Assembly (NCBI GenBank): GCA_038245785.1
Contig: JBBRSB010000025.1
Span: forward strand, 11,543 to 75,542
DNA: 64,000 nt
Direction of reading: 5' to 3'
DNA from: Gloeobacterales cyanobacterium
GTDB taxonomy: Bacteria; Cyanobacteriota; Cyanobacteriia; Gloeobacterales; PMM-0068
Positions 1-64,000 of this stretch are shown here, in pieces. Below the pieces are notes generated by a model, which had not been told where the DNA came from, did not search any database, and saw only the letters and a program-made list of their open reading frames with translations. The translations under genes and the position numbers were made by a program. How positions within the stretch are numbered: the stretch's first letter is position 1; every line of letters begins with the position of its first letter.

Positions 1-382
1 TTCGCGTTACGCCTTGACCCTTGTAATACATTGAGCCGAGCTGGAATTGAACCAATTCATTCCCCTGCTCTGCCGCCTTGCGATACCATTTCATCGCCTC
101 GACATAGTTTCGCGCTACACCTTGGCCATCATAATACATATTGCCGAGTTTAAATTGAGCCTCTGCATACCCCTGCTCTGCTGCCTTGCGATACCATTTC
201 ATCGCCTCGACATAATCGTCTTCGCGTAGGTCATACATCAAGCCAAGATTGTATTGAGTAACTGCATCACCCTGTTCAGCGGCCTGCTGGGTTGTTGTAG
301 AATCTGTTGGCGCAGCAGGGCAGGGCATTGTCAAGAGCAGCATTAATCCGGCAGTAATCCAGAAATGGTTTTTTTGGCGCAT
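1..382 (-). CDS. Secreted Sel1-repeat protein (runs off the left edge of the window)
   Basis: Manual translation from ATG at 382 gives MRQKNHFWITAGLMLLLTMPCPA...AAEQGDAVTQYNLGLMY...YVEAMKWYRKAAEQGYAEAQFKLGNMYYDGQGVARNYVEAMKWYRKAAEQG. AGGAG RBS upstream. Not in the ORF track because its stop lies outside the window. Confidence 0.92.
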   Translation of the reverse strand, partial: MRQKNHFWITAGLMLLLTMPCPAAPTDSTTTQQAAEQGDAVTQYNLGLMYDLREDDYVEAMKWYRKAAEQGYAEAQFKLGNMYYDGQGVARNYVEAMKWYRKAAEQGNELVQFQLGSMYYKGQGVTR

Positions 383-583
383 GGCTGAACACTCCTTTTC
401 CTTTCCTCTGTGAACCGCTTTAGAAGCGTCAGGAAGGGATTTTAGTCTTTTGGATAGGGATAGATAGCCTGTTCAGGTTTTAGCGCGTTCTAGAAGCCTC
501 ACTCTTCTCCGCCAAGCCCTTTGTAGCTCTCTTTTTAAGTATGCCCATTACAAGGCCCAATGGTAGCGAAACTTGTATCAGCG

Positions 584-629
584 CAGCCCTGCTTAAGGAG
601 AGATAAGTGGGGTTAACCATGCTTGAACG
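584..629 (+). repeat. 46-bp direct repeat, copy 1; resembles a tyrosine-recombinase core site
   Basis: CAGCCCTGCTTAAGGAGAGATAAGTGGGGTTAACCATGCTTGAACG, 44/46 identical to 1260-1305. Imperfect inverted arms flank the 6-bp spacer GTGGGG. Confidence 0.85.
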
Positions 630-707
630 CAAGGTGCCTAGAGAGGTGAAAGCCTGGATAGACTGTTAGGAGCTGCTATAATTCCCCTATTTATTTGGTA
701 TGTCTAT

Positions 708-1034
708 ATGGATCTTTTTGATGGATATTATGCAACTCCTGATAGAGGTGAATTTGTAGTTGGTGTTACTGTCACTTATCACACTCGAAGACTTAAAGAC
801 CTCCACCACAATGGCCGTCCTGCCGTGCTCCTTGTTATGTACGTTACTCCTGACTATAAGGATGGTCCTGGCTATGTTGAGACTGGGCGCATACGTTTTA
901 CTGATGCTTTAGGTGGTGCTCGCAAAGTAAGACTTAAGGATATCGTTGCAGATTCTTCAACGGCTAATCGTAAGCTCGTTAGGCAGTGGACAGCTAAAAA
1001 CAGACCGCGTTCAAAACGTCCTAATCCTTCTTAG
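708..1034 (+). CDS. Hypothetical protein (108 aa) between the 46-bp repeats
   Basis: ATG-initiated ORF with T-rich third codon positions and a basic C-terminus. No recognisable domain. Confidence 0.6.
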   Translation: MDLFDGYYATPDRGEFVVGVTVTYHTRRLKDLHHNGRPAVLLVMYVTPDYKDGPGYVETGRIRFTDALGGARKVRLKDIVADSSTANRKLVRQWTAKNRPRSKRPNPS

Positions 1035-1259
1035 CCTCATTCACTTGGCGAGTGACATCGAAACGGGTCCTCAATGGTTACTTTTTTCGTGCAACTAGCA
1101 AAAGCCCCTCTCAAAAAGTCCGTGCGAAGCGACCTCAAGCGCGACCGTCCGGTATTCACTATCGGATTAGCCTCTACCGATTGGCGCGAGGGTAGGACAG
1201 AAGGCTACGCCGTGGGGACCCGCTAATTACCGGCCCAAGAAGAGTTTCAATACCTCGCT

Positions 1260-1305
1260 CAGCCCTGTTTAAGGAGGGATAAGTGGGGTTAACCATGCTT
1301 GAACG
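1260..1305 (+). repeat. 46-bp direct repeat, copy 2
   Basis: CAGCCCTGTTTAAGGAGGGATAAGTGGGGTTAACCATGCTTGAACG. Confidence 0.85.
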
Positions 1306-1942
1306 AAGCTTGGCTCAAGAGTGAAGTCTTACACCATGAAAGTCATTGTAATCGCTTCATATAAGGTACTCAAATCAACAACCCAATCGCAGCAAGCTGC
1401 GGGGTATGCGCAGTCGTTTCTAGATCAAAAAGAACTGGGAAGGTAGCTCTTCTAGCCGATTTTAAGTGTGAATCAAAGATAAGAAAAAGAGCAAAATAAA
1501 GTGTAAGCGTCCACAGAATTTAAACTATGCAAACCCATTTAAAGTATTTCTCTATACATGGAAATTCATCAAATCTTTATAAAAACAGTATTCGCAACAT
1601 GCTAACTTTACCGACTACCTATATCTAAGCTCCACACGATTTCGGAAGGTTGAAATTTAGCTCCTCCATAAGATTTTCACTTGTTCATTTCGTAATCAAA
1701 CTTCAGAATTTTTATTTAAACCGAGCGATTAGAAAATACACTTCATCTCATTAACCGTACACAAAGGAGATCACTAGATTACCAGACCCATTTTAAGGTA
1801 TTCTATCCACATCTATCAGACACTGATGCACTTCAAATTTGAATCGGTGGCTGCTCGATAGGTTGCTGGTTCAGATGGCTGATCACGGTTCAAATTTGCT
1901 CGATTCAGTATTTTGCGTCCGATATTCAAAGTTGATTTTAGA

Positions 1943-4810
1943 ATGAAAATACTTGCGCCTGGTGCCAGAATTGTTGTTCGAGATGCGGAATGGTTGGTTA
2001 AATCTACGTCACAATCATCAGATCGCGGTCGAGTTATTGAAGCAGTTGGTATTTCGGAGTTTATTCGAGGGAGAGTAGCTCGATTTATTGAAGAACTGGA
2101 AGAAGATCTTCTGGTTCTGCAACCGGAAGAGACTGAACTAATTGCCGAAGGGTCTTCGAGTTATGCCCACAGCCTACTGTTTCTTGAGGCTAACCTTAGA
2201 CAGACGATTCCAGATGATCCATGCATTTATATAGGTCAAAAGGCTGCGATGGATACTTTGGGGTATCAGCTGTGGCCAACCTACAAAGCTTTGCAGATTC
2301 CGCGACAACGGATTCTAATTGCCGACGCGGTGGGTTTAGGCAAAACATTAGAATGCGGCATTTTAGTTTCGGAATTAATTCGTCGTGGGCGAGGCCGACG
2401 GATTTTGGTTATAACGACCAAATCGATGATGGTGCAGTTCCAGAAGGAGTTTTGGTTTCGATTTACGATCCCCTTGGTGCGACTGGATTCGGTTGGGATC
2501 CAGCGAATTCGATCCCGTGTTCCTGGGAATCATAATCCCTTTCATTACTATGACCGAGCCATCATTTCGGTCGATACGCTTAAACAAGACCGGGAGTATC
2601 GCACCTATCTTGAACAGGCACACTGGGACATCATTGTCATTGACGAGGCTCATAATGTTGCCCGTCGTGGTAAAGGTCAAGGTGCATCGCAAAGGGCAAA
2701 ACTTGCCGAGCGTTTATCCAATCGATCCGATACGCTGATTCTGCTATCGGCAACGCCCCATGATGGAAAACCCGAAAGCTTTGCCAGCTTGATGAACATG
2801 CTGGATCCTACAGCGATCGCCGACGAGTCTAGTTACACGAAAGACGACATTCAGAATCTCTATGTACGTCGATTTAAGAAGGATGTATTGCAGGACTTAA
2901 GGAATCATGTCCTCGAACGCAATATCGAATCCTTGGAGTCTTGGGCATCAACAGCGGAAGAACGGGTGTTTGAATCCCTGAACGAGCTAAAACTCCAGAG
3001 CGATACTCAGCGTAAGGCAGGACAGCTTTTCAAAACCACGTTACTCAAGGCCATGTTATCGAGTCCTGGCGCATGTCTAGAGACGGTACAGAACCGTCTG
3101 AAACGATTACGGCGAGAATCCTCGATTGCAGATCACGCTGACGTTGCGGAACTTGAAACACTGAAGCATGCCCTTGAGCACGTGGACGTACTCAGTTTCA
3201 GCAAGTATCAGCGATTGCTCCAACTAATTCGTAAAGACTTTGGCTGGACGGGGAAAGACCCTAAGGATCGGTTGGTAATTTTTACAGGGCGGCTAGAAAC
3301 CCTACGCTTTCTCAAAAAGCGCTTGGCGGAAGATCTAATGTTGAAACCAGAAGCGCTTGGCGTACTGGATGGCGGGCTACCGGATGTAGAACAAAATCGC
3401 ATCGTCGAAGAATTCGGACAGGAAACGGCAAGAGTACGGATTTTGCTTGCAACGGAAGTCGCTTCAGAAGGGTTGAACCTTCACTACTTAAGCCATAAAT
3501 TGATTCACTTCGATATTCCGTGGTCTTTAATGACGTTGCAACAGCGTAATGGTCGAATTGATCGTTACGGTCAAACGCATCAGCCTGAGATCCGCTATAT
3601 GCTGACTCGTTCTCGCTTGGAACGGATGGATGAAGTAGAGCGGATCGTTAAAGTTCTTCTGAACAAAGACGAACAAGCAATTAAGAATATCGGGGATCCC
3701 TCCGTGTTTATGGGGGTCTTTGACGCAGAGGCTGAAGAGGCGTTAACGGCAACAATCATCGAGACTGGTGTATCGGCGGAGTCGTTCTCCGAGCAACTGG
3801 ATGCGAATGCGGAAACCGGGGGTGGATTCGACATTTTTTCTTTGTTTGAAAATCCGGATGAGACTGATGCTGGTTCGGCGGAGATGGAACCCTCCGAAAA
3901 AGGGGAGGAAGGGAAATTGCTCAGCCTGTATCCTTCGACCTTCTCATTCGCTGTGGCGGCACTGCAAGCCTTAGAAAATCCGCCCCCTAACTTGAGGGTG
4001 CAAGAAGCAGAGCGTTTTATTGAACTTCAGCTACCTGCTGAGTTGGAACCTCGCTACGATCGCTTACCTCGCGAAATTAGGCCAAGGGACGATCAGCTTT
4101 TGCAGCTCACAGATCGACCATTCGAGATTATGAAAGCGATGGAGGAAGCGCGGCGGCAGGAGACGAGCTGGCCTCAGAAACAATACCTATGGGATTTACA
4201 TCCGCTGGTGGAATGGCTGAGCGATCGCTGTCTGTTTCGATTTGGTCGACATCAAGCTCCCGTATTGCAGCTTCAGGACCGTATTGGTCCGCAGGAAGCG
4301 GTGTTTATCTTGTTTGGAAGTTTTCCGAATCGGCGCGGGTCGCCCGTGATTAACCGTTGGGTATCGGCAGTGTTTACAAGAGATAAATTTCAGCGCATAG
4401 AGCAGTTTGAAGGAACGTGCCAACGAACTGGCCTAGGGCAGCAGCCCATCCCAAATCCAGGGGCGGCAGCCGTTCGGCTTGAGCCATTACGATCGTTGCG
4501 CTCTGAGGCAGTGACACAAGCCCGAAATTATTTAATTAAGGAGCGGGTTGCGTTTGAAGCAAAACTGACTCCACAGTTGCAGCAGCAACGCGAGCGCCTG
4601 GAACGCTTGAAAGGGAGACACTTTGAACAGATGGAATTCCGCTTTGAAACCGATAGCCGTTCGGTTGACATCAAGGCGCAGCGACGACAGAAAGAACTGA
4701 ATCGCATTGAGAGAATCTTCCAGGACTATGAAAGCTGGGTCGAATTGTCGATGACGACGGAAGCAGAACCCTATATAAAGTTGATTGCTGTTTTGCAGGG
4801 AGAAGGCTAA
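1943..4810 (+). CDS. SNF2-family helicase (DrmD-like)
   Basis: Walker A ILIADAVGLGKT, IVIDEAH, LLSATPH, SEGLNL, QQRNGRIDRYGQ. ATG at 1943 preferred over TTG at 1913. Stop overlaps the next ATG (TAATG). Confidence 0.92.
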   Translation: MKILAPGARIVVRDAEWLVKSTSQSSDRGRVIEAVGISEFIRGRVARFIEELEEDLLVLQPEETELIAEGSSSYAHSLLFLEANLRQTIPDDPCIYIGQKAAMDTLGYQLWPTYKALQIPRQRILIADAVGLGKTLECGILVSELIRRGRGRRILVITTKSMMVQFQKEFWFRFTIPLVRLDSVGIQRIRSRVPGNHNPFHYYDRAIISVDTLKQDREYRTYLEQAHWDIIVIDEAHNVARRGKGQGASQRAKLAERLSNRSDTLILLSATPHDGKPESFASLMNMLDPTAIADESSYTKDDIQNLYVRRFKKDVLQDLRNHVLERNIESLESWASTAEERVFESLNELKLQSDTQRKAGQLFKTTLLKAMLSSPGACLETVQNRLKRLRRESSIADHADVAELETLKHALEHVDVLSFSKYQRLLQLIRKDFGWTGKDPKDRLVIFTGRLETLRFLKKRLAEDLMLKPEALGVLDGGLPDVEQNRIVEEFGQETARVRILLATEVASEGLNLHYLSHKLIHFDIPWSLMTLQQRNGRIDRYGQTHQPEIRYMLTRSRLERMDEVERIVKVLLNKDEQAIKNIGDPSVFMGVFDAEAEEALTATIIETGVSAESFSEQLDANAETGGGFDIFSLFENPDETDAGSAEMEPSEKGEEGKLLSLYPSTFSFAVAALQALENPPPNLRVQEAERFIELQLPAELEPRYDRLPREIRPRDDQLLQLTDRPFEIMKAMEEARRQETSWPQKQYLWDLHPLVEWLSDRCLFRFGRHQAPVLQLQDRIGPQEAVFILFGSFPNRRGSPVINRWVSAVFTRDKFQRIEQFEGTCQRTGLGQQPIPNPGAAAVRLEPLRSLRSEAVTQARNYLIKERVAFEAKLTPQLQQQRERLERLKGRHFEQMEFRFETDSRSVDIKAQRRQKELNRIERIFQDYESWVELSMTTEAEPYIKLIAVLQGEG

Positions 4811-7800
4811 TGGCACTGGTTGGAATCGCGAATGAAAATGAATTCTATTCGGCTCACTACCTGGATGCCATTCTCAAGGAAGATTTGAAGGGCGTAGCAA
4901 AGCATTGGCAAGAGGCTACGACCGCTGAAAAAACGCCGGATCAGCTATTGGGGAGTCTGCGTCAGTGCTATTTTCGATTACGCGACCGCCTGGGGCGTAC
5001 CAAAGAACCGGATGAGAATCTGGCGCTGCAACGGGAATTTTTCCAGAGTGTGCTAGAGATTTTAGGGTATCAGTGGAAGCCCAAACTCATAGTGTTACAG
5101 GATGATGGTCTTCTACCGATTGTGGCAGAGGTGAGCCGTAGTAATGAGATACCGCTCCTGTGGATTTTAGAAGGCTTTAATGGGACGGATGAACCATCAG
5201 ATGTGCTTTCACTGACCTTAGACCCGGTTCAATTTCCTCAAGGGGCAACGGGAGATGTATCCGTGTCGGAGGGAATTGCAGCCATTCAAGGGCAAACCCT
5301 TGAGGAAATTTTGAGCGATCGCGTGTTTGCGGAGGACAATCCGCCTCGCTGGGTGATTCTGCTGAGTGTGGACCAGATTGTTTTGGTTGATCGTCACAAA
5401 TGGAGCGCATCGCGGCTGTTGCGGTTTGACCTGCAGGAGCTGTTGAGAGAGAAAGATTCGGATGCTTTGTTGGCAGCGGCAAAGTTGTTGCATCGGGAGC
5501 ATACCTGCCCTGCAGAGGGGAGTTCGCTACTGGATGAATTGGATGAAAAAAGTCATCGCCATACATACAGCGTTTCGGAGGACTTGAAATTTGCCCTACG
5601 GGAAGCGATCGAGTTACTGGGAAATGAGGCACTATACTATCGCCGCACGGTAAGTAAGCTGCGGGTATTTTCCACGGATGTGCAACTAGAGCGAGGGGAA
5701 CGGGAGATTGACCCCAACCAGCTCAAGGTGGAGTGTCTGCGCTGGGTCTATCGATTGTTGTTTGTCTTTTATATTGAGGCGCGGCCTGAGTTGGGCTATG
5801 CGCCGCTGAAGTCGGATGTATACCGCGAGGGCTATAGTCTGGAGTCTTTGCGGGATTTGGAGCAGGCTGAACTGCTGACCAGTGTGGATGAAAATGGCAA
5901 CTTTATTGATGCCAGTATCCGGCGACTGTTCAAGCTGCTTTGGGAGGGCTACCCTAGCGAAAGCTCAATGCAGTTAGATTTGCAAAGCAGCAAGGAAACG
6001 GCGATTCACAACACATTTCGGTTGCCTGCCCTGAAGAGTCATTTATTTGACCCTGCCCGCACTGCAATGCTGAATGGAGTGAAATTTAGAAATACTACGC
6101 TACGTCGGGTGTTGGAGTTGATGTCTCTATCCCGTGGTGAGGGGAAACAGCGCCGGGGACGGATTAGTTATGCCCAGCTAGGAGTAAACCAGTTGGGAGA
6201 GGTCTACGAGGGGTTACTGAGTCTTTCGGCTTTTTTGGCTGAGGAAGACCTTTACGAGGTGCAAGCGGTTAAGCAGACCACAGAAGCGACCAGTGACTTA
6301 GACGAAAATATTGAAGTCTCAAAAAAGTCGAAAAAACAAAATAATCATAATGAACTAAAAGTTGGATATTTTGTTACGGCTTCTCAATTAAATGAGTACG
6401 AACCAGAAGAGTGGGTACTTGATCCTAAGACTAAGAAACCGCGTAAGCATGAGAAAGGAAAGTTTCTATTTCGTTTAAAGGGCCGAGATCGGCAAAAGAG
6501 CGCAAGTTACTATACGCCTCAGTCCCTGACGGAATGTTTGGTGAAGTATGCCCTTAAGGAACTTTTGCAGGACAAAACTGCCGACGACATTTTGAAGCTT
6601 ACGGTGTGCGAACCCGCGATGGGTAGTGCGGCGTTTTTGAATGAGGTGGTGGATCAGCTTGCGGATGCATATCTGGAGCGCAAGCAGGATGAGTTGGAGG
6701 AACGGATTCCCCATGAACGGATCACCATCGAGAAGCAAAAGGTAAAGATGCTGTTGGCGGATCGCAATGTATTTGGCATCGACAAGAACCCGATTGCTAT
6801 GGAGTTGGCGGAGGTTTCGCTATGGCTAAACTCGATCTATGGCGACCCAGATAATCCATCGCGGGTGTTTGTGCCGTGGTTTGGATTGCAGTTGAATTGC
6901 GGGAATTCATTGATTGGGGCACGGCGGCAGGTATATCGTCTCAAAAATGTGACGGGTGGCAATAAGGGGGTGGCGAAGTGGCATGAGTTTGCACCGGAGC
7001 GGGTCCCACTAGGGCAGGCATTACCGGAAGATGGAATTTTTCACTTTTTGCTGGGCGATCCGGGGATGGCGAATTACGCCGATAAGGTAGTCAAGGCGAT
7101 GCAGCCGGAGGCGATTAAGCTCATCCAGGAATGGCAGAAGGAGTTTGCTAAGGCCGAGCTAACGAAAGAACAGGCTGAGTATGTGCTGCGCTTAAGTCGG
7201 CGGATTGAGGACTTATGGGAGAGCTACGCGCGGGAACTGGCTCAGATTCGCCAGCGCACGACTGATCCATTAACGGTCTGGGGACAAGATCGAGACGGTG
7301 GCAAGGGTGATTTTGTCTCTCGTGACGATACGCCCTTGGAACAAAAGGACAAGATTTATGAGCAGGAAAAGCTCTCGAAAGGGGTGCAGAATGCGGGAGC
7401 CTATCGGCGGCTGAAGTTGGTGATGGATTACTGGTGTGCTTTGTGGTTTTGGCCTATTGCTGAGGCGGAAGAGTTGCCTAGTCGAGAGCAGTTTTTGCAG
7501 GAAGTGGGGGCGATTTTAGGAGAGACGGAAATGTTGGCTCCTGCAATACAGCAATTGGTCTGTTTTCCTGAAACCCAAGCGGTTGAGAAGGGAACGCTAT
7601 TTTTGAATACTTGGGGCTATGTAGACTTAGAAAAATTGAAGCGGTTTTACCCACGGTTGAGTTTGGTAGAAAAGCTGGGTGAGCAGCATCGGTTTTTCCA
7701 TTGGGAGTTGGAATTTGCCGATTTGTTCCTAGAAAATGGCGGTTTTGACTTGATGGTGGGGAACCCGCCCTGGATTAAGGTGGAGTGGCAGGAAGGTGGA

Positions 7801-9669
7801 GTGCTGGCTGACTATAACCCTATGGTGGAACTACGAAATCTCTCGGCCAGTAAGTTAGCAGAAACGCGAGAAAGTCTGTTTGGGAATTATCCAGGGTTGA
7901 GAGCGGCTTATCTGAGTGAATTTGAAGAAGCAGACGGGACGCAGAATTTTTTAAATGCGGTGCAGAATTATCCTCTGCTGAAAGGCATTCAGACGAATTT
8001 ATTTAAATGCTTTTTACCTCAGGCGTGGAGCTTTACGAAACCGGAAGGAGTGTCGGGATTTCTCCATCCTGAAGGTGTATATGATGACCCAAATGGTGGG
8101 CTACTGCGGCGAGAACTTTATTCCCGCTTGCGAGATCATTTCCAGTTTCAAAATCAGCTCATTCTTTTCCCAATCGGTCATAGGGTTAAATACAGCTTGA
8201 ATATCTATGGAAGTCAGCAATCGCCCTACTTCAAGACTATTGCAAATCTATTTACGCCAAAGACGGTCTCAGAGTGCGATGAACATAATGGCACGGGGGA
8301 GGTTGGCGGTATTAAAGATGAGTTGAACAATTGGAACTTCAATGGTCATCAACAGCGAATTATAGAGGTTTCTTTAGCTGAGCTAGACCTATTTGCAAAA
8401 CTCTACGACGAAGATGGGACAGCAGCAGATGAGGCTCGTTTACCTACGCTGCATTCAAGAAATCTGGTCAATGTATTACGAAAATTCGGTATTCAAGAGC
8501 AACGTCTTGGAAATCTGGAAGGGCAATATTTAGCACTTGAAATGTGGCATGAAACTAATACCCAGAAAGATGGAACGATTCGACGCGATACTCAATTTCC
8601 AGCATTGGCAACCGACCTAATTCTCTCTGGCCCCCATTTTTATGTTGGGACTCCCGTTTACAAAACGCCCCGTAATGTCTGTACAGAAAAAGGTCATTAC
8701 GACATCCTTGACCTCACCACCCTATCTGACGACTACCTGCCCCGTACTAACTACGTCCCTGACTGCGATCGCACTGAATACCGCCGCCGCACCCCAAAAG
8801 TCCCTTGGGGCGATAATCAACCCGTCACAGACTTTTATCGTTTGGTTTGTCGTAGGCAGTTGAGTCAATCAGGAGAAAGAACTCTAATTCCAACAATTGC
8901 ACCGAAAGGTTCTGCTCACATTCATCCAGTTATTTCAACAACCTTCCAAGACCAGAGTGCTTTGATAGCTTTTTGCGCTTTTTGCAGTTCAGTTATCTAC
9001 GACTTTTATATCAAAACGACAGGTAAAGGAGATCTTTACGAGTCAACTTTGCGGTTATTGCCATTACCAGAAGCTAACCCAGCGATTCGCCATCGTACCC
9101 TTGTCCTTAACTGTCTCACGACCTACTATGCCGATCTTTGGGTGGCCTGCTTTGATCCCACTTTTACTATTGACTGCTGGAGTAAACCTAACGATCCGCG
9201 TCTTGACCATGGCTTCTTCACTAAACTCACTCCCACCTGGCAGCGTAACTGTGCCCTCCGCAATGACTATGCCCGTCGCCAAGCCCTCGTCGAAATCGAT
9301 GTCCTCGTTGCAATGGCTCTCGGCCTTACCCTCGACGAATTAATCACCCTCTACCGCATCCAATTCCCCGTCATGCAGCAGTACGAGAGGGAAACCTTCT
9401 ACGACCAGACCGGACGCATCGTGTTCACGACCAGTAAGGGACTCGTTGGGGTCGGGGTTTCCCGTAAGGGCAACGCCAAACAAGGCATCATCGGCTGGGA
9501 AGACATTCAAGATATGACCAACGGCGAAGCCTCCATCCCTATCACTGATGACACTCTTCCTGGTGGCCCCATCGAACGCACCATCACCTACCAAGCCCCT
9601 TTTGATAAATGCGATCGAGTGGCCGATTATCGAACTGCCTGGGCCTACTTTGAGAATTTGTCAGATTGA
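4810..9669 (+). CDS. Large N6-adenine DNA methyltransferase (DrmMI / type IIG-like)
   Basis: YYTP, motif I VCEPAMGSAAF, motif IV GFDLMVGNPPW, FFHWELEF, and a C-terminal TRD-like region. 1619 aa. Confidence 0.92.
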   Translation: MALVGIANENEFYSAHYLDAILKEDLKGVAKHWQEATTAEKTPDQLLGSLRQCYFRLRDRLGRTKEPDENLALQREFFQSVLEILGYQWKPKLIVLQDDGLLPIVAEVSRSNEIPLLWILEGFNGTDEPSDVLSLTLDPVQFPQGATGDVSVSEGIAAIQGQTLEEILSDRVFAEDNPPRWVILLSVDQIVLVDRHKWSASRLLRFDLQELLREKDSDALLAAAKLLHREHTCPAEGSSLLDELDEKSHRHTYSVSEDLKFALREAIELLGNEALYYRRTVSKLRVFSTDVQLERGEREIDPNQLKVECLRWVYRLLFVFYIEARPELGYAPLKSDVYREGYSLESLRDLEQAELLTSVDENGNFIDASIRRLFKLLWEGYPSESSMQLDLQSSKETAIHNTFRLPALKSHLFDPARTAMLNGVKFRNTTLRRVLELMSLSRGEGKQRRGRISYAQLGVNQLGEVYEGLLSLSAFLAEEDLYEVQAVKQTTEATSDLDENIEVSKKSKKQNNHNELKVGYFVTASQLNEYEPEEWVLDPKTKKPRKHEKGKFLFRLKGRDRQKSASYYTPQSLTECLVKYALKELLQDKTADDILKLTVCEPAMGSAAFLNEVVDQLADAYLERKQDELEERIPHERITIEKQKVKMLLADRNVFGIDKNPIAMELAEVSLWLNSIYGDPDNPSRVFVPWFGLQLNCGNSLIGARRQVYRLKNVTGGNKGVAKWHEFAPERVPLGQALPEDGIFHFLLGDPGMANYADKVVKAMQPEAIKLIQEWQKEFAKAELTKEQAEYVLRLSRRIEDLWESYARELAQIRQRTTDPLTVWGQDRDGGKGDFVSRDDTPLEQKDKIYEQEKLSKGVQNAGAYRRLKLVMDYWCALWFWPIAEAEELPSREQFLQEVGAILGETEMLAPAIQQLVCFPETQAVEKGTLFLNTWGYVDLEKLKRFYPRLSLVEKLGEQHRFFHWELEFADLFLENGGFDLMVGNPPWIKVEWQEGGVLADYNPMVELRNLSASKLAETRESLFGNYPGLRAAYLSEFEEADGTQNFLNAVQNYPLLKGIQTNLFKCFLPQAWSFTKPEGVSGFLHPEGVYDDPNGGLLRRELYSRLRDHFQFQNQLILFPIGHRVKYSLNIYGSQQSPYFKTIANLFTPKTVSECDEHNGTGEVGGIKDELNNWNFNGHQQRIIEVSLAELDLFAKLYDEDGTAADEARLPTLHSRNLVNVLRKFGIQEQRLGNLEGQYLALEMWHETNTQKDGTIRRDTQFPALATDLILSGPHFYVGTPVYKTPRNVCTEKGHYDILDLTTLSDDYLPRTNYVPDCDRTEYRRRTPKVPWGDNQPVTDFYRLVCRRQLSQSGERTLIPTIAPKGSAHIHPVISTTFQDQSALIAFCAFCSSVIYDFYIKTTGKGDLYESTLRLLPLPEANPAIRHRTLVLNCLTTYYADLWVACFDPTFTIDCWSKPNDPRLDHGFFTKLTPTWQRNCALRNDYARRQALVEIDVLVAMALGLTLDELITLYRIQFPVMQQYERETFYDQTGRIVFTTSKGLVGVGVSRKGNAKQGIIGWEDIQDMTNGEASIPITDDTLPGGPIERTITYQAPFDKCDRVADYRTAWAYFENLSD

Positions 9670-9708
9670 GGGCATAGATAGAATTTCACACCCTAGAAGC
9701 ATTCCACC

Positions 9709-9885
9709 ATGACTTACTCGAACACCGACTACAAACACATCCAAATCGACGACAACTGCGTTCCCATCATTGAAGGAACCACCATGAAAGTTGCAGAACT
9801 GCTTACCTCTCATCTGACCTATGGCTGGAGTCCCGAAGAACTATATCAACTAAGTGCTGTATCTCTCCCTATAATCCTGTGGTGA
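9709..9885 (+). pseudogene. Truncated DUF433-family (antitoxin-like) gene inside the defence operon
   Basis: MTYSNTDYKHIQIDDNCVPIIEGTTMKVAELLTSHLTYGWSPEEL fits the DUF433 N-terminal pattern. The usual C-terminal helix is missing. Confidence 0.7.
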
Positions 9886-9889
9886 ACCT

Positions 9890-12800
9890 ATGATTCCATC
9901 CGTCGTCGCCACTGAACTGCGTAATTGCATTTCCGACTATTTGCGGACTACCTTCCGGCCCACCACGCCAGGGTTCGATAGCCTGATGGAGCGATTCATA
10001 GCAGTTCCGAGCAATGTGGGACGTGGCCCCTACGTTTCCATTGGTCTGCCCTTTCGTACTGGAACGATGGGCACCAACTACTTCCGTCACATTCCGATGG
10101 AGTTTGCTCCGCACCTGCATCAGGAACGAGCCTTCGACCGCCTCAGTCCTCCCTATTACCAATCAACGCTGATTGCCACCGGAACAGGCTCCGGTAAAAC
10201 CGAATGTTTTCTGTTGCCCCTCCTAGAGCATTGCCGCTTAAACATTGGAGAACCTGGCATCAAGGCGATTCTCATCTATCCCATGAATGCCCTCGCCACC
10301 GACCAATCTAAACGCATTGCCGACCTTATCCATAACACCCCTGCTCTCCAAGGCAAAGTCACTGCCGGACTCTATGTGGGCGATAGCGACGCAACCCCGA
10401 CCACGATGATGACCGCAGAAAAAGTCATCACCGAAAAGCGCATCATCCGCGAATCGCCCCCCGATATCTTGATCACCAACTACAAAATGCTGGACTACCT
10501 GCTCATCCAGCCTGACGCTCAAAAACTGTGGCGCTATAACCAACCCGAAACCCTGCGCTACATCGTTGTAGACGAATTCCACACCTTCGACGGTGCTCAA
10601 GGAACCGATCTCGCCTGCCTGCTCCGTCGCCTCAAATATAGGCTCAACACTCCGCCCCATCATCTTGCTTGCATCGGTACCTCCGCCACCCTAGGGGGCG
10701 AAGATAGCCGCAAAGATATGTTGAGTTACGCTGCCACCATCTTTCAAGAACAACTGGATGATGGAGTACTGATAGAAGAAGACCGTCAGACCGCCGCAGA
10801 GTTTTTGCAAGACGCCTTGCTCAATATCCTGCCCGTCCCAGACCCTGAAACCATCGCTCAACTCCAACCAAATGCACACCAGACTCCAGAGGCGTATCTG
10901 CGCACTCAAGCGCGACTGTGGCTGCAAGACAATGCGCCACAAGAAGAGAACCCTGCCCTGAGCCTTAGCGCGAACACTGCCCAGCAAAGTTTAGAAATTG
11001 CCCCCTCCCTGCAACAACTCGATCTGTCAGCCCCGAATTTGGACGCACCCCTCACAAACGAATGGCGAGTGCGACTGGGACTAGAACTGAAAACCCTACC
11101 GATCATCCAAATCTTAGTCCGAACGCTAAGGAACAGACCCCACAGCTATGACGAACTGACTGAAACCCTTCGTCGTCGTCTGCATTTCCCGAAGTGCGAT
11201 CGCCCAGAATACCTGCCCCTACTCCTGGATAGCCTCCTAGCGCTGGTTGCTACCGCAAAACGGCTAGATACCCGACCGGATGGCAAGAACCTCTATTTGC
11301 CTTGGGTGACCCTGCGCGTCCAGATTTGGCTAAAAGAGCTAAGACGGATGGTCGCTACCGTAGAGCCTCAACCTCGGCTCCTGTTCTCAAACGACCTTAC
11401 CCCAGAACAAGCAAAGAAAACTCTCCCCGTCGTTCACTGTCGAGACTGCGGTGCCACCGGATGGGCTGGGGTGCGTCCTGCCCAGGGCACTCAAAAATTA
11501 ACCCCTAATGACCTGAAACGCTTTTATCAAGAATTTTTTGGTCGCAAACCGCTTATCACCTTCTTATTCCCCAGCGATGCCAAGAACTCCGATACCCTTA
11601 AACTTTGCCCCGAATGCTTCGCCATCAATGGCCCAGGTGCCGAAGACTGTCAATCCTGCGGTTGGTCTGAACTCATTTCCGTCTATATTCCTAACTCCAC
11701 GCGCACCAATACCCAACAAGAGCAAAAACAACTTGAATCCCATAGCGATTGCCCCTTCTGCGGCAGTAGTAGCGGCTTGTCGATCTTGGGGGCGCAGGCT
11801 GCCAGCCTCACCAGCGCAATGATTGGAGTGTTATACACAACCCCCTTTAACTCGGATAAAAAACTTCTCACCTTCTCCGATTCTGTCCAAGATGCAGCCC
11901 ACCGTGCGGGATTCTTTGGCGCACGAACCTACAGAACCACCTTACGCACCGCCATCGCTCATACCGTCAGGACAGCTGCATCCGAAGGTCTTACCCTGCA
12001 AACTCTTGTAGAGCAGTTTTCAAGCTTTTGGCAGCAAAAGCTTGGTTCAAACGCAGATTATGTCGCCACATTTTTACCTACTGATCTGGAATGGTTACGA
12101 GATTGGGACGAATTTGTCCGTAGCGATCGCACCGAACTAGACCCGCATAGTAAGCTGCCAAAACTGCTGGATGACCGACTTACTTGGGAAATCGTCGCTC
12201 AATTCGGTCATCGTTCCGCTATTGGCCCTTCTCTTGAACGGAGCGGCACCTGCACTGTCAGCTTTGACCCTGCCCAACTTAAACAGGCGATTGATGACCT
12301 TCACCCCAAACTCGTCAATGAAGTAGAACCTCTGCGCCAAGTTCAACCGGATCGGGTGCGCCAATTTCTTTTTGGTTTGCTGCACCACTTGCGTCAGCGG
12401 GGCGGCATCCTCCAGGCTGCCACGCAGAGCTACATCAGTCAGGGCGGGATTACGTACCTCTTACAAAAACCCCTGTTCATGCCTCGCATGGGACCAAGGA
12501 TTCCAGCCCCTATCTTTTGGGTTAACGCCTCGGCCCAGAGCGATCGCTTCGAGAAAGTAATTCAAACGGGACCACGCAGAAGTTGGTGCGAAGACTGGAC
12601 AGCACGAATTTTTGCTTCAGCGAGTCTCCTGCTCAATGATCAAGTCATCGACGTGCTGCATATGTCCCTCGATGCGATGGAGAATGCTGGACTGCTAGAA
12701 AGCCTACCTTGCGGCAATGGTAAAGCCTGGGGTATCCCCATGTCGTCTCTATGGATAGAGCTGGAAGGGACCATTCTCGCCTGTGATCGCTGTTCCCATC

Positions 12801-15800
12801 AGTTGACTGCAAGCATCACAGAGCATTCAAGTCTTGAGGGGATGGCCTGTCTAAATCTGGGTTGCATCGGACACTACCGCCCTAACTCTCGTATCGGACT
12901 AGCCTACTACCGAAATCTTTATCGAAGCGGCGATGTTCGACGCATTATGGCCGCAGAGCATACGGGACTTCTCACACGGGAAAATCGAGAACGCTTGGAG
13001 CAACGGTTTATCGACGGCAATCGTCGCTGCGACCCCAATCTGCTATCTGCTACCTCCACCTTGGAAATGGGTATAAACATTGGTGATCTGTCCTCGGTGC
13101 TGCTGTGTTCCGTTCCACCTGGACCCGCCAACTTCCAGCAGCGCATCGGTAGGGCAGGGCGAAAGGATGGCAATTCCTTTGTCGGGACGATTGCCAATGG
13201 AAAACCTCACGATCTTTATTTCTATGAAGATCCGATGCAAATGATTGCTGGGAGCGTTGATGCGGCTGGATGTTATTTAGATGCTTCAGCCATCCTAGAG
13301 CGGCAATTAACCGCATTTTGTCTGGATAACTGGGTCTCAACCCATATGTCAACACAGGATTTTCCCAGAGCGCTCCAGGATGTGCTGAATGCGATCGAGC
13401 GCAGAGACATGAGCCGCTTCCCTTATAACTGGCTGCACTTTATCCAAGAGCGTCAGGGAGCATTGCTAGAAGCGTTTCTTAAACTTTTCCAGGACGCTAT
13501 TGAAGATAGAACCGTCAACCAGCTTCGTACCTTTATGGAACGAGGAGAACAAGACGAGGGAGGACTTCGCTGGCGAATTTTAGATCGACTAGATGGAGTT
13601 CGACAGGAACGAACCCGGCTCAGCAGTCAGATTAAGAACATCACGGGCAAAATCAAAAAAATTAAGGAAGAACCTCCTGCGCTCCAAGATCCTGAGCGCC
13701 TTGACGAACTGGATCGTGAGCGGTCTAGCTTTAGACAACTGATGCGCGAGATTAACGATAAACATATCCTCAACTTTCTGACCGATGAGGGGCTTTTACC
13801 AAACTATGCTTTCCCAGAGTCAGGCGTAACGCTGCGCTCAATTCTGTGGCGAAAGCGTCAACAAGTTGAAAAATCCGGTGGCAGCAGTTACGAAACGTTC
13901 ACGCTAACCTACGAGCGACCAGGGGCACTAGCCATCAGAGAATTAGTGCCAAGCGGCGTATTCTATGCAGAAGGACGACGGGTAACAATCGATCAAATTG
14001 ACCTGAAACTGTCCGAACCCGAAGATTGGCGGATGTGTCGCAGTTGTAGCTATACCGTCCGAACCACGCAGCCCGAAGCCAATGCTCCATCTTGCCCAAG
14101 GTGCGGAGATTCTATGTGGCGCGATCAGGGTCGTGTCAGACGGATGTTGCGCCTGCGCCAGGTGATGGCATCTACTTCCGACAAAGGCAGCCGTTTTGGA
14201 GATGATCGGGAAGACCGCAACACAGGCTTTTTTCAGCGGCATTTGCTGGTGGATTTTGAAGCCAAGGATCGTGAAAAGACCTTTCTGATTCAGGACAAAG
14301 AATTTCCCTTTGGTATTGAGTACATTTCTCGAACCAATTTTCGGGAGGTCAATTTAGGGGAGTCGTTGTCTACGGGTGAATCCGTTGAGCTATCAGGGCA
14401 GCGTTTTACAACACGAGGATTTCGAGTCTGTAAAAGCTGCGGCAAAGTCATGAAAGGGAATGAACCCAAGGATCATGCTATCAACTGCCAATGGCGAGAT
14501 AAACCCGACCAGGCAAAGGCAGAAGAGGTGTTATACCTCTACCGGGAGTTCGCCTCTGAAGCCATTCGGATATTGATGCCCGATGAAAATTTTTGGACCC
14601 CTCAAGGGCTACATTCCTTCGTAGCGGCACTACAACTGGGCTTGAAGCAAAAATTTCGGGGCAAAGTGGATCACCTTCATGTCACGATTTCCGGTGACCC
14701 TCAGGCTAATTCAAACCTCCGAAAGTCCTATTTGTATCTGTATGACAGTGTGCCAGGGGGGACAGGCTACTTGCGACAGCTTATCCGCAACCCCGACGAA
14801 TTGCTGGATGTTTTTAACCGTGCCCTATTGGTGTTGAGAGCCTGCGGCTGTGAAGACGGCTGCTATAAATGCCTGTTAGCCTATCGCAACAGCTTTGACC
14901 AAGATGAAACCAGTCGCCAAACGGCGGTTAGGCTGCTCGCGCAGCTTGTAAAACACTGGCCTCAGCTAAAGGAAACTTCAGAAGGGCTATCGGCCATTCG
15001 ACTCAATAGCAACTTTGAAAGCGAACTAGAACGAAGGTTTATCGAAGCCATTCGACGCTACAGCGGGGAGGTGTACCAAGGTTCAACTCCGCTGTTACGC
15101 AAAGACATCATCAATGGGAAGGCGGGATATTACCTAAAAATTGGCGAAGCAGCCTGGTTTATTGAAACCCAGGTTAACCTGAACCAGAATGACGGAGTCC
15201 AAATCCCATCCAGAGCCGATTTTCTCTTCAGACCAGCATCTACCCGTTCTTCGAGTCACCCGATCGCCATTTTTACGGATGGCTGGGAATACCATCAGGA
15301 TAGGATTTTTGAAGATTTCAAGCAGCGTTTAGCCATTGTGCGAAGCGGTCAATTCTGGAGCTGGTCTTTGACTTGGGACGACGTTGAAAAGCAACTGAAC
15401 CCAGATAGCCTCATCAATCGTCCTGAGGGACTAAAGTGCCAACTCAATTCTCAGTTCAACAGGAACAGCCATCAAGTTTACCAACAGTATCAGTGCGATG
15501 GAATGCGCGACTTAGAGCCTCGCAGCAGCTTTGAATGGCTTATGAGCTTTCTGGCTCAGCCCGATCTCAAACAATGGCAAAACTGGGCACTTTTGAGAAC
15601 TATGGCGCAAGCCCATGCTCAATCCCTCCAAGACAGTGCCATCCAGAAGCAGTGGCAAGGCCAGGTGGTTCAGGTGCTGGGCGAGGAGCCTATTGATGTG
15701 TGGGAGCCATCTTCAAGATTTTTGAACACTGAAGTTCAGGTTTCGGCAGAGCTGAAGATCTGGAGCGGTGCAGATGTAATCCGTCATAAGAATTTGGAAC

Positions 15801-16309
15801 AAACTGGTAGCTTTGTTTTGCTAAGTCTTGACGACCGGAAACAGTCTGACTCCTCATCGTTTCGCGGTAGTTGGGTAGAGAGTTTAAGGCTGTTTAACCT
15901 CTATCAATTTCTTCCCCATTTTTATCCTGTCACGACATCCATGGTGGATAAGGGGTACAGCCCTGCCTTGGCTCGTCCAGACACCGCCACGCTGTCGGCA
16001 GTTCCCACCTATCAAGAGGCTCCATGGAAGGAACTGCGGGAACTAACGGGAGTGGACAATTTGCTACCGGCCATCGACCGTATGGAAAAAGAGAAATGGC
16101 CAGTTCCAGAGCCGGGGTATGAACTGATGGGTAAGCGCGGAGCAGTCGTAGCAACCGCAGAGCTTGCTTGGCAAACTTTTAGAGTCGCTGTAACCCTCAC
16201 GCAAGAGGATCTAGATGAATTTACAAACGAAGGTTGGACCGTGATCGACTGCGAAGAACTTTGGTCGTCAATGGACATCCTTGGCAAGAAACTGAAGGGA
16301 GAAGCATAA
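9890..16309 (+). CDS. YprA/MrfA-like DEAD/DEAH helicase with DUF1998 Zn-binding domain and a C-terminal PD-(D/E)xK-like nuclease (fused DrmA+DrmB / DruE-like)
   Basis: ATGTGSGKTE, YPMNALATDQ, VVDEFH, TSTLEMGINIG, QRIGRAGR, several CxxC pairs, YDSVPGGTGY...CGCEDGCYKCL, then ESELERRF...RADF...IFTDGWEYH. 2139 aa. Confidence 0.9.
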   Translation: MIPSVVATELRNCISDYLRTTFRPTTPGFDSLMERFIAVPSNVGRGPYVSIGLPFRTGTMGTNYFRHIPMEFAPHLHQERAFDRLSPPYYQSTLIATGTGSGKTECFLLPLLEHCRLNIGEPGIKAILIYPMNALATDQSKRIADLIHNTPALQGKVTAGLYVGDSDATPTTMMTAEKVITEKRIIRESPPDILITNYKMLDYLLIQPDAQKLWRYNQPETLRYIVVDEFHTFDGAQGTDLACLLRRLKYRLNTPPHHLACIGTSATLGGEDSRKDMLSYAATIFQEQLDDGVLIEEDRQTAAEFLQDALLNILPVPDPETIAQLQPNAHQTPEAYLRTQARLWLQDNAPQEENPALSLSANTAQQSLEIAPSLQQLDLSAPNLDAPLTNEWRVRLGLELKTLPIIQILVRTLRNRPHSYDELTETLRRRLHFPKCDRPEYLPLLLDSLLALVATAKRLDTRPDGKNLYLPWVTLRVQIWLKELRRMVATVEPQPRLLFSNDLTPEQAKKTLPVVHCRDCGATGWAGVRPAQGTQKLTPNDLKRFYQEFFGRKPLITFLFPSDAKNSDTLKLCPECFAINGPGAEDCQSCGWSELISVYIPNSTRTNTQQEQKQLESHSDCPFCGSSSGLSILGAQAASLTSAMIGVLYTTPFNSDKKLLTFSDSVQDAAHRAGFFGARTYRTTLRTAIAHTVRTAASEGLTLQTLVEQFSSFWQQKLGSNADYVATFLPTDLEWLRDWDEFVRSDRTELDPHSKLPKLLDDRLTWEIVAQFGHRSAIGPSLERSGTCTVSFDPAQLKQAIDDLHPKLVNEVEPLRQVQPDRVRQFLFGLLHHLRQRGGILQAATQSYISQGGITYLLQKPLFMPRMGPRIPAPIFWVNASAQSDRFEKVIQTGPRRSWCEDWTARIFASASLLLNDQVIDVLHMSLDAMENAGLLESLPCGNGKAWGIPMSSLWIELEGTILACDRCSHQLTASITEHSSLEGMACLNLGCIGHYRPNSRIGLAYYRNLYRSGDVRRIMAAEHTGLLTRENRERLEQRFIDGNRRCDPNLLSATSTLEMGINIGDLSSVLLCSVPPGPANFQQRIGRAGRKDGNSFVGTIANGKPHDLYFYEDPMQMIAGSVDAAGCYLDASAILERQLTAFCLDNWVSTHMSTQDFPRALQDVLNAIERRDMSRFPYNWLHFIQERQGALLEAFLKLFQDAIEDRTVNQLRTFMERGEQDEGGLRWRILDRLDGVRQERTRLSSQIKNITGKIKKIKEEPPALQDPERLDELDRERSSFRQLMREINDKHILNFLTDEGLLPNYAFPESGVTLRSILWRKRQQVEKSGGSSYETFTLTYERPGALAIRELVPSGVFYAEGRRVTIDQIDLKLSEPEDWRMCRSCSYTVRTTQPEANAPSCPRCGDSMWRDQGRVRRMLRLRQVMASTSDKGSRFGDDREDRNTGFFQRHLLVDFEAKDREKTFLIQDKEFPFGIEYISRTNFREVNLGESLSTGESVELSGQRFTTRGFRVCKSCGKVMKGNEPKDHAINCQWRDKPDQAKAEEVLYLYREFASEAIRILMPDENFWTPQGLHSFVAALQLGLKQKFRGKVDHLHVTISGDPQANSNLRKSYLYLYDSVPGGTGYLRQLIRNPDELLDVFNRALLVLRACGCEDGCYKCLLAYRNSFDQDETSRQTAVRLLAQLVKHWPQLKETSEGLSAIRLNSNFESELERRFIEAIRRYSGEVYQGSTPLLRKDIINGKAGYYLKIGEAAWFIETQVNLNQNDGVQIPSRADFLFRPASTRSSSHPIAIFTDGWEYHQDRIFEDFKQRLAIVRSGQFWSWSLTWDDVEKQLNPDSLINRPEGLKCQLNSQFNRNSHQVYQQYQCDGMRDLEPRSSFEWLMSFLAQPDLKQWQNWALLRTMAQAHAQSLQDSAIQKQWQGQVVQVLGEEPIDVWEPSSRFLNTEVQVSAELKIWSGADVIRHKNLEQTGSFVLLSLDDRKQSDSSSFRGSWVESLRLFNLYQFLPHFYPVTTSMVDKGYSPALARPDTATLSAVPTYQEAPWKELRELTGVDNLLPAIDRMEKEKWPVPEPGYELMGKRGAVVATAELAWQTFRVAVTLTQEDLDEFTNEGWTVIDCEELWSSMDILGKKLKGEA

Positions 16310-18460
16310 ATGAGTTTAGAGAACACATTCCGCCTAGCCATCTCGGATGAATTCTTTGATGCCTACAGTCGATTACCTCGAAATGCACAAGGCAAGGTAT
16401 CGGAATTCATTAACCGCTTTCGGCAAGATCCAACCCGACCAGGGCTTAATTACGAATCGATTCGCGATGGTCAAGACAAACGAATCAAGTCGGTGAGGGT
16501 TGACCAAGCGCATCGGGCTATCCTTCTTAAACCTGATACAGGCAACGTTTACATACTGCTTTGGGTAGATAAGCACGATGATGCGTACACTTGGGCACGG
16601 CGTAAGAAATGCCTTGTTAACCAAGTTTCTGGTGCGTTACAAATTATTGATATTGAGGCTGCCGAAGCAACTACAGAGCAACTCATCCAAAAAAATACTG
16701 GAGAATCGGAAAAGCGCTTTGACACTATTGAAGATAAGTATTTGATGCTACTTGGTGTTCCTGAAATATTGCTTCCTGCTGTTCGTCAAATTGTAACAGA
16801 TGAAGATTTAGAGCAGTTACTCCCCCATTTGCCTAGAGAAGCAAGTGATGCATTGCTCATGTTGGCAGTTGGCTATGAACTTGAAGAAGTCTTAAAACAG
16901 CAGCAAAAGACAGACGAGAAGGTAAAGGTTGATCCTGAAGATCTTGAAACGGCTCTAGAAAATGATGATAGCCGTAGCCGATTCGTTGTGATTACGGATG
17001 ATGCAGATTTAGAAGAAATGCTTGCGGCTCCCTTAGAAAAGTGGCGTGTGTTTCTGCATCCTTCTCAGCGGAAGCTAGTTGAACGGGATTGGAATGGTCC
17101 GGTTAGAGTTTTAGGCGGAGCAGGAACCGGAAAGACGGTTGTGGCGATGCATCGTGCAAAGTGGTTAGCCCAAAATCGTTTCACAGAACCGAGCGATCGC
17201 ATTTTGTTCACCACCTTCACCCGTAATTTAGCCATCGATATTGAGGCTAATCTCAAGGCCATTTGTTCTCCTGAATTGATTCGTCGTATTCGTGTCATCA
17301 ATCTAGACGCATGGGTTGCAGAGTTCCTTAGACAAGAAGGAGTTGAGGTTCGAATTGTTTATGAGGAAGAGACTCAAGAAATTTGGCAACAGGCTTATAC
17401 TCTGGCCCCTGTCGAGCTTGGGTTTTCACAAAGCTTTTATCAGCAGGAATGGCATGAGATTGTCTCCGAACAAAACTGTCAAACTTTGCGCGACTATCTT
17501 GTAGCTCGACGGACCGGTCGTGGGACTAGATTGAGCCGTCAGCAAAGACAATTGATTTGGCCAGTTTTTGAGGAATTTAGGAATCTGTTGCGAGAAAAAG
17601 GTTTCAGAGAACCAGACGGTGCAATGCGTGATGCAGCCGAACTATTAGCAGATAGAGGAACCGAAACACTGCCCTATAAATCCATCATCGTAGATGAAGC
17701 TCAAGATATGAGCGAAGCGGCTTTCTCGCTTCTTCGGGCAATTGTAGGTGAGCCTAAGAAAAATGATTTGTTTATTGTTGGAGATGCCCATCAGCGGATT
17801 TATGGAAGAGTAGCGATTCTAAGTCGATGTGGGATCGATGTTCGAGGAGGTCGTTCTCGAAAACTTCGCTTAAACTATCGAACAACTGATGAAATCAGGC
17901 GCTGGGCCACAGCCGTGCTAGAAGGCGTAGATGTAGACGATTTGGATGGTGGAGCAGATTCTCTAAAAGATTATCGTTCCTTAATGCATGGTGAAGAACC
18001 AACATTAAGCGGCTTTAGTAGATTTGAGGATGAAATTTCTTACTTGAGGAAATTTCTGGAACAGATAAAGGTCAATGAAAATACCCTTTCAGGCGTTTGT
18101 CTTGCAGTTAGAACAAATGCTCTAGTGGATCAATATGAATCAGCACTCAAAAATATTGGCATTGCTGTTCGACGGCTCCAGAGAGATAAGCCTGATAACC
18201 CGTTGGACGAGGGCTTAAGACTTGCAACTATGCATCGAGTTAAAGGTTTGCAGTTTAACTACATTCTATTACCTGGACTGAATGCTGATATTCTGCCTTT
18301 AGAGTCCGTCTTCAACCAAAATGAAGACAAAGTAACTCAAACTCGTTTTGTCGATGGAGAGAGATGTCTTTTGCACGTTGCTGCAACACGCGCTAAGAAA
18401 CAAGTCTTTATTAGTTTCTATGGAGAACCAAGTTTATTCTTGAAATACCCAAATCGTTAA
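16310..18460 (+). CDS. UvrD-like SF1 helicase with an N-terminal RelE/ParE-like domain
   Basis: GGAGTGKT, IIVDEAQD, VGDAHQRIY, LNYRTT, TMHRVKGLQF, LHVAATRAK. The N-terminus (FFDAYSRLP...PGLNYESI...SVRVDQAHRAIL...LLWVDKHDDAY) has a RelE-like pattern. ATG immediately follows the upstream stop. Confidence 0.88.
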   Translation: MSLENTFRLAISDEFFDAYSRLPRNAQGKVSEFINRFRQDPTRPGLNYESIRDGQDKRIKSVRVDQAHRAILLKPDTGNVYILLWVDKHDDAYTWARRKKCLVNQVSGALQIIDIEAAEATTEQLIQKNTGESEKRFDTIEDKYLMLLGVPEILLPAVRQIVTDEDLEQLLPHLPREASDALLMLAVGYELEEVLKQQQKTDEKVKVDPEDLETALENDDSRSRFVVITDDADLEEMLAAPLEKWRVFLHPSQRKLVERDWNGPVRVLGGAGTGKTVVAMHRAKWLAQNRFTEPSDRILFTTFTRNLAIDIEANLKAICSPELIRRIRVINLDAWVAEFLRQEGVEVRIVYEEETQEIWQQAYTLAPVELGFSQSFYQQEWHEIVSEQNCQTLRDYLVARRTGRGTRLSRQQRQLIWPVFEEFRNLLREKGFREPDGAMRDAAELLADRGTETLPYKSIIVDEAQDMSEAAFSLLRAIVGEPKKNDLFIVGDAHQRIYGRVAILSRCGIDVRGGRSRKLRLNYRTTDEIRRWATAVLEGVDVDDLDGGADSLKDYRSLMHGEEPTLSGFSRFEDEISYLRKFLEQIKVNENTLSGVCLAVRTNALVDQYESALKNIGIAVRRLQRDKPDNPLDEGLRLATMHRVKGLQFNYILLPGLNADILPLESVFNQNEDKVTQTRFVDGERCLLHVAATRAKKQVFISFYGEPSLFLKYPNR

Positions 18461-18971
18461 TGTGCCGAAGCTTTCGCTATCCGCCTATCGGCATTTCCGC
18501 AAAGGCGGGCATCCACCCAAAACTGGGTGAGTAATGCCTTCGATAGGAATTTTTCCAGTTTTCCATTCGACAAGATGTCTGAGTAGCAAAGCATTGCATA
18601 GATGGTCTAAAAATTTCTGTTCGGGCTTCATCATATGAGATTTTTAGCTAAGAGCTCTTAGGTTGTAAATCATCAATTATCCGCTAGAGGATGTAATGAG
18701 ATTACAGCCTTTCCAGTTCGGATGAAGTACCTCAGAAATGAGGTTGCATAAGGCTTTTTACTTTGCCCAATGTACCTCAAACGGCTAAGAACCGCTATTT
18801 AGAATAATTTTCTCAGTGGCAGTATGCGTAAAAAGTGTTTACCTGGTATGCTGTGCAGGTGATTAGACTGACTTCATTTAGCCTAATTTCCCCTAATTGG
18901 ATGGTCGTGTAGAGAAAGTCAGTCTGATAAATAGTTGGACGACGGCCGTCGAATTACTCTTGAGAGCGAGC

Positions 18972-19760
18972 ATGGCAAACAATGATGTGATCAACGCCTA
19001 TGTCTATGTGAGCACTGGCTTCCATTTGCGAGCACTATTGTATGCGCAAACTACGGAATGCCGATGGGTAATCAAGAACATTGAAGATGCGATTGCAGAA
19101 CTTGACACGCTCGGTTTAACTTATCCACGCAACCAATCCAAGGCAGTCTGCGATAAGCTCGAATCCCTTGCCCGCAGTAGCGGCGAGATGACGAAAACTC
19201 CTGATCACATTGCAAATGAGCTTCATTCAATAGTGGACTGCATTCATGACACTGTGAAAAGTCAGGCCAGAGAACAAAGGCTTGTCCTGCTTCAGTCCAC
19301 ATCTGTTTCTGAGAAGCTTCGAGAGCTGGCAAAGAAAGGCACCCTGAACACTCGGCAAATCTATCTATTCGATGAAGCTGTATCGAATTTAGAAACAGGT
19401 GCCTATCGGTCCGCAATCGTAATGGGCTGGAACCTCGCTTACGATGTTATCAGGCAATGGATCTTCGACGACTCAGCACGACTCGCGAGTTTCAATACTG
19501 AAATTCTAAAGATTCTGGATAAGTCAGGGAAGTCAAAGTTTGACCCGATTACCAATTACACGGACTTTTACGATATCGGGGAAAGGATTGTCCTAGATGT
19601 GTGTGAGAGTGCAAACTTCATCGGAGGCAACCTGCATGACGATTTGCGAAACTATCTAAGGCAACGTAACAGTTACGCGCACGCTTCAGATTCTAATCCC
19701 ACGGTGAATCAGGCAAACGCTTTGATTGATCATTTGGTCGATGCCATCGCAAAGCTATAG
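18972..19760 (+). CDS. Putative HEPN-domain protein
   Basis: C-terminal helical domain containing EAVSNLETGAYRSAIVMGW and the Rx4H motif RNSYAH. ATG at 18972 is in frame with the track ORF 18897..19760. Confidence 0.65.
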   Translation: MANNDVINAYVYVSTGFHLRALLYAQTTECRWVIKNIEDAIAELDTLGLTYPRNQSKAVCDKLESLARSSGEMTKTPDHIANELHSIVDCIHDTVKSQAREQRLVLLQSTSVSEKLRELAKKGTLNTRQIYLFDEAVSNLETGAYRSAIVMGWNLAYDVIRQWIFDDSARLASFNTEILKILDKSGKSKFDPITNYTDFYDIGERIVLDVCESANFIGGNLHDDLRNYLRQRNSYAHASDSNPTVNQANALIDHLVDAIAKL

Positions 19761-19965
19761 CGAATGGTAAATCAACGCCTAACCAGCCGTGAAACTGTGT
19801 AAAAACTTAAAACGCTTCGCTCAGTGGCTTCGGGCGGCAATGTATTCAGTGACCTTAAGCTCAGCTTAGAGTAAACCTATTATCAAAGCGTTTTACGACC
19901 GACTCAGAGCAGCCGGAAAACCGATGCAAGTAGCCAGATGTACTGCCTACAGCGATCAAATGTCG

Positions 19966-20004
19966 TGCTTACTTACTGCATTACTGCATTACTCAATTAC
20001 TGCG
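19966..20004. repeat. TACTGCA repeat cluster 1 (putative parC centromere)
   Basis: tgcttacttactgcattactgcattactcaattactgcg at the 3' end of the parG-like gene. Confidence 0.7.
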
Positions 20005-20359
20005 ATAAGTCTTTTAGGGCATCCTCTAATAGCACCCGAACGATATCTACTTTCTTCCTCCCTGTCTGTGCTGCGAGCATGGAGAGTTTTCGATGCATGG
20101 ATGCAGCCAAATCAACCGTAAGCCTGACGGTTGGCTCTTTTTGAGGCATCTGAAAGCGCGTTTGCATCTTTAGCTCCTCCGGCTCAGTAGCTGGCTCCAC
20201 AACAGGGGGACTATCAGGCAATGCTGAGGAGCGGTCATGTCCGGCAGGCGGAGCCGACAGACGGCTCGCAATTGGTGCAGGTGCCTCCACTATTTCGTTA
20301 CCGAACACAAATTGACTGGCTAAGGTGTCTTCCAGAGCCTTACGTTTCTTCTCAGTCAT
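19997..20359 (-). CDS. Ribbon-helix-helix partition protein (ParG/CopG-like)
   Basis: Low-complexity N-terminus and a C-terminal RHH (VRLTVDLAASMHRKLSMLAAQTGRKKVDIVRVLLEDAL). Overlaps the parA stop codon. Confidence 0.8.
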   Translation of the reverse strand: MTEKKRKALEDTLASQFVFGNEIVEAPAPIASRLSAPPAGHDRSSALPDSPPVVEPATEPEELKMQTRFQMPQKEPTVRLTVDLAASMHRKLSMLAAQTGRKKVDIVRVLLEDALKDLSQ

Positions 20360-20997
20360 CGCAGCATCCCCATCACTTCGGTAAATAGACTTTCATATTC
20401 ACTGGCTGACTCAGCAGCCGACTTCCCTGGCAAATCCCAAACTGTTGCACCCTGACCAAAAGTGTCAGCCACTGCCTGTTTTTGATGGATGACTGCTTTG
20501 AGGACCGATACATCAGGAAGCTTACTCAGTAGGTTGACTGCCTCCTCTTTAAGCTTTGTCCCACGCACCGCCCTATTCAAAAAGAGAGCTGCCTTTGGTG
20601 GACCGCTTCTCACGGACTGGGCCTGCCGAATCAGGCGCACGGCATCAGATGCGGAGCGCAGATCCACGCCCGTGGGCTGGCAAGGAACAAGCGCCAAATC
20701 CGAGCGGAACATGATTGCCCTGGTCGCTTCTGACAAACCCGCAGGACCATCCACGATCAGGTGGTCACATTCAGTAGCCAGCATCGGTAGGTGCTCTAGG
20801 AGATCATCGGGAGATCCCATTACCTTCCAAGGTACGGGCTCATTCATTAAGCCAAACCAGATAGAAGAGCTTTGCTGTGCATCTGCATCGATGACCATCA
20901 CCTTATGACCCTTTCGCAACAGCCATTCGGCAAAGTGGACGACAGTTGTGGACTTACCTGATCCACCCTTTTGATTAACAACCGCTATTACTGCCAT
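20356..20997 (-). CDS. parA: ParA partition ATPase (type Ib)
   Basis: Deviant Walker A NQKGGSGKST, IDADAQ, IVDGP. Short, with no N-terminal HTH. Likely start is the ATG at 20997 (MAVIAVVN). Confidence 0.93.
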   Translation of the reverse strand: MAVIAVVNQKGGSGKSTTVVHFAEWLLRKGHKVMVIDADAQQSSSIWFGLMNEPVPWKVMGSPDDLLEHLPMLATECDHLIVDGPAGLSEATRAIMFRSDLALVPCQPTGVDLRSASDAVRLIRQAQSVRSGPPKAALFLNRAVRGTKLKEEAVNLLSKLPDVSVLKAVIHQKQAVADTFGQGATVWDLPGKSAAESASEYESLFTEVMGMLR

Positions 20998-21027
20998 ACT
21001 TACTGCATCACTTACTGCATTACTGCG
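20988..21027. repeat. TACTGCA repeat cluster 2, overlapping the parA start codon
   Basis: ttactgccatacttactgcatcacttactgcattactgcg. Confidence 0.75.
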
Positions 21028-21099
21028 TAAAGTATCGCACATAACTATCAGGTTAGTGGAATTACTCTGCTCATAAGGAGCTTGGACCTACATTCTGCA

Positions 21100-21136
21100 T
21101 ACTTTTGATTCTTGATCAGTTCAAGAATCAAAAGTA
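21100..21136. promoter_or_regulatory. Perfect 16-bp inverted repeat upstream of parA (terminator or operator)
   Basis: TACTTTTGATTCTTGA-tcagt-TCAAGAATCAAAAGTA. Confidence 0.65.
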
Positions 21137-21176
21137 CTGCAATACTGCATTGCTTACTGCATTAATGAAGTACTGC
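21135..21176. repeat. TACTGCA repeat cluster 3
   Basis: tactgcaatactgcattgcttactgcattaatgaagtactgc. Confidence 0.72.
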
Positions 21177-21740
21177 TCAATCGCCCTGGGTTGATATTGC
21201 ATCTCCATTTCCCTTCAAGGAGTTTTGTATTTCCTCCAACCTGTCTCTAAACTTCCCGCGTACCTGAATGTTGGCAAGGTTATAGGTGGGTATCAAGTGC
21301 TCTTGGGCCAATGCGACTGCTGTTCGTGCGCCCCCCTCAATAGTTCCGTCGCGGTCGATCGGAGCCCAAAAGATTAAAAAGTCTGATGAGGTTTTCAAAT
21401 CACCACCCAGTATTTGAAACACGCTCCTTATATGGGTCTTACGAGCAAAGTCATCACAACCTTCCCAGTTCCCATGAATCCTGGCTGCTATCTCCGTAGC
21501 TCTCAATAAAATCTCTTGGTCCTCGATAACTATCCCTTGGTGGCCGTTGAAACCTTGGTAGGGCAGATACAGCTGAGCTGGTAGTGAAGTACCTTTGAGG
21601 AAAGCATCATCAGCGCCTTTTCCACCTCCGCTTCTGAGGACCTTTCCTAGAGTATCCAGAAGGACCGCTATACGGATCATCAAGCTCAGGATATCTGGTG
21701 GCGTTTTTCGGCTGCCTACTCCTGTGTAATAGTGATTCAT
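21177..21740 (-). CDS. SLOG-superfamily (DprA/Smf-like, phage-type) protein
   Basis: YYTGVGSRKTP, LRSGGGKGADDAF, QILGGDL...DFLIFW, GGARTAVALA, IPTYNL. Confidence 0.8.
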   Translation of the reverse strand: MNHYYTGVGSRKTPPDILSLMIRIAVLLDTLGKVLRSGGGKGADDAFLKGTSLPAQLYLPYQGFNGHQGIVIEDQEILLRATEIAARIHGNWEGCDDFARKTHIRSVFQILGGDLKTSSDFLIFWAPIDRDGTIEGGARTAVALAQEHLIPTYNLANIQVRGKFRDRLEEIQNSLKGNGDAISTQGD

Positions 21741-21793
21741 AGGGATTTATCCTGAGATGCTGTATTCCAATTAATGATTTTTTCATTCTGCTA

Positions 21794-21833
21794 TTACTGC
21801 AATACTTACTGCATCATTTACTGCATTACTGCA
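21794..21833. repeat. TACTGCA repeat cluster 4 (near copy of cluster 2)
   Basis: ttactgcaatacttactgcatcatttactgcattactgca. Confidence 0.72.
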
Positions 21834-21935
21834 CTAAGTTCATTATCTCAACAGCTAACAGGTTGATGTATTTCCCCTTCTAGCAAGGAGTTTGGGCTTA
21901 CGTACTTCATTCTCTAAATACTCGTTTAGTACTCC

Positions 21936-21967
21936 TGCAATACTGCATTGCTTACTGCATTACTCAA
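21936..21967. repeat. TACTGCA repeat cluster 5 (near copy of cluster 3)
   Basis: ctgcaatactgcattgcttactgcattactca. Confidence 0.7.
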
Positions 21968-22039
21968 TTTATGCCCCCATAATACACTTTTTGCCTTTTT
22001 TCATCTGCCCCACTGGCCCTGGATGAGGGGTTAGTCTTT

Positions 22040-22333
22040 TCAATCATTTGGGTCCAATGAATCTTCGAGATCTACTACCCCCTCATCCAATTCAACGGTT
22101 TCACCGTCAATCGTTTCATCAGCGAATACCTTCTCTGTTGCTTCTTTAATCAGACATTTTTCCCACTCCTGAACGGTCTTGGAGGGGTCAAGTGCAGCCA
22201 GTTTTTGGGCGGCAAGCTGAAGTGCATAGACAGTTACGGCAAACCCAAGTAAGGCATCGGATTCCTTCACCATCTCTTGCTCTTGCTTGCCAAAACCGCG
22301 ACCACTACTGGATCGCTTGGAGCGCTTGCTCAT
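22040..22333 (-). CDS. Hypothetical protein (~97 aa)
   Basis: ATG at 22333 with GAGG upstream. Basic N-terminus and acidic C-terminus. Confidence 0.55.
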   Translation of the reverse strand: MSKRSKRSSSGRGFGKQEQEMVKESDALLGFAVTVYALQLAAQKLAALDPSKTVQEWEKCLIKEATEKVFADETIDGETVELDEGVVDLEDSLDPND

Positions 22334-22707
22334 AGAAACCTCTGTAAAGAACGGCTCTAGCATAGCTCTCCTGTTAGCTGCGACTTTAGCAATAGACCAA
22401 GAACGACCTATGCCAATCAGCGTATAGCTAAAGCCCCTGTCAGGGCTCATTTAATATCTTTAATCTGTATATGCTCTAACCGAATAACTTTCTAAATTGA
22501 TAAGCCCTAACCACCTGTTCGTCCAAAAATGGGCAGATCCCAAAAACAAGCGGAGCCATCGAGCAGAAAGAACCCTGCGTTATTCTCTCCAACGGCCCTA
22601 AATGGAATTTGTACACTACAGCTATAGTGTAAAACTCGTAAATCCGATTCCAAAGCAGGGAAATCACCTAAGCAATTCCCTTCTGGAGTTCCAAGACAAA
22701 ACCAAAT

Positions 22708-25700
22708 TCAGGGCGGCAAACTTCGGAAAGGCTTATGCAAAGCTCTTACCACTTCTATAAATGGCTGGATGGTCTCAAGCTGCTGTTGTAATTCCACGGC
22801 CAATCTGCGGGTACATAACCAGGTGACTACCCGCTGGGCAGCATTCCCCTGGCGATATCGTTCCACCCAATAATCCTCAAAATCATCCTCTTCAAGGTGC
22901 TTGACCGTGGGCTCTTGATTCATGGAATAGAAATCTTGGACCGCTCTGGCTAAGGCTTGCTGTAATAAATTCTGGGAAGACGTTTCATTGGGCAGATGGG
23001 GTAAGACTTGGCTACTAAACCAAGCTAAAGCCCTAGTAATCGAACCCGCTTTGCCCCTGGACCCACCGGCCAGCTTCTGGATTTCCCTTGCTGAAGGTAA
23101 ACGCTTGTACTTAATAAAGAAAGCCAGAATCGTTTCCCCATGCCGATACCAGGCTTCTAATAAACGAGCTGCATTCGCTTTATTCTTCAAAGGTAGGGCT
23201 ACCCCGAAGAGTTCTTCCACTGAGCCAACCACTTGGACATAACGGTTATAGGGCGCAGGTAGGGGGTCACTGCGATAGAGCATGACTTGCAATGTATCGG
23301 TTCTGCGCGCAGGCCGAGGACGGTTAATCGCCTGTAATAAAGCTGCACTGCGTTCTTGATAAATCAACTCTCCTAAGAGGGGGTCTGTCATCGCTTCAAT
23401 CAGTTCATAACCCTCTGGTCCATAGGGTTGCACCCGGTAGGGCTGTAGAGCAGCAGCAGGTAAAGGTCGATTCTGGAGGGCCAGGAATCTTTGGAGCATC
23501 AGGGATAAGCGTTTGAGATGTCCAAGATTCGGGATGAAGGCCCCTGCCAAAACCATCGTCTTGGCTGCTTTCATGATGGGGTCATCAAAAGCGCGGTCAT
23601 GGTAACCGTAGTAGCTGGCCGGGAAGGATTCCCCTTGGGCACTACTCATCGTGATTAACCCTTCGATGGGCTCCTGTGCGGTCCATTGGTCTAGTAAGCC
23701 AGCCCCTTTCTTGTGGGTCATGAGCAAAGTTGGACCCTGCTTTGACCAAACCTTCAAAGCTGGAATCAGGTCTTTCAGGCGCTCGTCAGCAATCCGGCCG
23801 GGCGGGGCAGAAAGAAACTGGATAATTTCAATATTGAGTTGGCATTGATGTTCTTCCACCTGCATATCAGGGAAAAAAGCCTGAAGTAACAATCGATTCG
23901 GCGTGGCATCGAGATTTAAGACCCGACTCTGGGCCAAAGCTTCAATCAAATGCTGGTGGGGACGGTAGAGATGCAATCGCACAGAAGTTATTTGAGTACG
24001 TTGGTCCCCAGAGACCCCATTCTGTGGTTCTAAGACCGCTTCAAAGGTAAGATTAGCCCCGGCTAGTCCCTCGACTAATCCCTGGACTAAGGTTTCTAAG
24101 AGAGCATCGGTTACTCGTAAAGGAATCGATTCAAAGGCGAGCTGCTGTTCTTCGCCATAGGTGGCCTGATGCACATAGGGACCATCCTCAGTCTGCTGAT
24201 AGCGAGGCCGTTCCCAAGGATAGTAGGTAGCAGCAACGACCTCTTTTTTCTCCATATCCAAACGCAGGGGACGTAAACCCCTCATCCGAATCAGGGATGG
24301 ACGGATACGTTCTTGGTCTATCCAGTCTGTAACTCGCTCGCCAATACGCAATCGTTCTTGAGGGGAAGCTCCCCGATAACGAGCCTGGGCTACCTCCAAT
24401 TCCGTAAATACGGCCAGTAAAGCTTCCAGGGTTTCCTGCTCATACAGCTCCTCCCAGAATTGATATTGGAGGCCGTAATAGAGGTTGCGAGTTAATAGGG
24501 GTAGATGTTGTCCTACTTCCGTTGCTTCATAAAGATGATGAGGCAGATCTTCGTCAATAATGACCTGACTGAAATGGGTAATTTCTTCACTGGCATTGAG
24601 CACCGCTTGAGCGGTGGCCAGGACCACCGGAGCCAGATGCGCTTCCTTGATGGAGTCGAGAAACCCACAACGACCTTCTTGGCCCCAGAAGCAGGTACTA
24701 CAGGCCAAAGCGCTAGGGCTATGCCGTTGATTACCCACCTGAGAGACAGGTTCATGGTGGGCACAAACCAGACTGCCATGACCCACTTGCAGGTCATTAG
24801 CAAAGGTAGGGTCTGGAGCCTCGCGCCCTACCCGAATTGCTAACCAGTTCGGGTCTGTACCACCATTAAGATGACGTAAACGAGCCTGAAACTCATCAAG
24901 GGCTTGCAGGTTAGGGAATAAGACTAAGAGGGGTCCACCCAAGGTTTCCTGATAGAAGTGCAATAACTCCTTACGCGCTTCGCGGATTTCCTTGAGGATT
25001 ACATAGCTTTCTATTTCACTGATGAGAGGAACTTTCTTCCTCCCTTCCAAAACCTGTATTTGTTGCTGTAGCTGATAGGCGGTTAAACCATGACCTGCTT
25101 GGGACCACTCTTGCATCTTGTTAAAGAGTTGTCGGGCCAGGGCCTCTGTTTTCCCAACCCCAGGAGTGGTGGCAATTACTCTGCGGGGTACTCCTTCTCG
25201 AACAAGCCATTCTTTAACGGATTGCTCGGTAGCTTGATAAGCTTCCTCTACGGTTAAGAGGTCAGGTAAAGAATCAACCGTCCAGGAAGCTCCTTTGCGC
25301 TGCCAGGTCCGTTTGACCATTAAGGCCCGTTCGGGAGCCAATAACTGTTCAAATACGGCTTGTACATCCCAACCCCAGCGCACCCATTCTCCTAAGAGGT
25401 CATCCAAGCCGTACTTGTGGGCAGCTAGTGCTGTATTTGTTCTCAATACTTGGGGCCAGTTTGCGGCTAAGGGAATTAAACGTCCTTCAAACTGGCTCAT
25501 CACCGCATTACTCAAGCGGACCATGGCACTCCTAACTTCTTTTTTAGCCATGATGTCAGAGTCAAAACCGAAGACAAGCTGTGATGCCCGTGCCAGGACT
25601 CTTTGCAATTCTGGATGGAGTAGACCAGTCTTAGAGGGTCCCTGCCAACCATCGACCCCTGGTAAGCCGATAAAGACCACAGGTAGATCTCCTAACCGTT

Positions 25701-26466
25701 CCAGATTTTGGGCGGGGGCCTCGGTGGTATCTTCCCCTTCTGTGATTACCAATAAGTAGGGTTCATCGTTAGCCCAAAGCTGGTGTAGTCGCTCCCGCGT
25801 AACCTTGGGAATATAGGGATGAAGGGGCACGCCCTTGGCTTGGAGATATTTGAGTTCTTTGGCTTTCTTACCTTTCTGTTTGATGCGTAGAGGTACTTCT
25901 GGGTTGGCCCTAAGACCAACAAATTGACCTTGGAGATTAAAGATACCCAGAACCCGACCCACCGGAATTCTCAACTGCCAGCGAGGACCTTCTATGCCCC
26001 GGTTCTTCTGGAAAAACCCACTGGCCTGCACTTGGGCCTCGTTATAGACTCCGATGCGGAGGCGATGTTCAACGAGCCTTTCCAGAGTGCTAATCGCTTC
26101 AGAACTGAGATAGCGAGAATAGTAGGCATCCTCTATCTGAGCTTCAGCTAACTTCTCAGGGAAGCGACCAAGCAGTTCTGGAGAAGCGGTATCCCAAATC
26201 AATCGATGAATCAGGCGATAGTCGATATCTACGGGTTGTGGACTATCAAGCTTAGTCGTAATACGTTCTTTAGCCGGGAGATAGAGCCCGCCCATCTGGT
26301 CGCGTAAAGCTTTAGTGCGGCGATAGCGAATCCCATCTTCCCCAGTCAGCTCCTCTGCTGTAGACCGTAAACACAGCCAACCTTCTCTCTCACGGGTAGG
26401 CTTACAGCCATCATTCCTTCGATGGTTGCATAGTGGACAACGGTTAGTAGTGGACGTGGAGTGCAT
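22708..26466 (-). CDS. Primase-helicase-type plasmid replication protein (Zn finger + DUF3854-like Toprim + helicase)
   Basis: N-terminal CPLC...GC...WLC; Toprim-like LVITEGE...IGLPGV...VFGFDSD...GLDD; Walker A TTPGVGKT; Walker B VIIDED; NLDATP; QAINRPR. Start placed at the ATG at 26466. Confidence 0.75.
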   Translation of the reverse strand: MHSTSTTNRCPLCNHRRNDGCKPTREREGWLCLRSTAEELTGEDGIRYRRTKALRDQMGGLYLPAKERITTKLDSPQPVDIDYRLIHRLIWDTASPELLGRFPEKLAEAQIEDAYYSRYLSSEAISTLERLVEHRLRIGVYNEAQVQASGFFQKNRGIEGPRWQLRIPVGRVLGIFNLQGQFVGLRANPEVPLRIKQKGKKAKELKYLQAKGVPLHPYIPKVTRERLHQLWANDEPYLLVITEGEDTTEAPAQNLERLGDLPVVFIGLPGVDGWQGPSKTGLLHPELQRVLARASQLVFGFDSDIMAKKEVRSAMVRLSNAVMSQFEGRLIPLAANWPQVLRTNTALAAHKYGLDDLLGEWVRWGWDVQAVFEQLLAPERALMVKRTWQRKGASWTVDSLPDLLTVEEAYQATEQSVKEWLVREGVPRRVIATTPGVGKTEALARQLFNKMQEWSQAGHGLTAYQLQQQIQVLEGRKKVPLISEIESYVILKEIREARKELLHFYQETLGGPLLVLFPNLQALDEFQARLRHLNGGTDPNWLAIRVGREAPDPTFANDLQVGHGSLVCAHHEPVSQVGNQRHSPSALACSTCFWGQEGRCGFLDSIKEAHLAPVVLATAQAVLNASEEITHFSQVIIDEDLPHHLYEATEVGQHLPLLTRNLYYGLQYQFWEELYEQETLEALLAVFTELEVAQARYRGASPQERLRIGERVTDWIDQERIRPSLIRMRGLRPLRLDMEKKEVVAATYYPWERPRYQQTEDGPYVHQATYGEEQQLAFESIPLRVTDALLETLVQGLVEGLAGANLTFEAVLEPQNGVSGDQRTQITSVRLHLYRPHQHLIEALAQSRVLNLDATPNRLLLQAFFPDMQVEEHQCQLNIEIIQFLSAPPGRIADERLKDLIPALKVWSKQGPTLLMTHKKGAGLLDQWTAQEPIEGLITMSSAQGESFPASYYGYHDRAFDDPIMKAAKTMVLAGAFIPNLGHLKRLSLMLQRFLALQNRPLPAAALQPYRVQPYGPEGYELIEAMTDPLLGELIYQERSAALLQAINRPRPARRTDTLQVMLYRSDPLPAPYNRYVQVVGSVEELFGVALPLKNKANAARLLEAWYRHGETILAFFIKYKRLPSAREIQKLAGGSRGKAGSITRALAWFSSQVLPHLPNETSSQNLLQQALARAVQDFYSMNQEPTVKHLEEDDFEDYWVERYRQGNAAQRVVTWLCTRRLAVELQQQLETIQPFIEVVRALHKPFRSLPP

Positions 26467-26793
26467 AGCAGAGCAGGGTTCCAGGGCGGGTAAGCCCAAA
26501 AAAAGACGCAGCAGTTTACGTCCCAAAAGCCTGCGTGCTATGCTCTAAAAACATATTGGCGTGTGTTTTTAGAGCAGTACGTGCCGATCGAAAGCACGAG
26601 CTGTCAGGTTTCTGGGAGGTGGGGAGTGATCCTTGCCTCCTTACCTTTTTATTTAGACCAGTGTGTTTATTTCTCAAAGGGGGGTGTTTTGAATTCCCTG
26701 AAAGATCTCGCACGAGTCTGCGGTGAGATTAACACTGTGTTTTAAAGATCTCAAGTGCCCAAAACACAGATCAGAGTAGCTTTTCAGGTTTTA

Positions 26794-27085
26794 TACGCGG
26801 GCATCACATACAAAAACTATACGCGGGTATCACATACGGATCTGGAAATATACGCGGGCATCACATACAAAAAATGTACGCGGGTATCACATACGATTTA
26901 CCTTTAGCCTTCTATTTATAAGCCTTTGGTCGATTGCCATTTTTCAATTTATACGCGGGCATCACATACGAAAACTATACGCGGGTATCACATACGGATC
27001 TGGAAATATACGCGGGCATCACATACGAAAATCGTACGCCGGTATCACATACGAAATTTCAAAATCGTACGCGGGTATCACATAC
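26794..27085 (+). repeat. Nine 18-bp iterons TACGCGGGYATCACATAC (putative plasmid origin)
   Basis: Copies start at 26794, 26820, 26851, 26877, 26952, 26978, 27009, 27035 and 27068. Periods are 26/31/26/75/26/31/26/33. The array lies between two divergent replication-type genes. Confidence 0.88.
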
Positions 27086-27197
27086 AAAACCCCTATATCT
27101 GGAGAAAATTTCTGAAGTTAGTTTGAACTCTGCACACGAAAAGTGTGGAATTTCAAGCTGCTCTGGTAGGATATCCCTAATTCATAAGGCACTATAT

Positions 27198-28310
27198 ATG
27201 GAACTAAGTAGGGATAGTGCATTTCCGGTTGATGGTCAGCTGCTCCGCGTATTGCCTAGAGCTGGAGCTTCGTTACGAAATCCTAATGTACGTCCACCTG
27301 TCTTAGGCTCCAATATAGAAGGGTACTACCTGGAAATAAGCATTGAGCCAGAGTCTTCAGACCCAGATGAGGTAATACTTACCCGGCGTATCCCTTTGGA
27401 CCATCTATCTGAGAAGGAATTAGAAGAGCTGAAGCAAGAATATGCAAAGCTTGCTCTTAATCTGAAAGACCTCAAGTCCTTTATGGACCAAGGGCTTGCC
27501 AATAGTCTTGCTGATGTACAGGGGCGTGATGTCCAGAGAATTTTTACAACGCTGCTTACCTTCCTGAATGTCCGCCAAGTAGCAATACTTCTAGACCTGT
27601 ATCGAGAGGCCGCACGTCAGGGCAATGGCAGAGAGGTCCGTTTCCAGTCCAATGATCTCCTCGAAAGACTGGGCTATAAACGCACAGATAAGGGACCGTT
27701 CACCGCAAGGGTGCGCTCTCAATTACACAGAGATCTATTCGCTTTACATCGAACAGAACTAGTGTTTGCTAGCCCGTTTAAGAATGGTCAAAAAGTAGGT
27801 GCTGACCTTGATTTAAAAAGTATCCTGCGCATCAAAAGATTCAAAGTAGATAACTTACCCCGTGACTTTGATTCCACTAGAGCAGCAGACCGTTCTTTTG
27901 AAGCAGCCGATGAGTATACCGTCCATCTTGAATTTTTTGATGGACCTAGTGGGACAGGAGACTATGTACTATTTCCTAACACCATCGACATTAAACAAGA
28001 CCAGACGAACAATTCTCGCAAAGAATATAAACTGCGTCTACTCATCTATTTAGCCAGTCGTATGAAATGGGATAAGACTCATCAATATAAGGGATGTTTA
28101 ATTATTTCAAAGCAATTCCTATTTAAGCATTTAGACCTTTTAGGGAGAAACAACTCAAGGAATAATGAAATTCTTTGGAGGACCATAGAGGATTTGAAAC
28201 AAGAAGGATATGTTTTGCAAGCTCAAGAATTACCTGGTAAGAAGAAAAGTCTAAATATTGAGTTTCAAATTAATCCTGAAAAAATACGTTGGGAAAAGTC
28301 GGTCACTTAG
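27198..28310 (+). CDS. Putative iteron-binding replication initiator (Rep)
   Basis: 370-aa basic ORF just downstream of the iterons, with winged-helix-like segments (NDLLERLGY; LWRTIEDLKQEGYV). The track start at 26934 merely reads through the iterons. Function is inferred from context. Confidence 0.6.
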   Translation: MELSRDSAFPVDGQLLRVLPRAGASLRNPNVRPPVLGSNIEGYYLEISIEPESSDPDEVILTRRIPLDHLSEKELEELKQEYAKLALNLKDLKSFMDQGLANSLADVQGRDVQRIFTTLLTFLNVRQVAILLDLYREAARQGNGREVRFQSNDLLERLGYKRTDKGPFTARVRSQLHRDLFALHRTELVFASPFKNGQKVGADLDLKSILRIKRFKVDNLPRDFDSTRAADRSFEAADEYTVHLEFFDGPSGTGDYVLFPNTIDIKQDQTNNSRKEYKLRLLIYLASRMKWDKTHQYKGCLIISKQFLFKHLDLLGRNNSRNNEILWRTIEDLKQEGYVLQAQELPGKKKSLNIEFQINPEKIRWEKSVT

Positions 28311-28445
28311 AGTACATCAGCATCGCGCTTTGTGCGTTGAAGCTTTGGTGGGCGCTCGCTAGGCTGAAGTGAGGAACGGTTAACAATCAGCACATTTTTG
28401 AGGGTTTGGGCAGTTAATCCAAAATGTTTAAAGTAGAGTCGAAAA

Positions 28446-29255
28446 ATGATACAAGACAAGTTGCCAGAAAAAGTCTTAGATTGGTGCAAAACAAACGAAT
28501 GGTCAGAACCATTTCGCCAAGATGGGCTGTACTGGGGTTTTGCTCTTGGCTCAGTTATTCCACTGCCACTGCCCCTTCCACAAAAATCTCATGAAAGGTA
28601 CTTTTTAAATCAATACGCGGAATCAATAAAGACTGATCCTACCTGTAAATTTCTCGCTGAAAGCTTTCCAACGGATTTTGCAGCCTGGTTGCTCAGTGAA
28701 CGAATAGCCCTAATGCCACTTGGTTTAAGTGAACTGAGTTCGCAATATATTGAAGCAGATTCATCAGTTTTGCTGGATTCAGACAAGGTGCTTTTGCACA
28801 TCGAATTTTATGTCGAACCAGACCCTTGGATTCCTTTCAAGATGATAGATTACCACCTGAGAATCCACCACTGTTTCCCTGAAAAACAAATGCGCCAATT
28901 CGTCATATATTTAGCTCCTACAGATTCTGATCTCGTTCACCAGACTGTGTTTGAGACTGAGAAGATGCGGCACGAATTTCAGGTTATCCGTCTCTGGGAG
29001 CAGTCCACTCAAGCCTTTCTAGAATTGACGGGATTATTACCCTTGGCTGTGCTCACACAGACCTCAGACAAGGCGCAAACTCTGAGACAAGTGGCATCAC
29101 GGATTGATGCAATTCCAGAAATGCTTATTCAGAGTAATGTGGCCGCATCTGTCTCGATTCTTGCTGGGTTAACTCTGGAAAGAGACTTTATCAATCAAGT
29201 TCTACAGAAGGAAATCATGCAGCAGTCTGTAATTTATCAAGAAATGCAGAGATGA
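28446..29255 (+). CDS. Rpn/YhgA-like PD-(D/E)xK protein with an N-terminal extension and truncated C-terminus
   Basis: DPTCKFLAESFPTDFAAWLL...EADS...LHIEF...VIRLWEQ...QQSVIYQE. It stops before the usual DUF4351-type tail. Confidence 0.7.
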   Translation: MIQDKLPEKVLDWCKTNEWSEPFRQDGLYWGFALGSVIPLPLPLPQKSHERYFLNQYAESIKTDPTCKFLAESFPTDFAAWLLSERIALMPLGLSELSSQYIEADSSVLLDSDKVLLHIEFYVEPDPWIPFKMIDYHLRIHHCFPEKQMRQFVIYLAPTDSDLVHQTVFETEKMRHEFQVIRLWEQSTQAFLELTGLLPLAVLTQTSDKAQTLRQVASRIDAIPEMLIQSNVAASVSILAGLTLERDFINQVLQKEIMQQSVIYQEMQR

Positions 29256-29351
29256 AGACTTTCAAGAAGAAGCCCAAGCTAGAGAAAGCGGCTACAGTGC
29301 CTGAGTCATGTGTTTGCTATGATTTGACCCATTCCTTCACTTTGCACGCTC

Positions 29352-30212
29352 GTGCCTAAAGTAGCAGATATCGGCGGTAAACGACTCATCAGTCTCGCTC
29401 CAGACACCTGGGTGCAGTGGGTCACTCAATCTTCTGACGTCATTACCCGTGAAATTCTGAACTCCGAATTTCAATGGGTTAGTCGCCAAAATGACGTCCT
29501 GGTAAAGGCATTTAGTCCTCAACATGGTGAGTTTTTGATTCTCAATGAGCTTCAGCTTCGTTATACAAAAAATATGCCTCGCAGGATGAGAGCCTATGCA
29601 GCTTTGGCTGAAGAAAGATATAGCCTACCAACCTATCCCGTCTTGGTGAATATTTTGCCGCCAGCCTCTACCGTGATGATTAGCGATCGGTTTGAGGCTG
29701 ATTTTCTCGGTCTTCAGGCTCGGCAGGATTATCGAGTTATCAACTTGTGGCAAGTCGATGCGTCCATTGTTTTTGACCGATCCATCTCGACGCTTTTGCC
29801 GTTTGTACCTGTGTTGCAAGGCGGTGGTGAACCTGAAGTGGTTCAAAGAGCCGTGCAACAGCTAAGGTTGGATGAATCCTTGAGTGAATTGGAACCATTG
29901 CTAGGATTCTTTGCTAGCTTTGTTTTAGATACGGAATTGGTCAGTCAAATTCTTAGGTAGGATATGGCAGTATTACGCGAGTCGCCTTGGTATCAAGAAA
30001 TTCGGCAGGAAGGCGAGGATAGGGGCATTCTCAAAGGCAAACAATCGCTCATCCTCCGCCTGCTCACGCGCCGCATTGGTGGCGTGGCTCCAGCTTTGCA
30101 AGACCAGGTTCAAGCCTTATCGCTCGCTCAGCTTGAGGCTTTGGGGGAAGCTCTGTTGGATTTTTCGGACCCCGCAGACTTGGTGAAGTGGCTAGACGCA
30201 TACTCTGCATAG
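29352..30212 (+). pseudogene. Rpn/DUF4351-family gene split by an in-frame TAG at 29958-29960
   Basis: ORFs 29352..29960 and 29964..30212 share a frame. The junction reads QILR*DMAVLRESPWYQEI where this family usually has RWDM. Confidence 0.85.
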
Positions 30213-30240
30213 ATGTTACAGATTATCGATAGCTTCCAAG

Positions 30241-30921
30241 TCAGCCTAAACCACTAAAGGGGAAAGAATAGGGAAGGGTGGGAGACAATCCAGGTAGACG
30301 CCAAACATAGATTTCCCCGTAGAAGGTAGCTTGCTCCATCGCTACTTTTTCCCCCGCAAAAAGCCCAGCAGTGAAGGCTCTTGCTCGGTCTCCAGCAAAA
30401 AGTCTCTCTGCTACTACATCTAGGGCCAATCTCTCCTCGTTGAGAAACAGGACAAGCGCTTCTGCATCTTCTCTGGGAGTTTCCTCATAGACTTTTTCGA
30501 GCCATTCTTTAAGACTGACTGGATGATATTTTTTGGTAGATTTCTCTTTCTCAGGCTTTTCTTCTAGAGCTGGAAAGGCGACAAAAGCAGGCGGATCGCA
30601 GAGGTCAACTAAGCTAGAGTGGTCCGTACTCTTGCGGGTAAGTTCAGAGAAAATATCCCAAATCTCTTGGCTGGTGGCAGCTTTCGGACCTTCGACCAGA
30701 ATCGTCCACTTGAGACGCCATAGTTTAGCGAGTTCGAGGATAGTATCTCCAGCATCCTCTAGATTCTCTGTTTGCCACTTAATCGCATCTATTCTGGTCA
30801 ATACCTCAGAGAAGGGTAATTCATCCCCTATCTCTATCTCCAGACTCATCAGATATTCTTTCAGGTCCTGGATCTGGTAGATCATGGATAGGGCATGGTC
30901 GGACGGGGCAATATCGCTCAT
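30241..30921 (-). CDS. Hypothetical protein; ScpA/segregation-like C-terminus possible
   Basis: Long acidic ORF ending in EQATFYGEIYVW. Start codon uncertain. Confidence 0.5.
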   Translation of the reverse strand: MSDIAPSDHALSMIYQIQDLKEYLMSLEIEIGDELPFSEVLTRIDAIKWQTENLEDAGDTILELAKLWRLKWTILVEGPKAATSQEIWDIFSELTRKSTDHSSLVDLCDPPAFVAFPALEEKPEKEKSTKKYHPVSLKEWLEKVYEETPREDAEALVLFLNEERLALDVVAERLFAGDRARAFTAGLFAGEKVAMEQATFYGEIYVWRLPGLSPTLPYSFPFSGLG

Positions 30922-31684
30922 GAGCGAATCGGGTTTGTTCGAGAATTGTGATGTTGAACTCACTGAGTACCCCCTCAATCCATTTTTTAATCGGCTTCGG
31001 CCCTACTCCAAAAAAATGCTTAGTTCTCTGGTCGATGCGATAGCGGTTAGACCATAGTTCTACACTAGCGGAGTGAGAGACGCCATCCACCCGGCCATTG
31101 CTGGTGTAAATCTGAGCAAACCCCACCAGCCGGAATTTGGTCAGTTTATTGTTTTCTGGCAACTCCTCTAGTTGGCTCTGCTCTTCATTCCGCTCAAATA
31201 TCCGGAGTAGTTCCTTACGGTACTGAGCATCGGTCTCGGTTTCTTCTGTGGAGCATTGGAGGTCGATAATCAAATGCTCAAGAAGCTGGAGAAACTTCTC
31301 AAATTCAGAGGGTTCCAGGTCTCCGTTCTCTACCCAGGTGGAACCCCTTTTTTGGAGGACGGGCAGAGCGCGGTTCAGTTTGACCGCATCGAGCCATTTC
31401 ATTTCCTGGGGAAGAATAGCTTTTACTTCTTCTACCTTGGAAACCGTCCGCTGGTCACGGTATCGTTGTAGACGTTTGAGGCGATTTTTAGCGTCATAGC
31501 GCCTGTTGTAGCATTTGGAATCATCCCAGCAGGAATATTTCAGTTTGGCTTCGGCAGCCTTGATTTTGCAGCAGGCTTGGCAGGGGAAATTGGCTTTTTT
31601 CTTGCGGGCATGGGGGAGGACCTGGACCCCTTGGCTTGAAGTAAGGATGTTGGGGGATTCAGCTTTGGATATGGGGTCATTCAT
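30821..31684 (-). CDS. Hypothetical Cys-cluster protein divergent from the tyrosine recombinase
   Basis: CQACC...CWDDSKCYNRRY and C-terminal CPVRPCPIH. ATG at 31684. Confidence 0.6.
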   Translation of the reverse strand: MNDPISKAESPNILTSSQGVQVLPHARKKKANFPCQACCKIKAAEAKLKYSCWDDSKCYNRRYDAKNRLKRLQRYRDQRTVSKVEEVKAILPQEMKWLDAVKLNRALPVLQKRGSTWVENGDLEPSEFEKFLQLLEHLIIDLQCSTEETETDAQYRKELLRIFERNEEQSQLEELPENNKLTKFRLVGFAQIYTSNGRVDGVSHSASVELWSNRYRIDQRTKHFFGVGPKPIKKWIEGVLSEFNITILEQTRFAHERYCPVRPCPIHDLPDPGPERISDESGDRDRG

Positions 31685-31933
31685 AGCTTGTCTGTTTAGG
31701 AGTTTCAGGCAGTTGAGGCTTTCTGGGAGTGATAATTTTGGAGGTGACACGCCATCCAAAATCGTGTGATTCACAGCAGAATTTACAGTTAAAAACTCAA
31801 TATAAAGCTGAATTATATCGGATATTTGTCGGAGAAATTGGAGACCGGACCAAGGTAAATAGTTGGTTATGAGAAGCGGTATTCTCAACACTATCTGCTA
31901 ATATTATGCACAACTGTTCATATTTTATTTTCA

Positions 31934-32890
31934 ATGAGTATTTCTACTCAAATCCAATACATTCCCGCTCGTAAAGCTTCTTTGGATCTGCTCCAAGATG
32001 TTTCCCTAAACAGGCATCCCGTTGTCGTTTATCTGGCTCGTCTATCCCCTGGTTCCGTCCGGACCATGCTCGGTGCCCTGAATACGATGGCCGAAATCCT
32101 CAGTTCTGGTCGTCACCATGCCCTTACCCTTGATTGGTCTCAGATTACCCACCATGAAACAGACCTCCTAGCCAGCCAATTGAGACTCCGATACGCACCC
32201 GCTACCGTCAATAAATTCCAGGCCGCGCTCAAGGGTTGCTTAAAACAATACTGGCGGTCTGGAATGATAACGGACCAGCAATATCATCGGGCCGTTGATG
32301 TTCCTTCTGCCCGTGGCACAAGTCCCCCCAAAGGACGAGCCCTTAGAGAGGAAGAAATCCAGACCCTCTTTGCCTATTGCGCTGGGGATACCCCCTGTCA
32401 AATCCGCGACCGTGCACTCCTCGCTATCCTCTACGGAGGGGGTCTGCGTCGGGCTGAAGCTGCTGCTGCGATGGTGGAAGATTATGACCTTGTGACCGGA
32501 GCCCTCAAAATAATGCATGGGAAGGGGGACAAATACCGGATGGTCTACCTTGCAGGGAACCTTCATCTCAGTCTAGTTCGCTGGTTAGACCTGCGCAGTC
32601 CTATCCCAGGCCCTCTGTTGCTGAGAGTAAAAGGGGGTCAGGTTCTGCCCTATCCGATAACCCCCCAAGCTATTTTGAAGATTCTCCAAAGATTGGCTGA
32701 AAAAACTGAAGTAGACAGTTTCTCCCCCCATGATTTGAGGCGGACTTTCATTACCGAATTGATTGCCCGAGGAGGGGATCTGTTCTCTGTCCAGGGCCTC
32801 GCGGGACATGCCGACGTTAAAACTACAGCACGCTATGACCGAAGGGGAGAAGAAGCTAAGCGGAAGACCGCAGCGCTCCTCGATGTATAA
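31934..32890 (+). CDS. Tyrosine recombinase (XerC/D-like, not IntI)
   Basis: Catalytic residues R (LYGGGLRRAE), K (HGKGDK), HxxR (PHDLRRT), H (LAGHAD) and Y (TTARYD). No IntI-specific insertion between the K and HxxR motifs. Confidence 0.93.
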   Translation: MSISTQIQYIPARKASLDLLQDVSLNRHPVVVYLARLSPGSVRTMLGALNTMAEILSSGRHHALTLDWSQITHHETDLLASQLRLRYAPATVNKFQAALKGCLKQYWRSGMITDQQYHRAVDVPSARGTSPPKGRALREEEIQTLFAYCAGDTPCQIRDRALLAILYGGGLRRAEAAAAMVEDYDLVTGALKIMHGKGDKYRMVYLAGNLHLSLVRWLDLRSPIPGPLLLRVKGGQVLPYPITPQAILKILQRLAEKTEVDSFSPHDLRRTFITELIARGGDLFSVQGLAGHADVKTTARYDRRGEEAKRKTAALLDV

Positions 32891-33155
32891 AGGGCTAAAG
32901 ATAGCGTTGATAACGGTAAATTGAGTTTCCATGCCCCAGACCTAGCTGTATTGCTAGCCGAGCATACACTGAGTATATTTACCCGATTTGATTACGCGAA
33001 CGCCTAGATAAATTGTATCGAACTACACATACGTTTCTAGTTTGTCTCCAGTACCGTATACCTAGTTTTCTCAATATTAATTACATAAATACCTGTCTGT
33101 GCTGTCTATCCTTACAACTCGAGTGATATTTTCCCCTTGGAGATATCCAGAAGCT

Positions 33156-33174
33156 GTCTAATCACTGGTTAGGC
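33156..33174 (+). other. attI-like simple recombination site
   Basis: GTCTAAT-CACTG-GTTAGGC, i.e. L box, 5-bp spacer, GTTRRRY R box. The R box is the exact complement of the R'' (GCCTAAC) of the first attC. Confidence 0.65.
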
Positions 33175-33286
33175 TAGAGAAATGTTCAGGTGCCTCGTGA
33201 AATTCATCGTAATTCACAGATATTCCGATGACCTAAATTCGATTCCGTAGCTACCTTGTCGATTCTTTCTTATAGTGAGACTAACA

Positions 33287-34075
33287 ATGGCAAATCCAAA
33301 TGTAGCGTTCTATGTGACAGCCCATCAGGACGACTGGCAGTTCTTCCGTGGCGAACAGGCTTACCAAGACTTGACTACAGGCGACACGAGGATAGTTTTC
33401 ATCTACACGACTGCCGGCGACGACAAGATGCTTCCTGGCTGGTGGGAGGCCAGAGAGAAAGGGGCCATTGCTTCGATTCGCAAAGCGATTCCAGCAGCAC
33501 CCTTATTGTTCAATACGGCGGACATTAACGGACACCGAATCGCAAAATTTAGCTGCGGCAACAGCGTCAGTTATTGTCTTCGCCTTCCAGACAATGATGC
33601 CCCCAACTCCCTTGAGAACTTAAGGGCGGGAGTTATTAGCTCACTCCGTTCTGTCGACGATTCAGCGGTCTACAGAGACTGGGAGGACTTTGTATTTACA
33701 CTCAAAGCAATCCTGGCCATTGAAACACTGGGAGGGAACAACGCTCATCCGTGGGTTAATGCACCCGATTACAACGCCACAAGAAATCCCGGCGACCACG
33801 CTGACCACAAGGCAACCGCAGACGCCCTACAAACGTTCGTCTCAGAATTTTACAACCGAGCTTGGTGGGCAACGTATGATACCAGCAATAGGTCGCCCAA
33901 TCTGTCGGGATCTCGTCTGGCTCAGAAGCGTGCAATGTTTGATGCCTACTCGAACGAGGTACTCTCCCAGACGACCGCAAATGGTGTTCCACACAGTCCC
34001 AATGAAACCGAATGGAATTGGTGGGGAGATAAGAGTTACGTTACGCTCAGAGCTTTTAATACTGATGATGATTAA
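33287..34075 (+). CDS. PIG-L/LmbE-like deacetylase (gene cassette 1)
   Basis: VTAHQDDW, YTTAGD, REKGA, RLPD and DHADH metal-binding motifs. Followed by an attC site. Confidence 0.8.
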   Translation: MANPNVAFYVTAHQDDWQFFRGEQAYQDLTTGDTRIVFIYTTAGDDKMLPGWWEAREKGAIASIRKAIPAAPLLFNTADINGHRIAKFSCGNSVSYCLRLPDNDAPNSLENLRAGVISSLRSVDDSAVYRDWEDFVFTLKAILAIETLGGNNAHPWVNAPDYNATRNPGDHADHKATADALQTFVSEFYNRAWWATYDTSNRSPNLSGSRLAQKRAMFDAYSNEVLSQTTANGVPHSPNETEWNWWGDKSYVTLRAFNTDDD

Positions 34076-34173
34076 TCGCGACTTAGGCAATTTTGCCGGT
34101 GGATAGACAAACAGAGCCGTAGCCGTTGGGGTGCGGAACGAACCCCGCAATTTCCAACCAACAAAACAAACTG

Positions 34174-34242
34174 GCCTAACAAACCGTTCGAGCGGACGCG
34201 GGCGATAAAGTCGCCCGCGTCCGCTCAACGCTGGCGTTAGAC
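34174..34242 (+). other. attC site (69 bp)
   Basis: GCCTAAC...CGTT(C)GAGCGGACGCGGGCGA-TAAAG-TCGCCCGCGTCCGCTCAACG...GTTAGAC: RYYYAAC and GTTRRRY ends around a long palindrome with one extrahelical base. Confidence 0.92.
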
Positions 34243-34343
34243 CGCCTAAGGTGCCTGTAAGGACTTAGCCAAAGGATATTTGTGGAGTGCTCGGTTCAAG
34301 TCACGAAGTTATAGAATTACCATCATTATGGCTGGGAAAAATT

Positions 34344-35687
34344 ATGGCTGGGAAAAAGCTCCTGCACTTTATTAGCAAAGTGGCCACTTTTCTGTTTGCT
34401 TTGCTATTTACTTTAAATTACTTGAGTTCTAACGCTCAGGCTCAGGTTAGTGATGCAGACCTAATTCAACTACGCTCAAGTATTCATTCATGGGCTAGGG
34501 ATTTTGTTTGCGAGGGTATTACACCTACCAAAAAACCCAGCAACTGCCCAGACAAAGGCGGCCCAGATAACGGTGGTTCTGAGGTTGGCGACTCAATATT
34601 ATTTAGCTCACTCCTTTGCTACAGCGTTGAAAACTGGGCATGCCAAAATATTCCTGCATCTAAGGATGAGCAAGGTGGTATGTGGAGATCACCGCAGAGA
34701 CTACGTAGTCGGAGCGATGGAAGCTGGGGTAATGCCCGCTTTTCACAAGACCACATGATAGGTGTTTTGTTATATCTGGTGACTGAGTACAACAGAGGAA
34801 ATGTTGAGTCGGCTCGATCCTTCGCCAATCACTGGGGATCTTGGATGGCTAATCATCTTTCACAAGGTGAGTTCTCTCTGTGTGATTGGGATTGGACTGA
34901 CCTAGAGGCGATGGATTCATGTGCTTTGGAGGGCGACATTTTTGGTGCTCGTGCCGCGATGATTCGGCGAGTCTTCGACCATATTGGAGCCAATTCGCCT
35001 GAAAGGCGTTGGCGAGTTGGTGGAATTATTCCAACTTGGAGATCATATCGTCTCGGTGATAGACGTGATCCTCATGATTATCTTGGTTATCTAAATAATA
35101 TTTGTGCTTTGGCTCCAAGCAGGGGTAAGAAATTTAATTGTCACTTGCCGAGTGTCACTTCTTTGATCTTTCAAGAAATGGGAGATAACCAGAGGTTAGG
35201 GAGTATAGATGAAGGATTTAGAGAAAATCCATTTGTCTTGTGGGTAAACAACGGTCGGCAAGCAAACAATCAAATTCGTAAGCTCACGTTAGATCGCTGT
35301 ACAGTTGCTGATGCAGCTCATAGAAGTGGAAGTAATACACACCAACAATGGGCTTGGGAACGTTCTCAATTTGAAGCCACACCGCCTTGGAGAAACTCCT
35401 TCGGTTGGGATTGTGTTACGATGATTAATTTGCTAAAGCCAAACCCCTCAGTACGAGCACATCAAGTTATCGGTAATAGTGGCTGGACTGGGTCTATTGC
35501 TGTTGATGATGGATATGTTTACCTGGCAACAAGTGAAGGACAGTTGAGAAGGGGTAGAATTTCCTCTTCAGTTGTAACTGAACTAATTGGCAATGGTGGC
35601 TGGATTGGGTCTATTGCTGTTGATGATGGATATGTTTACCTGGCAACAAGTGAAGGACGGTTGCTGCGTGGGCGTGTTAATCCCTAA
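34344..35687 (+). CDS. Secreted hypothetical protein with two C-terminal ~39-aa repeats (gene cassette 2)
   Basis: Signal peptide ending in AQA, a Cys/Trp-rich core, and the repeat IGNxGWxGSIAVDDGYVYLATSEG twice. Confidence 0.75.
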   Translation: MAGKKLLHFISKVATFLFALLFTLNYLSSNAQAQVSDADLIQLRSSIHSWARDFVCEGITPTKKPSNCPDKGGPDNGGSEVGDSILFSSLLCYSVENWACQNIPASKDEQGGMWRSPQRLRSRSDGSWGNARFSQDHMIGVLLYLVTEYNRGNVESARSFANHWGSWMANHLSQGEFSLCDWDWTDLEAMDSCALEGDIFGARAAMIRRVFDHIGANSPERRWRVGGIIPTWRSYRLGDRRDPHDYLGYLNNICALAPSRGKKFNCHLPSVTSLIFQEMGDNQRLGSIDEGFRENPFVLWVNNGRQANNQIRKLTLDRCTVADAAHRSGSNTHQQWAWERSQFEATPPWRNSFGWDCVTMINLLKPNPSVRAHQVIGNSGWTGSIAVDDGYVYLATSEGQLRRGRISSSVVTELIGNGGWIGSIAVDDGYVYLATSEGRLLRGRVNP

Positions 35688-35820
35688 AAGTGTTTAGGAT
35701 CGCAAACAAAATAACATCCTCATTTCAAAACCTAAATATGTTGCGGTGGGCGAAGTTCGTCGTAACGTATTTGGGTTTTATTTAATTTGTGATCCTTACA
35801 GCAATTACTAGTCGTGTGCG

Positions 35821-35895
35821 GTCTAACAACCTGGCTGGAGCGGACTGTTGAGGGATATTGGTGTTACTTGCAGCCGCTCAGCCAGAACGTTAGCC
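35821..35895 (+). other. attC site (75 bp)
   Basis: GTCTAAC...CTGGCTG(G)AGCGG(A)CTG...CAGCCGCTCAGCCAG...GTTAGCC with two extrahelical bases. Its R'' GTCTAAC complements the GTTAGAC at the cassette's 5' end. Confidence 0.9.
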
Positions 35896-36012
35896 GCTAC
35901 GCCTCTATCCGTCTTTCTGCTTCGTTTTGAGTCTTTTTGGTTGACTCGTTTGTAGATTTTACATAAGGGCACCTCGAAAAATTGATTTGACTCCCAAAAT
36001 CGATGGCTGAAA

Positions 36013-36444
36013 GGGGTTGTAAGCCCAAACCGGCGGAATTTGTCCAGCTCACCAAAAGTCAGGCTTTTGAACTGCCCCCTGCTTGTGCAGTTCGCCGACC
36101 ATCTGAGCACCACTATGCACTCCACGGATTGATGATGGCGACGCCGGACGCTTCGAAGGGGGCCGCGTGATGCCACGATGAAGCCCCGCGAGGCTGCAAT
36201 TGCGGCGATGTACCCATCAGGCGTTGGGAAGCCTCGCCCGCTAGTCTTGGCCATCACGACCAGCTCGGCATAGCGCCGTGCTGCACTGGTGTCGAATGGC
36301 AGCACCTGCACTTCCTTGGACACTAAGCATTCCGCGACAAACGGAGACCGATTGATTTGGAAGCTATTTTGGCTGAGATTGACTGGGAGTAGCTAACGAT
36401 TTGGCCTGTTTGGACGAATTCCGCCGGTTTGGGCTTACAACGCC
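36013..36444. mobile_element. Non-autonomous element bounded by Tn3-family-like inverted repeats
   Basis: Left end GGGGTTGTAAGCCCAAACCGGCGGAATTTGTCCA; right end reverse complement GGCGTTGTAAGCCCAAACCGGCGGAATTCGTCCA (30/31 identical core). No transposase and no 5-bp target duplication. Confidence 0.7.
36110..36311 (-). pseudogene. VapC/PIN toxin C-terminal fragment
   Basis: VLPFDTSAARRYAELVVMAKTSGRGFPTPDGYIAAIAASRGFIVASR, after which the frame degenerates. Confidence 0.75.
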
Positions 36445-36769
36445 GGCTACCACCAATAAACACATCAACGCCCTCCGTGGGTGCCTGAAAGAATGCTGGA
36501 AAATGGATCTTATCGACACGAAGGATTATCACAAGGCCATCGATCTGAAGAGAGTCCGTGCCACCACCTTGCCCAAAGGACGAGCACTTGCACATGAGGG
36601 GATTACTGCTCTATTGGTCGTTTGTGATGGCGATGAACCTTTCCAGGTGCGGGATAGCGCACTACTTGCATTACTTTATGGTTGTGGGTTGCGTCGGGCA
36701 GAAGTTGTTGCTATCCAAGTGGAGCACTACAGTCCTGTCACGCTGACACTCAGCTCACCCAGAAGATGA
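36445..36769 (+). pseudogene. Internal fragment of a second tyrosine recombinase, paralogous to 31934..32890
   Basis: ATTNKHINALRGCLKECWK...LPKGRAL...RDSALLALLYGCGLRRAE. The 5' end is cut at the IR, and the K/HxxR/Y region is missing. Confidence 0.85.
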
Positions 36770-36832
36770 GCAAGTTCTGACTACACGTGCGATAGAGTAT
36801 CTATAGAGATAAACCATTAAGAGTATTCACTC

Positions 36833-37390
36833 ATGGTTACCACAGCTCAATCACTGACTTTAGGCGAGTTCCTAAAGCTTCCAGAGACTGAACCAGCCTC
36901 AGAATTTACTAATGGAGAAATTATCCAAAAACCTATGCCACAGGGAGAACATAGCCGTTTGCAGGTCAAACTCTGCACGGTCATTAATCAAGCCGCCGAG
37001 ACTTCCAAAATTGCCTATGCTTTTTCAGAGCTTCGCTGTACCTTTGCCAATAACTCGATCGTTCCTGATGTAGCGGTCTTCCGTTGGCAGAGAATTCCTG
37101 TAGAGCCTTCAGGTAGGATCGCTAACCGTTTTGAGATTCATCCAGATTGGGCCATCGAGATTCTTTCGCCAGACCAACGGCCAACGAAAGTGCTGGAGAA
37201 ACTGTTGCACTGCTCTCAACAAGGCACGGAACTAGGCTGGCTCATAGACCCGGAAGAAGAGAGCATCCTCATTGTGTTTCCGAACCAACGGATAGAACTG
37301 CTTAGAGGACCTGCGGTATTACCGATTTTGAGTGGGATTGATGTGACGCTAACCGCTGCACAAGTTTTTAGCTGGTTGAAGTTCAGCTAA
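36833..37390 (+). CDS. Uma2-family endonuclease
   Basis: LTLGEFLKLPETEPASEF...PMPQGEHS...IVPDVAV...PDWAIEILSP...GWLIDP. Confidence 0.92.
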   Translation: MVTTAQSLTLGEFLKLPETEPASEFTNGEIIQKPMPQGEHSRLQVKLCTVINQAAETSKIAYAFSELRCTFANNSIVPDVAVFRWQRIPVEPSGRIANRFEIHPDWAIEILSPDQRPTKVLEKLLHCSQQGTELGWLIDPEEESILIVFPNQRIELLRGPAVLPILSGIDVTLTAAQVFSWLKFS

Positions 37391-37415
37391 ATTCTCGTCA
37401 TGAACGGCTACAATC

Positions 37416-37459
37416 ATGCACAATTGTTCATATCTATACTCCATGAGTATTTCTACTCA
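37416..37459 (+). repeat. Copy of the recombinase leader and first codons (31906-31950)
   Basis: atgcacaattgttcatatctatactccATGAGTATTTCTACTCA versus atgcacaactgttcatattttattttcaATGAGTATTTCTACTCA. Confidence 0.7.
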
Positions 37460-37712
37460 GTTAGCTGCCCCTGACCTCTTCATTGAATTGACTAGTTGCA
37501 TAAGTTTTAGCTATCAGTCCTGAAAACCCACGGACTATATGCGCGTAGTTGCATAGGTCGTGGCAAAAGTGAGAATGTCGCCCTTGAAATGACAACCATC
37601 ATCACCCTCAATGCCCTCCTCTATAATCTTTAGAGTTAATTGTAACAACCCATCTATTGACATAGATGTTTTATCTTATCGCCTATACCCCGTACCTGAT
37701 ATGCTCTTAGGC

Positions 37713-38396
37713 ATGAAATTGGTTGGCTACATCCGGGTTTCCACTTCCGGGCAAGAGGACAATACCTCGCTCACAGAGCAGCGTAGACGCATTCAGTCAT
37801 ACTGTGACGCCTTCGGGCACGAACTTTTCTATGTCTTTGAAGAAGTAGGGAGTGGCAAAGATGCGAAGAGCCGTCCACAATTTCAGTCCGCCTTAGAAAT
37901 GGTTCGTACTTCTGCCGATGGCATAGTCGCTTTGAAGTTGGACCGGATTGCTCGAAACACGCGCGATGTTCTAGAGCTGGTAGAAGACATTCTGCAACCA
38001 AACGACAAGGCCCTGGTCCTTCTCGACATCCAGGTGGATACCAGCACTCCAACCGGACGCATGATCCTCACCGTCATGGCTGCGGTGGCTCAGCTAGAAC
38101 GCGATGTAATCAAGGAACGCACGCAGGGGGGGCGCAGAGCGAAGGCATCCTCCGGGGGGTTTGCTTTTGGCGCTCCGCCCTTTGGACAGCACAGCCTTGA
38201 GGGGCAGCTCCACCCCAATCAGCCAGAGGCGCAGGTCATCGACCTTATCCGCAAGCATCACAAGTCTGGCAAGTCTTTCCAGCAAATTGCTATCTGGCTC
38301 AATGCGCAGGGATACTTGCCCAAACGTGGCGGGAGCTGGCACAGTCAGACCGTTCAGAGGGTCATAGAGCGTTTCTATAAAATAAGGGTCGGGTAA
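37713..38396 (+). CDS. Serine recombinase (resolvase domain plus C-terminal recombinase/HTH region)
   Basis: MKLVGYIRVST, EEVGSG...RPQF, KLDRIARN, DTSTPTGRMILTVMAAVAQLER. ATG at 37713. Confidence 0.92.
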   Translation: MKLVGYIRVSTSGQEDNTSLTEQRRRIQSYCDAFGHELFYVFEEVGSGKDAKSRPQFQSALEMVRTSADGIVALKLDRIARNTRDVLELVEDILQPNDKALVLLDIQVDTSTPTGRMILTVMAAVAQLERDVIKERTQGGRRAKASSGGFAFGAPPFGQHSLEGQLHPNQPEAQVIDLIRKHHKSGKSFQQIAIWLNAQGYLPKRGGSWHSQTVQRVIERFYKIRVG

Positions 38397-38452
38397 CTTG
38401 AAGAAAGTCCTAGACCGTTGGGTTGCCCTCCGGAGGAATGCTCCTGGTCCCT

Positions 38453-39135
38453 TATTTTGTCCAGCTTTTCGCTCTAGTGGCTCGTCAATTCCAGGGCCAA
38501 AGGTATATTCAGCTCCTGTTTCGCTGATGAGGTCATCACCATCGTAGAGATAGGTCTTCGTCTGTCCATTAACCGTTTTGCTCGTTCTATGACCCATCAC
38601 ATCATAGGTAAATGAAGCTGTAAATCCAGGGCCACTCAAGCTAACTAATCGGTCTCTGGCGTCCCAAACCGGATTGTTTATGGTCTGGTTGCCATTCGGA
38701 TCATGGCTAATGGCCTTTCCATTCAAACTGGTATAGCGATTGGTAGAATCGACGGTAGCATTGGTGGTTGCCGTTTCTTGAGGTTCAGGAGCAGTATCAC
38801 CTGAATAGGAGGTTCTTCTGTTTATCTCGTCATAGCCATAGACTAAATCTCTCAGGACGGTGCTGCCCTTGCTGTACTTCATCTCCGTCAAACGGCCCGC
38901 CGCATCATAGTTATAGGCTGCACTCACCCCATTAGGTAAAGTCATGCCAACTCTGCGGTCTAGAGCATCGTAATTAAATCCAAAATTCTCAGAACCTTCC
39001 GTTATTGCTGTCAGACGGTTATTGTCGTCATAAGAGTAGTTCAGGGTTCTTTGGTTATTGACCTTCAGGCTGGTTCTACGGCCTATTACGTCGTAGGCAT
39101 AGTTACGTTTTAGTCATCCGATTGAGGATGTCATA
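38453..39135 (-). pseudogene. RHS core remnant with no toxin tip
   Basis: YD repeats closely similar to the other cores. It ends after PLERKAGQN, before the DPxG cleavage motif, and has an internal deletion junction near 39105. Confidence 0.85.
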
Positions 39136-39214
39136 GCACAAATATGACCTCCTCAGTCGATCGAGAGGGAGAAGATTCTCTCATTTCAATAAGTGTAAAA
39201 CAGCGTTGATTCAA

Positions 39215-39685
39215 TCATTGGAAACGTTTTGAAAGTCCTTCTAAAACTCCTCTGGCAGCAACTAACGGATCGACCCCATCGTTTCTGTAAATACTGCACG
39301 AGGCCATATCTTCAGGGAAACCAAACTCGGCATATAGATCCTGAAGCTCAGAAATTTTTTCTTCTACTGAACTTTCTTTCTGCAATAACAACGAAATATG
39401 CGCAAACCGCCATTTCTCAGTGGCCTCAAATTTCTTCTCTTCCGACAGAGGTTGTCCATGCGTTTCAAGAAAATGAAGCCCCGTTGAAATCAGATCTTCT
39501 TCAAAGCAGCTTTCTCCCGTTGCAAGGGTCACTAAGTCACCATCTATTTCACTAGTAACTTGCCCTAGAACAGCCTCAGCATAGTCGATCAGACTTTTTT
39601 TTTCGCACCACCCATGCTCTAACCCAACTAGCAAAGTGTGCCAATCCAGCAGACTTGTTTGCTTCATAACATCAATGACGGACAA
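39215..39685 (-). CDS. Putative immunity protein (DUF2247-like)
   Basis: Directly downstream of a toxin tip. W..LLVGL..GW...IDYA...EKWRF...LYAEFGFPEDM pattern. Confidence 0.75.
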   Translation of the reverse strand: MSVIDVMKQTSLLDWHTLLVGLEHGWCEKKSLIDYAEAVLGQVTSEIDGDLVTLATGESCFEEDLISTGLHFLETHGQPLSEEKKFEATEKWRFAHISLLLQKESSVEEKISELQDLYAEFGFPEDMASCSIYRNDGVDPLVAARGVLEGLSKRFQ

Positions 39686-39735
39686 GGCTTATTCCTCCAG
39701 GGTTACTAATGAAATAACTTACATGGCTTATTCCT

Positions 39736-41740
39736 TCAGGGTTTCTTGAGCACTTGGTTCGCGAAACCTGTAACCTTCCCATTAGGAATAAATCGTCGGT
39801 GTGTCACTTCTCCTTGATTGACAATCCACTCAAAGACGCCTTGCTTACCATTTAAGCCACCTTCAAGTTGGTAGAGTTCAGATTGTCCAACAACAACGCC
39901 GCCTGGCCCCTTGGTTGGTATGTTGAATTTTGTAGCATCCCCGACGTAGTTGTCTACCATATCAGGGAATGCATGATGGGGGTCGACTTTGGTGGCACTT
40001 CCAGTACGGGGAAGACCAAGAACACCGTTGTTAATCTCGGCTTCGAATAATCCTCCTGCACCATTCGCACCTAATCCTCCACCAGCAACTACTCCTCTAC
40101 CTATACCCAAACTTGCTGAAGTTAGCAGGACAGTGGCTGTGGTATCACTCGTGCAAGGAGTCCATAGCGCAGCAAACGTTCCACCCGTGTAACCGGCCAC
40201 TTGCTTGAAGGCGCCGTTCATGCCACCTTCACGCTCTCCCGCGATAATTAGATTGGCATAAGAACCTAGTGCACTCTGTCCGTAATCCTCACCCATAGGA
40301 ATTCCGAAGGCCTGTCCACTTGGGTCCGTATAGTTAATCGGATTATTGCCTACATACGCCTGTAGATTGCTATCTCCACCTCCAAACCCTAGAGGATCTT
40401 CAGCGATGAATCGCTTCTGGTCAGGACTATAGTAACGAGCCCGATAGTAGTAGTAACCTGTCCCATCATCTTCTCTGCCTGTGAAGGTGAAGGGATTACT
40501 ACTGCTACTTCCGGTAGTCTGTTTCTTACCAAAGGGACTGTAGTTATAGCTGGTCTTAATAGTCCCAGTGCCGTCCGCTAACCCAATGACACTTCCTAGA
40601 GCATCGGCAAGATAATATTCGTTCTGTCCAGATTTCCTCTCTAAAGGCTGATCGATTCCTGGACCAAAGGTATAGTCAGCCCCTGTTTCACTGATTAGGT
40701 CTGAACCATCATAGAGATAGGTCTTTTTCTGTCCATTGACTGTTTTGCTGGTCCTTCTACCCATCGCATCGTAGGTAAACGATGCAGTGAAATTAGGTCC
40801 TGATAGGGAGACCAATCGGTCCCTGGCATCCCAAACTGCATTATTAATGGTCTGGTTAGCATTGTCATCATGACTGATAGGCTTACCATTCCGAGTGGTG
40901 TATTGGTTGAGAGCATTGACAGTGGCTGCATCAGTTGCTGTATCCTTGGGAGCAGGAGCTGTATTTCCTGAATAAGCAGTCCGTCTATTAATCTCGTCAT
41001 AGCCATAAGTTAGGTCTCTGAGGACTTGAGAGCCTCTGCTGTACTTCATTCCCGTCAATCGATCAGCTGCATCGTAGCTGTATGCAGTACTAATCCCATT
41101 AGGCAGAGTCATCCCCGCTCTACGGTCCAGTTGGTCATAGCTAAAGCCAAAGGTTTCATTCCCCTCTGTAATCATGGTCAGTCGGTCATTATCGTCATAA
41201 GAGTAGTTCAGAGTTCTTTGATTATTGACATTCAGGCTGGTTCTACGGCCCAATACATCGTAGGAGTAGTTAACCGTTCCTCTAGGATTGGTCTCCTGAG
41301 TCAATCGGTCTAGACTGTCATAAGTAAAATTGTGCTGTCCTGCTTCTGGTGCTGTATCGTTCAAACTGATGAGGCGGTCTTCATCATCGTAGGTACTGGT
41401 GACTGCTTTTCCATCCGCATACGTGGTGGAAACTAAGCGGTCATTGGCATCATATTGATATGTTATGACCTGACCTTTGCGGTCTGTTGATTTAATCAGA
41501 TTGCTATTGGCATCATAGGCATAGCTTTCAACTTTACCTAAAGGATCTGTTTTTTTAATTAATCTATCTCTGCTGTCATAGTCATGTTGGGTGACATTCC
41601 CTTTAGGATCTGTAACAGAAAGTAAATTACTGTTTGCATCATAGGCATATTTAACTACTCTTCCTTCTGCAGAAGTTACCTGAGTCGTGCGGTCAAGGAT
41701 ATCGTATTGCACTTGAACAACATGATTTAGCGCATTGGTT
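39736..41740 (-). CDS. Orphan RHS core + C-terminal toxin (putative nuclease/RNase tip), 5'-truncated
   Basis: YD repeats, RARYY...DPLG...NPINYTDPSG, then the tip HHAFPDMVDNY...GVFEWIV...THRRFIP. Confidence 0.85.
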
Positions 41741-41773
41741 AATCGAAGCAACAAGGTTTGGCTTCGCCTCCGG

Positions 41774-41995
41774 CTAATCGCTAGCAATGGCAATCAGTAC
41801 GGTATCACCTTCTTCCATAATCCTTTCCTCTACAACAACCCGTGCCCCTGGGAGAAACTCCCATTCCTCATCTTCCGGATCATAGAATTCAGCACCACCT
41901 AGAACATAGACAGTAGGCGCAACTTGAAAGGCTGGAACGGGGCGATAAACTTGCACCCCCTCACCCAAAAGATGGACATAGACAGTATTGCTCAT
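41774..41995 (-). CDS. Putative immunity protein for the colicin E5-like tip
   Basis: Small acidic ORF (MSNTVYVHLLGEGVQVYRPV...EEWEFLPG) starting 7 nt after the toxin stop. Confidence 0.7.
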   Translation of the reverse strand: MSNTVYVHLLGEGVQVYRPVPAFQVAPTVYVLGGAEFYDPEDEEWEFLPGARVVVEERIMEEGDTVLIAIASD

Positions 41996-42002
41996 GACAG
42001 TC

Positions 42003-45000
42003 TTAGTACTTGAATCCGGGACCACCGACATGAATAACTTCCTTCGTAACATTATCACGCACTACTGATTGCCCTGTTTCAGGATGAACATAACGAGTCG
42101 CTGGATTCCCTTTGTTGACTTGGTTTGTAGCAGGAAAGCTCTTCCCTTTTTGGATAGCCTCAGAAATCTGTTCTCTAGTCCATCCGCGCTTTTGAAGTTG
42201 CCCTGCCCATTTCGCCTCGGATTTAAAAGATCCAAGTGTCCATGAGGCCTCTTTTGCAGCCATGATTCTGAGCACACCGCTAGAAGCTAGGGCAATACTT
42301 AAAGTAGCAGCCGTTTTATCGCTAGTGCAAGGAGTCCAAAGAGCTGCAAAAAAACCGCCTGCATAGCCTTCAGTTTGCTTAAGTGCTCCCTCTAATCCTC
42401 CTTCTCGTTTTCCCTCAATAATCCTAGCAGCATAACTATCTAAAGCACTTTTTCCATAGTCTTCGCCTGCATCAATCATTCCACCGAATAACAATCCTGA
42501 AGGGTCAGTAAAATCGATTGGATTGTTGCCTACATAAGCCTGAAGATTAGTATCGCCCCCACCGAATCCTAGAGGGTCTTCACTGATAAACCGCTTCTGC
42601 TCAGGACTGTAATACCGTGCCCGATAGAAGTAGTAACCATTGCCATCATCTTCTCTGCCTGTGAAAGCAAAAGGATTACTGCTTGTTACACCTGTGGTCT
42701 GTTTTTTTCCAAACGGACTGTAGTTATAGCTGGTCTTAATAGTCCCAGCGCCGTCTGCCAGCCCAATAACACTACCTAGAGCATCAGATAGGTAATATTC
42801 ATTTTGACCAGCTTTCCTCTCCAACGGCTCATCAATGCCAGGACCAAACGTATAATCAGCTCCTGTTTCACTGATTAGATCTGACCCGTCATAGAGATAG
42901 GTCTTCGTCTGCCCATTGACTGTTTTACTGGTCCTTCTACCCATCGCGTCGTAGGTAAATGAAGCAGTGAAATTGGGTCCACTCAAAGAAACTAATTGGT
43001 CTCTGGCATCCCAAACAGCATTGTTTATGGTCTGGTTCCCATTGGCATCATGGCTAATGGACTTCCCATTCAAACTGGTATAGCGATTGGAAGCATCCAC
43101 CGTAGCCGTATTCGTTGCCGTCTCTTGAGGCGCAGGAGCCGTATTGCCTGAATAGGAGGTTCTACGGTTAATCTCGTCATAGCCATAGACCAAATCCCTC
43201 AGGACTTGTGTTCCTTTGCTGTACATCATTCCCGTCAGTCGACCTGCCGCGTCATAGCTATAGGCGGTACTGATTCCATTGGGTAAAGTCATCCCCGCTC
43301 TACGGTCTATTTGGTCATAGCTGAAGCCAAAAGTCTCATTGCCTTCTGTAATCGCGGTCAGGCGGTCATTATCGTCATAAGAGTAGTTGAGGTTCCTCTG
43401 ATTATTGACTTTCAAACTAGTTCTACGGCCCAATACATCGTAGGAGTAGTTAACCGTGCCTCTAGAATTCGTTTCTTGAGTGAGTCTATCTAACGGGTCA
43501 TAGGTGAAATTGTGCTGTCCTGCTCCGGATGCTGTGTCATTCAGACTGATGAGGCGGTCTGCATCATCGTAGGTATTAGTGACTACTTTTCCATCCGCAT
43601 AGGTGGTGGAAACTAAGCGGTCATTGGCATCATATTGATAGGTGGTTGCTTGTCCTTTGCGGTCTGTCGATTTAATTAGATTGCTATTGGCATCGTAGGC
43701 ATAGGTTTCTACTTTACCCAAAGGATCTGTTTGTTTGATTAATCTATCTCGGCTGTCATAGTCATATCGGGTGATATTTCCCTTGGGGTCGGTAACAGAA
43801 AGAAGATTACTGTTGGCATCATAGGCATACTTAACAACTCTTCCCTCAGCAGAAGTTACCTGTGTCGTGCGGTCGAGAATATCGTATTGAACCTGAACCA
43901 CATGATTGAGCGCATTGGTCGTCTTGGCCATCCGATTGAGGATGTCATAGGTCATATTCGTACTATGACCCAGGGCATCGGTCGTTTTGATGACATTTCC
44001 TCGGTCATCATAGGTCAGGGTGCTGGTTTCATTTCGAGCATTGGTGATGCTCGCAACCTGCCCAAATGAGTCATAAACTAGCCTGGTGATTTTGCCCAAC
44101 GGGTCTTTCAGTGCAGTGGGATTCCCTTTGGCATCATAAGTAATTGTGCTGGTCTTCCCTAAAGCATCTGTTACCGATGTTGGCAGATTAAAGTTTGGCT
44201 CATAGGTAAGCTTGGTGATACTGCCATCGGATGCTTTGATCTGAGTTAAATTTTCTTTAGCATCAAAAGTCGGTACTGTTACTCTGCCCAAGCGGTCGGT
44301 AATGCTGTTGACTCGATTGGTCCCTAAGGTTCGATTCGTTAAACTTCCATTCCCCAAACCATCGGTTGAGATGGAAGTATACAATCCACTATCGACCCGA
44401 ATAGTAGTGCTATTCCCATTGGGCATGATCACTTTTGTAGAAGCAATTCCACCTTTAGGAACAGAAGGATTAATCAAGTTGTAGATGAATTGCATCGTAC
44501 TCCCATCGGCATATTGCTCCTGGGTAATACGGTTATTGGTATCATAGGTTCGACTGGCTTCTACAATTCCTCGTCTATTGGTTGTTGTCAGTAATTGATT
44601 AGCAGCATCGTAGGTGTAGCGCATGGTCTGACCAAGGGGTCCGTCACTGTCACCAATCGTCCCGCAGCATCATACTCATAGCTGACTGAACGTCCTCCCT
44701 GGTCGGTGATTTTGCTAATTCTCCCTGTGTTCGGGTCTGCATCAACCGTCAATTGCCCAGAAGCAGAACTGATAGAAGTGATCGCATTCGCACGTCCAGT
44801 CCGGCTGATGGCGATGGCATTCCCATTGCGGTCGGTGATTTTGGACAAGTTATAAATCGGCACTAAGTTTAGTGAAGCGATCGTAGGTTCGAAGGCCATC
44901 TCTGCACCATTCTTCGACCTCAGAACATAATTTGTGCCATTTTTAGTGAGCACTGCCCCCCGATAGTTTGGATCATCTTCATTGGCATATTGGGTGGTTG

Positions 45001-45781
45001 AGCCAGTAATAATCGGGAATCTGGTCCGATAGTTATTCGGCTGTATTAATTCAACCAATTGCGGGGAGGTCTCTTGCAGAAGTAGTTCGAAGTTATGAGC
45101 GGAACCAATGCCAAAGGGTCCTTGACGGTTATCATTGCTTCGATAAGTACGGGTAATCGAAAAAGGGACTCTGCCGCCGATAACCCCAAAATCTGTATGC
45201 TGATACTTCTCGGTGCCGCTGGCAGTATCTACAGCTTTCCCACAGGGAGGACAACCCCCATTGGGAGATTGGGAATCAGCAGGCTTATTCGGTGAAGGGA
45301 AGTGCCAGGAAAAAGCTGGCAAGCCATAGGGTTTACCCGTCGCGGGATCAATATCGGGCTTAATCTGTCTGCCATCAGCGGTTACGGTACCGGTTCCGTA
45401 GGGAATAAACTGACCCGATTCCGTATCGTGGTCTGCCCGATACAGCGTTATTTTGTCCCCAGGCTTGGATTCCTTGAACAGATTCGGATACGTAATTTGG
45501 ACAGGCTCACTCAAAATCGCATCAGCAGGCTGAATCGAAAGTAACTGTATCGGAGCTACGCCTGTAGGAAAAGGCATCGGAGATCTATCAGGCGTCACCG
45601 TGCTAATCGTCATTTGGGTGACAGGAGTGCCATCCGGACGGGTAATCTTTAAGCCTGCGGGAAGCGTGACCAGCAACCCTGGAGCACTCGTAGTCGTAAG
45701 CGGGATGTCCTGAGTAATAGTGGCAGGAATTGTCTTCTTTCCCGTTGGATCATTGGCGGTCACATAGACCGGAAAAGGCAA
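42003..45781 (-). pseudogene. 5'-truncated, frameshifted RHS gene with a colicin E5-like RNase tip
   Basis: ORFs 44588..45781 and 42003..44624 join if one G is restored near 44632 (TDPLGQTMRYTYD). Contains a DUF6531-like motif, NPIDFTDPSG, and the tip QLQKRGWT...ATRYVHPETGQSVVRD...EVIHV. Confidence 0.85.
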
Positions 45782-45806
45782 TTCATTCGCTTTATTCGCG
45801 ACAATC

Positions 45807-46175
45807 TCAGCTGGTCAACCAAGCCTCAGCATGGTGTAGCGACTTCGTACCTAGAAAGGGTGTCATCCGCTTCCATAGCCCTTCGTCTCGCGCGGTGCGG
45901 GTCACTAAGGCTTCTATCAGGCCTGTTGCAACCGCCGTTACCAAACCCGAATCGCCACCCTCCATCGCTTCCTCAATCAACGAGAACACTTGGCGGTTGG
46001 TATTCCCGTCGGCATTATCAAAGTCCTCAGCGATTCGATCGCCAAGGGCTGCAAACAGCGTCGTGACAGGCGGCTCCTCAGGAGACCACTCGTCAAGAAC
46101 TTCCTGATGAGTAGCTCGCACTCCGACAGAGATCGCAGCAAGCGAACCTAAAAAATCTTCACAACGCATCTTCAT
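45807..46175 (-). CDS. Putative immunity protein
   Basis: Acidic 122-aa ORF whose start overlaps the toxin-tip stop (TAATG). Confidence 0.7.
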   Translation of the reverse strand: MKMRCEDFLGSLAAISVGVRATHQEVLDEWSPEEPPVTTLFAALGDRIAEDFDNADGNTNRQVFSLIEEAMEGGDSGLVTAVATGLIEALVTRTARDEGLWKRMTPFLGTKSLHHAEAWLTS

Positions 46176-46645
46176 TACCGTCCTTGCAGCGCATTACTCA
46201 TGTCTCTGATGACGTTTTCGGCCGCTGCTCGATCACCAGGACGGGCTGTCGGATTTTTGGTCAACCATTTCTCAAGTGACCGAATACCGTCTGCTGCCTT
46301 TTGAGAATGGAAGGCTCCGCCCACAGGTTGACCAGTCGTAAGCTCTTGTCTAACCGCAGCTGCAGTACTGCCACTACCAACGGAAGTGTTCGGTCGATAA
46401 AGTGGGTCAATAAGCTTTGCCAAAGCAGAATCAGAGATTGCGGGCTTGCTCATCGCCGCGCGTAGTCCATCTTTATAGGCTTCATGAGCAGCAATGTTCG
46501 CCGCTCCCCCCTCTGCGGCCTCACCTAGTCCTACTGCACCCTCAGTAGCAGCAAGTCCTCCTGCACCTAACCCTATTGTAAGTGCTACCGCTAACGTTGC
46601 TCCACCTGCGGCGGCCAAACCCACTTCTCCCCAGTGAATGCAATC
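46175..46645 (-). pseudogene. Orphan toxin tip with pre-toxin linker only (no RHS core)
   Basis: Begins CIHWGEVGLAAAGGATLAV, nearly identical in DNA to 48635-48719. Tip reads LYRPNTSVGSGSTAAAVRQE...HSQKA. Confidence 0.75.
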
Positions 46646-46925
46646 GCAATACAGGTAATTAGTTTAAGCATGTCCACGACGCCCTTGGCGAACCTGTGAC
46701 GCCGCCCGATCCGCCCAAGCTGCCTATCGGGTTTGTCACGCCCGAAGATAATAGCAAGAAGGCGTAAGAGTTGAACTCGGCGCCTGTTGGCCCCATGCCT
46801 GTGCTGAGAGCAAAAGGCAAGACCTTGCACCAACTCCGTTGAACAAGAAGGACATCGAGTTGATCTAGGTGTTAAGGTAGACGGCTGGAAGCTGCGACGC
46901 CTGCCCTGCGCCAGGGTCCGTGTGA

Positions 46926-47144
46926 CTACAACCAATCGATAGACCAACCTGATTCGGCGAAGTATTGGGAGAGCGAATCCTTGTTCTCGACCCAGTTGTC
47001 AAAACTACCGCGCATGTCGGGCTCTGCAGCAGTCAGAATCAAATACCCACCCGTACTCTCTGCATCGTCGATCACCTTGACATAGGTGCCGATTTCATCA
47101 CCCGCTATAATCCGGCCGACCTGGCCGATCCTAATTTCCATCAT
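46926..47144 (-). CDS. Putative immunity protein (72 aa)
   Basis: MMEIRIGQVGRIIAGDEIG...DDAESTGGYLIL...FDNWVE...W. Follows a toxin-tip remnant. Confidence 0.7.
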   Translation of the reverse strand: MMEIRIGQVGRIIAGDEIGTYVKVIDDAESTGGYLILTAAEPDMRGSFDNWVENKDSLSQYFAESGWSIDWL

Positions 47145-47148
47145 GCCC

Positions 47149-47336
47149 TCAGTCCAAGAACGGAATATGGTTGTTGACCGTCGGCTTTCTCGCCCCTGGC
47201 TTGTGGATCTCCAGGTGTCCATGTGGAACATCAGGTGAGTGATTGCCTGAGAGCGAGTTGTTGTCGATGCGGAACTGGCAAGTTCCATCGGCGCTGCGGA
47301 CTACACCGCTACCGGGTTTACAGATTTCCCTGCCCG
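47149..47336 (-). pseudogene. Toxin-tip remnant
   Basis: Manual translation gives GREICKPGSGVVRSADGTCQFRIDNNSLSGNHSPDVPHGHLEIHKPGARKPTVNNHIPFLD*. Not in the ORF track. Confidence 0.6.
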
Positions 47337-47361
47337 CGAAGACCTCACAACAGCCAAGACA

Positions 47362-47799
47362 TCACCCCTCAGCAACAACAAGGCGCTCAATAACTGCCTT
47401 AGCTTCGGTTGGGAAGATCACTCGAAGTTCGTGATCGACGTATTTCCACTCAGGCGGAGGTTCGGCAGCATCCGGTCTGACACTCTCTGCCCAATCGGCG
47501 AGAGCCGTTTGGAGTATCTCCAAATAGGTCCGGCACTCCGTTGGGTTGTAACGCAGAGGAAGGTCACCGTGCACAACCATCACTCTCCTATTGCTTATCC
47601 AACTGAGGTCACGCAGGCAGTCGAGTAGTGCATCCCAGTTGCCACCAAAGTAGTCAGGAAACTGCCCAGCGCCCGCCCATGCCGTAAGCAATTCAGCTTC
47701 GGAGCGAATTCCAGTGGGAACCCTCAGGACGAAGTCTTCTTGCCTGCACACGGCATCGGGCGGTGCTGCATATTCGAAGGTCTTCTCGGTAGTCGTCAT
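47362..47799 (-). CDS. Barstar-family immunity protein
   Basis: FPDYFGGNWDALLDCLRDLSW. Confidence 0.9.
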   Translation of the reverse strand: MTTTEKTFEYAAPPDAVCRQEDFVLRVPTGIRSEAELLTAWAGAGQFPDYFGGNWDALLDCLRDLSWISNRRVMVVHGDLPLRYNPTECRTYLEILQTALADWAESVRPDAAEPPPEWKYVDHELRVIFPTEAKAVIERLVVAEG

Positions 47800-47810
47800 C
47801 TTTGCTCCGC

Positions 47811-47927
47811 CTAGGGGTTCACGCGAATGAATGAGCCGTAGTGATCCGGCGTGTAGAAGATTTCTCCATATTGTCCAGTCATGATGCGTTGATGACCCGG
47901 TCCTTTCACACCAGGAGGCGGATGCAC
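47811..47927 (-). pseudogene. Barnase/RNase Sa-like toxin C-terminal remnant
   Basis: Manual translation gives VHPPPGVKGPGHQRIMTGQYGEIFYTPDHYGSFIRVNP*, directly upstream of barstar. Confidence 0.8.
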
Positions 47928-47975
47928 TTACTTCCTGCAGTACCTGCCCGGCTACTGTAGCAGCGGGCCCTCTTT

Positions 47976-48287
47976 TCAGGTGCCGCTAGTCAATCGGCCT
48001 ATAGCTAAGACACGAAACCCACTAAGCAATTCTATAAGCTCTCCTTCTCGAATCCATATTGCTGGTAAAGGATCTTCCGAAATCAAATTACAAGTAGCGT
48101 TTCCCTGATTGGTCTTAGGGTCAAAGCTAAACGTCGTCCACTGAACATCTCTAGCACACTGCAAGAATTCAGCTAAATATCTTTGCCAGCGAATTGTTGT
48201 ACGCATACCTTCATATGGTTCTGAACCATGACCACCCAAAGAACTAGGTATCCAAATAAAATCAAACTGCAACTTTGTATTCATCAT
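47976..48287 (-). CDS. Putative immunity protein
   Basis: 103-aa ORF starting 6 nt after the toxin stop. Confidence 0.7.
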   Translation of the reverse strand: MMNTKLQFDFIWIPSSLGGHGSEPYEGMRTTIRWQRYLAEFLQCARDVQWTTFSFDPKTNQGNATCNLISEDPLPAIWIREGELIELLSGFRVLAIGRLTSGT

Positions 48288-48293
48288 TTGCCC

Positions 48294-50062
48294 TTATTTC
48301 AACAGATGCAAATCTTCACACGCGACACAAAACCCAGGGCCAATATCGTCGATATTCGAGTGTTGGTAACTTCGATAATATACATCTTTAGGCACTTTGG
48401 CTTTAACAACGTCATCCAAATCAGGATAACGTTGCCTGAATTTTTCAGCTCCCTCCTGTGTTTCAAAGAACCACTTGTCCTGCATTGAGCGACCATTAGG
48501 ATCAGGTCGATACCCGTGATTCGCTATGTCGTTAGCTTCAGCTTTCGATACCGCTCGATAACCATCTACAATATCTCCTACCTTTGCAGCCTTACCTAAT
48601 CCTCCTGCACCCTCAGTAACAGTAGCAGCTCTTACTGCACCTAACCCTGTTGTAACTGCTACCGCTAACGTTGCTCCAGCTGCGGCGGCCAAACCCACTT
48701 CTCCCCAGTGAATGCAATCAAACCTGCCACCGTTCCTGTGGAGCTGCCACACTCCATCGATTAAAGCACCGGCTGCAGCACCCCCGAGAAGCGGAGCCCA
48801 AATCTCACCACTAGGATCGGTGCGACTAATCGGATTATTCCCGACATAAGCTTGTAGGTTGGTATCGCCCCCACCAAATCCTAGTGGGTCTTCAGAAATA
48901 AACCGCTTTTGGTCAGGACTGTAATATCTTGCCCGATAGAAGTAATAGCCATTGCCATCATCTTCCCGACCTGTGAAAGCAAAGGGATTACCGCTTGTAG
49001 TTCCAGTGGTCTGTTTTTTACCGAAAGGACTGTAGTTATAGCTAGTCTTGATAACGCCAGTGGGGTCGGTCAGACCAATAATACTGCCCAAAGCATCCGA
49101 CAGATAATACTCGTTCTGACTAGATTTCCTTTCTAAGGGCTGGTCAATTCCAGGACCAAAAGTATAATCAGCTCCTGTCTCACTGATAAGGTCATCACCG
49201 TCATAGAGATAGGTTTTAGTTTGTCCATTGACCGTTTTACTGGTTCTGCGACCCATCACATCGTAGGTAAAGGAAGCTGTAAACCCAGGACCACTCAAAG
49301 AAACCAATCGGTCCCTAGCATCCCAAACCGCATTATTGATTTTCTGGTTACCATTCTCATCATGGCTAATCAACTTTCCATTCAAACTGGTATAGCGATT
49401 GGAAGCATCGACGGTAGTCGTATTCGTTGCCGTCTCTTGCGGTTCAGGAGCGGTATTGCCTGAATAGGAGGTTCTACGGTTTATCTCGTCATAGCCGTAG
49501 ACCAAATCTCTGAGGACAGTGCTGCCTTTGCTATACTTCATCTCCGTCAAACGACCCGCCGCATCGTAGTTATAGGCTGCACTGACCCCGTTGGGTAAAG
49601 TCATTCCCGTTCTACGGTCTAAAGCATCATAATTAAATCCAAATGTCTCAGAACCTTCTGTGATTGCTGTCAAGCGGTCATTATCGTCATAAGAGTAGTT
49701 CAGAGTTCTCTGGTTATTTACCTTCAGGCTGGTTCTACGACCCAATATATCGTAGGCGTAGTTAACCGTTCCTCTAGGATTTGTCTCTTGAGTCAATCGG
49801 TCTAGGATGTCATAAGTAAAATTATGCTGGCCAGCTCCAGGTGCCGTATCATTCAAACTAATGAGGCGGTCTTCATCATCATAAGTATTGCTGACCACTT
49901 TTCCATCAGCATAAGTATTGCTGACTAATCTATCGTTCGCATCATATTGATAGGTCGTTACCTGTCCTTTACGGTCATAGTCATAGCGAGTCACATTGCC
50001 CGCTGGGTCTGTTACAGAAAGCAGATTGCTATTGGCAGCATAGGCATACTTGGTGACTCTCC
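48294..50062 (-). CDS. Orphan RHS core + C-terminal toxin (ART-fold-like tip possible), 5'-truncated
   Basis: The core starts immediately after the upstream immunity stop. NPISRTDPSG, then the tip YRAVSKAEANDI...KWFFET. Confidence 0.82.
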
Positions 50063-50063
50063 C

Positions 50064-50429
50064 TTAAGCCTCATCATAAAGTTTGAAAGATATATTAATT
50101 ATATTCATTAACTGAACTTCATAAATCCGTAGAAAGCTTTTCCCCTCATTAAATAAGATACCCATTTCAAAGCTATCTAACTTTTCATCGATTTCATCAA
50201 CAATACTAAAAACACCATCATTTATAGTTTCTTCCAAAAAAGAAAATATTTCTCTTAAATCATTAGGCAGATCATCAAATGTTAAATCACCTTGATATCG
50301 GGAGTTGGACAGTTCACTAACTAAAATTCTTCCAAAAAGCTTACCTTGGCTGCCAACTAATGAAATCTCTTGCCCAATGATCCTATTCTTATCAGGCTTT
50401 TCATGAAATGTACTCATTTCAATGTCCAT
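50064..50429 (-). CDS. Cognate immunity protein of the full-length RHS toxin
   Basis: Acidic, AT-rich ORF overlapping the RHS stop codon. Confidence 0.75.
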   Translation of the reverse strand: MDIEMSTFHEKPDKNRIIGQEISLVGSQGKLFGRILVSELSNSRYQGDLTFDDLPNDLREIFSFLEETINDGVFSIVDEIDEKLDSFEMGILFNEGKSFLRIYEVQLMNIINISFKLYDEA

Positions 50430-53400
50430 AGGTAACTACAAAAGCCTTTTTCAGCCTTTCGATATTGGCAGGAGTAAAACCACGTACTCCGTTAGGGTGA
50501 ATTATTCTTCCGTGATTAGGGAGACCTTTCGTAGGACAGGGAAATAAATCAAAACCAGCATCCCGAATAGCTCTGACATCAGCAGTGCCGACGGTCTTGG
50601 CTAATTCATGCAATCTAGTAGCATTGGGGTAAGTCGCTCGCATTTGATCTGCGGCTTGCTGAGGTGTTCCTCCAATTAAGACAGAAAAGCCTGGCGGTTT
50701 CAACCCCATTTCTGTAGGTGTAGGCGTCAATCTTTCAGTGCTAGCTCCTCCCATTCGGTGTACAACGATATTATTTCCATCATCATCACGCTTTACTGGG
50801 ATTGGAGCTAGGCGAGGTTCTGGGTTTGATCTAGGAGCATAGTTTCCTACTTGACCTGGTACTCCAGCTCTAGTAGAGTCAACGGGATCATATCCATAGT
50901 TAGGAGCCTGTCCACTTGGATCTGTAAAGTCAATCGGATTATTGCCTACATACGCCTGAAGGTTGGTATCCCCACCCCCAAACCCTAGAGGATCTTCTGC
51001 AATGAATCGCTTTTGGTCAGGATTGTAATACCGAGCCCGATAGTAGTAGTAACCTGTCCCATCATCTTCTCTGCCTGTGAAAGTGAAGGGATTACTACTG
51101 CTACTTCCGGTAGTCTGTTTCTTACCAAAGGGACTGTAGTTATAACTGGTCTTAACGGTCCCAGTGTCATCTGCTAACCCAATGACACTGCCTAGAGCAT
51201 CGGCAAGATAATATTCATTCTGTCCAGACTTTCTTTCCAAGGGCTGGTCAATTCCAGGGCCAAAGGTATAGTCTGCCCCTGTTTCACTGATTAGATCTGA
51301 TCCGTCATATAGGTAGGTTTTAGTCTGTCCATTGACTGTTTTGCTGGTCCTTCTACCCATCGCATCGTAGGTAAAGGAAGCTGTGAAGTTAGGTCCTGAT
51401 AGAGAGATCAATCGGTCTCTGGCATCCCAAACTGCATTATTGATAGTCTGGTTAGCATTGTCATCATGACTGACAGGCTTACCATTCCGAGAGGTGTATT
51501 GATTGAGCGCATTGACGGTGGCTGTATCGGTTGCCGTATCTCTGGGAGCAGGAGCCGTATTTCCTGAATAAGCAGTCCGTCTGTTGATCTCGTCATAGCC
51601 ATAGACCAAATCTCTTAGGACTTGGGAGCCTTTGCTGTACTTCATCCCCGTCAATCGGCCAGCTGCATCATAGCTATAGGCAGCACTGATTCCATTGGGT
51701 AAGGTCATCCCCGCTCTACGGTCTAATTGGTCATAGCTGAAGCCAAAGGTCGCATTGCCCTCTGTAATTGTGGTCAGTCGGTCGTTATCGTCATAAGAGT
51801 AGTTCAGTGTTCTCTGATTATTTATCTTCAAACTCGTTCTTCTACCTAGAATATCGTAGGCATAACTGACCGTTCCTCTAGGGGTACTTTCTTTGGTCAG
51901 TCTATCCAATAGGTCATAGGTAAAGTTATGCTGTCCTGCTCCAGATGCTGTGTCATTTAAACTAACTAAACGGTCTTCATCATCATAGGTATTGGTAACA
52001 ATTTTCCCATCGTTGTAGGTAGTACTGACCAACCTATCATTTGCATCATACTGATAAGTTGTCACCTGCCCTTTGCGGTCGGTAGCTTTAACTAAATTGT
52101 CATTGCTATCATACTGATAGGTTGCTACTTTCCCTGAAGCATCAGTCCGCTTAATTAATCTATCCTTATTGTCATAGTCATAACGAGTGACATTGCCTGC
52201 AGGGTCCGTTACAGAAAACAGATTACTGTTCGCATCATAGGCATACTTGATAATTCTTCCTTCTCCAGAAGTTGCCTGAGTCATGCGGTCTAGGATGTCA
52301 TATTGATACTGCACCACATGCCCTAACGCATTGGTCGCTTTCGTCATCCGGTTCAAAATGTCATAGTTAAAACTGGTGCTATGATTCAGTGCATCCGTGA
52401 CCTTGAGGACATTCCCGCGCTCGTCATAGGCCATCGTCGCTGTTTCATTCCGGGCATTAGTGATGCTGGTAATCTGACCGAAAGAGTCATAGTTTAGTTT
52501 GCTAATCTTGCCCAAGGGGTTTTTTATTTCGGTAAGATTCCCTTTTGCGTCATAGGTAATCGTACTGGTTTTACCCAAAGCATCCGTAATAGCAATAGGT
52601 TGATTGAAGTTAGGCTCATAGCTAAGCTTCGTAACACTATTATCTGGAGCCTTAATCTCGATTAGATTCTCTTTCGCATCAAATGTAGGAATAGTCACTC
52701 TACCCAAACGGTCTGCTACACTCTTTACCTGATTGCTCCCCGGTTCTCTATTCGTAATACTCTGATTACCAAAGCCATCACTGTTTCCAGCTGCATATAA
52801 ACCACTCCCCACCCGTGTGATTTGACTATTTCCTCTTTGGTCAACCACTTCAACGGAAGTCAATCCACTATCGGGGTCACTGCTATTTATCAACGTGTAG
52901 ATAAACTTCGCTACACTGCCATCAGCATAAGCTTCTTGTGTGATTCTGCCATTGGTATCATAAGTCCGACTGGCATCTACAATCCCTCTTTGATTCGTAG
53001 TGGTTAGCAACTGGTTTTTAGCATCGTAGGTGTAGCTTACTTGCTGCCCTAGAGGGTCTGTGACTGTGATGAGTCTGCCTGCTGCATCATATTGATAACT
53101 GACGGAACGTCCGCCTTGGTCTGTGATTTTCTGTATCCGTCCGGTGTTGAGATCTACTGCAAAAGTAAGTTTTCCAGAAACCGAGCTAATCTCAGTGATA
53201 TTTCTACCTGAGTCACGCGTAATGGAGATGCGGTTATTATTGCGGTCTGCAAGCTCCGTCAAGAAATAGTTAACTTTACGGCTAATAGTGGAGGAGACTC
53301 CAAAGGTCATGGTGCCGCCATTCTTCATCTTCAATGTGTAGGTAGACCCATTCTTAACCAACCTGCTACCCCGATAGCTGGGGTTATCCAAATTGGCAAA

Positions 53401-54960
53401 TTGGTTGGTCGTCCCTGCAATAATTGGGAATTTGACACGGTAGTTATTCGATAAAACCAGCTCTACCAATTGAGAGGGAGGAATCGGCGTGCCAGGGGAA
53501 AGAAAGGCTGGGTCTACCGGAGGGATTTCCTGAAGAATCAGTTCAAAGTTATGGGCAGAACCAATCCCAAAAGGCCCTTGACGGTTGTCGCCGCTCCGGT
53601 AGGTGCGACTAATTGCAAAAGGAACTCTTCCGCCGATGACGCCAAAATCAGTGCTGTCATAGCGTTCGGTCCCGCTAGCTAGGTCTACAGCACCATTTTT
53701 ACACCCGCAATCCCCTTGTGAGTCCTTAGGCGGATCTCCTGGTCCTTGGTTCTGAGGTGGTGGAACCGGGAAATGCCAGGAGAAAGCGGGCAGGCCATAG
53801 GGTTTACCTGTGGCTGGGTCCATATCCGGTACGATTTGCTGACCATCGGCACTTACAGTCCCAGTGCCATAGCGAACGTATTGCCCTGATTCCGTATCAT
53901 GGTCTGCTCGATATAAAGGGACTTTCGTCCCTAGACGAGCATTCTTGGACAGATTGGGATAGGTAATCTGGACCGGCTGACTCAAAATGGCATCAGCAGG
54001 CTGGATGGATAGCAAGCGTACAGGCGATACCCCACTGGGAAAGGGCATCGGGGTTCTATCAGGCGGCAAGCTGGTAATCGTAATTTGGGTGACGGGTGTA
54101 CCATCCGGTCGGGTAATCTTCAAACCGGCAGGGAGCTTTACCTGTAAACCAGGGTTATCTGGTGTGGTCAAGGTTAGGTCTTGAGCAAAAGTTGTGGGAA
54201 TCGTCTTTTTGCCCTGGGGGTCATTGGCCGTCAGGTAGACGGTATAGGCCAACTTATTCGCTTGATTAGCAAGTATGTTAGCCGGGACAATGACAGCGGG
54301 ATATTCGACTTGAGCTGTAGAAATCGGTCTACCATCTACCAGAATCGTAGTTTTGCGTTCGGGTAGATTGCGGAGGGTAAAAGCTCCGGTAGCGTCGGTA
54401 TAGGCTTCTCCGGTCCCTGGGAACTGTTCTAGAGCAACGCGGACACCAGCTAGCGGTTTAGGAATAGCATCGCCACTGAGGACTTTTCCGCTGAGGGTCG
54501 TTGCAGGAGCGGTTGGAGGCGGTGGAATGATATCAAAATCTAAGGGATTGGAACTGCCCTTAGGATTGGCGACGCGGACTTTGCGTTTGCCCAAAGTAGC
54601 CAGGGGATTGACGATGACCTCAATAACTTTTTCGTTATCAGTGCCGTAGAGGATACGTGCGGCTATATCGGCACTGGGGTCAAACTGGACTTGAGAAATA
54701 TTGCTGAGATTCGTCCCGGTTAGGGTGATACGGGTAGTTTGGTTGAGAGCTAGGCGAGCAGGACTGAGCGCGGTGAGCTTTGGCTTTTTCTCCTTAACGT
54801 CTTTGTCGTCCTCTTTCTCTTTAGAGTCTTTATCCTCTTGCACCTGAGACGTTTGATTCCCTTTGGTGGCTTCAGCGAGAGCAGGCTGCCCATAGACCAA
54901 AAAGTCCGGGAGCACAAAGACAATCGCTAGAAGAAGCGAAATCAAACGTTTATGCGACAT
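50419..54960 (-). CDS. Full-length secreted RHS/YD-repeat polymorphic toxin
   Basis: Signal peptide (MSHKRLISLLLAIVFVL...PALA), Ig-like domain, carboxypeptidase-regulatory-like domain (LSGKV...PLAGVRV...TDATGAFTL), DUF6531-like motif, YD repeats, NPIDFTDPSG, and a variable tip (VHRMGG...GFSV...PTKGLPNHGRI). Confidence 0.92.
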   Translation of the reverse strand: MSHKRLISLLLAIVFVLPDFLVYGQPALAEATKGNQTSQVQEDKDSKEKEDDKDVKEKKPKLTALSPARLALNQTTRITLTGTNLSNISQVQFDPSADIAARILYGTDNEKVIEVIVNPLATLGKRKVRVANPKGSSNPLDFDIIPPPPTAPATTLSGKVLSGDAIPKPLAGVRVALEQFPGTGEAYTDATGAFTLRNLPERKTTILVDGRPISTAQVEYPAVIVPANILANQANKLAYTVYLTANDPQGKKTIPTTFAQDLTLTTPDNPGLQVKLPAGLKITRPDGTPVTQITITSLPPDRTPMPFPSGVSPVRLLSIQPADAILSQPVQITYPNLSKNARLGTKVPLYRADHDTESGQYVRYGTGTVSADGQQIVPDMDPATGKPYGLPAFSWHFPVPPPQNQGPGDPPKDSQGDCGCKNGAVDLASGTERYDSTDFGVIGGRVPFAISRTYRSGDNRQGPFGIGSAHNFELILQEIPPVDPAFLSPGTPIPPSQLVELVLSNNYRVKFPIIAGTTNQFANLDNPSYRGSRLVKNGSTYTLKMKNGGTMTFGVSSTISRKVNYFLTELADRNNNRISITRDSGRNITEISSVSGKLTFAVDLNTGRIQKITDQGGRSVSYQYDAAGRLITVTDPLGQQVSYTYDAKNQLLTTTNQRGIVDASRTYDTNGRITQEAYADGSVAKFIYTLINSSDPDSGLTSVEVVDQRGNSQITRVGSGLYAAGNSDGFGNQSITNREPGSNQVKSVADRLGRVTIPTFDAKENLIEIKAPDNSVTKLSYEPNFNQPIAITDALGKTSTITYDAKGNLTEIKNPLGKISKLNYDSFGQITSITNARNETATMAYDERGNVLKVTDALNHSTSFNYDILNRMTKATNALGHVVQYQYDILDRMTQATSGEGRIIKYAYDANSNLFSVTDPAGNVTRYDYDNKDRLIKRTDASGKVATYQYDSNDNLVKATDRKGQVTTYQYDANDRLVSTTYNDGKIVTNTYDDEDRLVSLNDTASGAGQHNFTYDLLDRLTKESTPRGTVSYAYDILGRRTSLKINNQRTLNYSYDDNDRLTTITEGNATFGFSYDQLDRRAGMTLPNGISAAYSYDAAGRLTGMKYSKGSQVLRDLVYGYDEINRRTAYSGNTAPAPRDTATDTATVNALNQYTSRNGKPVSHDDNANQTINNAVWDARDRLISLSGPNFTASFTYDAMGRRTSKTVNGQTKTYLYDGSDLISETGADYTFGPGIDQPLERKSGQNEYYLADALGSVIGLADDTGTVKTSYNYSPFGKKQTTGSSSSNPFTFTGREDDGTGYYYYRARYYNPDQKRFIAEDPLGFGGGDTNLQAYVGNNPIDFTDPSGQAPNYGYDPVDSTRAGVPGQVGNYAPRSNPEPRLAPIPVKRDDDGNNIVVHRMGGASTERLTPTPTEMGLKPPGFSVLIGGTPQQAADQMRATYPNATRLHELAKTVGTADVRAIRDAGFDLFPCPTKGLPNHGRIIHPNGVRGFTPANIERLKKAFVVTYGH

Positions 54961-55325
54961 AGAGAATTCAGCTAGAGACAACTAGCCAAGAGAGAACTAA
55001 TGTTTATTAAAGGGTATATGTTAGATAATTAGCAATAGGATTTAATAAAATATTTAGCATGTTATAAATGCATATAATTTGGGTACTATGCAACTCTCTG
55101 TTGAAAAATATTGATTCCGAAGAAAACTTTTATCAAAAATATTAAAACCTCATAGCAAGTTTATTTTTGCCCATAAAGATTTATTTAGTATACGAGAGAT
55201 TCCTCCACGGATGGGCATTGCAGTGCTTGCTTTGATGCCTAAGTTTAACTTCATCTATAGAACATTCCTTTTTCCAAAAGGAATGCGCTTGGCTATTCGT
55301 CTACCTAAATTATGGCTAACCTCCC

Positions 55326-58300
55326 ATGAGCAAAAACGTTAATAGGCATCGAAAGAATCATTACTTGAAACTGGCATCTCTAGGCGTTTTGCTTATGGCA
55401 AATCCCTTGTTTGCACAGACCGTCCGGTATGCCTATGACAAAGACGGAAGAGTGACTCAAGTTACTCATGGCGATGGCGTTATAGATACTTACCAATACG
55501 ATGTTGCCAACAATTTAATCAAGAATACGGGTGTTCCAGAAAACACAGCCGCACCTTTTAGTCTTACCGATTACACTCCAAGATCAGCCATTGTGGGAGC
55601 GGCCATTACCATTACCGGAACGGGTTTTAGCAATCCAACGGTGTCTTTCAATGGCACTCCAGCTACGGTGAGTAGCAGTAAAGACACGAGCCTTACTGTG
55701 GCTGTACCCACAGGGGCAACCAGTGGCCCCCTCACCGTAACGGTTGACGGTCAGACTTTGACAGCAGGTGCCTTCAACGTCCTGGCAAATCCAAATACCT
55801 TCTCTGTAACTGACATTACCCCAAAATCAGCTTCCATTGGGGCTAGTCTCACCATTACAGGCACAGGCTTTACGAGTCCTACAGTCACTATCAATGGTAC
55901 TCCCGCTACAGTAACGGCTAGCGCTACCACCAGCATTACGGTAACGGTTCCAACAGGAGTGACCAGTGGCCAAGTCATCGTTACGGTAGGCGGTCAATCC
56001 CAGACCGTTGGCACTTTCACGGTTGCCACTCCGGTCCCATCTTTCACCGTCACAGACTTTAGCCCTAAATCCGCTCTCGTAGGAAGTGCCGTCACCATTT
56101 TGGGGACAGGATTTATCAATCCCACCGTGGCTTTTAATGGCATTGCTGCTCCAGTAACTAATATTACGGACACGGGCATTACGGCTACTGTTCCGGTGGG
56201 AGTTACCAGTGGACCTCTGACGGTTACCGTAGGCAATCAAACCCAAACAGCAGGGACCTTCAATGTAGCTTCTGTCGTAGCTCCAGTACTCACAGCCTAT
56301 TCACTACCTGTTGCCCAAGCGGGGGACAGCATAACCATAACAGGTACCAACTTCGATATTTCTTCGCCTAATGCGAACGTTGTCAAAGTCGGCGGGATCC
56401 GCGCTAACGTCACGGCTGTTAATGCTAATCAGCTCACTTTTATAGTTCCTCCATTCTCAACGATCAACAATCCACCAGGAACCCCTGGAACTGCTCAGAC
56501 AGTTACGGTTCAAACTGCAGCAGGCACCACCACAGCACCCAAACCTCTTTATCTCGTACCGCGTATTATCTTTAACAAGCCTTTCAGTCCCACTGCCACA
56601 GCTTTTGGTGACTTTACCGCCCCTGGAGATAATGGCCTATTGCTTGCACAAAGTGGGCAGTACAACATGCCTATACAGGGAGTCAATATCAATGGTTCAG
56701 GCCGCTTAAATCTCTTTGTTTTTGATGCCGATAACACACTGATACAAACTATCCAGGCACCAGTCGCTCTCTTTGGTCCCCTACTCAATGGGAATTTCCA
56801 GGCTACGACGGGGGCATTTACTTTGCCGAGTGGTGGTCCTTATGTCATCCAAACCGTCTTTGAAACAGACCCAATCCTTAGTTTGCAGGCCACTGGAAGC
56901 GTAAATTTTGGCCTCTTACCTTTCTTGGTCACAAGCAGTACCCCACAATCAGGTTTTGTTGGCGACAGTGTAACGATTAACGGAAGTGGTTTTGTCAATC
57001 CCGTGGTGGCCTTTAATGGTGTCCAAGCTGTAATCACAGCCAGTAGTCCGACCAGCATTACCGCCATCGTGCCAAGTGGAGCAAGAAGCGGCTCTTTGAC
57101 GGTGACTTCGGGAGGGATTACTGAAAGTGCAGGGATCTTTACAATAAAGCCCTTCAAGATTACAGGCAGTACCCCACAATCAGGTCTTGTTGGCGACAGT
57201 ATAACGATTAGCGGAAGTGGTTTTGTCAATCCCGTGGTGGCCTTTAATGGTGTCCAAGCTGTAATCACAGCCAGTAGTCCGACCAGCATTACCGCTACTG
57301 TGCCAAGTGGGGCTAGCACAGGGCTTCTGGCAGTCACTGACCAAGGAAGCACGCAAACTGCAGGGACTTTTGTAGTGAACAGCTCAATTAGCGTCACTCC
57401 GGAATATGGTATTGCAGGCACAACTGTAGTCATTACAGGCACAGGCATAGGTACAGGCATAGGCTTTATCAATCCATCCGTACTTTTCGAGAACGAAGAT
57501 GGTGAACTAAATCAAGCTACGGTGACGGCAAGAAGTCCGACGAGCATCACCGTGATTGTTCCTTCTAGAACGCGGTCTGGCCGCATAATTATTTCAGATC
57601 AAGGTCTGACCTTCTTCACTAGAGAGTTCATAGTATCGAACTTTATAGTTAAAGACTTTACGCCCCAATCTGGTCTACCAGGCGATAGTATAACCATCAC
57701 AGGCAGCGGTTTTGTAAATCCTACGGTAACCTTCAATGGCGTCTCAGGAATCATTACAGCCATGAGTCCAACCAGCCTTACGGTTATTGTTCCGAGAAGT
57801 TTAGGAACTTTAGTAGTCACTGACCAAGGGTACACGCAAATAGCAGGGGCATTTAGTGGACTACCTACATTAATTACGGGCTTTACTCCTCAATTTGGTA
57901 TTTCGGGTACGAGTGTAACAATTACGGGTAGTAATTTTATCAATCAGACCGTAGCTTTCAATGGAATTCCTGCAACAATCGCAAATATTAGTCTCAGCAG
58001 TATTACTGCTATCGTACCTCCTGGAAATGCCTCTGGTTTCCTAACAGTAAGAGATCAGGGATCTACCAAAAACGTTGGTGTTTTTACAGCAGCAAGCTTC
58101 GTAGCTGAACGTTTTACACCACTCTTTGGCTCTTCAGGTGAGAGTATGACCATCTCAGGGAATGGTTTTGACAACCCCACCGTAGCATTCAATGGCAGAC
58201 AGGCTGTAGTAACTGCTAAAACAGCTACTAGCCTTACGGTCATAGTGCCCAATGGGTTAAGTGATGGTGCGCAAAATATTACAGTCACGGAAGGAGGAAT

Positions 58301-59936
58301 AACACAATCGCTAGGGTATTACCAAGTAAGCAATCCCACTAATATTGCAAGCATAACCCCAGCCGCTGGCCGTCCAGGTGACAGCATCACGATTACAGGA
58401 ACAGGCTTTCGCGGTCAATCTCATCCTCCTGATCCTCCCCGTGTGGCATTTAGTGGCGTATACGCACAGGTAACATCTTTTACCTCGACTTCTATCACAG
58501 CAGTTGTACCGAATAGCCTAAATGCAGGTATACAGACTGTTACAGTTCAAAATCCTGGAGAACCCATATTGAATGCAGGTTTTTACACTGTCACAGCTAA
58601 CCCAGTTGATCAAATAACTATTGATATACTTCATTCCTTCAATGGCATTGATGGAGCCAATCCCTTTGCTCGTTTACTGCCAGTTAATGATGGTAGCTTT
58701 TATGGGAGCAGCTATACAGGCGGCGCTAATGATAAAGGTACTATCTTTCGCGTTACCCAGAATGGAACAGTGACCGTTATACATTCATTTAACGGTATGG
58801 ATGGCTTAAAGCCCAATGAACTTATCCAAGCCAGTGATGGCAATTTCTACGGTACGACCAAAGAAGGAGGAGTGTATGGAAAGGGTACTATTTTCCGTCT
58901 AGCTACTAATGGGACGTTTAACACCCTTTATTCTTTCAATGGAACTGATGGTGATAGTCCACGAGCAGGCTTACTTCAGGCTAATGATGGTAATCTCAAT
59001 GGCACTACATTTTCTGGTGGGAGCAATGGGCAAGGTATTCTATTCCGATTAGGTCTAGATGGCACTCTGGCTATAGTTTATGATTTCGGTTCCCCTGATG
59101 GATTGGACCCGCTTGACCCCCTATTCACAGATGCAGAAAATCCCTCCGGCAAACTTATTCAAGGGAGTGATGGGGCACTCTATGGAACGACAGAAGGAGG
59201 GGGAGATCTGAGTAGCCCAGGGACTATCTACAGTATGACCTTGGGAGGTACGGAGACTATTCTCTACAGTAGCTTTGAAGGAGACATTCCTATAGGCGGT
59301 CTTATTCAGAGTAGAGATGGCAATTTCTATTTCACCGTTTCTTCTACCAATGGTGGCACAATCTATAGAATGACTCCAGAAGGACTCATGGGGTATAGCT
59401 TCAGTTATGCACAAGGGGGCAGTCCTGCAGGCGGCCTATTTGAGAGTAGCAATGGCAATATATATGGCACAACCTCCACAGGTGGAAGCCAAGATTTAGG
59501 CATGATTTTCCGTTACCAACCTGACACTTCATTTGGTTCTTTCGAAAGTCTGTATTCTTTTAACGGACAGAATGGTAGCCATCCCTTCGGAGGCATCACA
59601 CAGGGAAGTGATGGCAATTTATATGGTTCTACCTTCGATGGCGGAACCAACAATCAAGGAACTCTTTTTAAACTCCCCCTAACAGCGCCTCCCAGCATCA
59701 CTAGCTTTAGTCCTGCTAGTGGTCCTATTGGGAGTGCTGTGCTCATTAAAGGAACTAACTTTACAGGAGTAACCGGGGTTAGCTTTAATGGGATACCAGC
59801 TAGTTTCACCACATATTCCTCTATCGATACTGAAATCACGGCAATAGTGCCTGCTGCAGCTACTACAGGGTTGATAACAGTTAGTACTCCCAACGGTAAA
59901 GCAACTAGCCTGACACCATTTACAGTTACTCCCTAA
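55326..59936 (+). CDS. Secreted protein: N-terminal YD hairpin, ~12 IPT/TIG domains and seven GloVer-type repeats
   Basis: Signal peptide; YAYDKDGRVTQVTHGDGVIDTYQYDVANNL; repeated FTPxSG...ITITGTGF...V.FNG...TSITV.VP units; seven DGNxYGTTxxGG...GTIFR units. Confidence 0.9.
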   Translation: MSKNVNRHRKNHYLKLASLGVLLMANPLFAQTVRYAYDKDGRVTQVTHGDGVIDTYQYDVANNLIKNTGVPENTAAPFSLTDYTPRSAIVGAAITITGTGFSNPTVSFNGTPATVSSSKDTSLTVAVPTGATSGPLTVTVDGQTLTAGAFNVLANPNTFSVTDITPKSASIGASLTITGTGFTSPTVTINGTPATVTASATTSITVTVPTGVTSGQVIVTVGGQSQTVGTFTVATPVPSFTVTDFSPKSALVGSAVTILGTGFINPTVAFNGIAAPVTNITDTGITATVPVGVTSGPLTVTVGNQTQTAGTFNVASVVAPVLTAYSLPVAQAGDSITITGTNFDISSPNANVVKVGGIRANVTAVNANQLTFIVPPFSTINNPPGTPGTAQTVTVQTAAGTTTAPKPLYLVPRIIFNKPFSPTATAFGDFTAPGDNGLLLAQSGQYNMPIQGVNINGSGRLNLFVFDADNTLIQTIQAPVALFGPLLNGNFQATTGAFTLPSGGPYVIQTVFETDPILSLQATGSVNFGLLPFLVTSSTPQSGFVGDSVTINGSGFVNPVVAFNGVQAVITASSPTSITAIVPSGARSGSLTVTSGGITESAGIFTIKPFKITGSTPQSGLVGDSITISGSGFVNPVVAFNGVQAVITASSPTSITATVPSGASTGLLAVTDQGSTQTAGTFVVNSSISVTPEYGIAGTTVVITGTGIGTGIGFINPSVLFENEDGELNQATVTARSPTSITVIVPSRTRSGRIIISDQGLTFFTREFIVSNFIVKDFTPQSGLPGDSITITGSGFVNPTVTFNGVSGIITAMSPTSLTVIVPRSLGTLVVTDQGYTQIAGAFSGLPTLITGFTPQFGISGTSVTITGSNFINQTVAFNGIPATIANISLSSITAIVPPGNASGFLTVRDQGSTKNVGVFTAASFVAERFTPLFGSSGESMTISGNGFDNPTVAFNGRQAVVTAKTATSLTVIVPNGLSDGAQNITVTEGGITQSLGYYQVSNPTNIASITPAAGRPGDSITITGTGFRGQSHPPDPPRVAFSGVYAQVTSFTSTSITAVVPNSLNAGIQTVTVQNPGEPILNAGFYTVTANPVDQITIDILHSFNGIDGANPFARLLPVNDGSFYGSSYTGGANDKGTIFRVTQNGTVTVIHSFNGMDGLKPNELIQASDGNFYGTTKEGGVYGKGTIFRLATNGTFNTLYSFNGTDGDSPRAGLLQANDGNLNGTTFSGGSNGQGILFRLGLDGTLAIVYDFGSPDGLDPLDPLFTDAENPSGKLIQGSDGALYGTTEGGGDLSSPGTIYSMTLGGTETILYSSFEGDIPIGGLIQSRDGNFYFTVSSTNGGTIYRMTPEGLMGYSFSYAQGGSPAGGLFESSNGNIYGTTSTGGSQDLGMIFRYQPDTSFGSFESLYSFNGQNGSHPFGGITQGSDGNLYGSTFDGGTNNQGTLFKLPLTAPPSITSFSPASGPIGSAVLIKGTNFTGVTGVSFNGIPASFTTYSSIDTEITAIVPAAATTGLITVSTPNGKATSLTPFTVTP

Positions 59937-60039
59937 CCACGGGCATATTGTAAGGAGTAATTTTGAGAAAAGGTCATCTGAGACCGCTCTTAGGCCTTAT
60001 ATAGCAAGACCCATAGCCTCTCAATCACACAAAAGGAGG

Positions 60040-60833
60040 TTATGCTCCTACTTCATTTTCCGTAGAAGTCGCACTCGCGGCGGCCTCTACTTCTTCTAGA
60101 GGAAGATGCAGCGCTTGGGCTATCTGTTCTAAGCTCAGTCCTAATTTGAGCAATTCAGGGACGGTTTTCAGCTTGCCTTCCCGTTCTCCTTCTATTAGGC
60201 CCTCTTCTTTCGCTTCTTGATAAAATCTCGTCTGCTTTAGGTCGCTCAGGTTCAACATCGCTTCCAACTCTCCCCGGCTCATGGCTGGAAATTTGTAGAG
60301 AACTACGGTTTCAATTAGCTCCATCATATCTCTTCGGATAGTCTCCAGCGGCTCAGCTTGAGCCTGTTCCAATAGCCGTCGTGCTTTTTCTACGGCCGTT
60401 CCTTCCGGTTCCACAATCAGTTTGAGAATTCCCAAACTTAGGGATGCTTCTTCTGTAAGTTCACTCAAATAAATCTGCTGCACCTGGTCACTGTCCAATA
60501 AGGCTCGGTAACGTATTCTATCGTCAGGCTCTGTGGCTCTGTTGGGAAAAATGACTACCGCTTGCCAATTATTCGGCTCATCGTACTGTCTCAAGTACAG
60601 GAAAATCTCAGAGAAGAAACGAGCATAGAACCTAGCATCATCCTGAAACTGGACTTCCACGAAGTAGATAGGCCGAGTAGGCGTATCAGGTAGAAATACT
60701 CCGTCAACTCGGAAGGCGGTTTGTTTGATTTCCACCGAGCGGAATTGGTATCCCTCAGGAGACTGACCGATTAAATCGAAAAACTCTCCGGCAAGGTCTG
60801 GAAAATTTTGTAAAAGAGACTATCTGTTTTCAC
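60040..60833 (-). pseudogene. Rpn-family (DUF2887-type) gene with a -1 frameshift in a T-run
   Basis: GTG at 60833 gives MKTDSLFYKIFQTLPESF. One T is missing at 60779-60783 before the frame FDLIG...FRSVEIKQTAFRVDGVF...FVEVQFQ. Confidence 0.82.
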
Positions 60834-60881
60834 ACAGCTCAGTCTACCGTGTGGTTCTATGCGTCAACGCTGCAAATATCG

Positions 60882-62201
60882 CTAATACAGCTTTTTCCCA
60901 GCAGTAAGAGCATCTGGTGACCGCAGGCTCTTCAGAAACTGTACGAGGTGTGCTTGGTCATCCGAAGACATTGCCTGGAAAGCTTGGCGGGAAGATTCTG
61001 CTTCTCCTCCATGCGCCACAATCGCCTCTTCCAAAGTCTTAGCCCGTCCATCATGTAAGTAAGGTGCAGTATCTGCCACGCCCCAGAGCTTCATCGTGAT
61101 AAACCAACGAGGGTTCACGCCTGTCACCTTGTTGTCAGAGAGCTGACCATTCTTCTCTGCTAATCCGGCTCCCATATCATGTCGCTTCATATCGCTATAG
61201 AGAGCCACCCAATATTGGTCATTTTGCTTAGGTAGGATTTCCTGTAAATCCACTTTGGTATCTTTCTGGCCCATCGCTCCTTCAATCGTTACTTCTGCCT
61301 TGTTGAGCGGCAGGCGGGAAATATGGCAGCTTGCGCAATTAGCTTGGAATAGCTTTTCTCCCTGCTGGACCTTCTGTTGCTCCGCCCTATCTTTGGGCTG
61401 TACTTCTTTTGGCGTGGGTAACAGCGCTTGGAACACACTCAAATCAGTGATTTGCTCAGTAGTAACTTCATTGACGACCCCATCGCCATCGTGGTCATAG
61501 CGCTCCCAATTCCCTTGCAGAGGATAGCGCCGCTTGAGCATTTCGGGAGCTTCTAATCCCGCATGTCGCCACATCGCTTCAAATGTAAAGCGACGAATCG
61601 TGCCCCGTGTGCCCTTGGCATGAAAGGGTCTAATCTCTAAGCCCGGATCTACCCCGACGATTTGAGAAGTATCCAATTCTCCTTGGGGCGTAGCTGTCAA
61701 AGAGCCAAAAGAAACACCCTTACTCACCAAAGCAACGGTCGCCGCTTCATTTGTGCGTTTCGCTTTTTCCAGAGCCGATTGCCGGACAGCCTTCAGATCT
61801 CCACTCATTTCCTGAGCCAAAGCCTGCACCGCGCCAAGACCCCATATGGCGGTGGAATTGCGTTCATTTCCCCGTGCCAGTCGCCGCTCCAAAGCAGGGT
61901 CTAGACCGACAAAGACATTTTTATTATTTTCTCCCGCCCCTGCTTCGCCCCCAATACTGTGGCATTCCAAACAGGTTTTGGCGTCAGGTCCTAAATGGCG
62001 TTCAGAAAGGACTACTTCTGGATTGCCCAAACGATAGCCAAACCCTTCACTCACTTTGAAGGTCCGTTTAAATAGAACACGACCCCGCTGAGATTGAGTC
62101 TGTTGTTCGACTTGCTGAGACTTAGTAGCAGAGGATAAGAGAACAGCGGCGCTACAGAGGGGCACCAGGATTATAAATGTAGCAAAAATGCGTTTGGGCA
62201 T
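60882..62201 (-). CDS. Exported di-haem c-type oxidoreductase (DHOR / peroxidase-like)
   Basis: Signal peptide; two CxxCH motifs (CLECH, CASCH); YSDMKRHDMG; LWGVADTAPYLHDGRA. Confidence 0.88.
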   Translation of the reverse strand: MPKRIFATFIILVPLCSAAVLLSSATKSQQVEQQTQSQRGRVLFKRTFKVSEGFGYRLGNPEVVLSERHLGPDAKTCLECHSIGGEAGAGENNKNVFVGLDPALERRLARGNERNSTAIWGLGAVQALAQEMSGDLKAVRQSALEKAKRTNEAATVALVSKGVSFGSLTATPQGELDTSQIVGVDPGLEIRPFHAKGTRGTIRRFTFEAMWRHAGLEAPEMLKRRYPLQGNWERYDHDGDGVVNEVTTEQITDLSVFQALLPTPKEVQPKDRAEQQKVQQGEKLFQANCASCHISRLPLNKAEVTIEGAMGQKDTKVDLQEILPKQNDQYWVALYSDMKRHDMGAGLAEKNGQLSDNKVTGVNPRWFITMKLWGVADTAPYLHDGRAKTLEEAIVAHGGEAESSRQAFQAMSSDDQAHLVQFLKSLRSPDALTAGKKLY

Positions 62202-62272
62202 GATGTGCGCACTGTCTCAAAGAAACTAATTGGGGGTACCTCCTAGTATTCCCATCTGAAGTCCCACCTGTG

Positions 62273-62998
62273 CTATCGCTTGCGCAGTAATTCTTCCGGT
62301 GTTATGGGTCCTCTGGGGCCTTCAACAGATGAGGGTCCTGGTTGTGGAAATTTGCTACGGGGGCCGGGGACTACTCTTGGGCGTGGGATAAAGCCAAAGC
62401 TAGATGAACCGGATGAACTGGATTGACCAGGAGTACTTGTACTGCCAGGTAGAACGGTTGGAGGAACATAGGCTGGTTCCACTGTTTTGGCCGTCTTTTG
62501 GGGCACAGGAGGCATCTGTTCTGTTGAAGCTGAAGGTGAAGCGGGTATGGCGCTAAAACCTTCTCCCCAGAATTCTCCATTGGTAAATGCCACAGTTGTC
62601 ACCTGTACCAAAGTTGCATCACCGGGCCATCCCATATGAGTTTCTTGCAGGCGATATTCCCAGCGCTCGCCTTTTCTCCAGGGAAGGTTTCTGTTTAGTA
62701 CGAGTTTGCGCACTCGCACCGGACTACTCTGACTGCTCAGTAGAGAGAAAGATACTTCTACCCACGCGACATCGCGCACATCATTCTGCTCTAGAACAAT
62801 GGATGTATCCCAGTTGGAATCCAGCAGTCCATCTTTATCTGCAAGGCTAGCAGAGACAGAACGAGTAACCACAGGCGCATTCAGAGCGTTTTCATAGAGT
62901 CCCGTTAATGGACGATAGGCTAAGGCTGGATTAGCAGTGATAAGCAAAGTTGAGATAATCAGAGTATTACGCAGCCAGTGGAAAATCATTGCCAACAC
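62273..62998 (-). CDS. Secreted hypothetical protein with a Pro/Ser-rich tail
   Basis: Signal peptide ending NPALA and a low-complexity C-terminus. Co-oriented with the di-haem gene. Confidence 0.65.
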   Translation of the reverse strand: MLAMIFHWLRNTLIISTLLITANPALAYRPLTGLYENALNAPVVTRSVSASLADKDGLLDSNWDTSIVLEQNDVRDVAWVEVSFSLLSSQSSPVRVRKLVLNRNLPWRKGERWEYRLQETHMGWPGDATLVQVTTVAFTNGEFWGEGFSAIPASPSASTEQMPPVPQKTAKTVEPAYVPPTVLPGSTSTPGQSSSSGSSSFGFIPRPRVVPGPRSKFPQPGPSSVEGPRGPITPEELLRKR

Positions 62999-63184
62999 TC
63001 TTAGAGGGAGCGTTTTACCCCTGCTAATTATGTTTCCCTCAGCAATTAAATCTCTCTAGGCTTTCACGGCTTTTGGTCTAAATCATCATAGTGGGCTCAT
63101 ATTCACCTCACTACCGACTGATGGTGCCTGCCTTGCCGAAAAGTTTGGAGTTCTGCAAGCATCAGAGGAGCCATTGTCCAGTGC

Positions 63185-63262
63185 TCAAGGCCCTGGACCT
63201 TGAAACCGTGCCCCCTCGACATCCGTCATAGCGGTGGGTGAGATTTCAATCCGGTATGTCAT
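63185..63262 (-). pseudogene. ParE/RelE toxin N-terminal remnant
   Basis: MTYRIEISPTAMTDVE overlaps the antitoxin 3' end, then the sequence becomes unrelated and stops. Confidence 0.6.
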
Positions 63263-63536
63263 GCTTTTGGCGCATCTGCTGAAAAGCTTCATCTAAGGGG
63301 ATGCCCTGACGCTGCTCAAATTCATCTAAGCTTTTACGAATTCCGGCTAGGGATTCTAGGAGTTCTATGCGCTCTAGTAGGCGTTGGTAGCTTTCAGCGT
63401 CTTGGACGATGACGGCGGCTTTGCCGTTCACGGTCAGCACTATGGGTGCCTAGGTGTCTTTCATGGTGGTTAAAAAGGTTTTGGCGCTCCGTTGAAAGTC
63501 GGATAGGGGATGAATGTTGCGAAGGGCAAGAGACAT
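63246..63536 (-). pseudogene. Phd/YefM antitoxin with an in-frame TAG
   Basis: MSLALRNIHPLSDFQRSAKTFLTTMKDT*APIVLTVNGKAAVIVQDAESYQ... Confidence 0.85.
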
Positions 63537-63780
63537 GACTACTGTTCAGTAGACGAATAACTATACGGTAATTCTTTGTCTACCCTGCTGGGGCACTATC
63601 TTGCTCTCTGGGTTCAACTCCCTGGCCTTGGTGGGGTCCCTGAAATAATTACATGGAGTCTATTTGGGCTATTAGCTTATCTGCTGCTTCACCTTTTTTG
63701 CTGTATTCTACTTCTGGAGGGTAGGAGGCCCTACTGGTTTTTTCGCCTATACCCTGAATGAGTATATTTGGTGACTCCAA

Positions 63781-64000
63781 TCATATAAACAAACTAGGCG
63801 AAACTTTGAATCGCTCTCCCAATAACTTCGCCTGCGTTTTACTGATCGCACGTCTACCGTTTACGATCTCAGACACCACTCCACTAGAGCCAAGCCACCC
63901 GATTAAATCTACTTGTCGCATGCCACTAGATTCAAGGATATGTTGTAAGATTTCGTGAGGTTTGGACTGTGTGATTGGGTAGTGCTCTGATTCATATTGC
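63781..64000 (-). CDS. HigA-like HTH antitoxin, C-terminal part (5' end outside the window)
   Basis: Manual translation gives YESEHYPI...PHEILQHILESSGMRQVDLIGWLGSSGVVSEIVNGRRAISKTQAKLLGERFKVSPSLFI*. Confidence 0.85.
   Translation of the reverse strand, partial: QYESEHYPITQSKPHEILQHILESSGMRQVDLIGWLGSSGVVSEIVNGRRAISKTQAKLLGERFKVSPSLFI

Follow-up and report, generated by a model that had tools for sequence, protein, structure and literature searches.

The two-cassette array in the window (the whole stretch of 64,000 nucleotides analysed here) very probably begins at a genuine attI, left by an integron of the ordinary kind after the loss of its intI. Specifically, homology to an intact integron in a relative leads us to read the locus as a CALIN in which attI, the intI promoter region, and a short array have been kept, with the enzyme that filled it presumably being an IntI. 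The locus holds two attC sites and no intI nearby (a CALIN has at least two such sites), and the intI next to attI that marks a complete integron was not found. The window belongs to contig C25 of a genome (G000) assembled in 255 contigs, and its features are as follows.

31934..32890, plus strand: Xer/Cre-like tyrosine recombinase of 318 aa (PF00589; under all NCBIfam cut-offs)
33088..33174, plus strand: orphan integron platform of ~84-87 bp, comprising the old intI start position, the promoter region, and attI
33088-33090, minus strand: decayed start codon position of the lost long-form intI, part of the platform
33102..33117, plus strand: LexA-box-like 16-mer CTGT-N8-ACAA, lying 66 bp to the left of the crossover
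33156..33174, plus strand: attI core, with L box GTCTAAT from 33156, spacer CACTG, and R box GTTAGGC at 33168-33174
33168..34235, plus strand: cassette 1, 1068 bp, with ORF 33275/33287-34075 for a PIG-L/LmbE-like deacetylase
34174..34242, plus strand: attC1, 69 bp, R'' GCCTAAC ... R' GTTAGAC
34236..35888, plus strand: cassette 2, 1653 bp, with an ORF to 35687 for a protein of unknown kind
35821..35895, plus strand: attC2, 75 bp, R'' GTCTAAC ... R' GTTAGCC
35889..36012, plus strand: third-unit stub or original right flank, without attC (no matching R'' up to 39000)
36013..36444, no strand: element in 34-bp inverted repeats (36013-36046 and 36411-36444, 94% alike), with a minus-strand vapC/PIN relic inside
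36401..36769, plus strand: remnant of a recombinase paralogue (54% identity over 100 aa), truncated at the right inverted repeat

The first-pass annotation had reported an attI-like site 265 bp after a recombinase stop codon, followed by two attC cassettes, and the coordinates hold. The L box begins exactly 265 bp past the stop and is followed by a 5-bp spacer and an R box of the form GTTRRRY, conservation ends at the crossover point (between 33168 and 33169), and the 5' core of each cassette is the exact complement of its own attC R'' (2/2). Both attC sites fold as bottom-strand hairpins (z of -8.3 for attC1 and -5.3 for attC2), equalled by 0 of 200 shuffles. An attC covariance model run on the whole window finds only two loci above E 1, attC1 and attC2, both of which are among the 17 sites of this genome on which it was trained, making these matches circular; whole-genome runs scored 150 of about 550 candidates, and the heuristic attC lists (40 and 83 candidates) are noisy, with many false entries. 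The ORF of cassette 1 matches Pfam PF02585 below the cut-off (E = 5e-5), with PIG-L clusters of the Atlas scoring 0.96. The cassette 2 protein has a hydrophobic N-terminal stretch and two C-terminal repeats (detected as an internal repeat), with a weak SSL_N as its sole Pfam match and a best Atlas score of 0.84, which is a lead only. No second copy of either cassette was found in the genome, and an Rfam scan of the window gives no match. A promoter scan of 32880-33300 yields 2 sites vs. 1.0 expected, with no clear Pc. A single sequencing run, possibly the source, has the site; it offers contigs only, contains no joint for excision or an empty site, and is uninformative, and no RNA run with the site is listed.

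On the right, the repeat-bounded vapC-like element sits between the array and the relic of a second paralogue, which had been noted before and is real. A fuller version of this element is present on another contig of the sequencing run, and the GGGG end of its inverted repeats presumably resembles Tn3-family ends. The contig itself looks like a plasmid-like replicon in its gene content, with a DUF3854 match at the cut-off (a marker of CyRepA in excerpts of PMC10079941), a ParA-like protein, SSB, and DUF932.

Overlooked before were the third unit that starts at 35889 without an attC, the inverted-repeat pair around the vapC-like relic, and a longer repeated element, the platform, which ends in this attI. 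Copies on contigs C38 (93%) and C5 (85%) of the same genome both head cassette arrays and have no recombinase ORF upstream, and the platform also occurs in relatives without the recombinase. It aligns with the attI region of an intact integron in the closed genome G003, with the same core and the same upstream block. In that integron (155.4-157.1 kb), an intact, divergent intI comes after an attC core and encodes a long-form IntI of 439 aa that passes the IntI cut-off, and the homologue of the window's attI lies upstream of intI and heads the array. Other platform copies keep scraps of that intI, namely 24 C-terminal codons on C38 (87.5% to long-form intI), residues 1-43 at G002 C46, and residues 2-18 at G001 C309. 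As such, the G003 platform, being the attI of an intact long-form integron, together with the scraps at other copies, points to the window's array being a CALIN in which attI outlasted the loss of intI. Column conservation is 0.75-0.94 within the platform and 0.40 right of the core; the core reaches 0.94, and the old intI start has decayed to 0.57. The LexA-box-like 16-mer keeps its position in 12 of the 13 rows of the alignment, with 1-3 mismatches to CTGT-N8-ACAG (a LexA-box motif is described in excerpts of PMC3108266), and is probably a relic of the intI promoter operator, with a putative function. A bipartite platform pattern gives 15 matches in 6 of the 7 genomes of families f1 and f2, and 0 in a reversed control.

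Some candidates were set aside. A core pattern with one mismatch led to 17 fetched loci, several of which (e.g. L191 and L194-L199) have neither the upstream block nor attC and are taken as chance. The attI pattern also matches at least 117 viral stretches; the 80 fetched have no attC and no platform-profile match above E 0.16, are likewise taken as chance, and served as a negative control, and no relative of the recombinase was found in viral contigs. A weak recombinase-like relic near the platform of genome G137 (E 0.035, opposite strand, broken) was not counted as an association. Movement of the platform as a composite cassette is not supported: in G003, where intI follows an attC core, none of the listed sites is a downstream attC with a matching R'', and the window's left edge is without a GTTR core.

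Under the proposed history, a long-form intI on the minus strand, divergent from the array and starting at ~33090, would have been deleted, leaving the promoter region, attI, and the short array. A tblastn search (E ≤ 1) finds no intI sequence left within the window, which makes deletion in place indistinguishable from the arrival of a platform that had been truncated beforehand. The footprints of integration remain in the two cassettes, and a canonical IntI would have inserted both by recombining attC with attI; the array now lies on a plasmid-like contig beside an unrelated backbone recombinase. The search for intI proposed in the first-pass annotation returns one intact gene in the genome, on contig C2, whereas on C25 only the window's recombinase matches, below the cut-off. 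Because attC recognition by IntI is broad, this enzyme is predicted to be probably still able to excise the window's cassettes; a fresh insertion at the window's attI would need a compatible IntI in trans. The earlier suggestion of a landing pad served in trans is plausible, in that an intact intI lies on another contig and C25 looks plasmid-like, but this enzyme is of another lineage than the one behind the window's attI (43% identity to the long form) and has its own attI region broken by an IS-like end, so that servicing at the present day is no more than conceivable. IntIs are reported to be specific for their cognate attI in part of PMC2095811, and a long-form intI could hide in the fragmented assembly.

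The tyrosine recombinase is a neighbour of the array and not an integron integrase, judging by its alignments. It retains R173, K197, H266, R269, H292, and Y301, scores 69 bits on TIGR02249 (IntI cut-off, 265 bits), and, against two IntIs, has a gap of ~35 residues where the IntI insertion stands near patch III, an absence that had been correctly recognized. Its family is common on cyanobacterial plasmids (281 plasmid records match). Plasmid members (AP018275.1, NC_019762.1) are 42-48% identical to it and share its neighbourhood of Rep/primase, ParA, Uma2, and DUF4351 genes, but the 8 that were viewed, with functions annotated by family only, have no attC nearby, unlike the window's. We searched 93 homologue loci (85 plus these 8 plasmid loci; 39-51% identical, the closest orthologues, at 87-89%, lying outside this set). 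The attC model finds no attC downstream at any of the 85 loci, 49 of which have at least 1.4 kb of downstream sequence, and the platform profile matches 0 of 93. No recombinase match at E ≤ 1e-25 exists in G001-G003, G005, G007, or G009, and a single-protein scan of genome contigs gives two weak, irrelevant loci. The enzyme is probably a resolvase-type backbone recombinase unrelated to the array.

These data bear directly on the other option raised earlier, in which the co-oriented Xer-like recombinase would itself run a non-canonical integron; we regard it as highly improbable. The adjacency of the enzyme, its intact catalytic set, the paralogue relics on the far side of the array, and one homologue locus (L123) where a single attC-like site lies 3.1 kb upstream would fit such a system; the missing insertion, the lack of both a downstream attC and this attI at all 93 homologue loci (39-51% identical), which is the comparative half of the refuting condition set in the first-pass annotation, the plasmid setting shared by homologues, the tracing of attI to an IntI integron, and its occurrence without the recombinase in G000 and relatives all argue against it. 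Another possible target for the cassettes is a secondary genomic site (attG) with no more than a resemblance to attI, as many GWT sites receive cassettes from IntI, which may thereby create small CALINs (part of bioRxiv 10.1101/2022.09.11.507474). This is very hard to credit here, because the 84-bp element recurs ahead of arrays and is homologous to the true attI region in G003's intact integron, and the exact 16-mer core occurs twice vs. 0.002 expected per genome. A decayed ordinary integron, an origin absent from the first-pass annotation, is the best supported.

Given such an origin, the orphan platforms could be dead or working. It is an evenly balanced prospect that whole integrons were serially gained and decayed on islands and plasmids, leaving dead platforms that slowly erode. 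G000 has about 28 platform candidates of five types, whose intI scraps have decayed to different degrees; in G003, the truncated intI copies adjoin a tRNA-like site; the window's array is cut on the right by the repeat-bounded element; and both intI pseudogenes and duplicates within a genome are reported as common (excerpts of PMC2426708). By contrast, the window's core and attC folds are intact. It is possible, if somewhat doubtful, that the orphan platforms are instead working pads, on chromosome and plasmid, which one intact IntI fills in trans. G003 has 9 sites with this core, one intact intI, and two truncated ones. At an orphan attI of this genome (776 kb) with no intI trace beside it, the first cassette matches cassette 3 of the intact array (158 kb, about 620 kb away) at 98.1% identity over the 751 bp that follow the crossover. 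This match suggests that the orphan site was serviced in trans and speaks against dead platforms, but it could also stem from homologous recombination or from a common pool sampled twice. Working pads would further agree with the core staying conserved as the old intI start decays, with the 17 of 28 G000 candidates that keep an intact core, and with a G020 platform with attC located 670 kb from an intact intI. Against them stand the decayed cores of 11 of the 28 candidates, the non-cognate intact IntI of G000 with its broken attI region, the absence of any near-identical cassette common to the 18 G000 array regions compared, and the closed genome G137, where a platform with two attC hits coexists with no IntI over the cut-off. 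The broader proposal that tens of integrase-less platforms of several lineages are competent and filled by one IntI of relaxed attI specificity, with the window as a plasmid-like pad, appears unlikely.

As judged from sequence comparison, this microbe and its relatives carry many integrase-less capture sites scattered in their genomes, and these, rather than a new recombinase-run system, are the curious point. If they are active, many CALINs would be working insertion sites and not debris, one integrase could build arrays at many places, among them a plasmid able to carry them away, and the origin of CALINs could be put to a direct test with defined pairs of site and enzyme, in a phylum with few integron studies. 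Should they be dead, the locus would be a decayed integron of the ordinary kind, which still supplies new attI sequences for tools blind to attI. For example, IntegronFinder detects attI in class 1 only, according to excerpts of PMC9024848, and the kept attI of CALINs therefore goes unsurveyed.

The system reported in PMC4889954 (2016) is, in the excerpts of that paper, similar to the window in having two attC sites, no intI nearby, and an IntI elsewhere in the genome; intI loss is one origin listed there, and exchange in trans is proposed. Unlike what those excerpts describe, the window keeps a recognisable attI and an intI-promoter block traceable to a named IntI lineage. Sedentary integrons of Xanthomonas with inactivated intI (part of PMC12444791) have also lost or truncated intI and kept their arrays, with extra CALINs at other loci, including one on a plasmid, much as the window's array lies on a plasmid-like contig. 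The Xanthomonas platform, however, stays at one locus (ilvD), whereas those of G000 are of several lineages in about 28 places. Lastly, pieces of attI that stay recombinogenic within arrays are described for Delta-attI-type cassettes of class 1/2 integrons (part of PMC12901181), and nested attI sites are found inside arrays of G003 and on C5 of G000. In those mobile integrons they are short attI ends that close a cassette, whereas the window has a full platform that heads the array.

The coordinates given in the first-pass annotation all hold on the window sequence, where an attI core and 2 cassettes lie behind the gene of a Xer-like tyrosine recombinase:

31934-32890 (+), recombinase gene, with its stop at 32890
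L box, then spacer, then R box, attI core; the L box begins 265 bp beyond the recombinase stop and the R box is at 33168-33174
Behind attI, 2 cassettes of 1068 bp and 1653 bp
36401-36769, relic of a recombinase paralogue
37391-37475, stub of a third paralogue, added by the present analysis, similar to the sequence upstream of the recombinase and its first codons (short start at 37446)

The first 7 bases of each cassette are, as described earlier, exactly complementary to the R'' of its own attC, and both attC sites are bottom-strand hairpins that fold far beyond shuffled sequences. No intI sequence is left in the window, and the old intI start position has decayed. The attI, the cassette footprints, the homology to an IntI integron, and the absence of intI are all directly seen, and the site is a real feature, i.e. 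a CALIN (an attC array without a nearby integrase) with a retained attI. The array would have been built by a canonical IntI, with intI subsequently lost from this platform.

In the closed genome G003 there is an intact integron, whose IntI has 439 aa and a long N-terminal extension. Its attI region aligns over ∼87 bp with the window platform—i.e. the block holding the old intI start position, a 16-mer box, and attI—with 26 invariant columns in 13 rows and a conservation of 0.94 within the core, against 0.40 on its right side. An intI start codon, on the opposite strand, falls at the platform's left edge; the first residues of the long IntI are still matched by the copies of genomes G002 and G001, and a copy on contig C38 of the genome under study (G000) retains the last 24 intI codons fused to the decayed start. 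Twelve of the 13 rows share a CTGT-N8-ACA(A/G) box at 65–66 bp to the left of the crossover, and the sequence of this box resembles the LexA box of proteobacterial intI promoters. Cyanobacterial LexA is said to recognize a different motif from the proteobacterial box (PMC3108266). A lexA match is present in G000, G001, and G002, while searches in G003 and G009 returned none; that lost repression favored intI deletion is speculation. Elsewhere in G003, 2 intI copies (L167 and L168; 3,497–3,498 kb and 3,523–3,524 kb) are cut off at almost identical codons and adjoin a tRNA-like sequence and a mini-CRISPR-like arrangement of two ∼37-bp repeats and a single spacer.

The 400 bp that follow the recombinase gene have matches on C38 (93% over 84 bp) and C5 (85% over 82 bp) in the same genome. 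Both matches end at the attI core. Cassettes and attC sites come after each copy, and the window's recombinase is absent upstream of both. Of 41 genomes searched, 7 contain the platform, and its copies are clear in G001, G002, G003, and G007; no recombinase match at E<=1e-25 was found in these 4 genomes, nor in G005 and G009. Families f1 and f2 comprise 7 genomes, and a two-part pattern matched 15 times across 6 of them (0 in the reversed control); the remaining 394 genomes yielded 6 matches (4 in the control). According to the platform profile, 2 of these 6 (G137 and G330) are real platforms, as is one in G020, and attC matches lie downstream in G137 and G020.

BLAST with platform sequences returned 28 candidate copies of 5 types in G000, 17 of them with an intact L-spacer-GTT core. 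Under a strict automatic check the first attC matches in 5 of these 17, one via a wrong site; by eye, it is exact at C52, C8, both C5 platforms, and C43, with one mismatch at C3. Sites of the window's platform type number 9 in G003, alongside one intact intI. Some platforms are nested within arrays directly behind an attC (L075:10100-11130, G003 153.1–154.1 kb; L014, G000 C5 56.7–57.1 kb), and in the G003 case a reverse-oriented gene pair resembling a toxin–antitoxin module occupies the intI position. The C38 array (L013) sits between 272-bp direct repeats, 91% alike, that correspond to an ABC-permease-like gene end (C38:22311-22582 and 28525-28796).

In G000, intI is intact once (C2, 480 bits), broken once (C8), and otherwise present as several fragments. 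The intact enzyme belongs to the short form and shares 43% identity with the long form; at the start of its contig, an IS-like end interrupts its own attI region. This end (L001:1-150) recurs at the end of C53 and at C7:26192-26339, the 3 places being within platform regions of one type; we take it to be IS110-like. Genome-wide, the attC model yielded 38 sites, including 17 training sites, with 150 of 552 candidates scored. A 140-bp sequence, 99–100% alike at the starts of C30, C31, and C48 and the ends of C43 and C54, directly adjoins attC-like sites, at their R'' end, at 3 contig starts. It is probably an insertion element that targets attC and causes breaks in the assembly. Arrays L068 and L069 (C81 and C213) have near-identical 90-bp attC repeats and short cassettes, whereas the attC sites of other arrays are mixed.

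As one of two readings, the first-pass annotation had tied the array to the Xer-like recombinase, whose catalytic set is complete. As it also stated, the IntI insertion is absent on sequence comparison, and the enzyme scores 69 bits against an IntI model that needs 265. The family is large (2897 matches among 8000 scored) and is matched by 281 plasmid records; in the 8 viewed, Rep/primase, ParA, Uma2, or DUF4351 genes are among the neighbors, as in the window. We searched for attC in 85 homologue loci (5 from genomes and 80 kept of 508 metagenome loci), using a model that recovered 18 sites in 10 platform loci in the same run. None of the 85 has an attC downstream, with at least 1.4 kb of downstream sequence in 49 of them, and the single match, a lone canonical-looking attC on a metagenome contig (L123:484-554), is 3.1 kb upstream of its homologue. 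The same model found no attC in the 8 plasmid loci, and the platform profile matched none of all 93; the homologues compared are 39–51% identical to the recombinase, orthologues at 87–89% being outside the sample. With no downstream attC at the homologues compared, and with attI recurring where the recombinase does not, the proposed tie is not supported and an integron run by a non-IntI recombinase is highly improbable.

The recombinase would instead belong to the backbone, probably acting as a resolvase, and the relics of its paralogues would stem from rearrangement within a plasmid region. The contig that contains the window (G000 C25, positions 11543-75542) also carries DUF3854, ParA-like, SSB, and DUF932 genes; DUF3854 is described as a marker of cyanobacterial Rep proteins in PMC10079941. 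Gene content and the plasmid matches suggest that the host is a cyanobacterium. Window positions 38094–59936 hold several RHS/YD-repeat ORFs with small downstream genes, polymorphic toxin–immunity-like in arrangement. At 1913–18457, Pfam identifies a four-gene cluster (SNF2 helicase, Eco57I-type methylase, DEAD/MZB helicase, and UvrD helicase), presumably a DISARM/BREX-type defense locus by its appearance.

Orphan platforms, which lack an intI of their own, may still take up cassettes. At a G003 attI with no intI trace, the first cassette matches cassette 3 of the intact array, which lies 620 kb away, at 98.1% identity over 751 bp, and this is the one sign of servicing in trans within a wider pattern of scattered orphan platforms. 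However, IntIs are reported to be specific for their own attI (PMC2095811), and the cognate long-form enzyme is not in the G000 assembly. Likewise, no near-identical cassettes are common to the 18 G000 array regions compared, and G137 has a platform with no IntI above the cut-off.

An attG insertion (bioRxiv 10.1101/2022.09.11.507474) is hard to reconcile with a platform that is a repeated 84-bp element. Within the literature searched, which lies largely outside the subscription journals, no account turned up of a single genome with tens of orphan attI platforms, nor of the integrons of this lineage. The attI site is poorly described beyond class 1 and is not detected by IntegronFinder (PMC9024848). 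Some of these CALINs may be in IntegronFinder tables. Multiple integrons and intI pseudogenes are common (PMC2426708), and CALINs are already known, as are their origin through loss of intI and the possibility that they are used in trans (PMC4889954; PMC9668308; PMC12444791). The window site is a variation on this known kind, a CALIN that keeps its attI.
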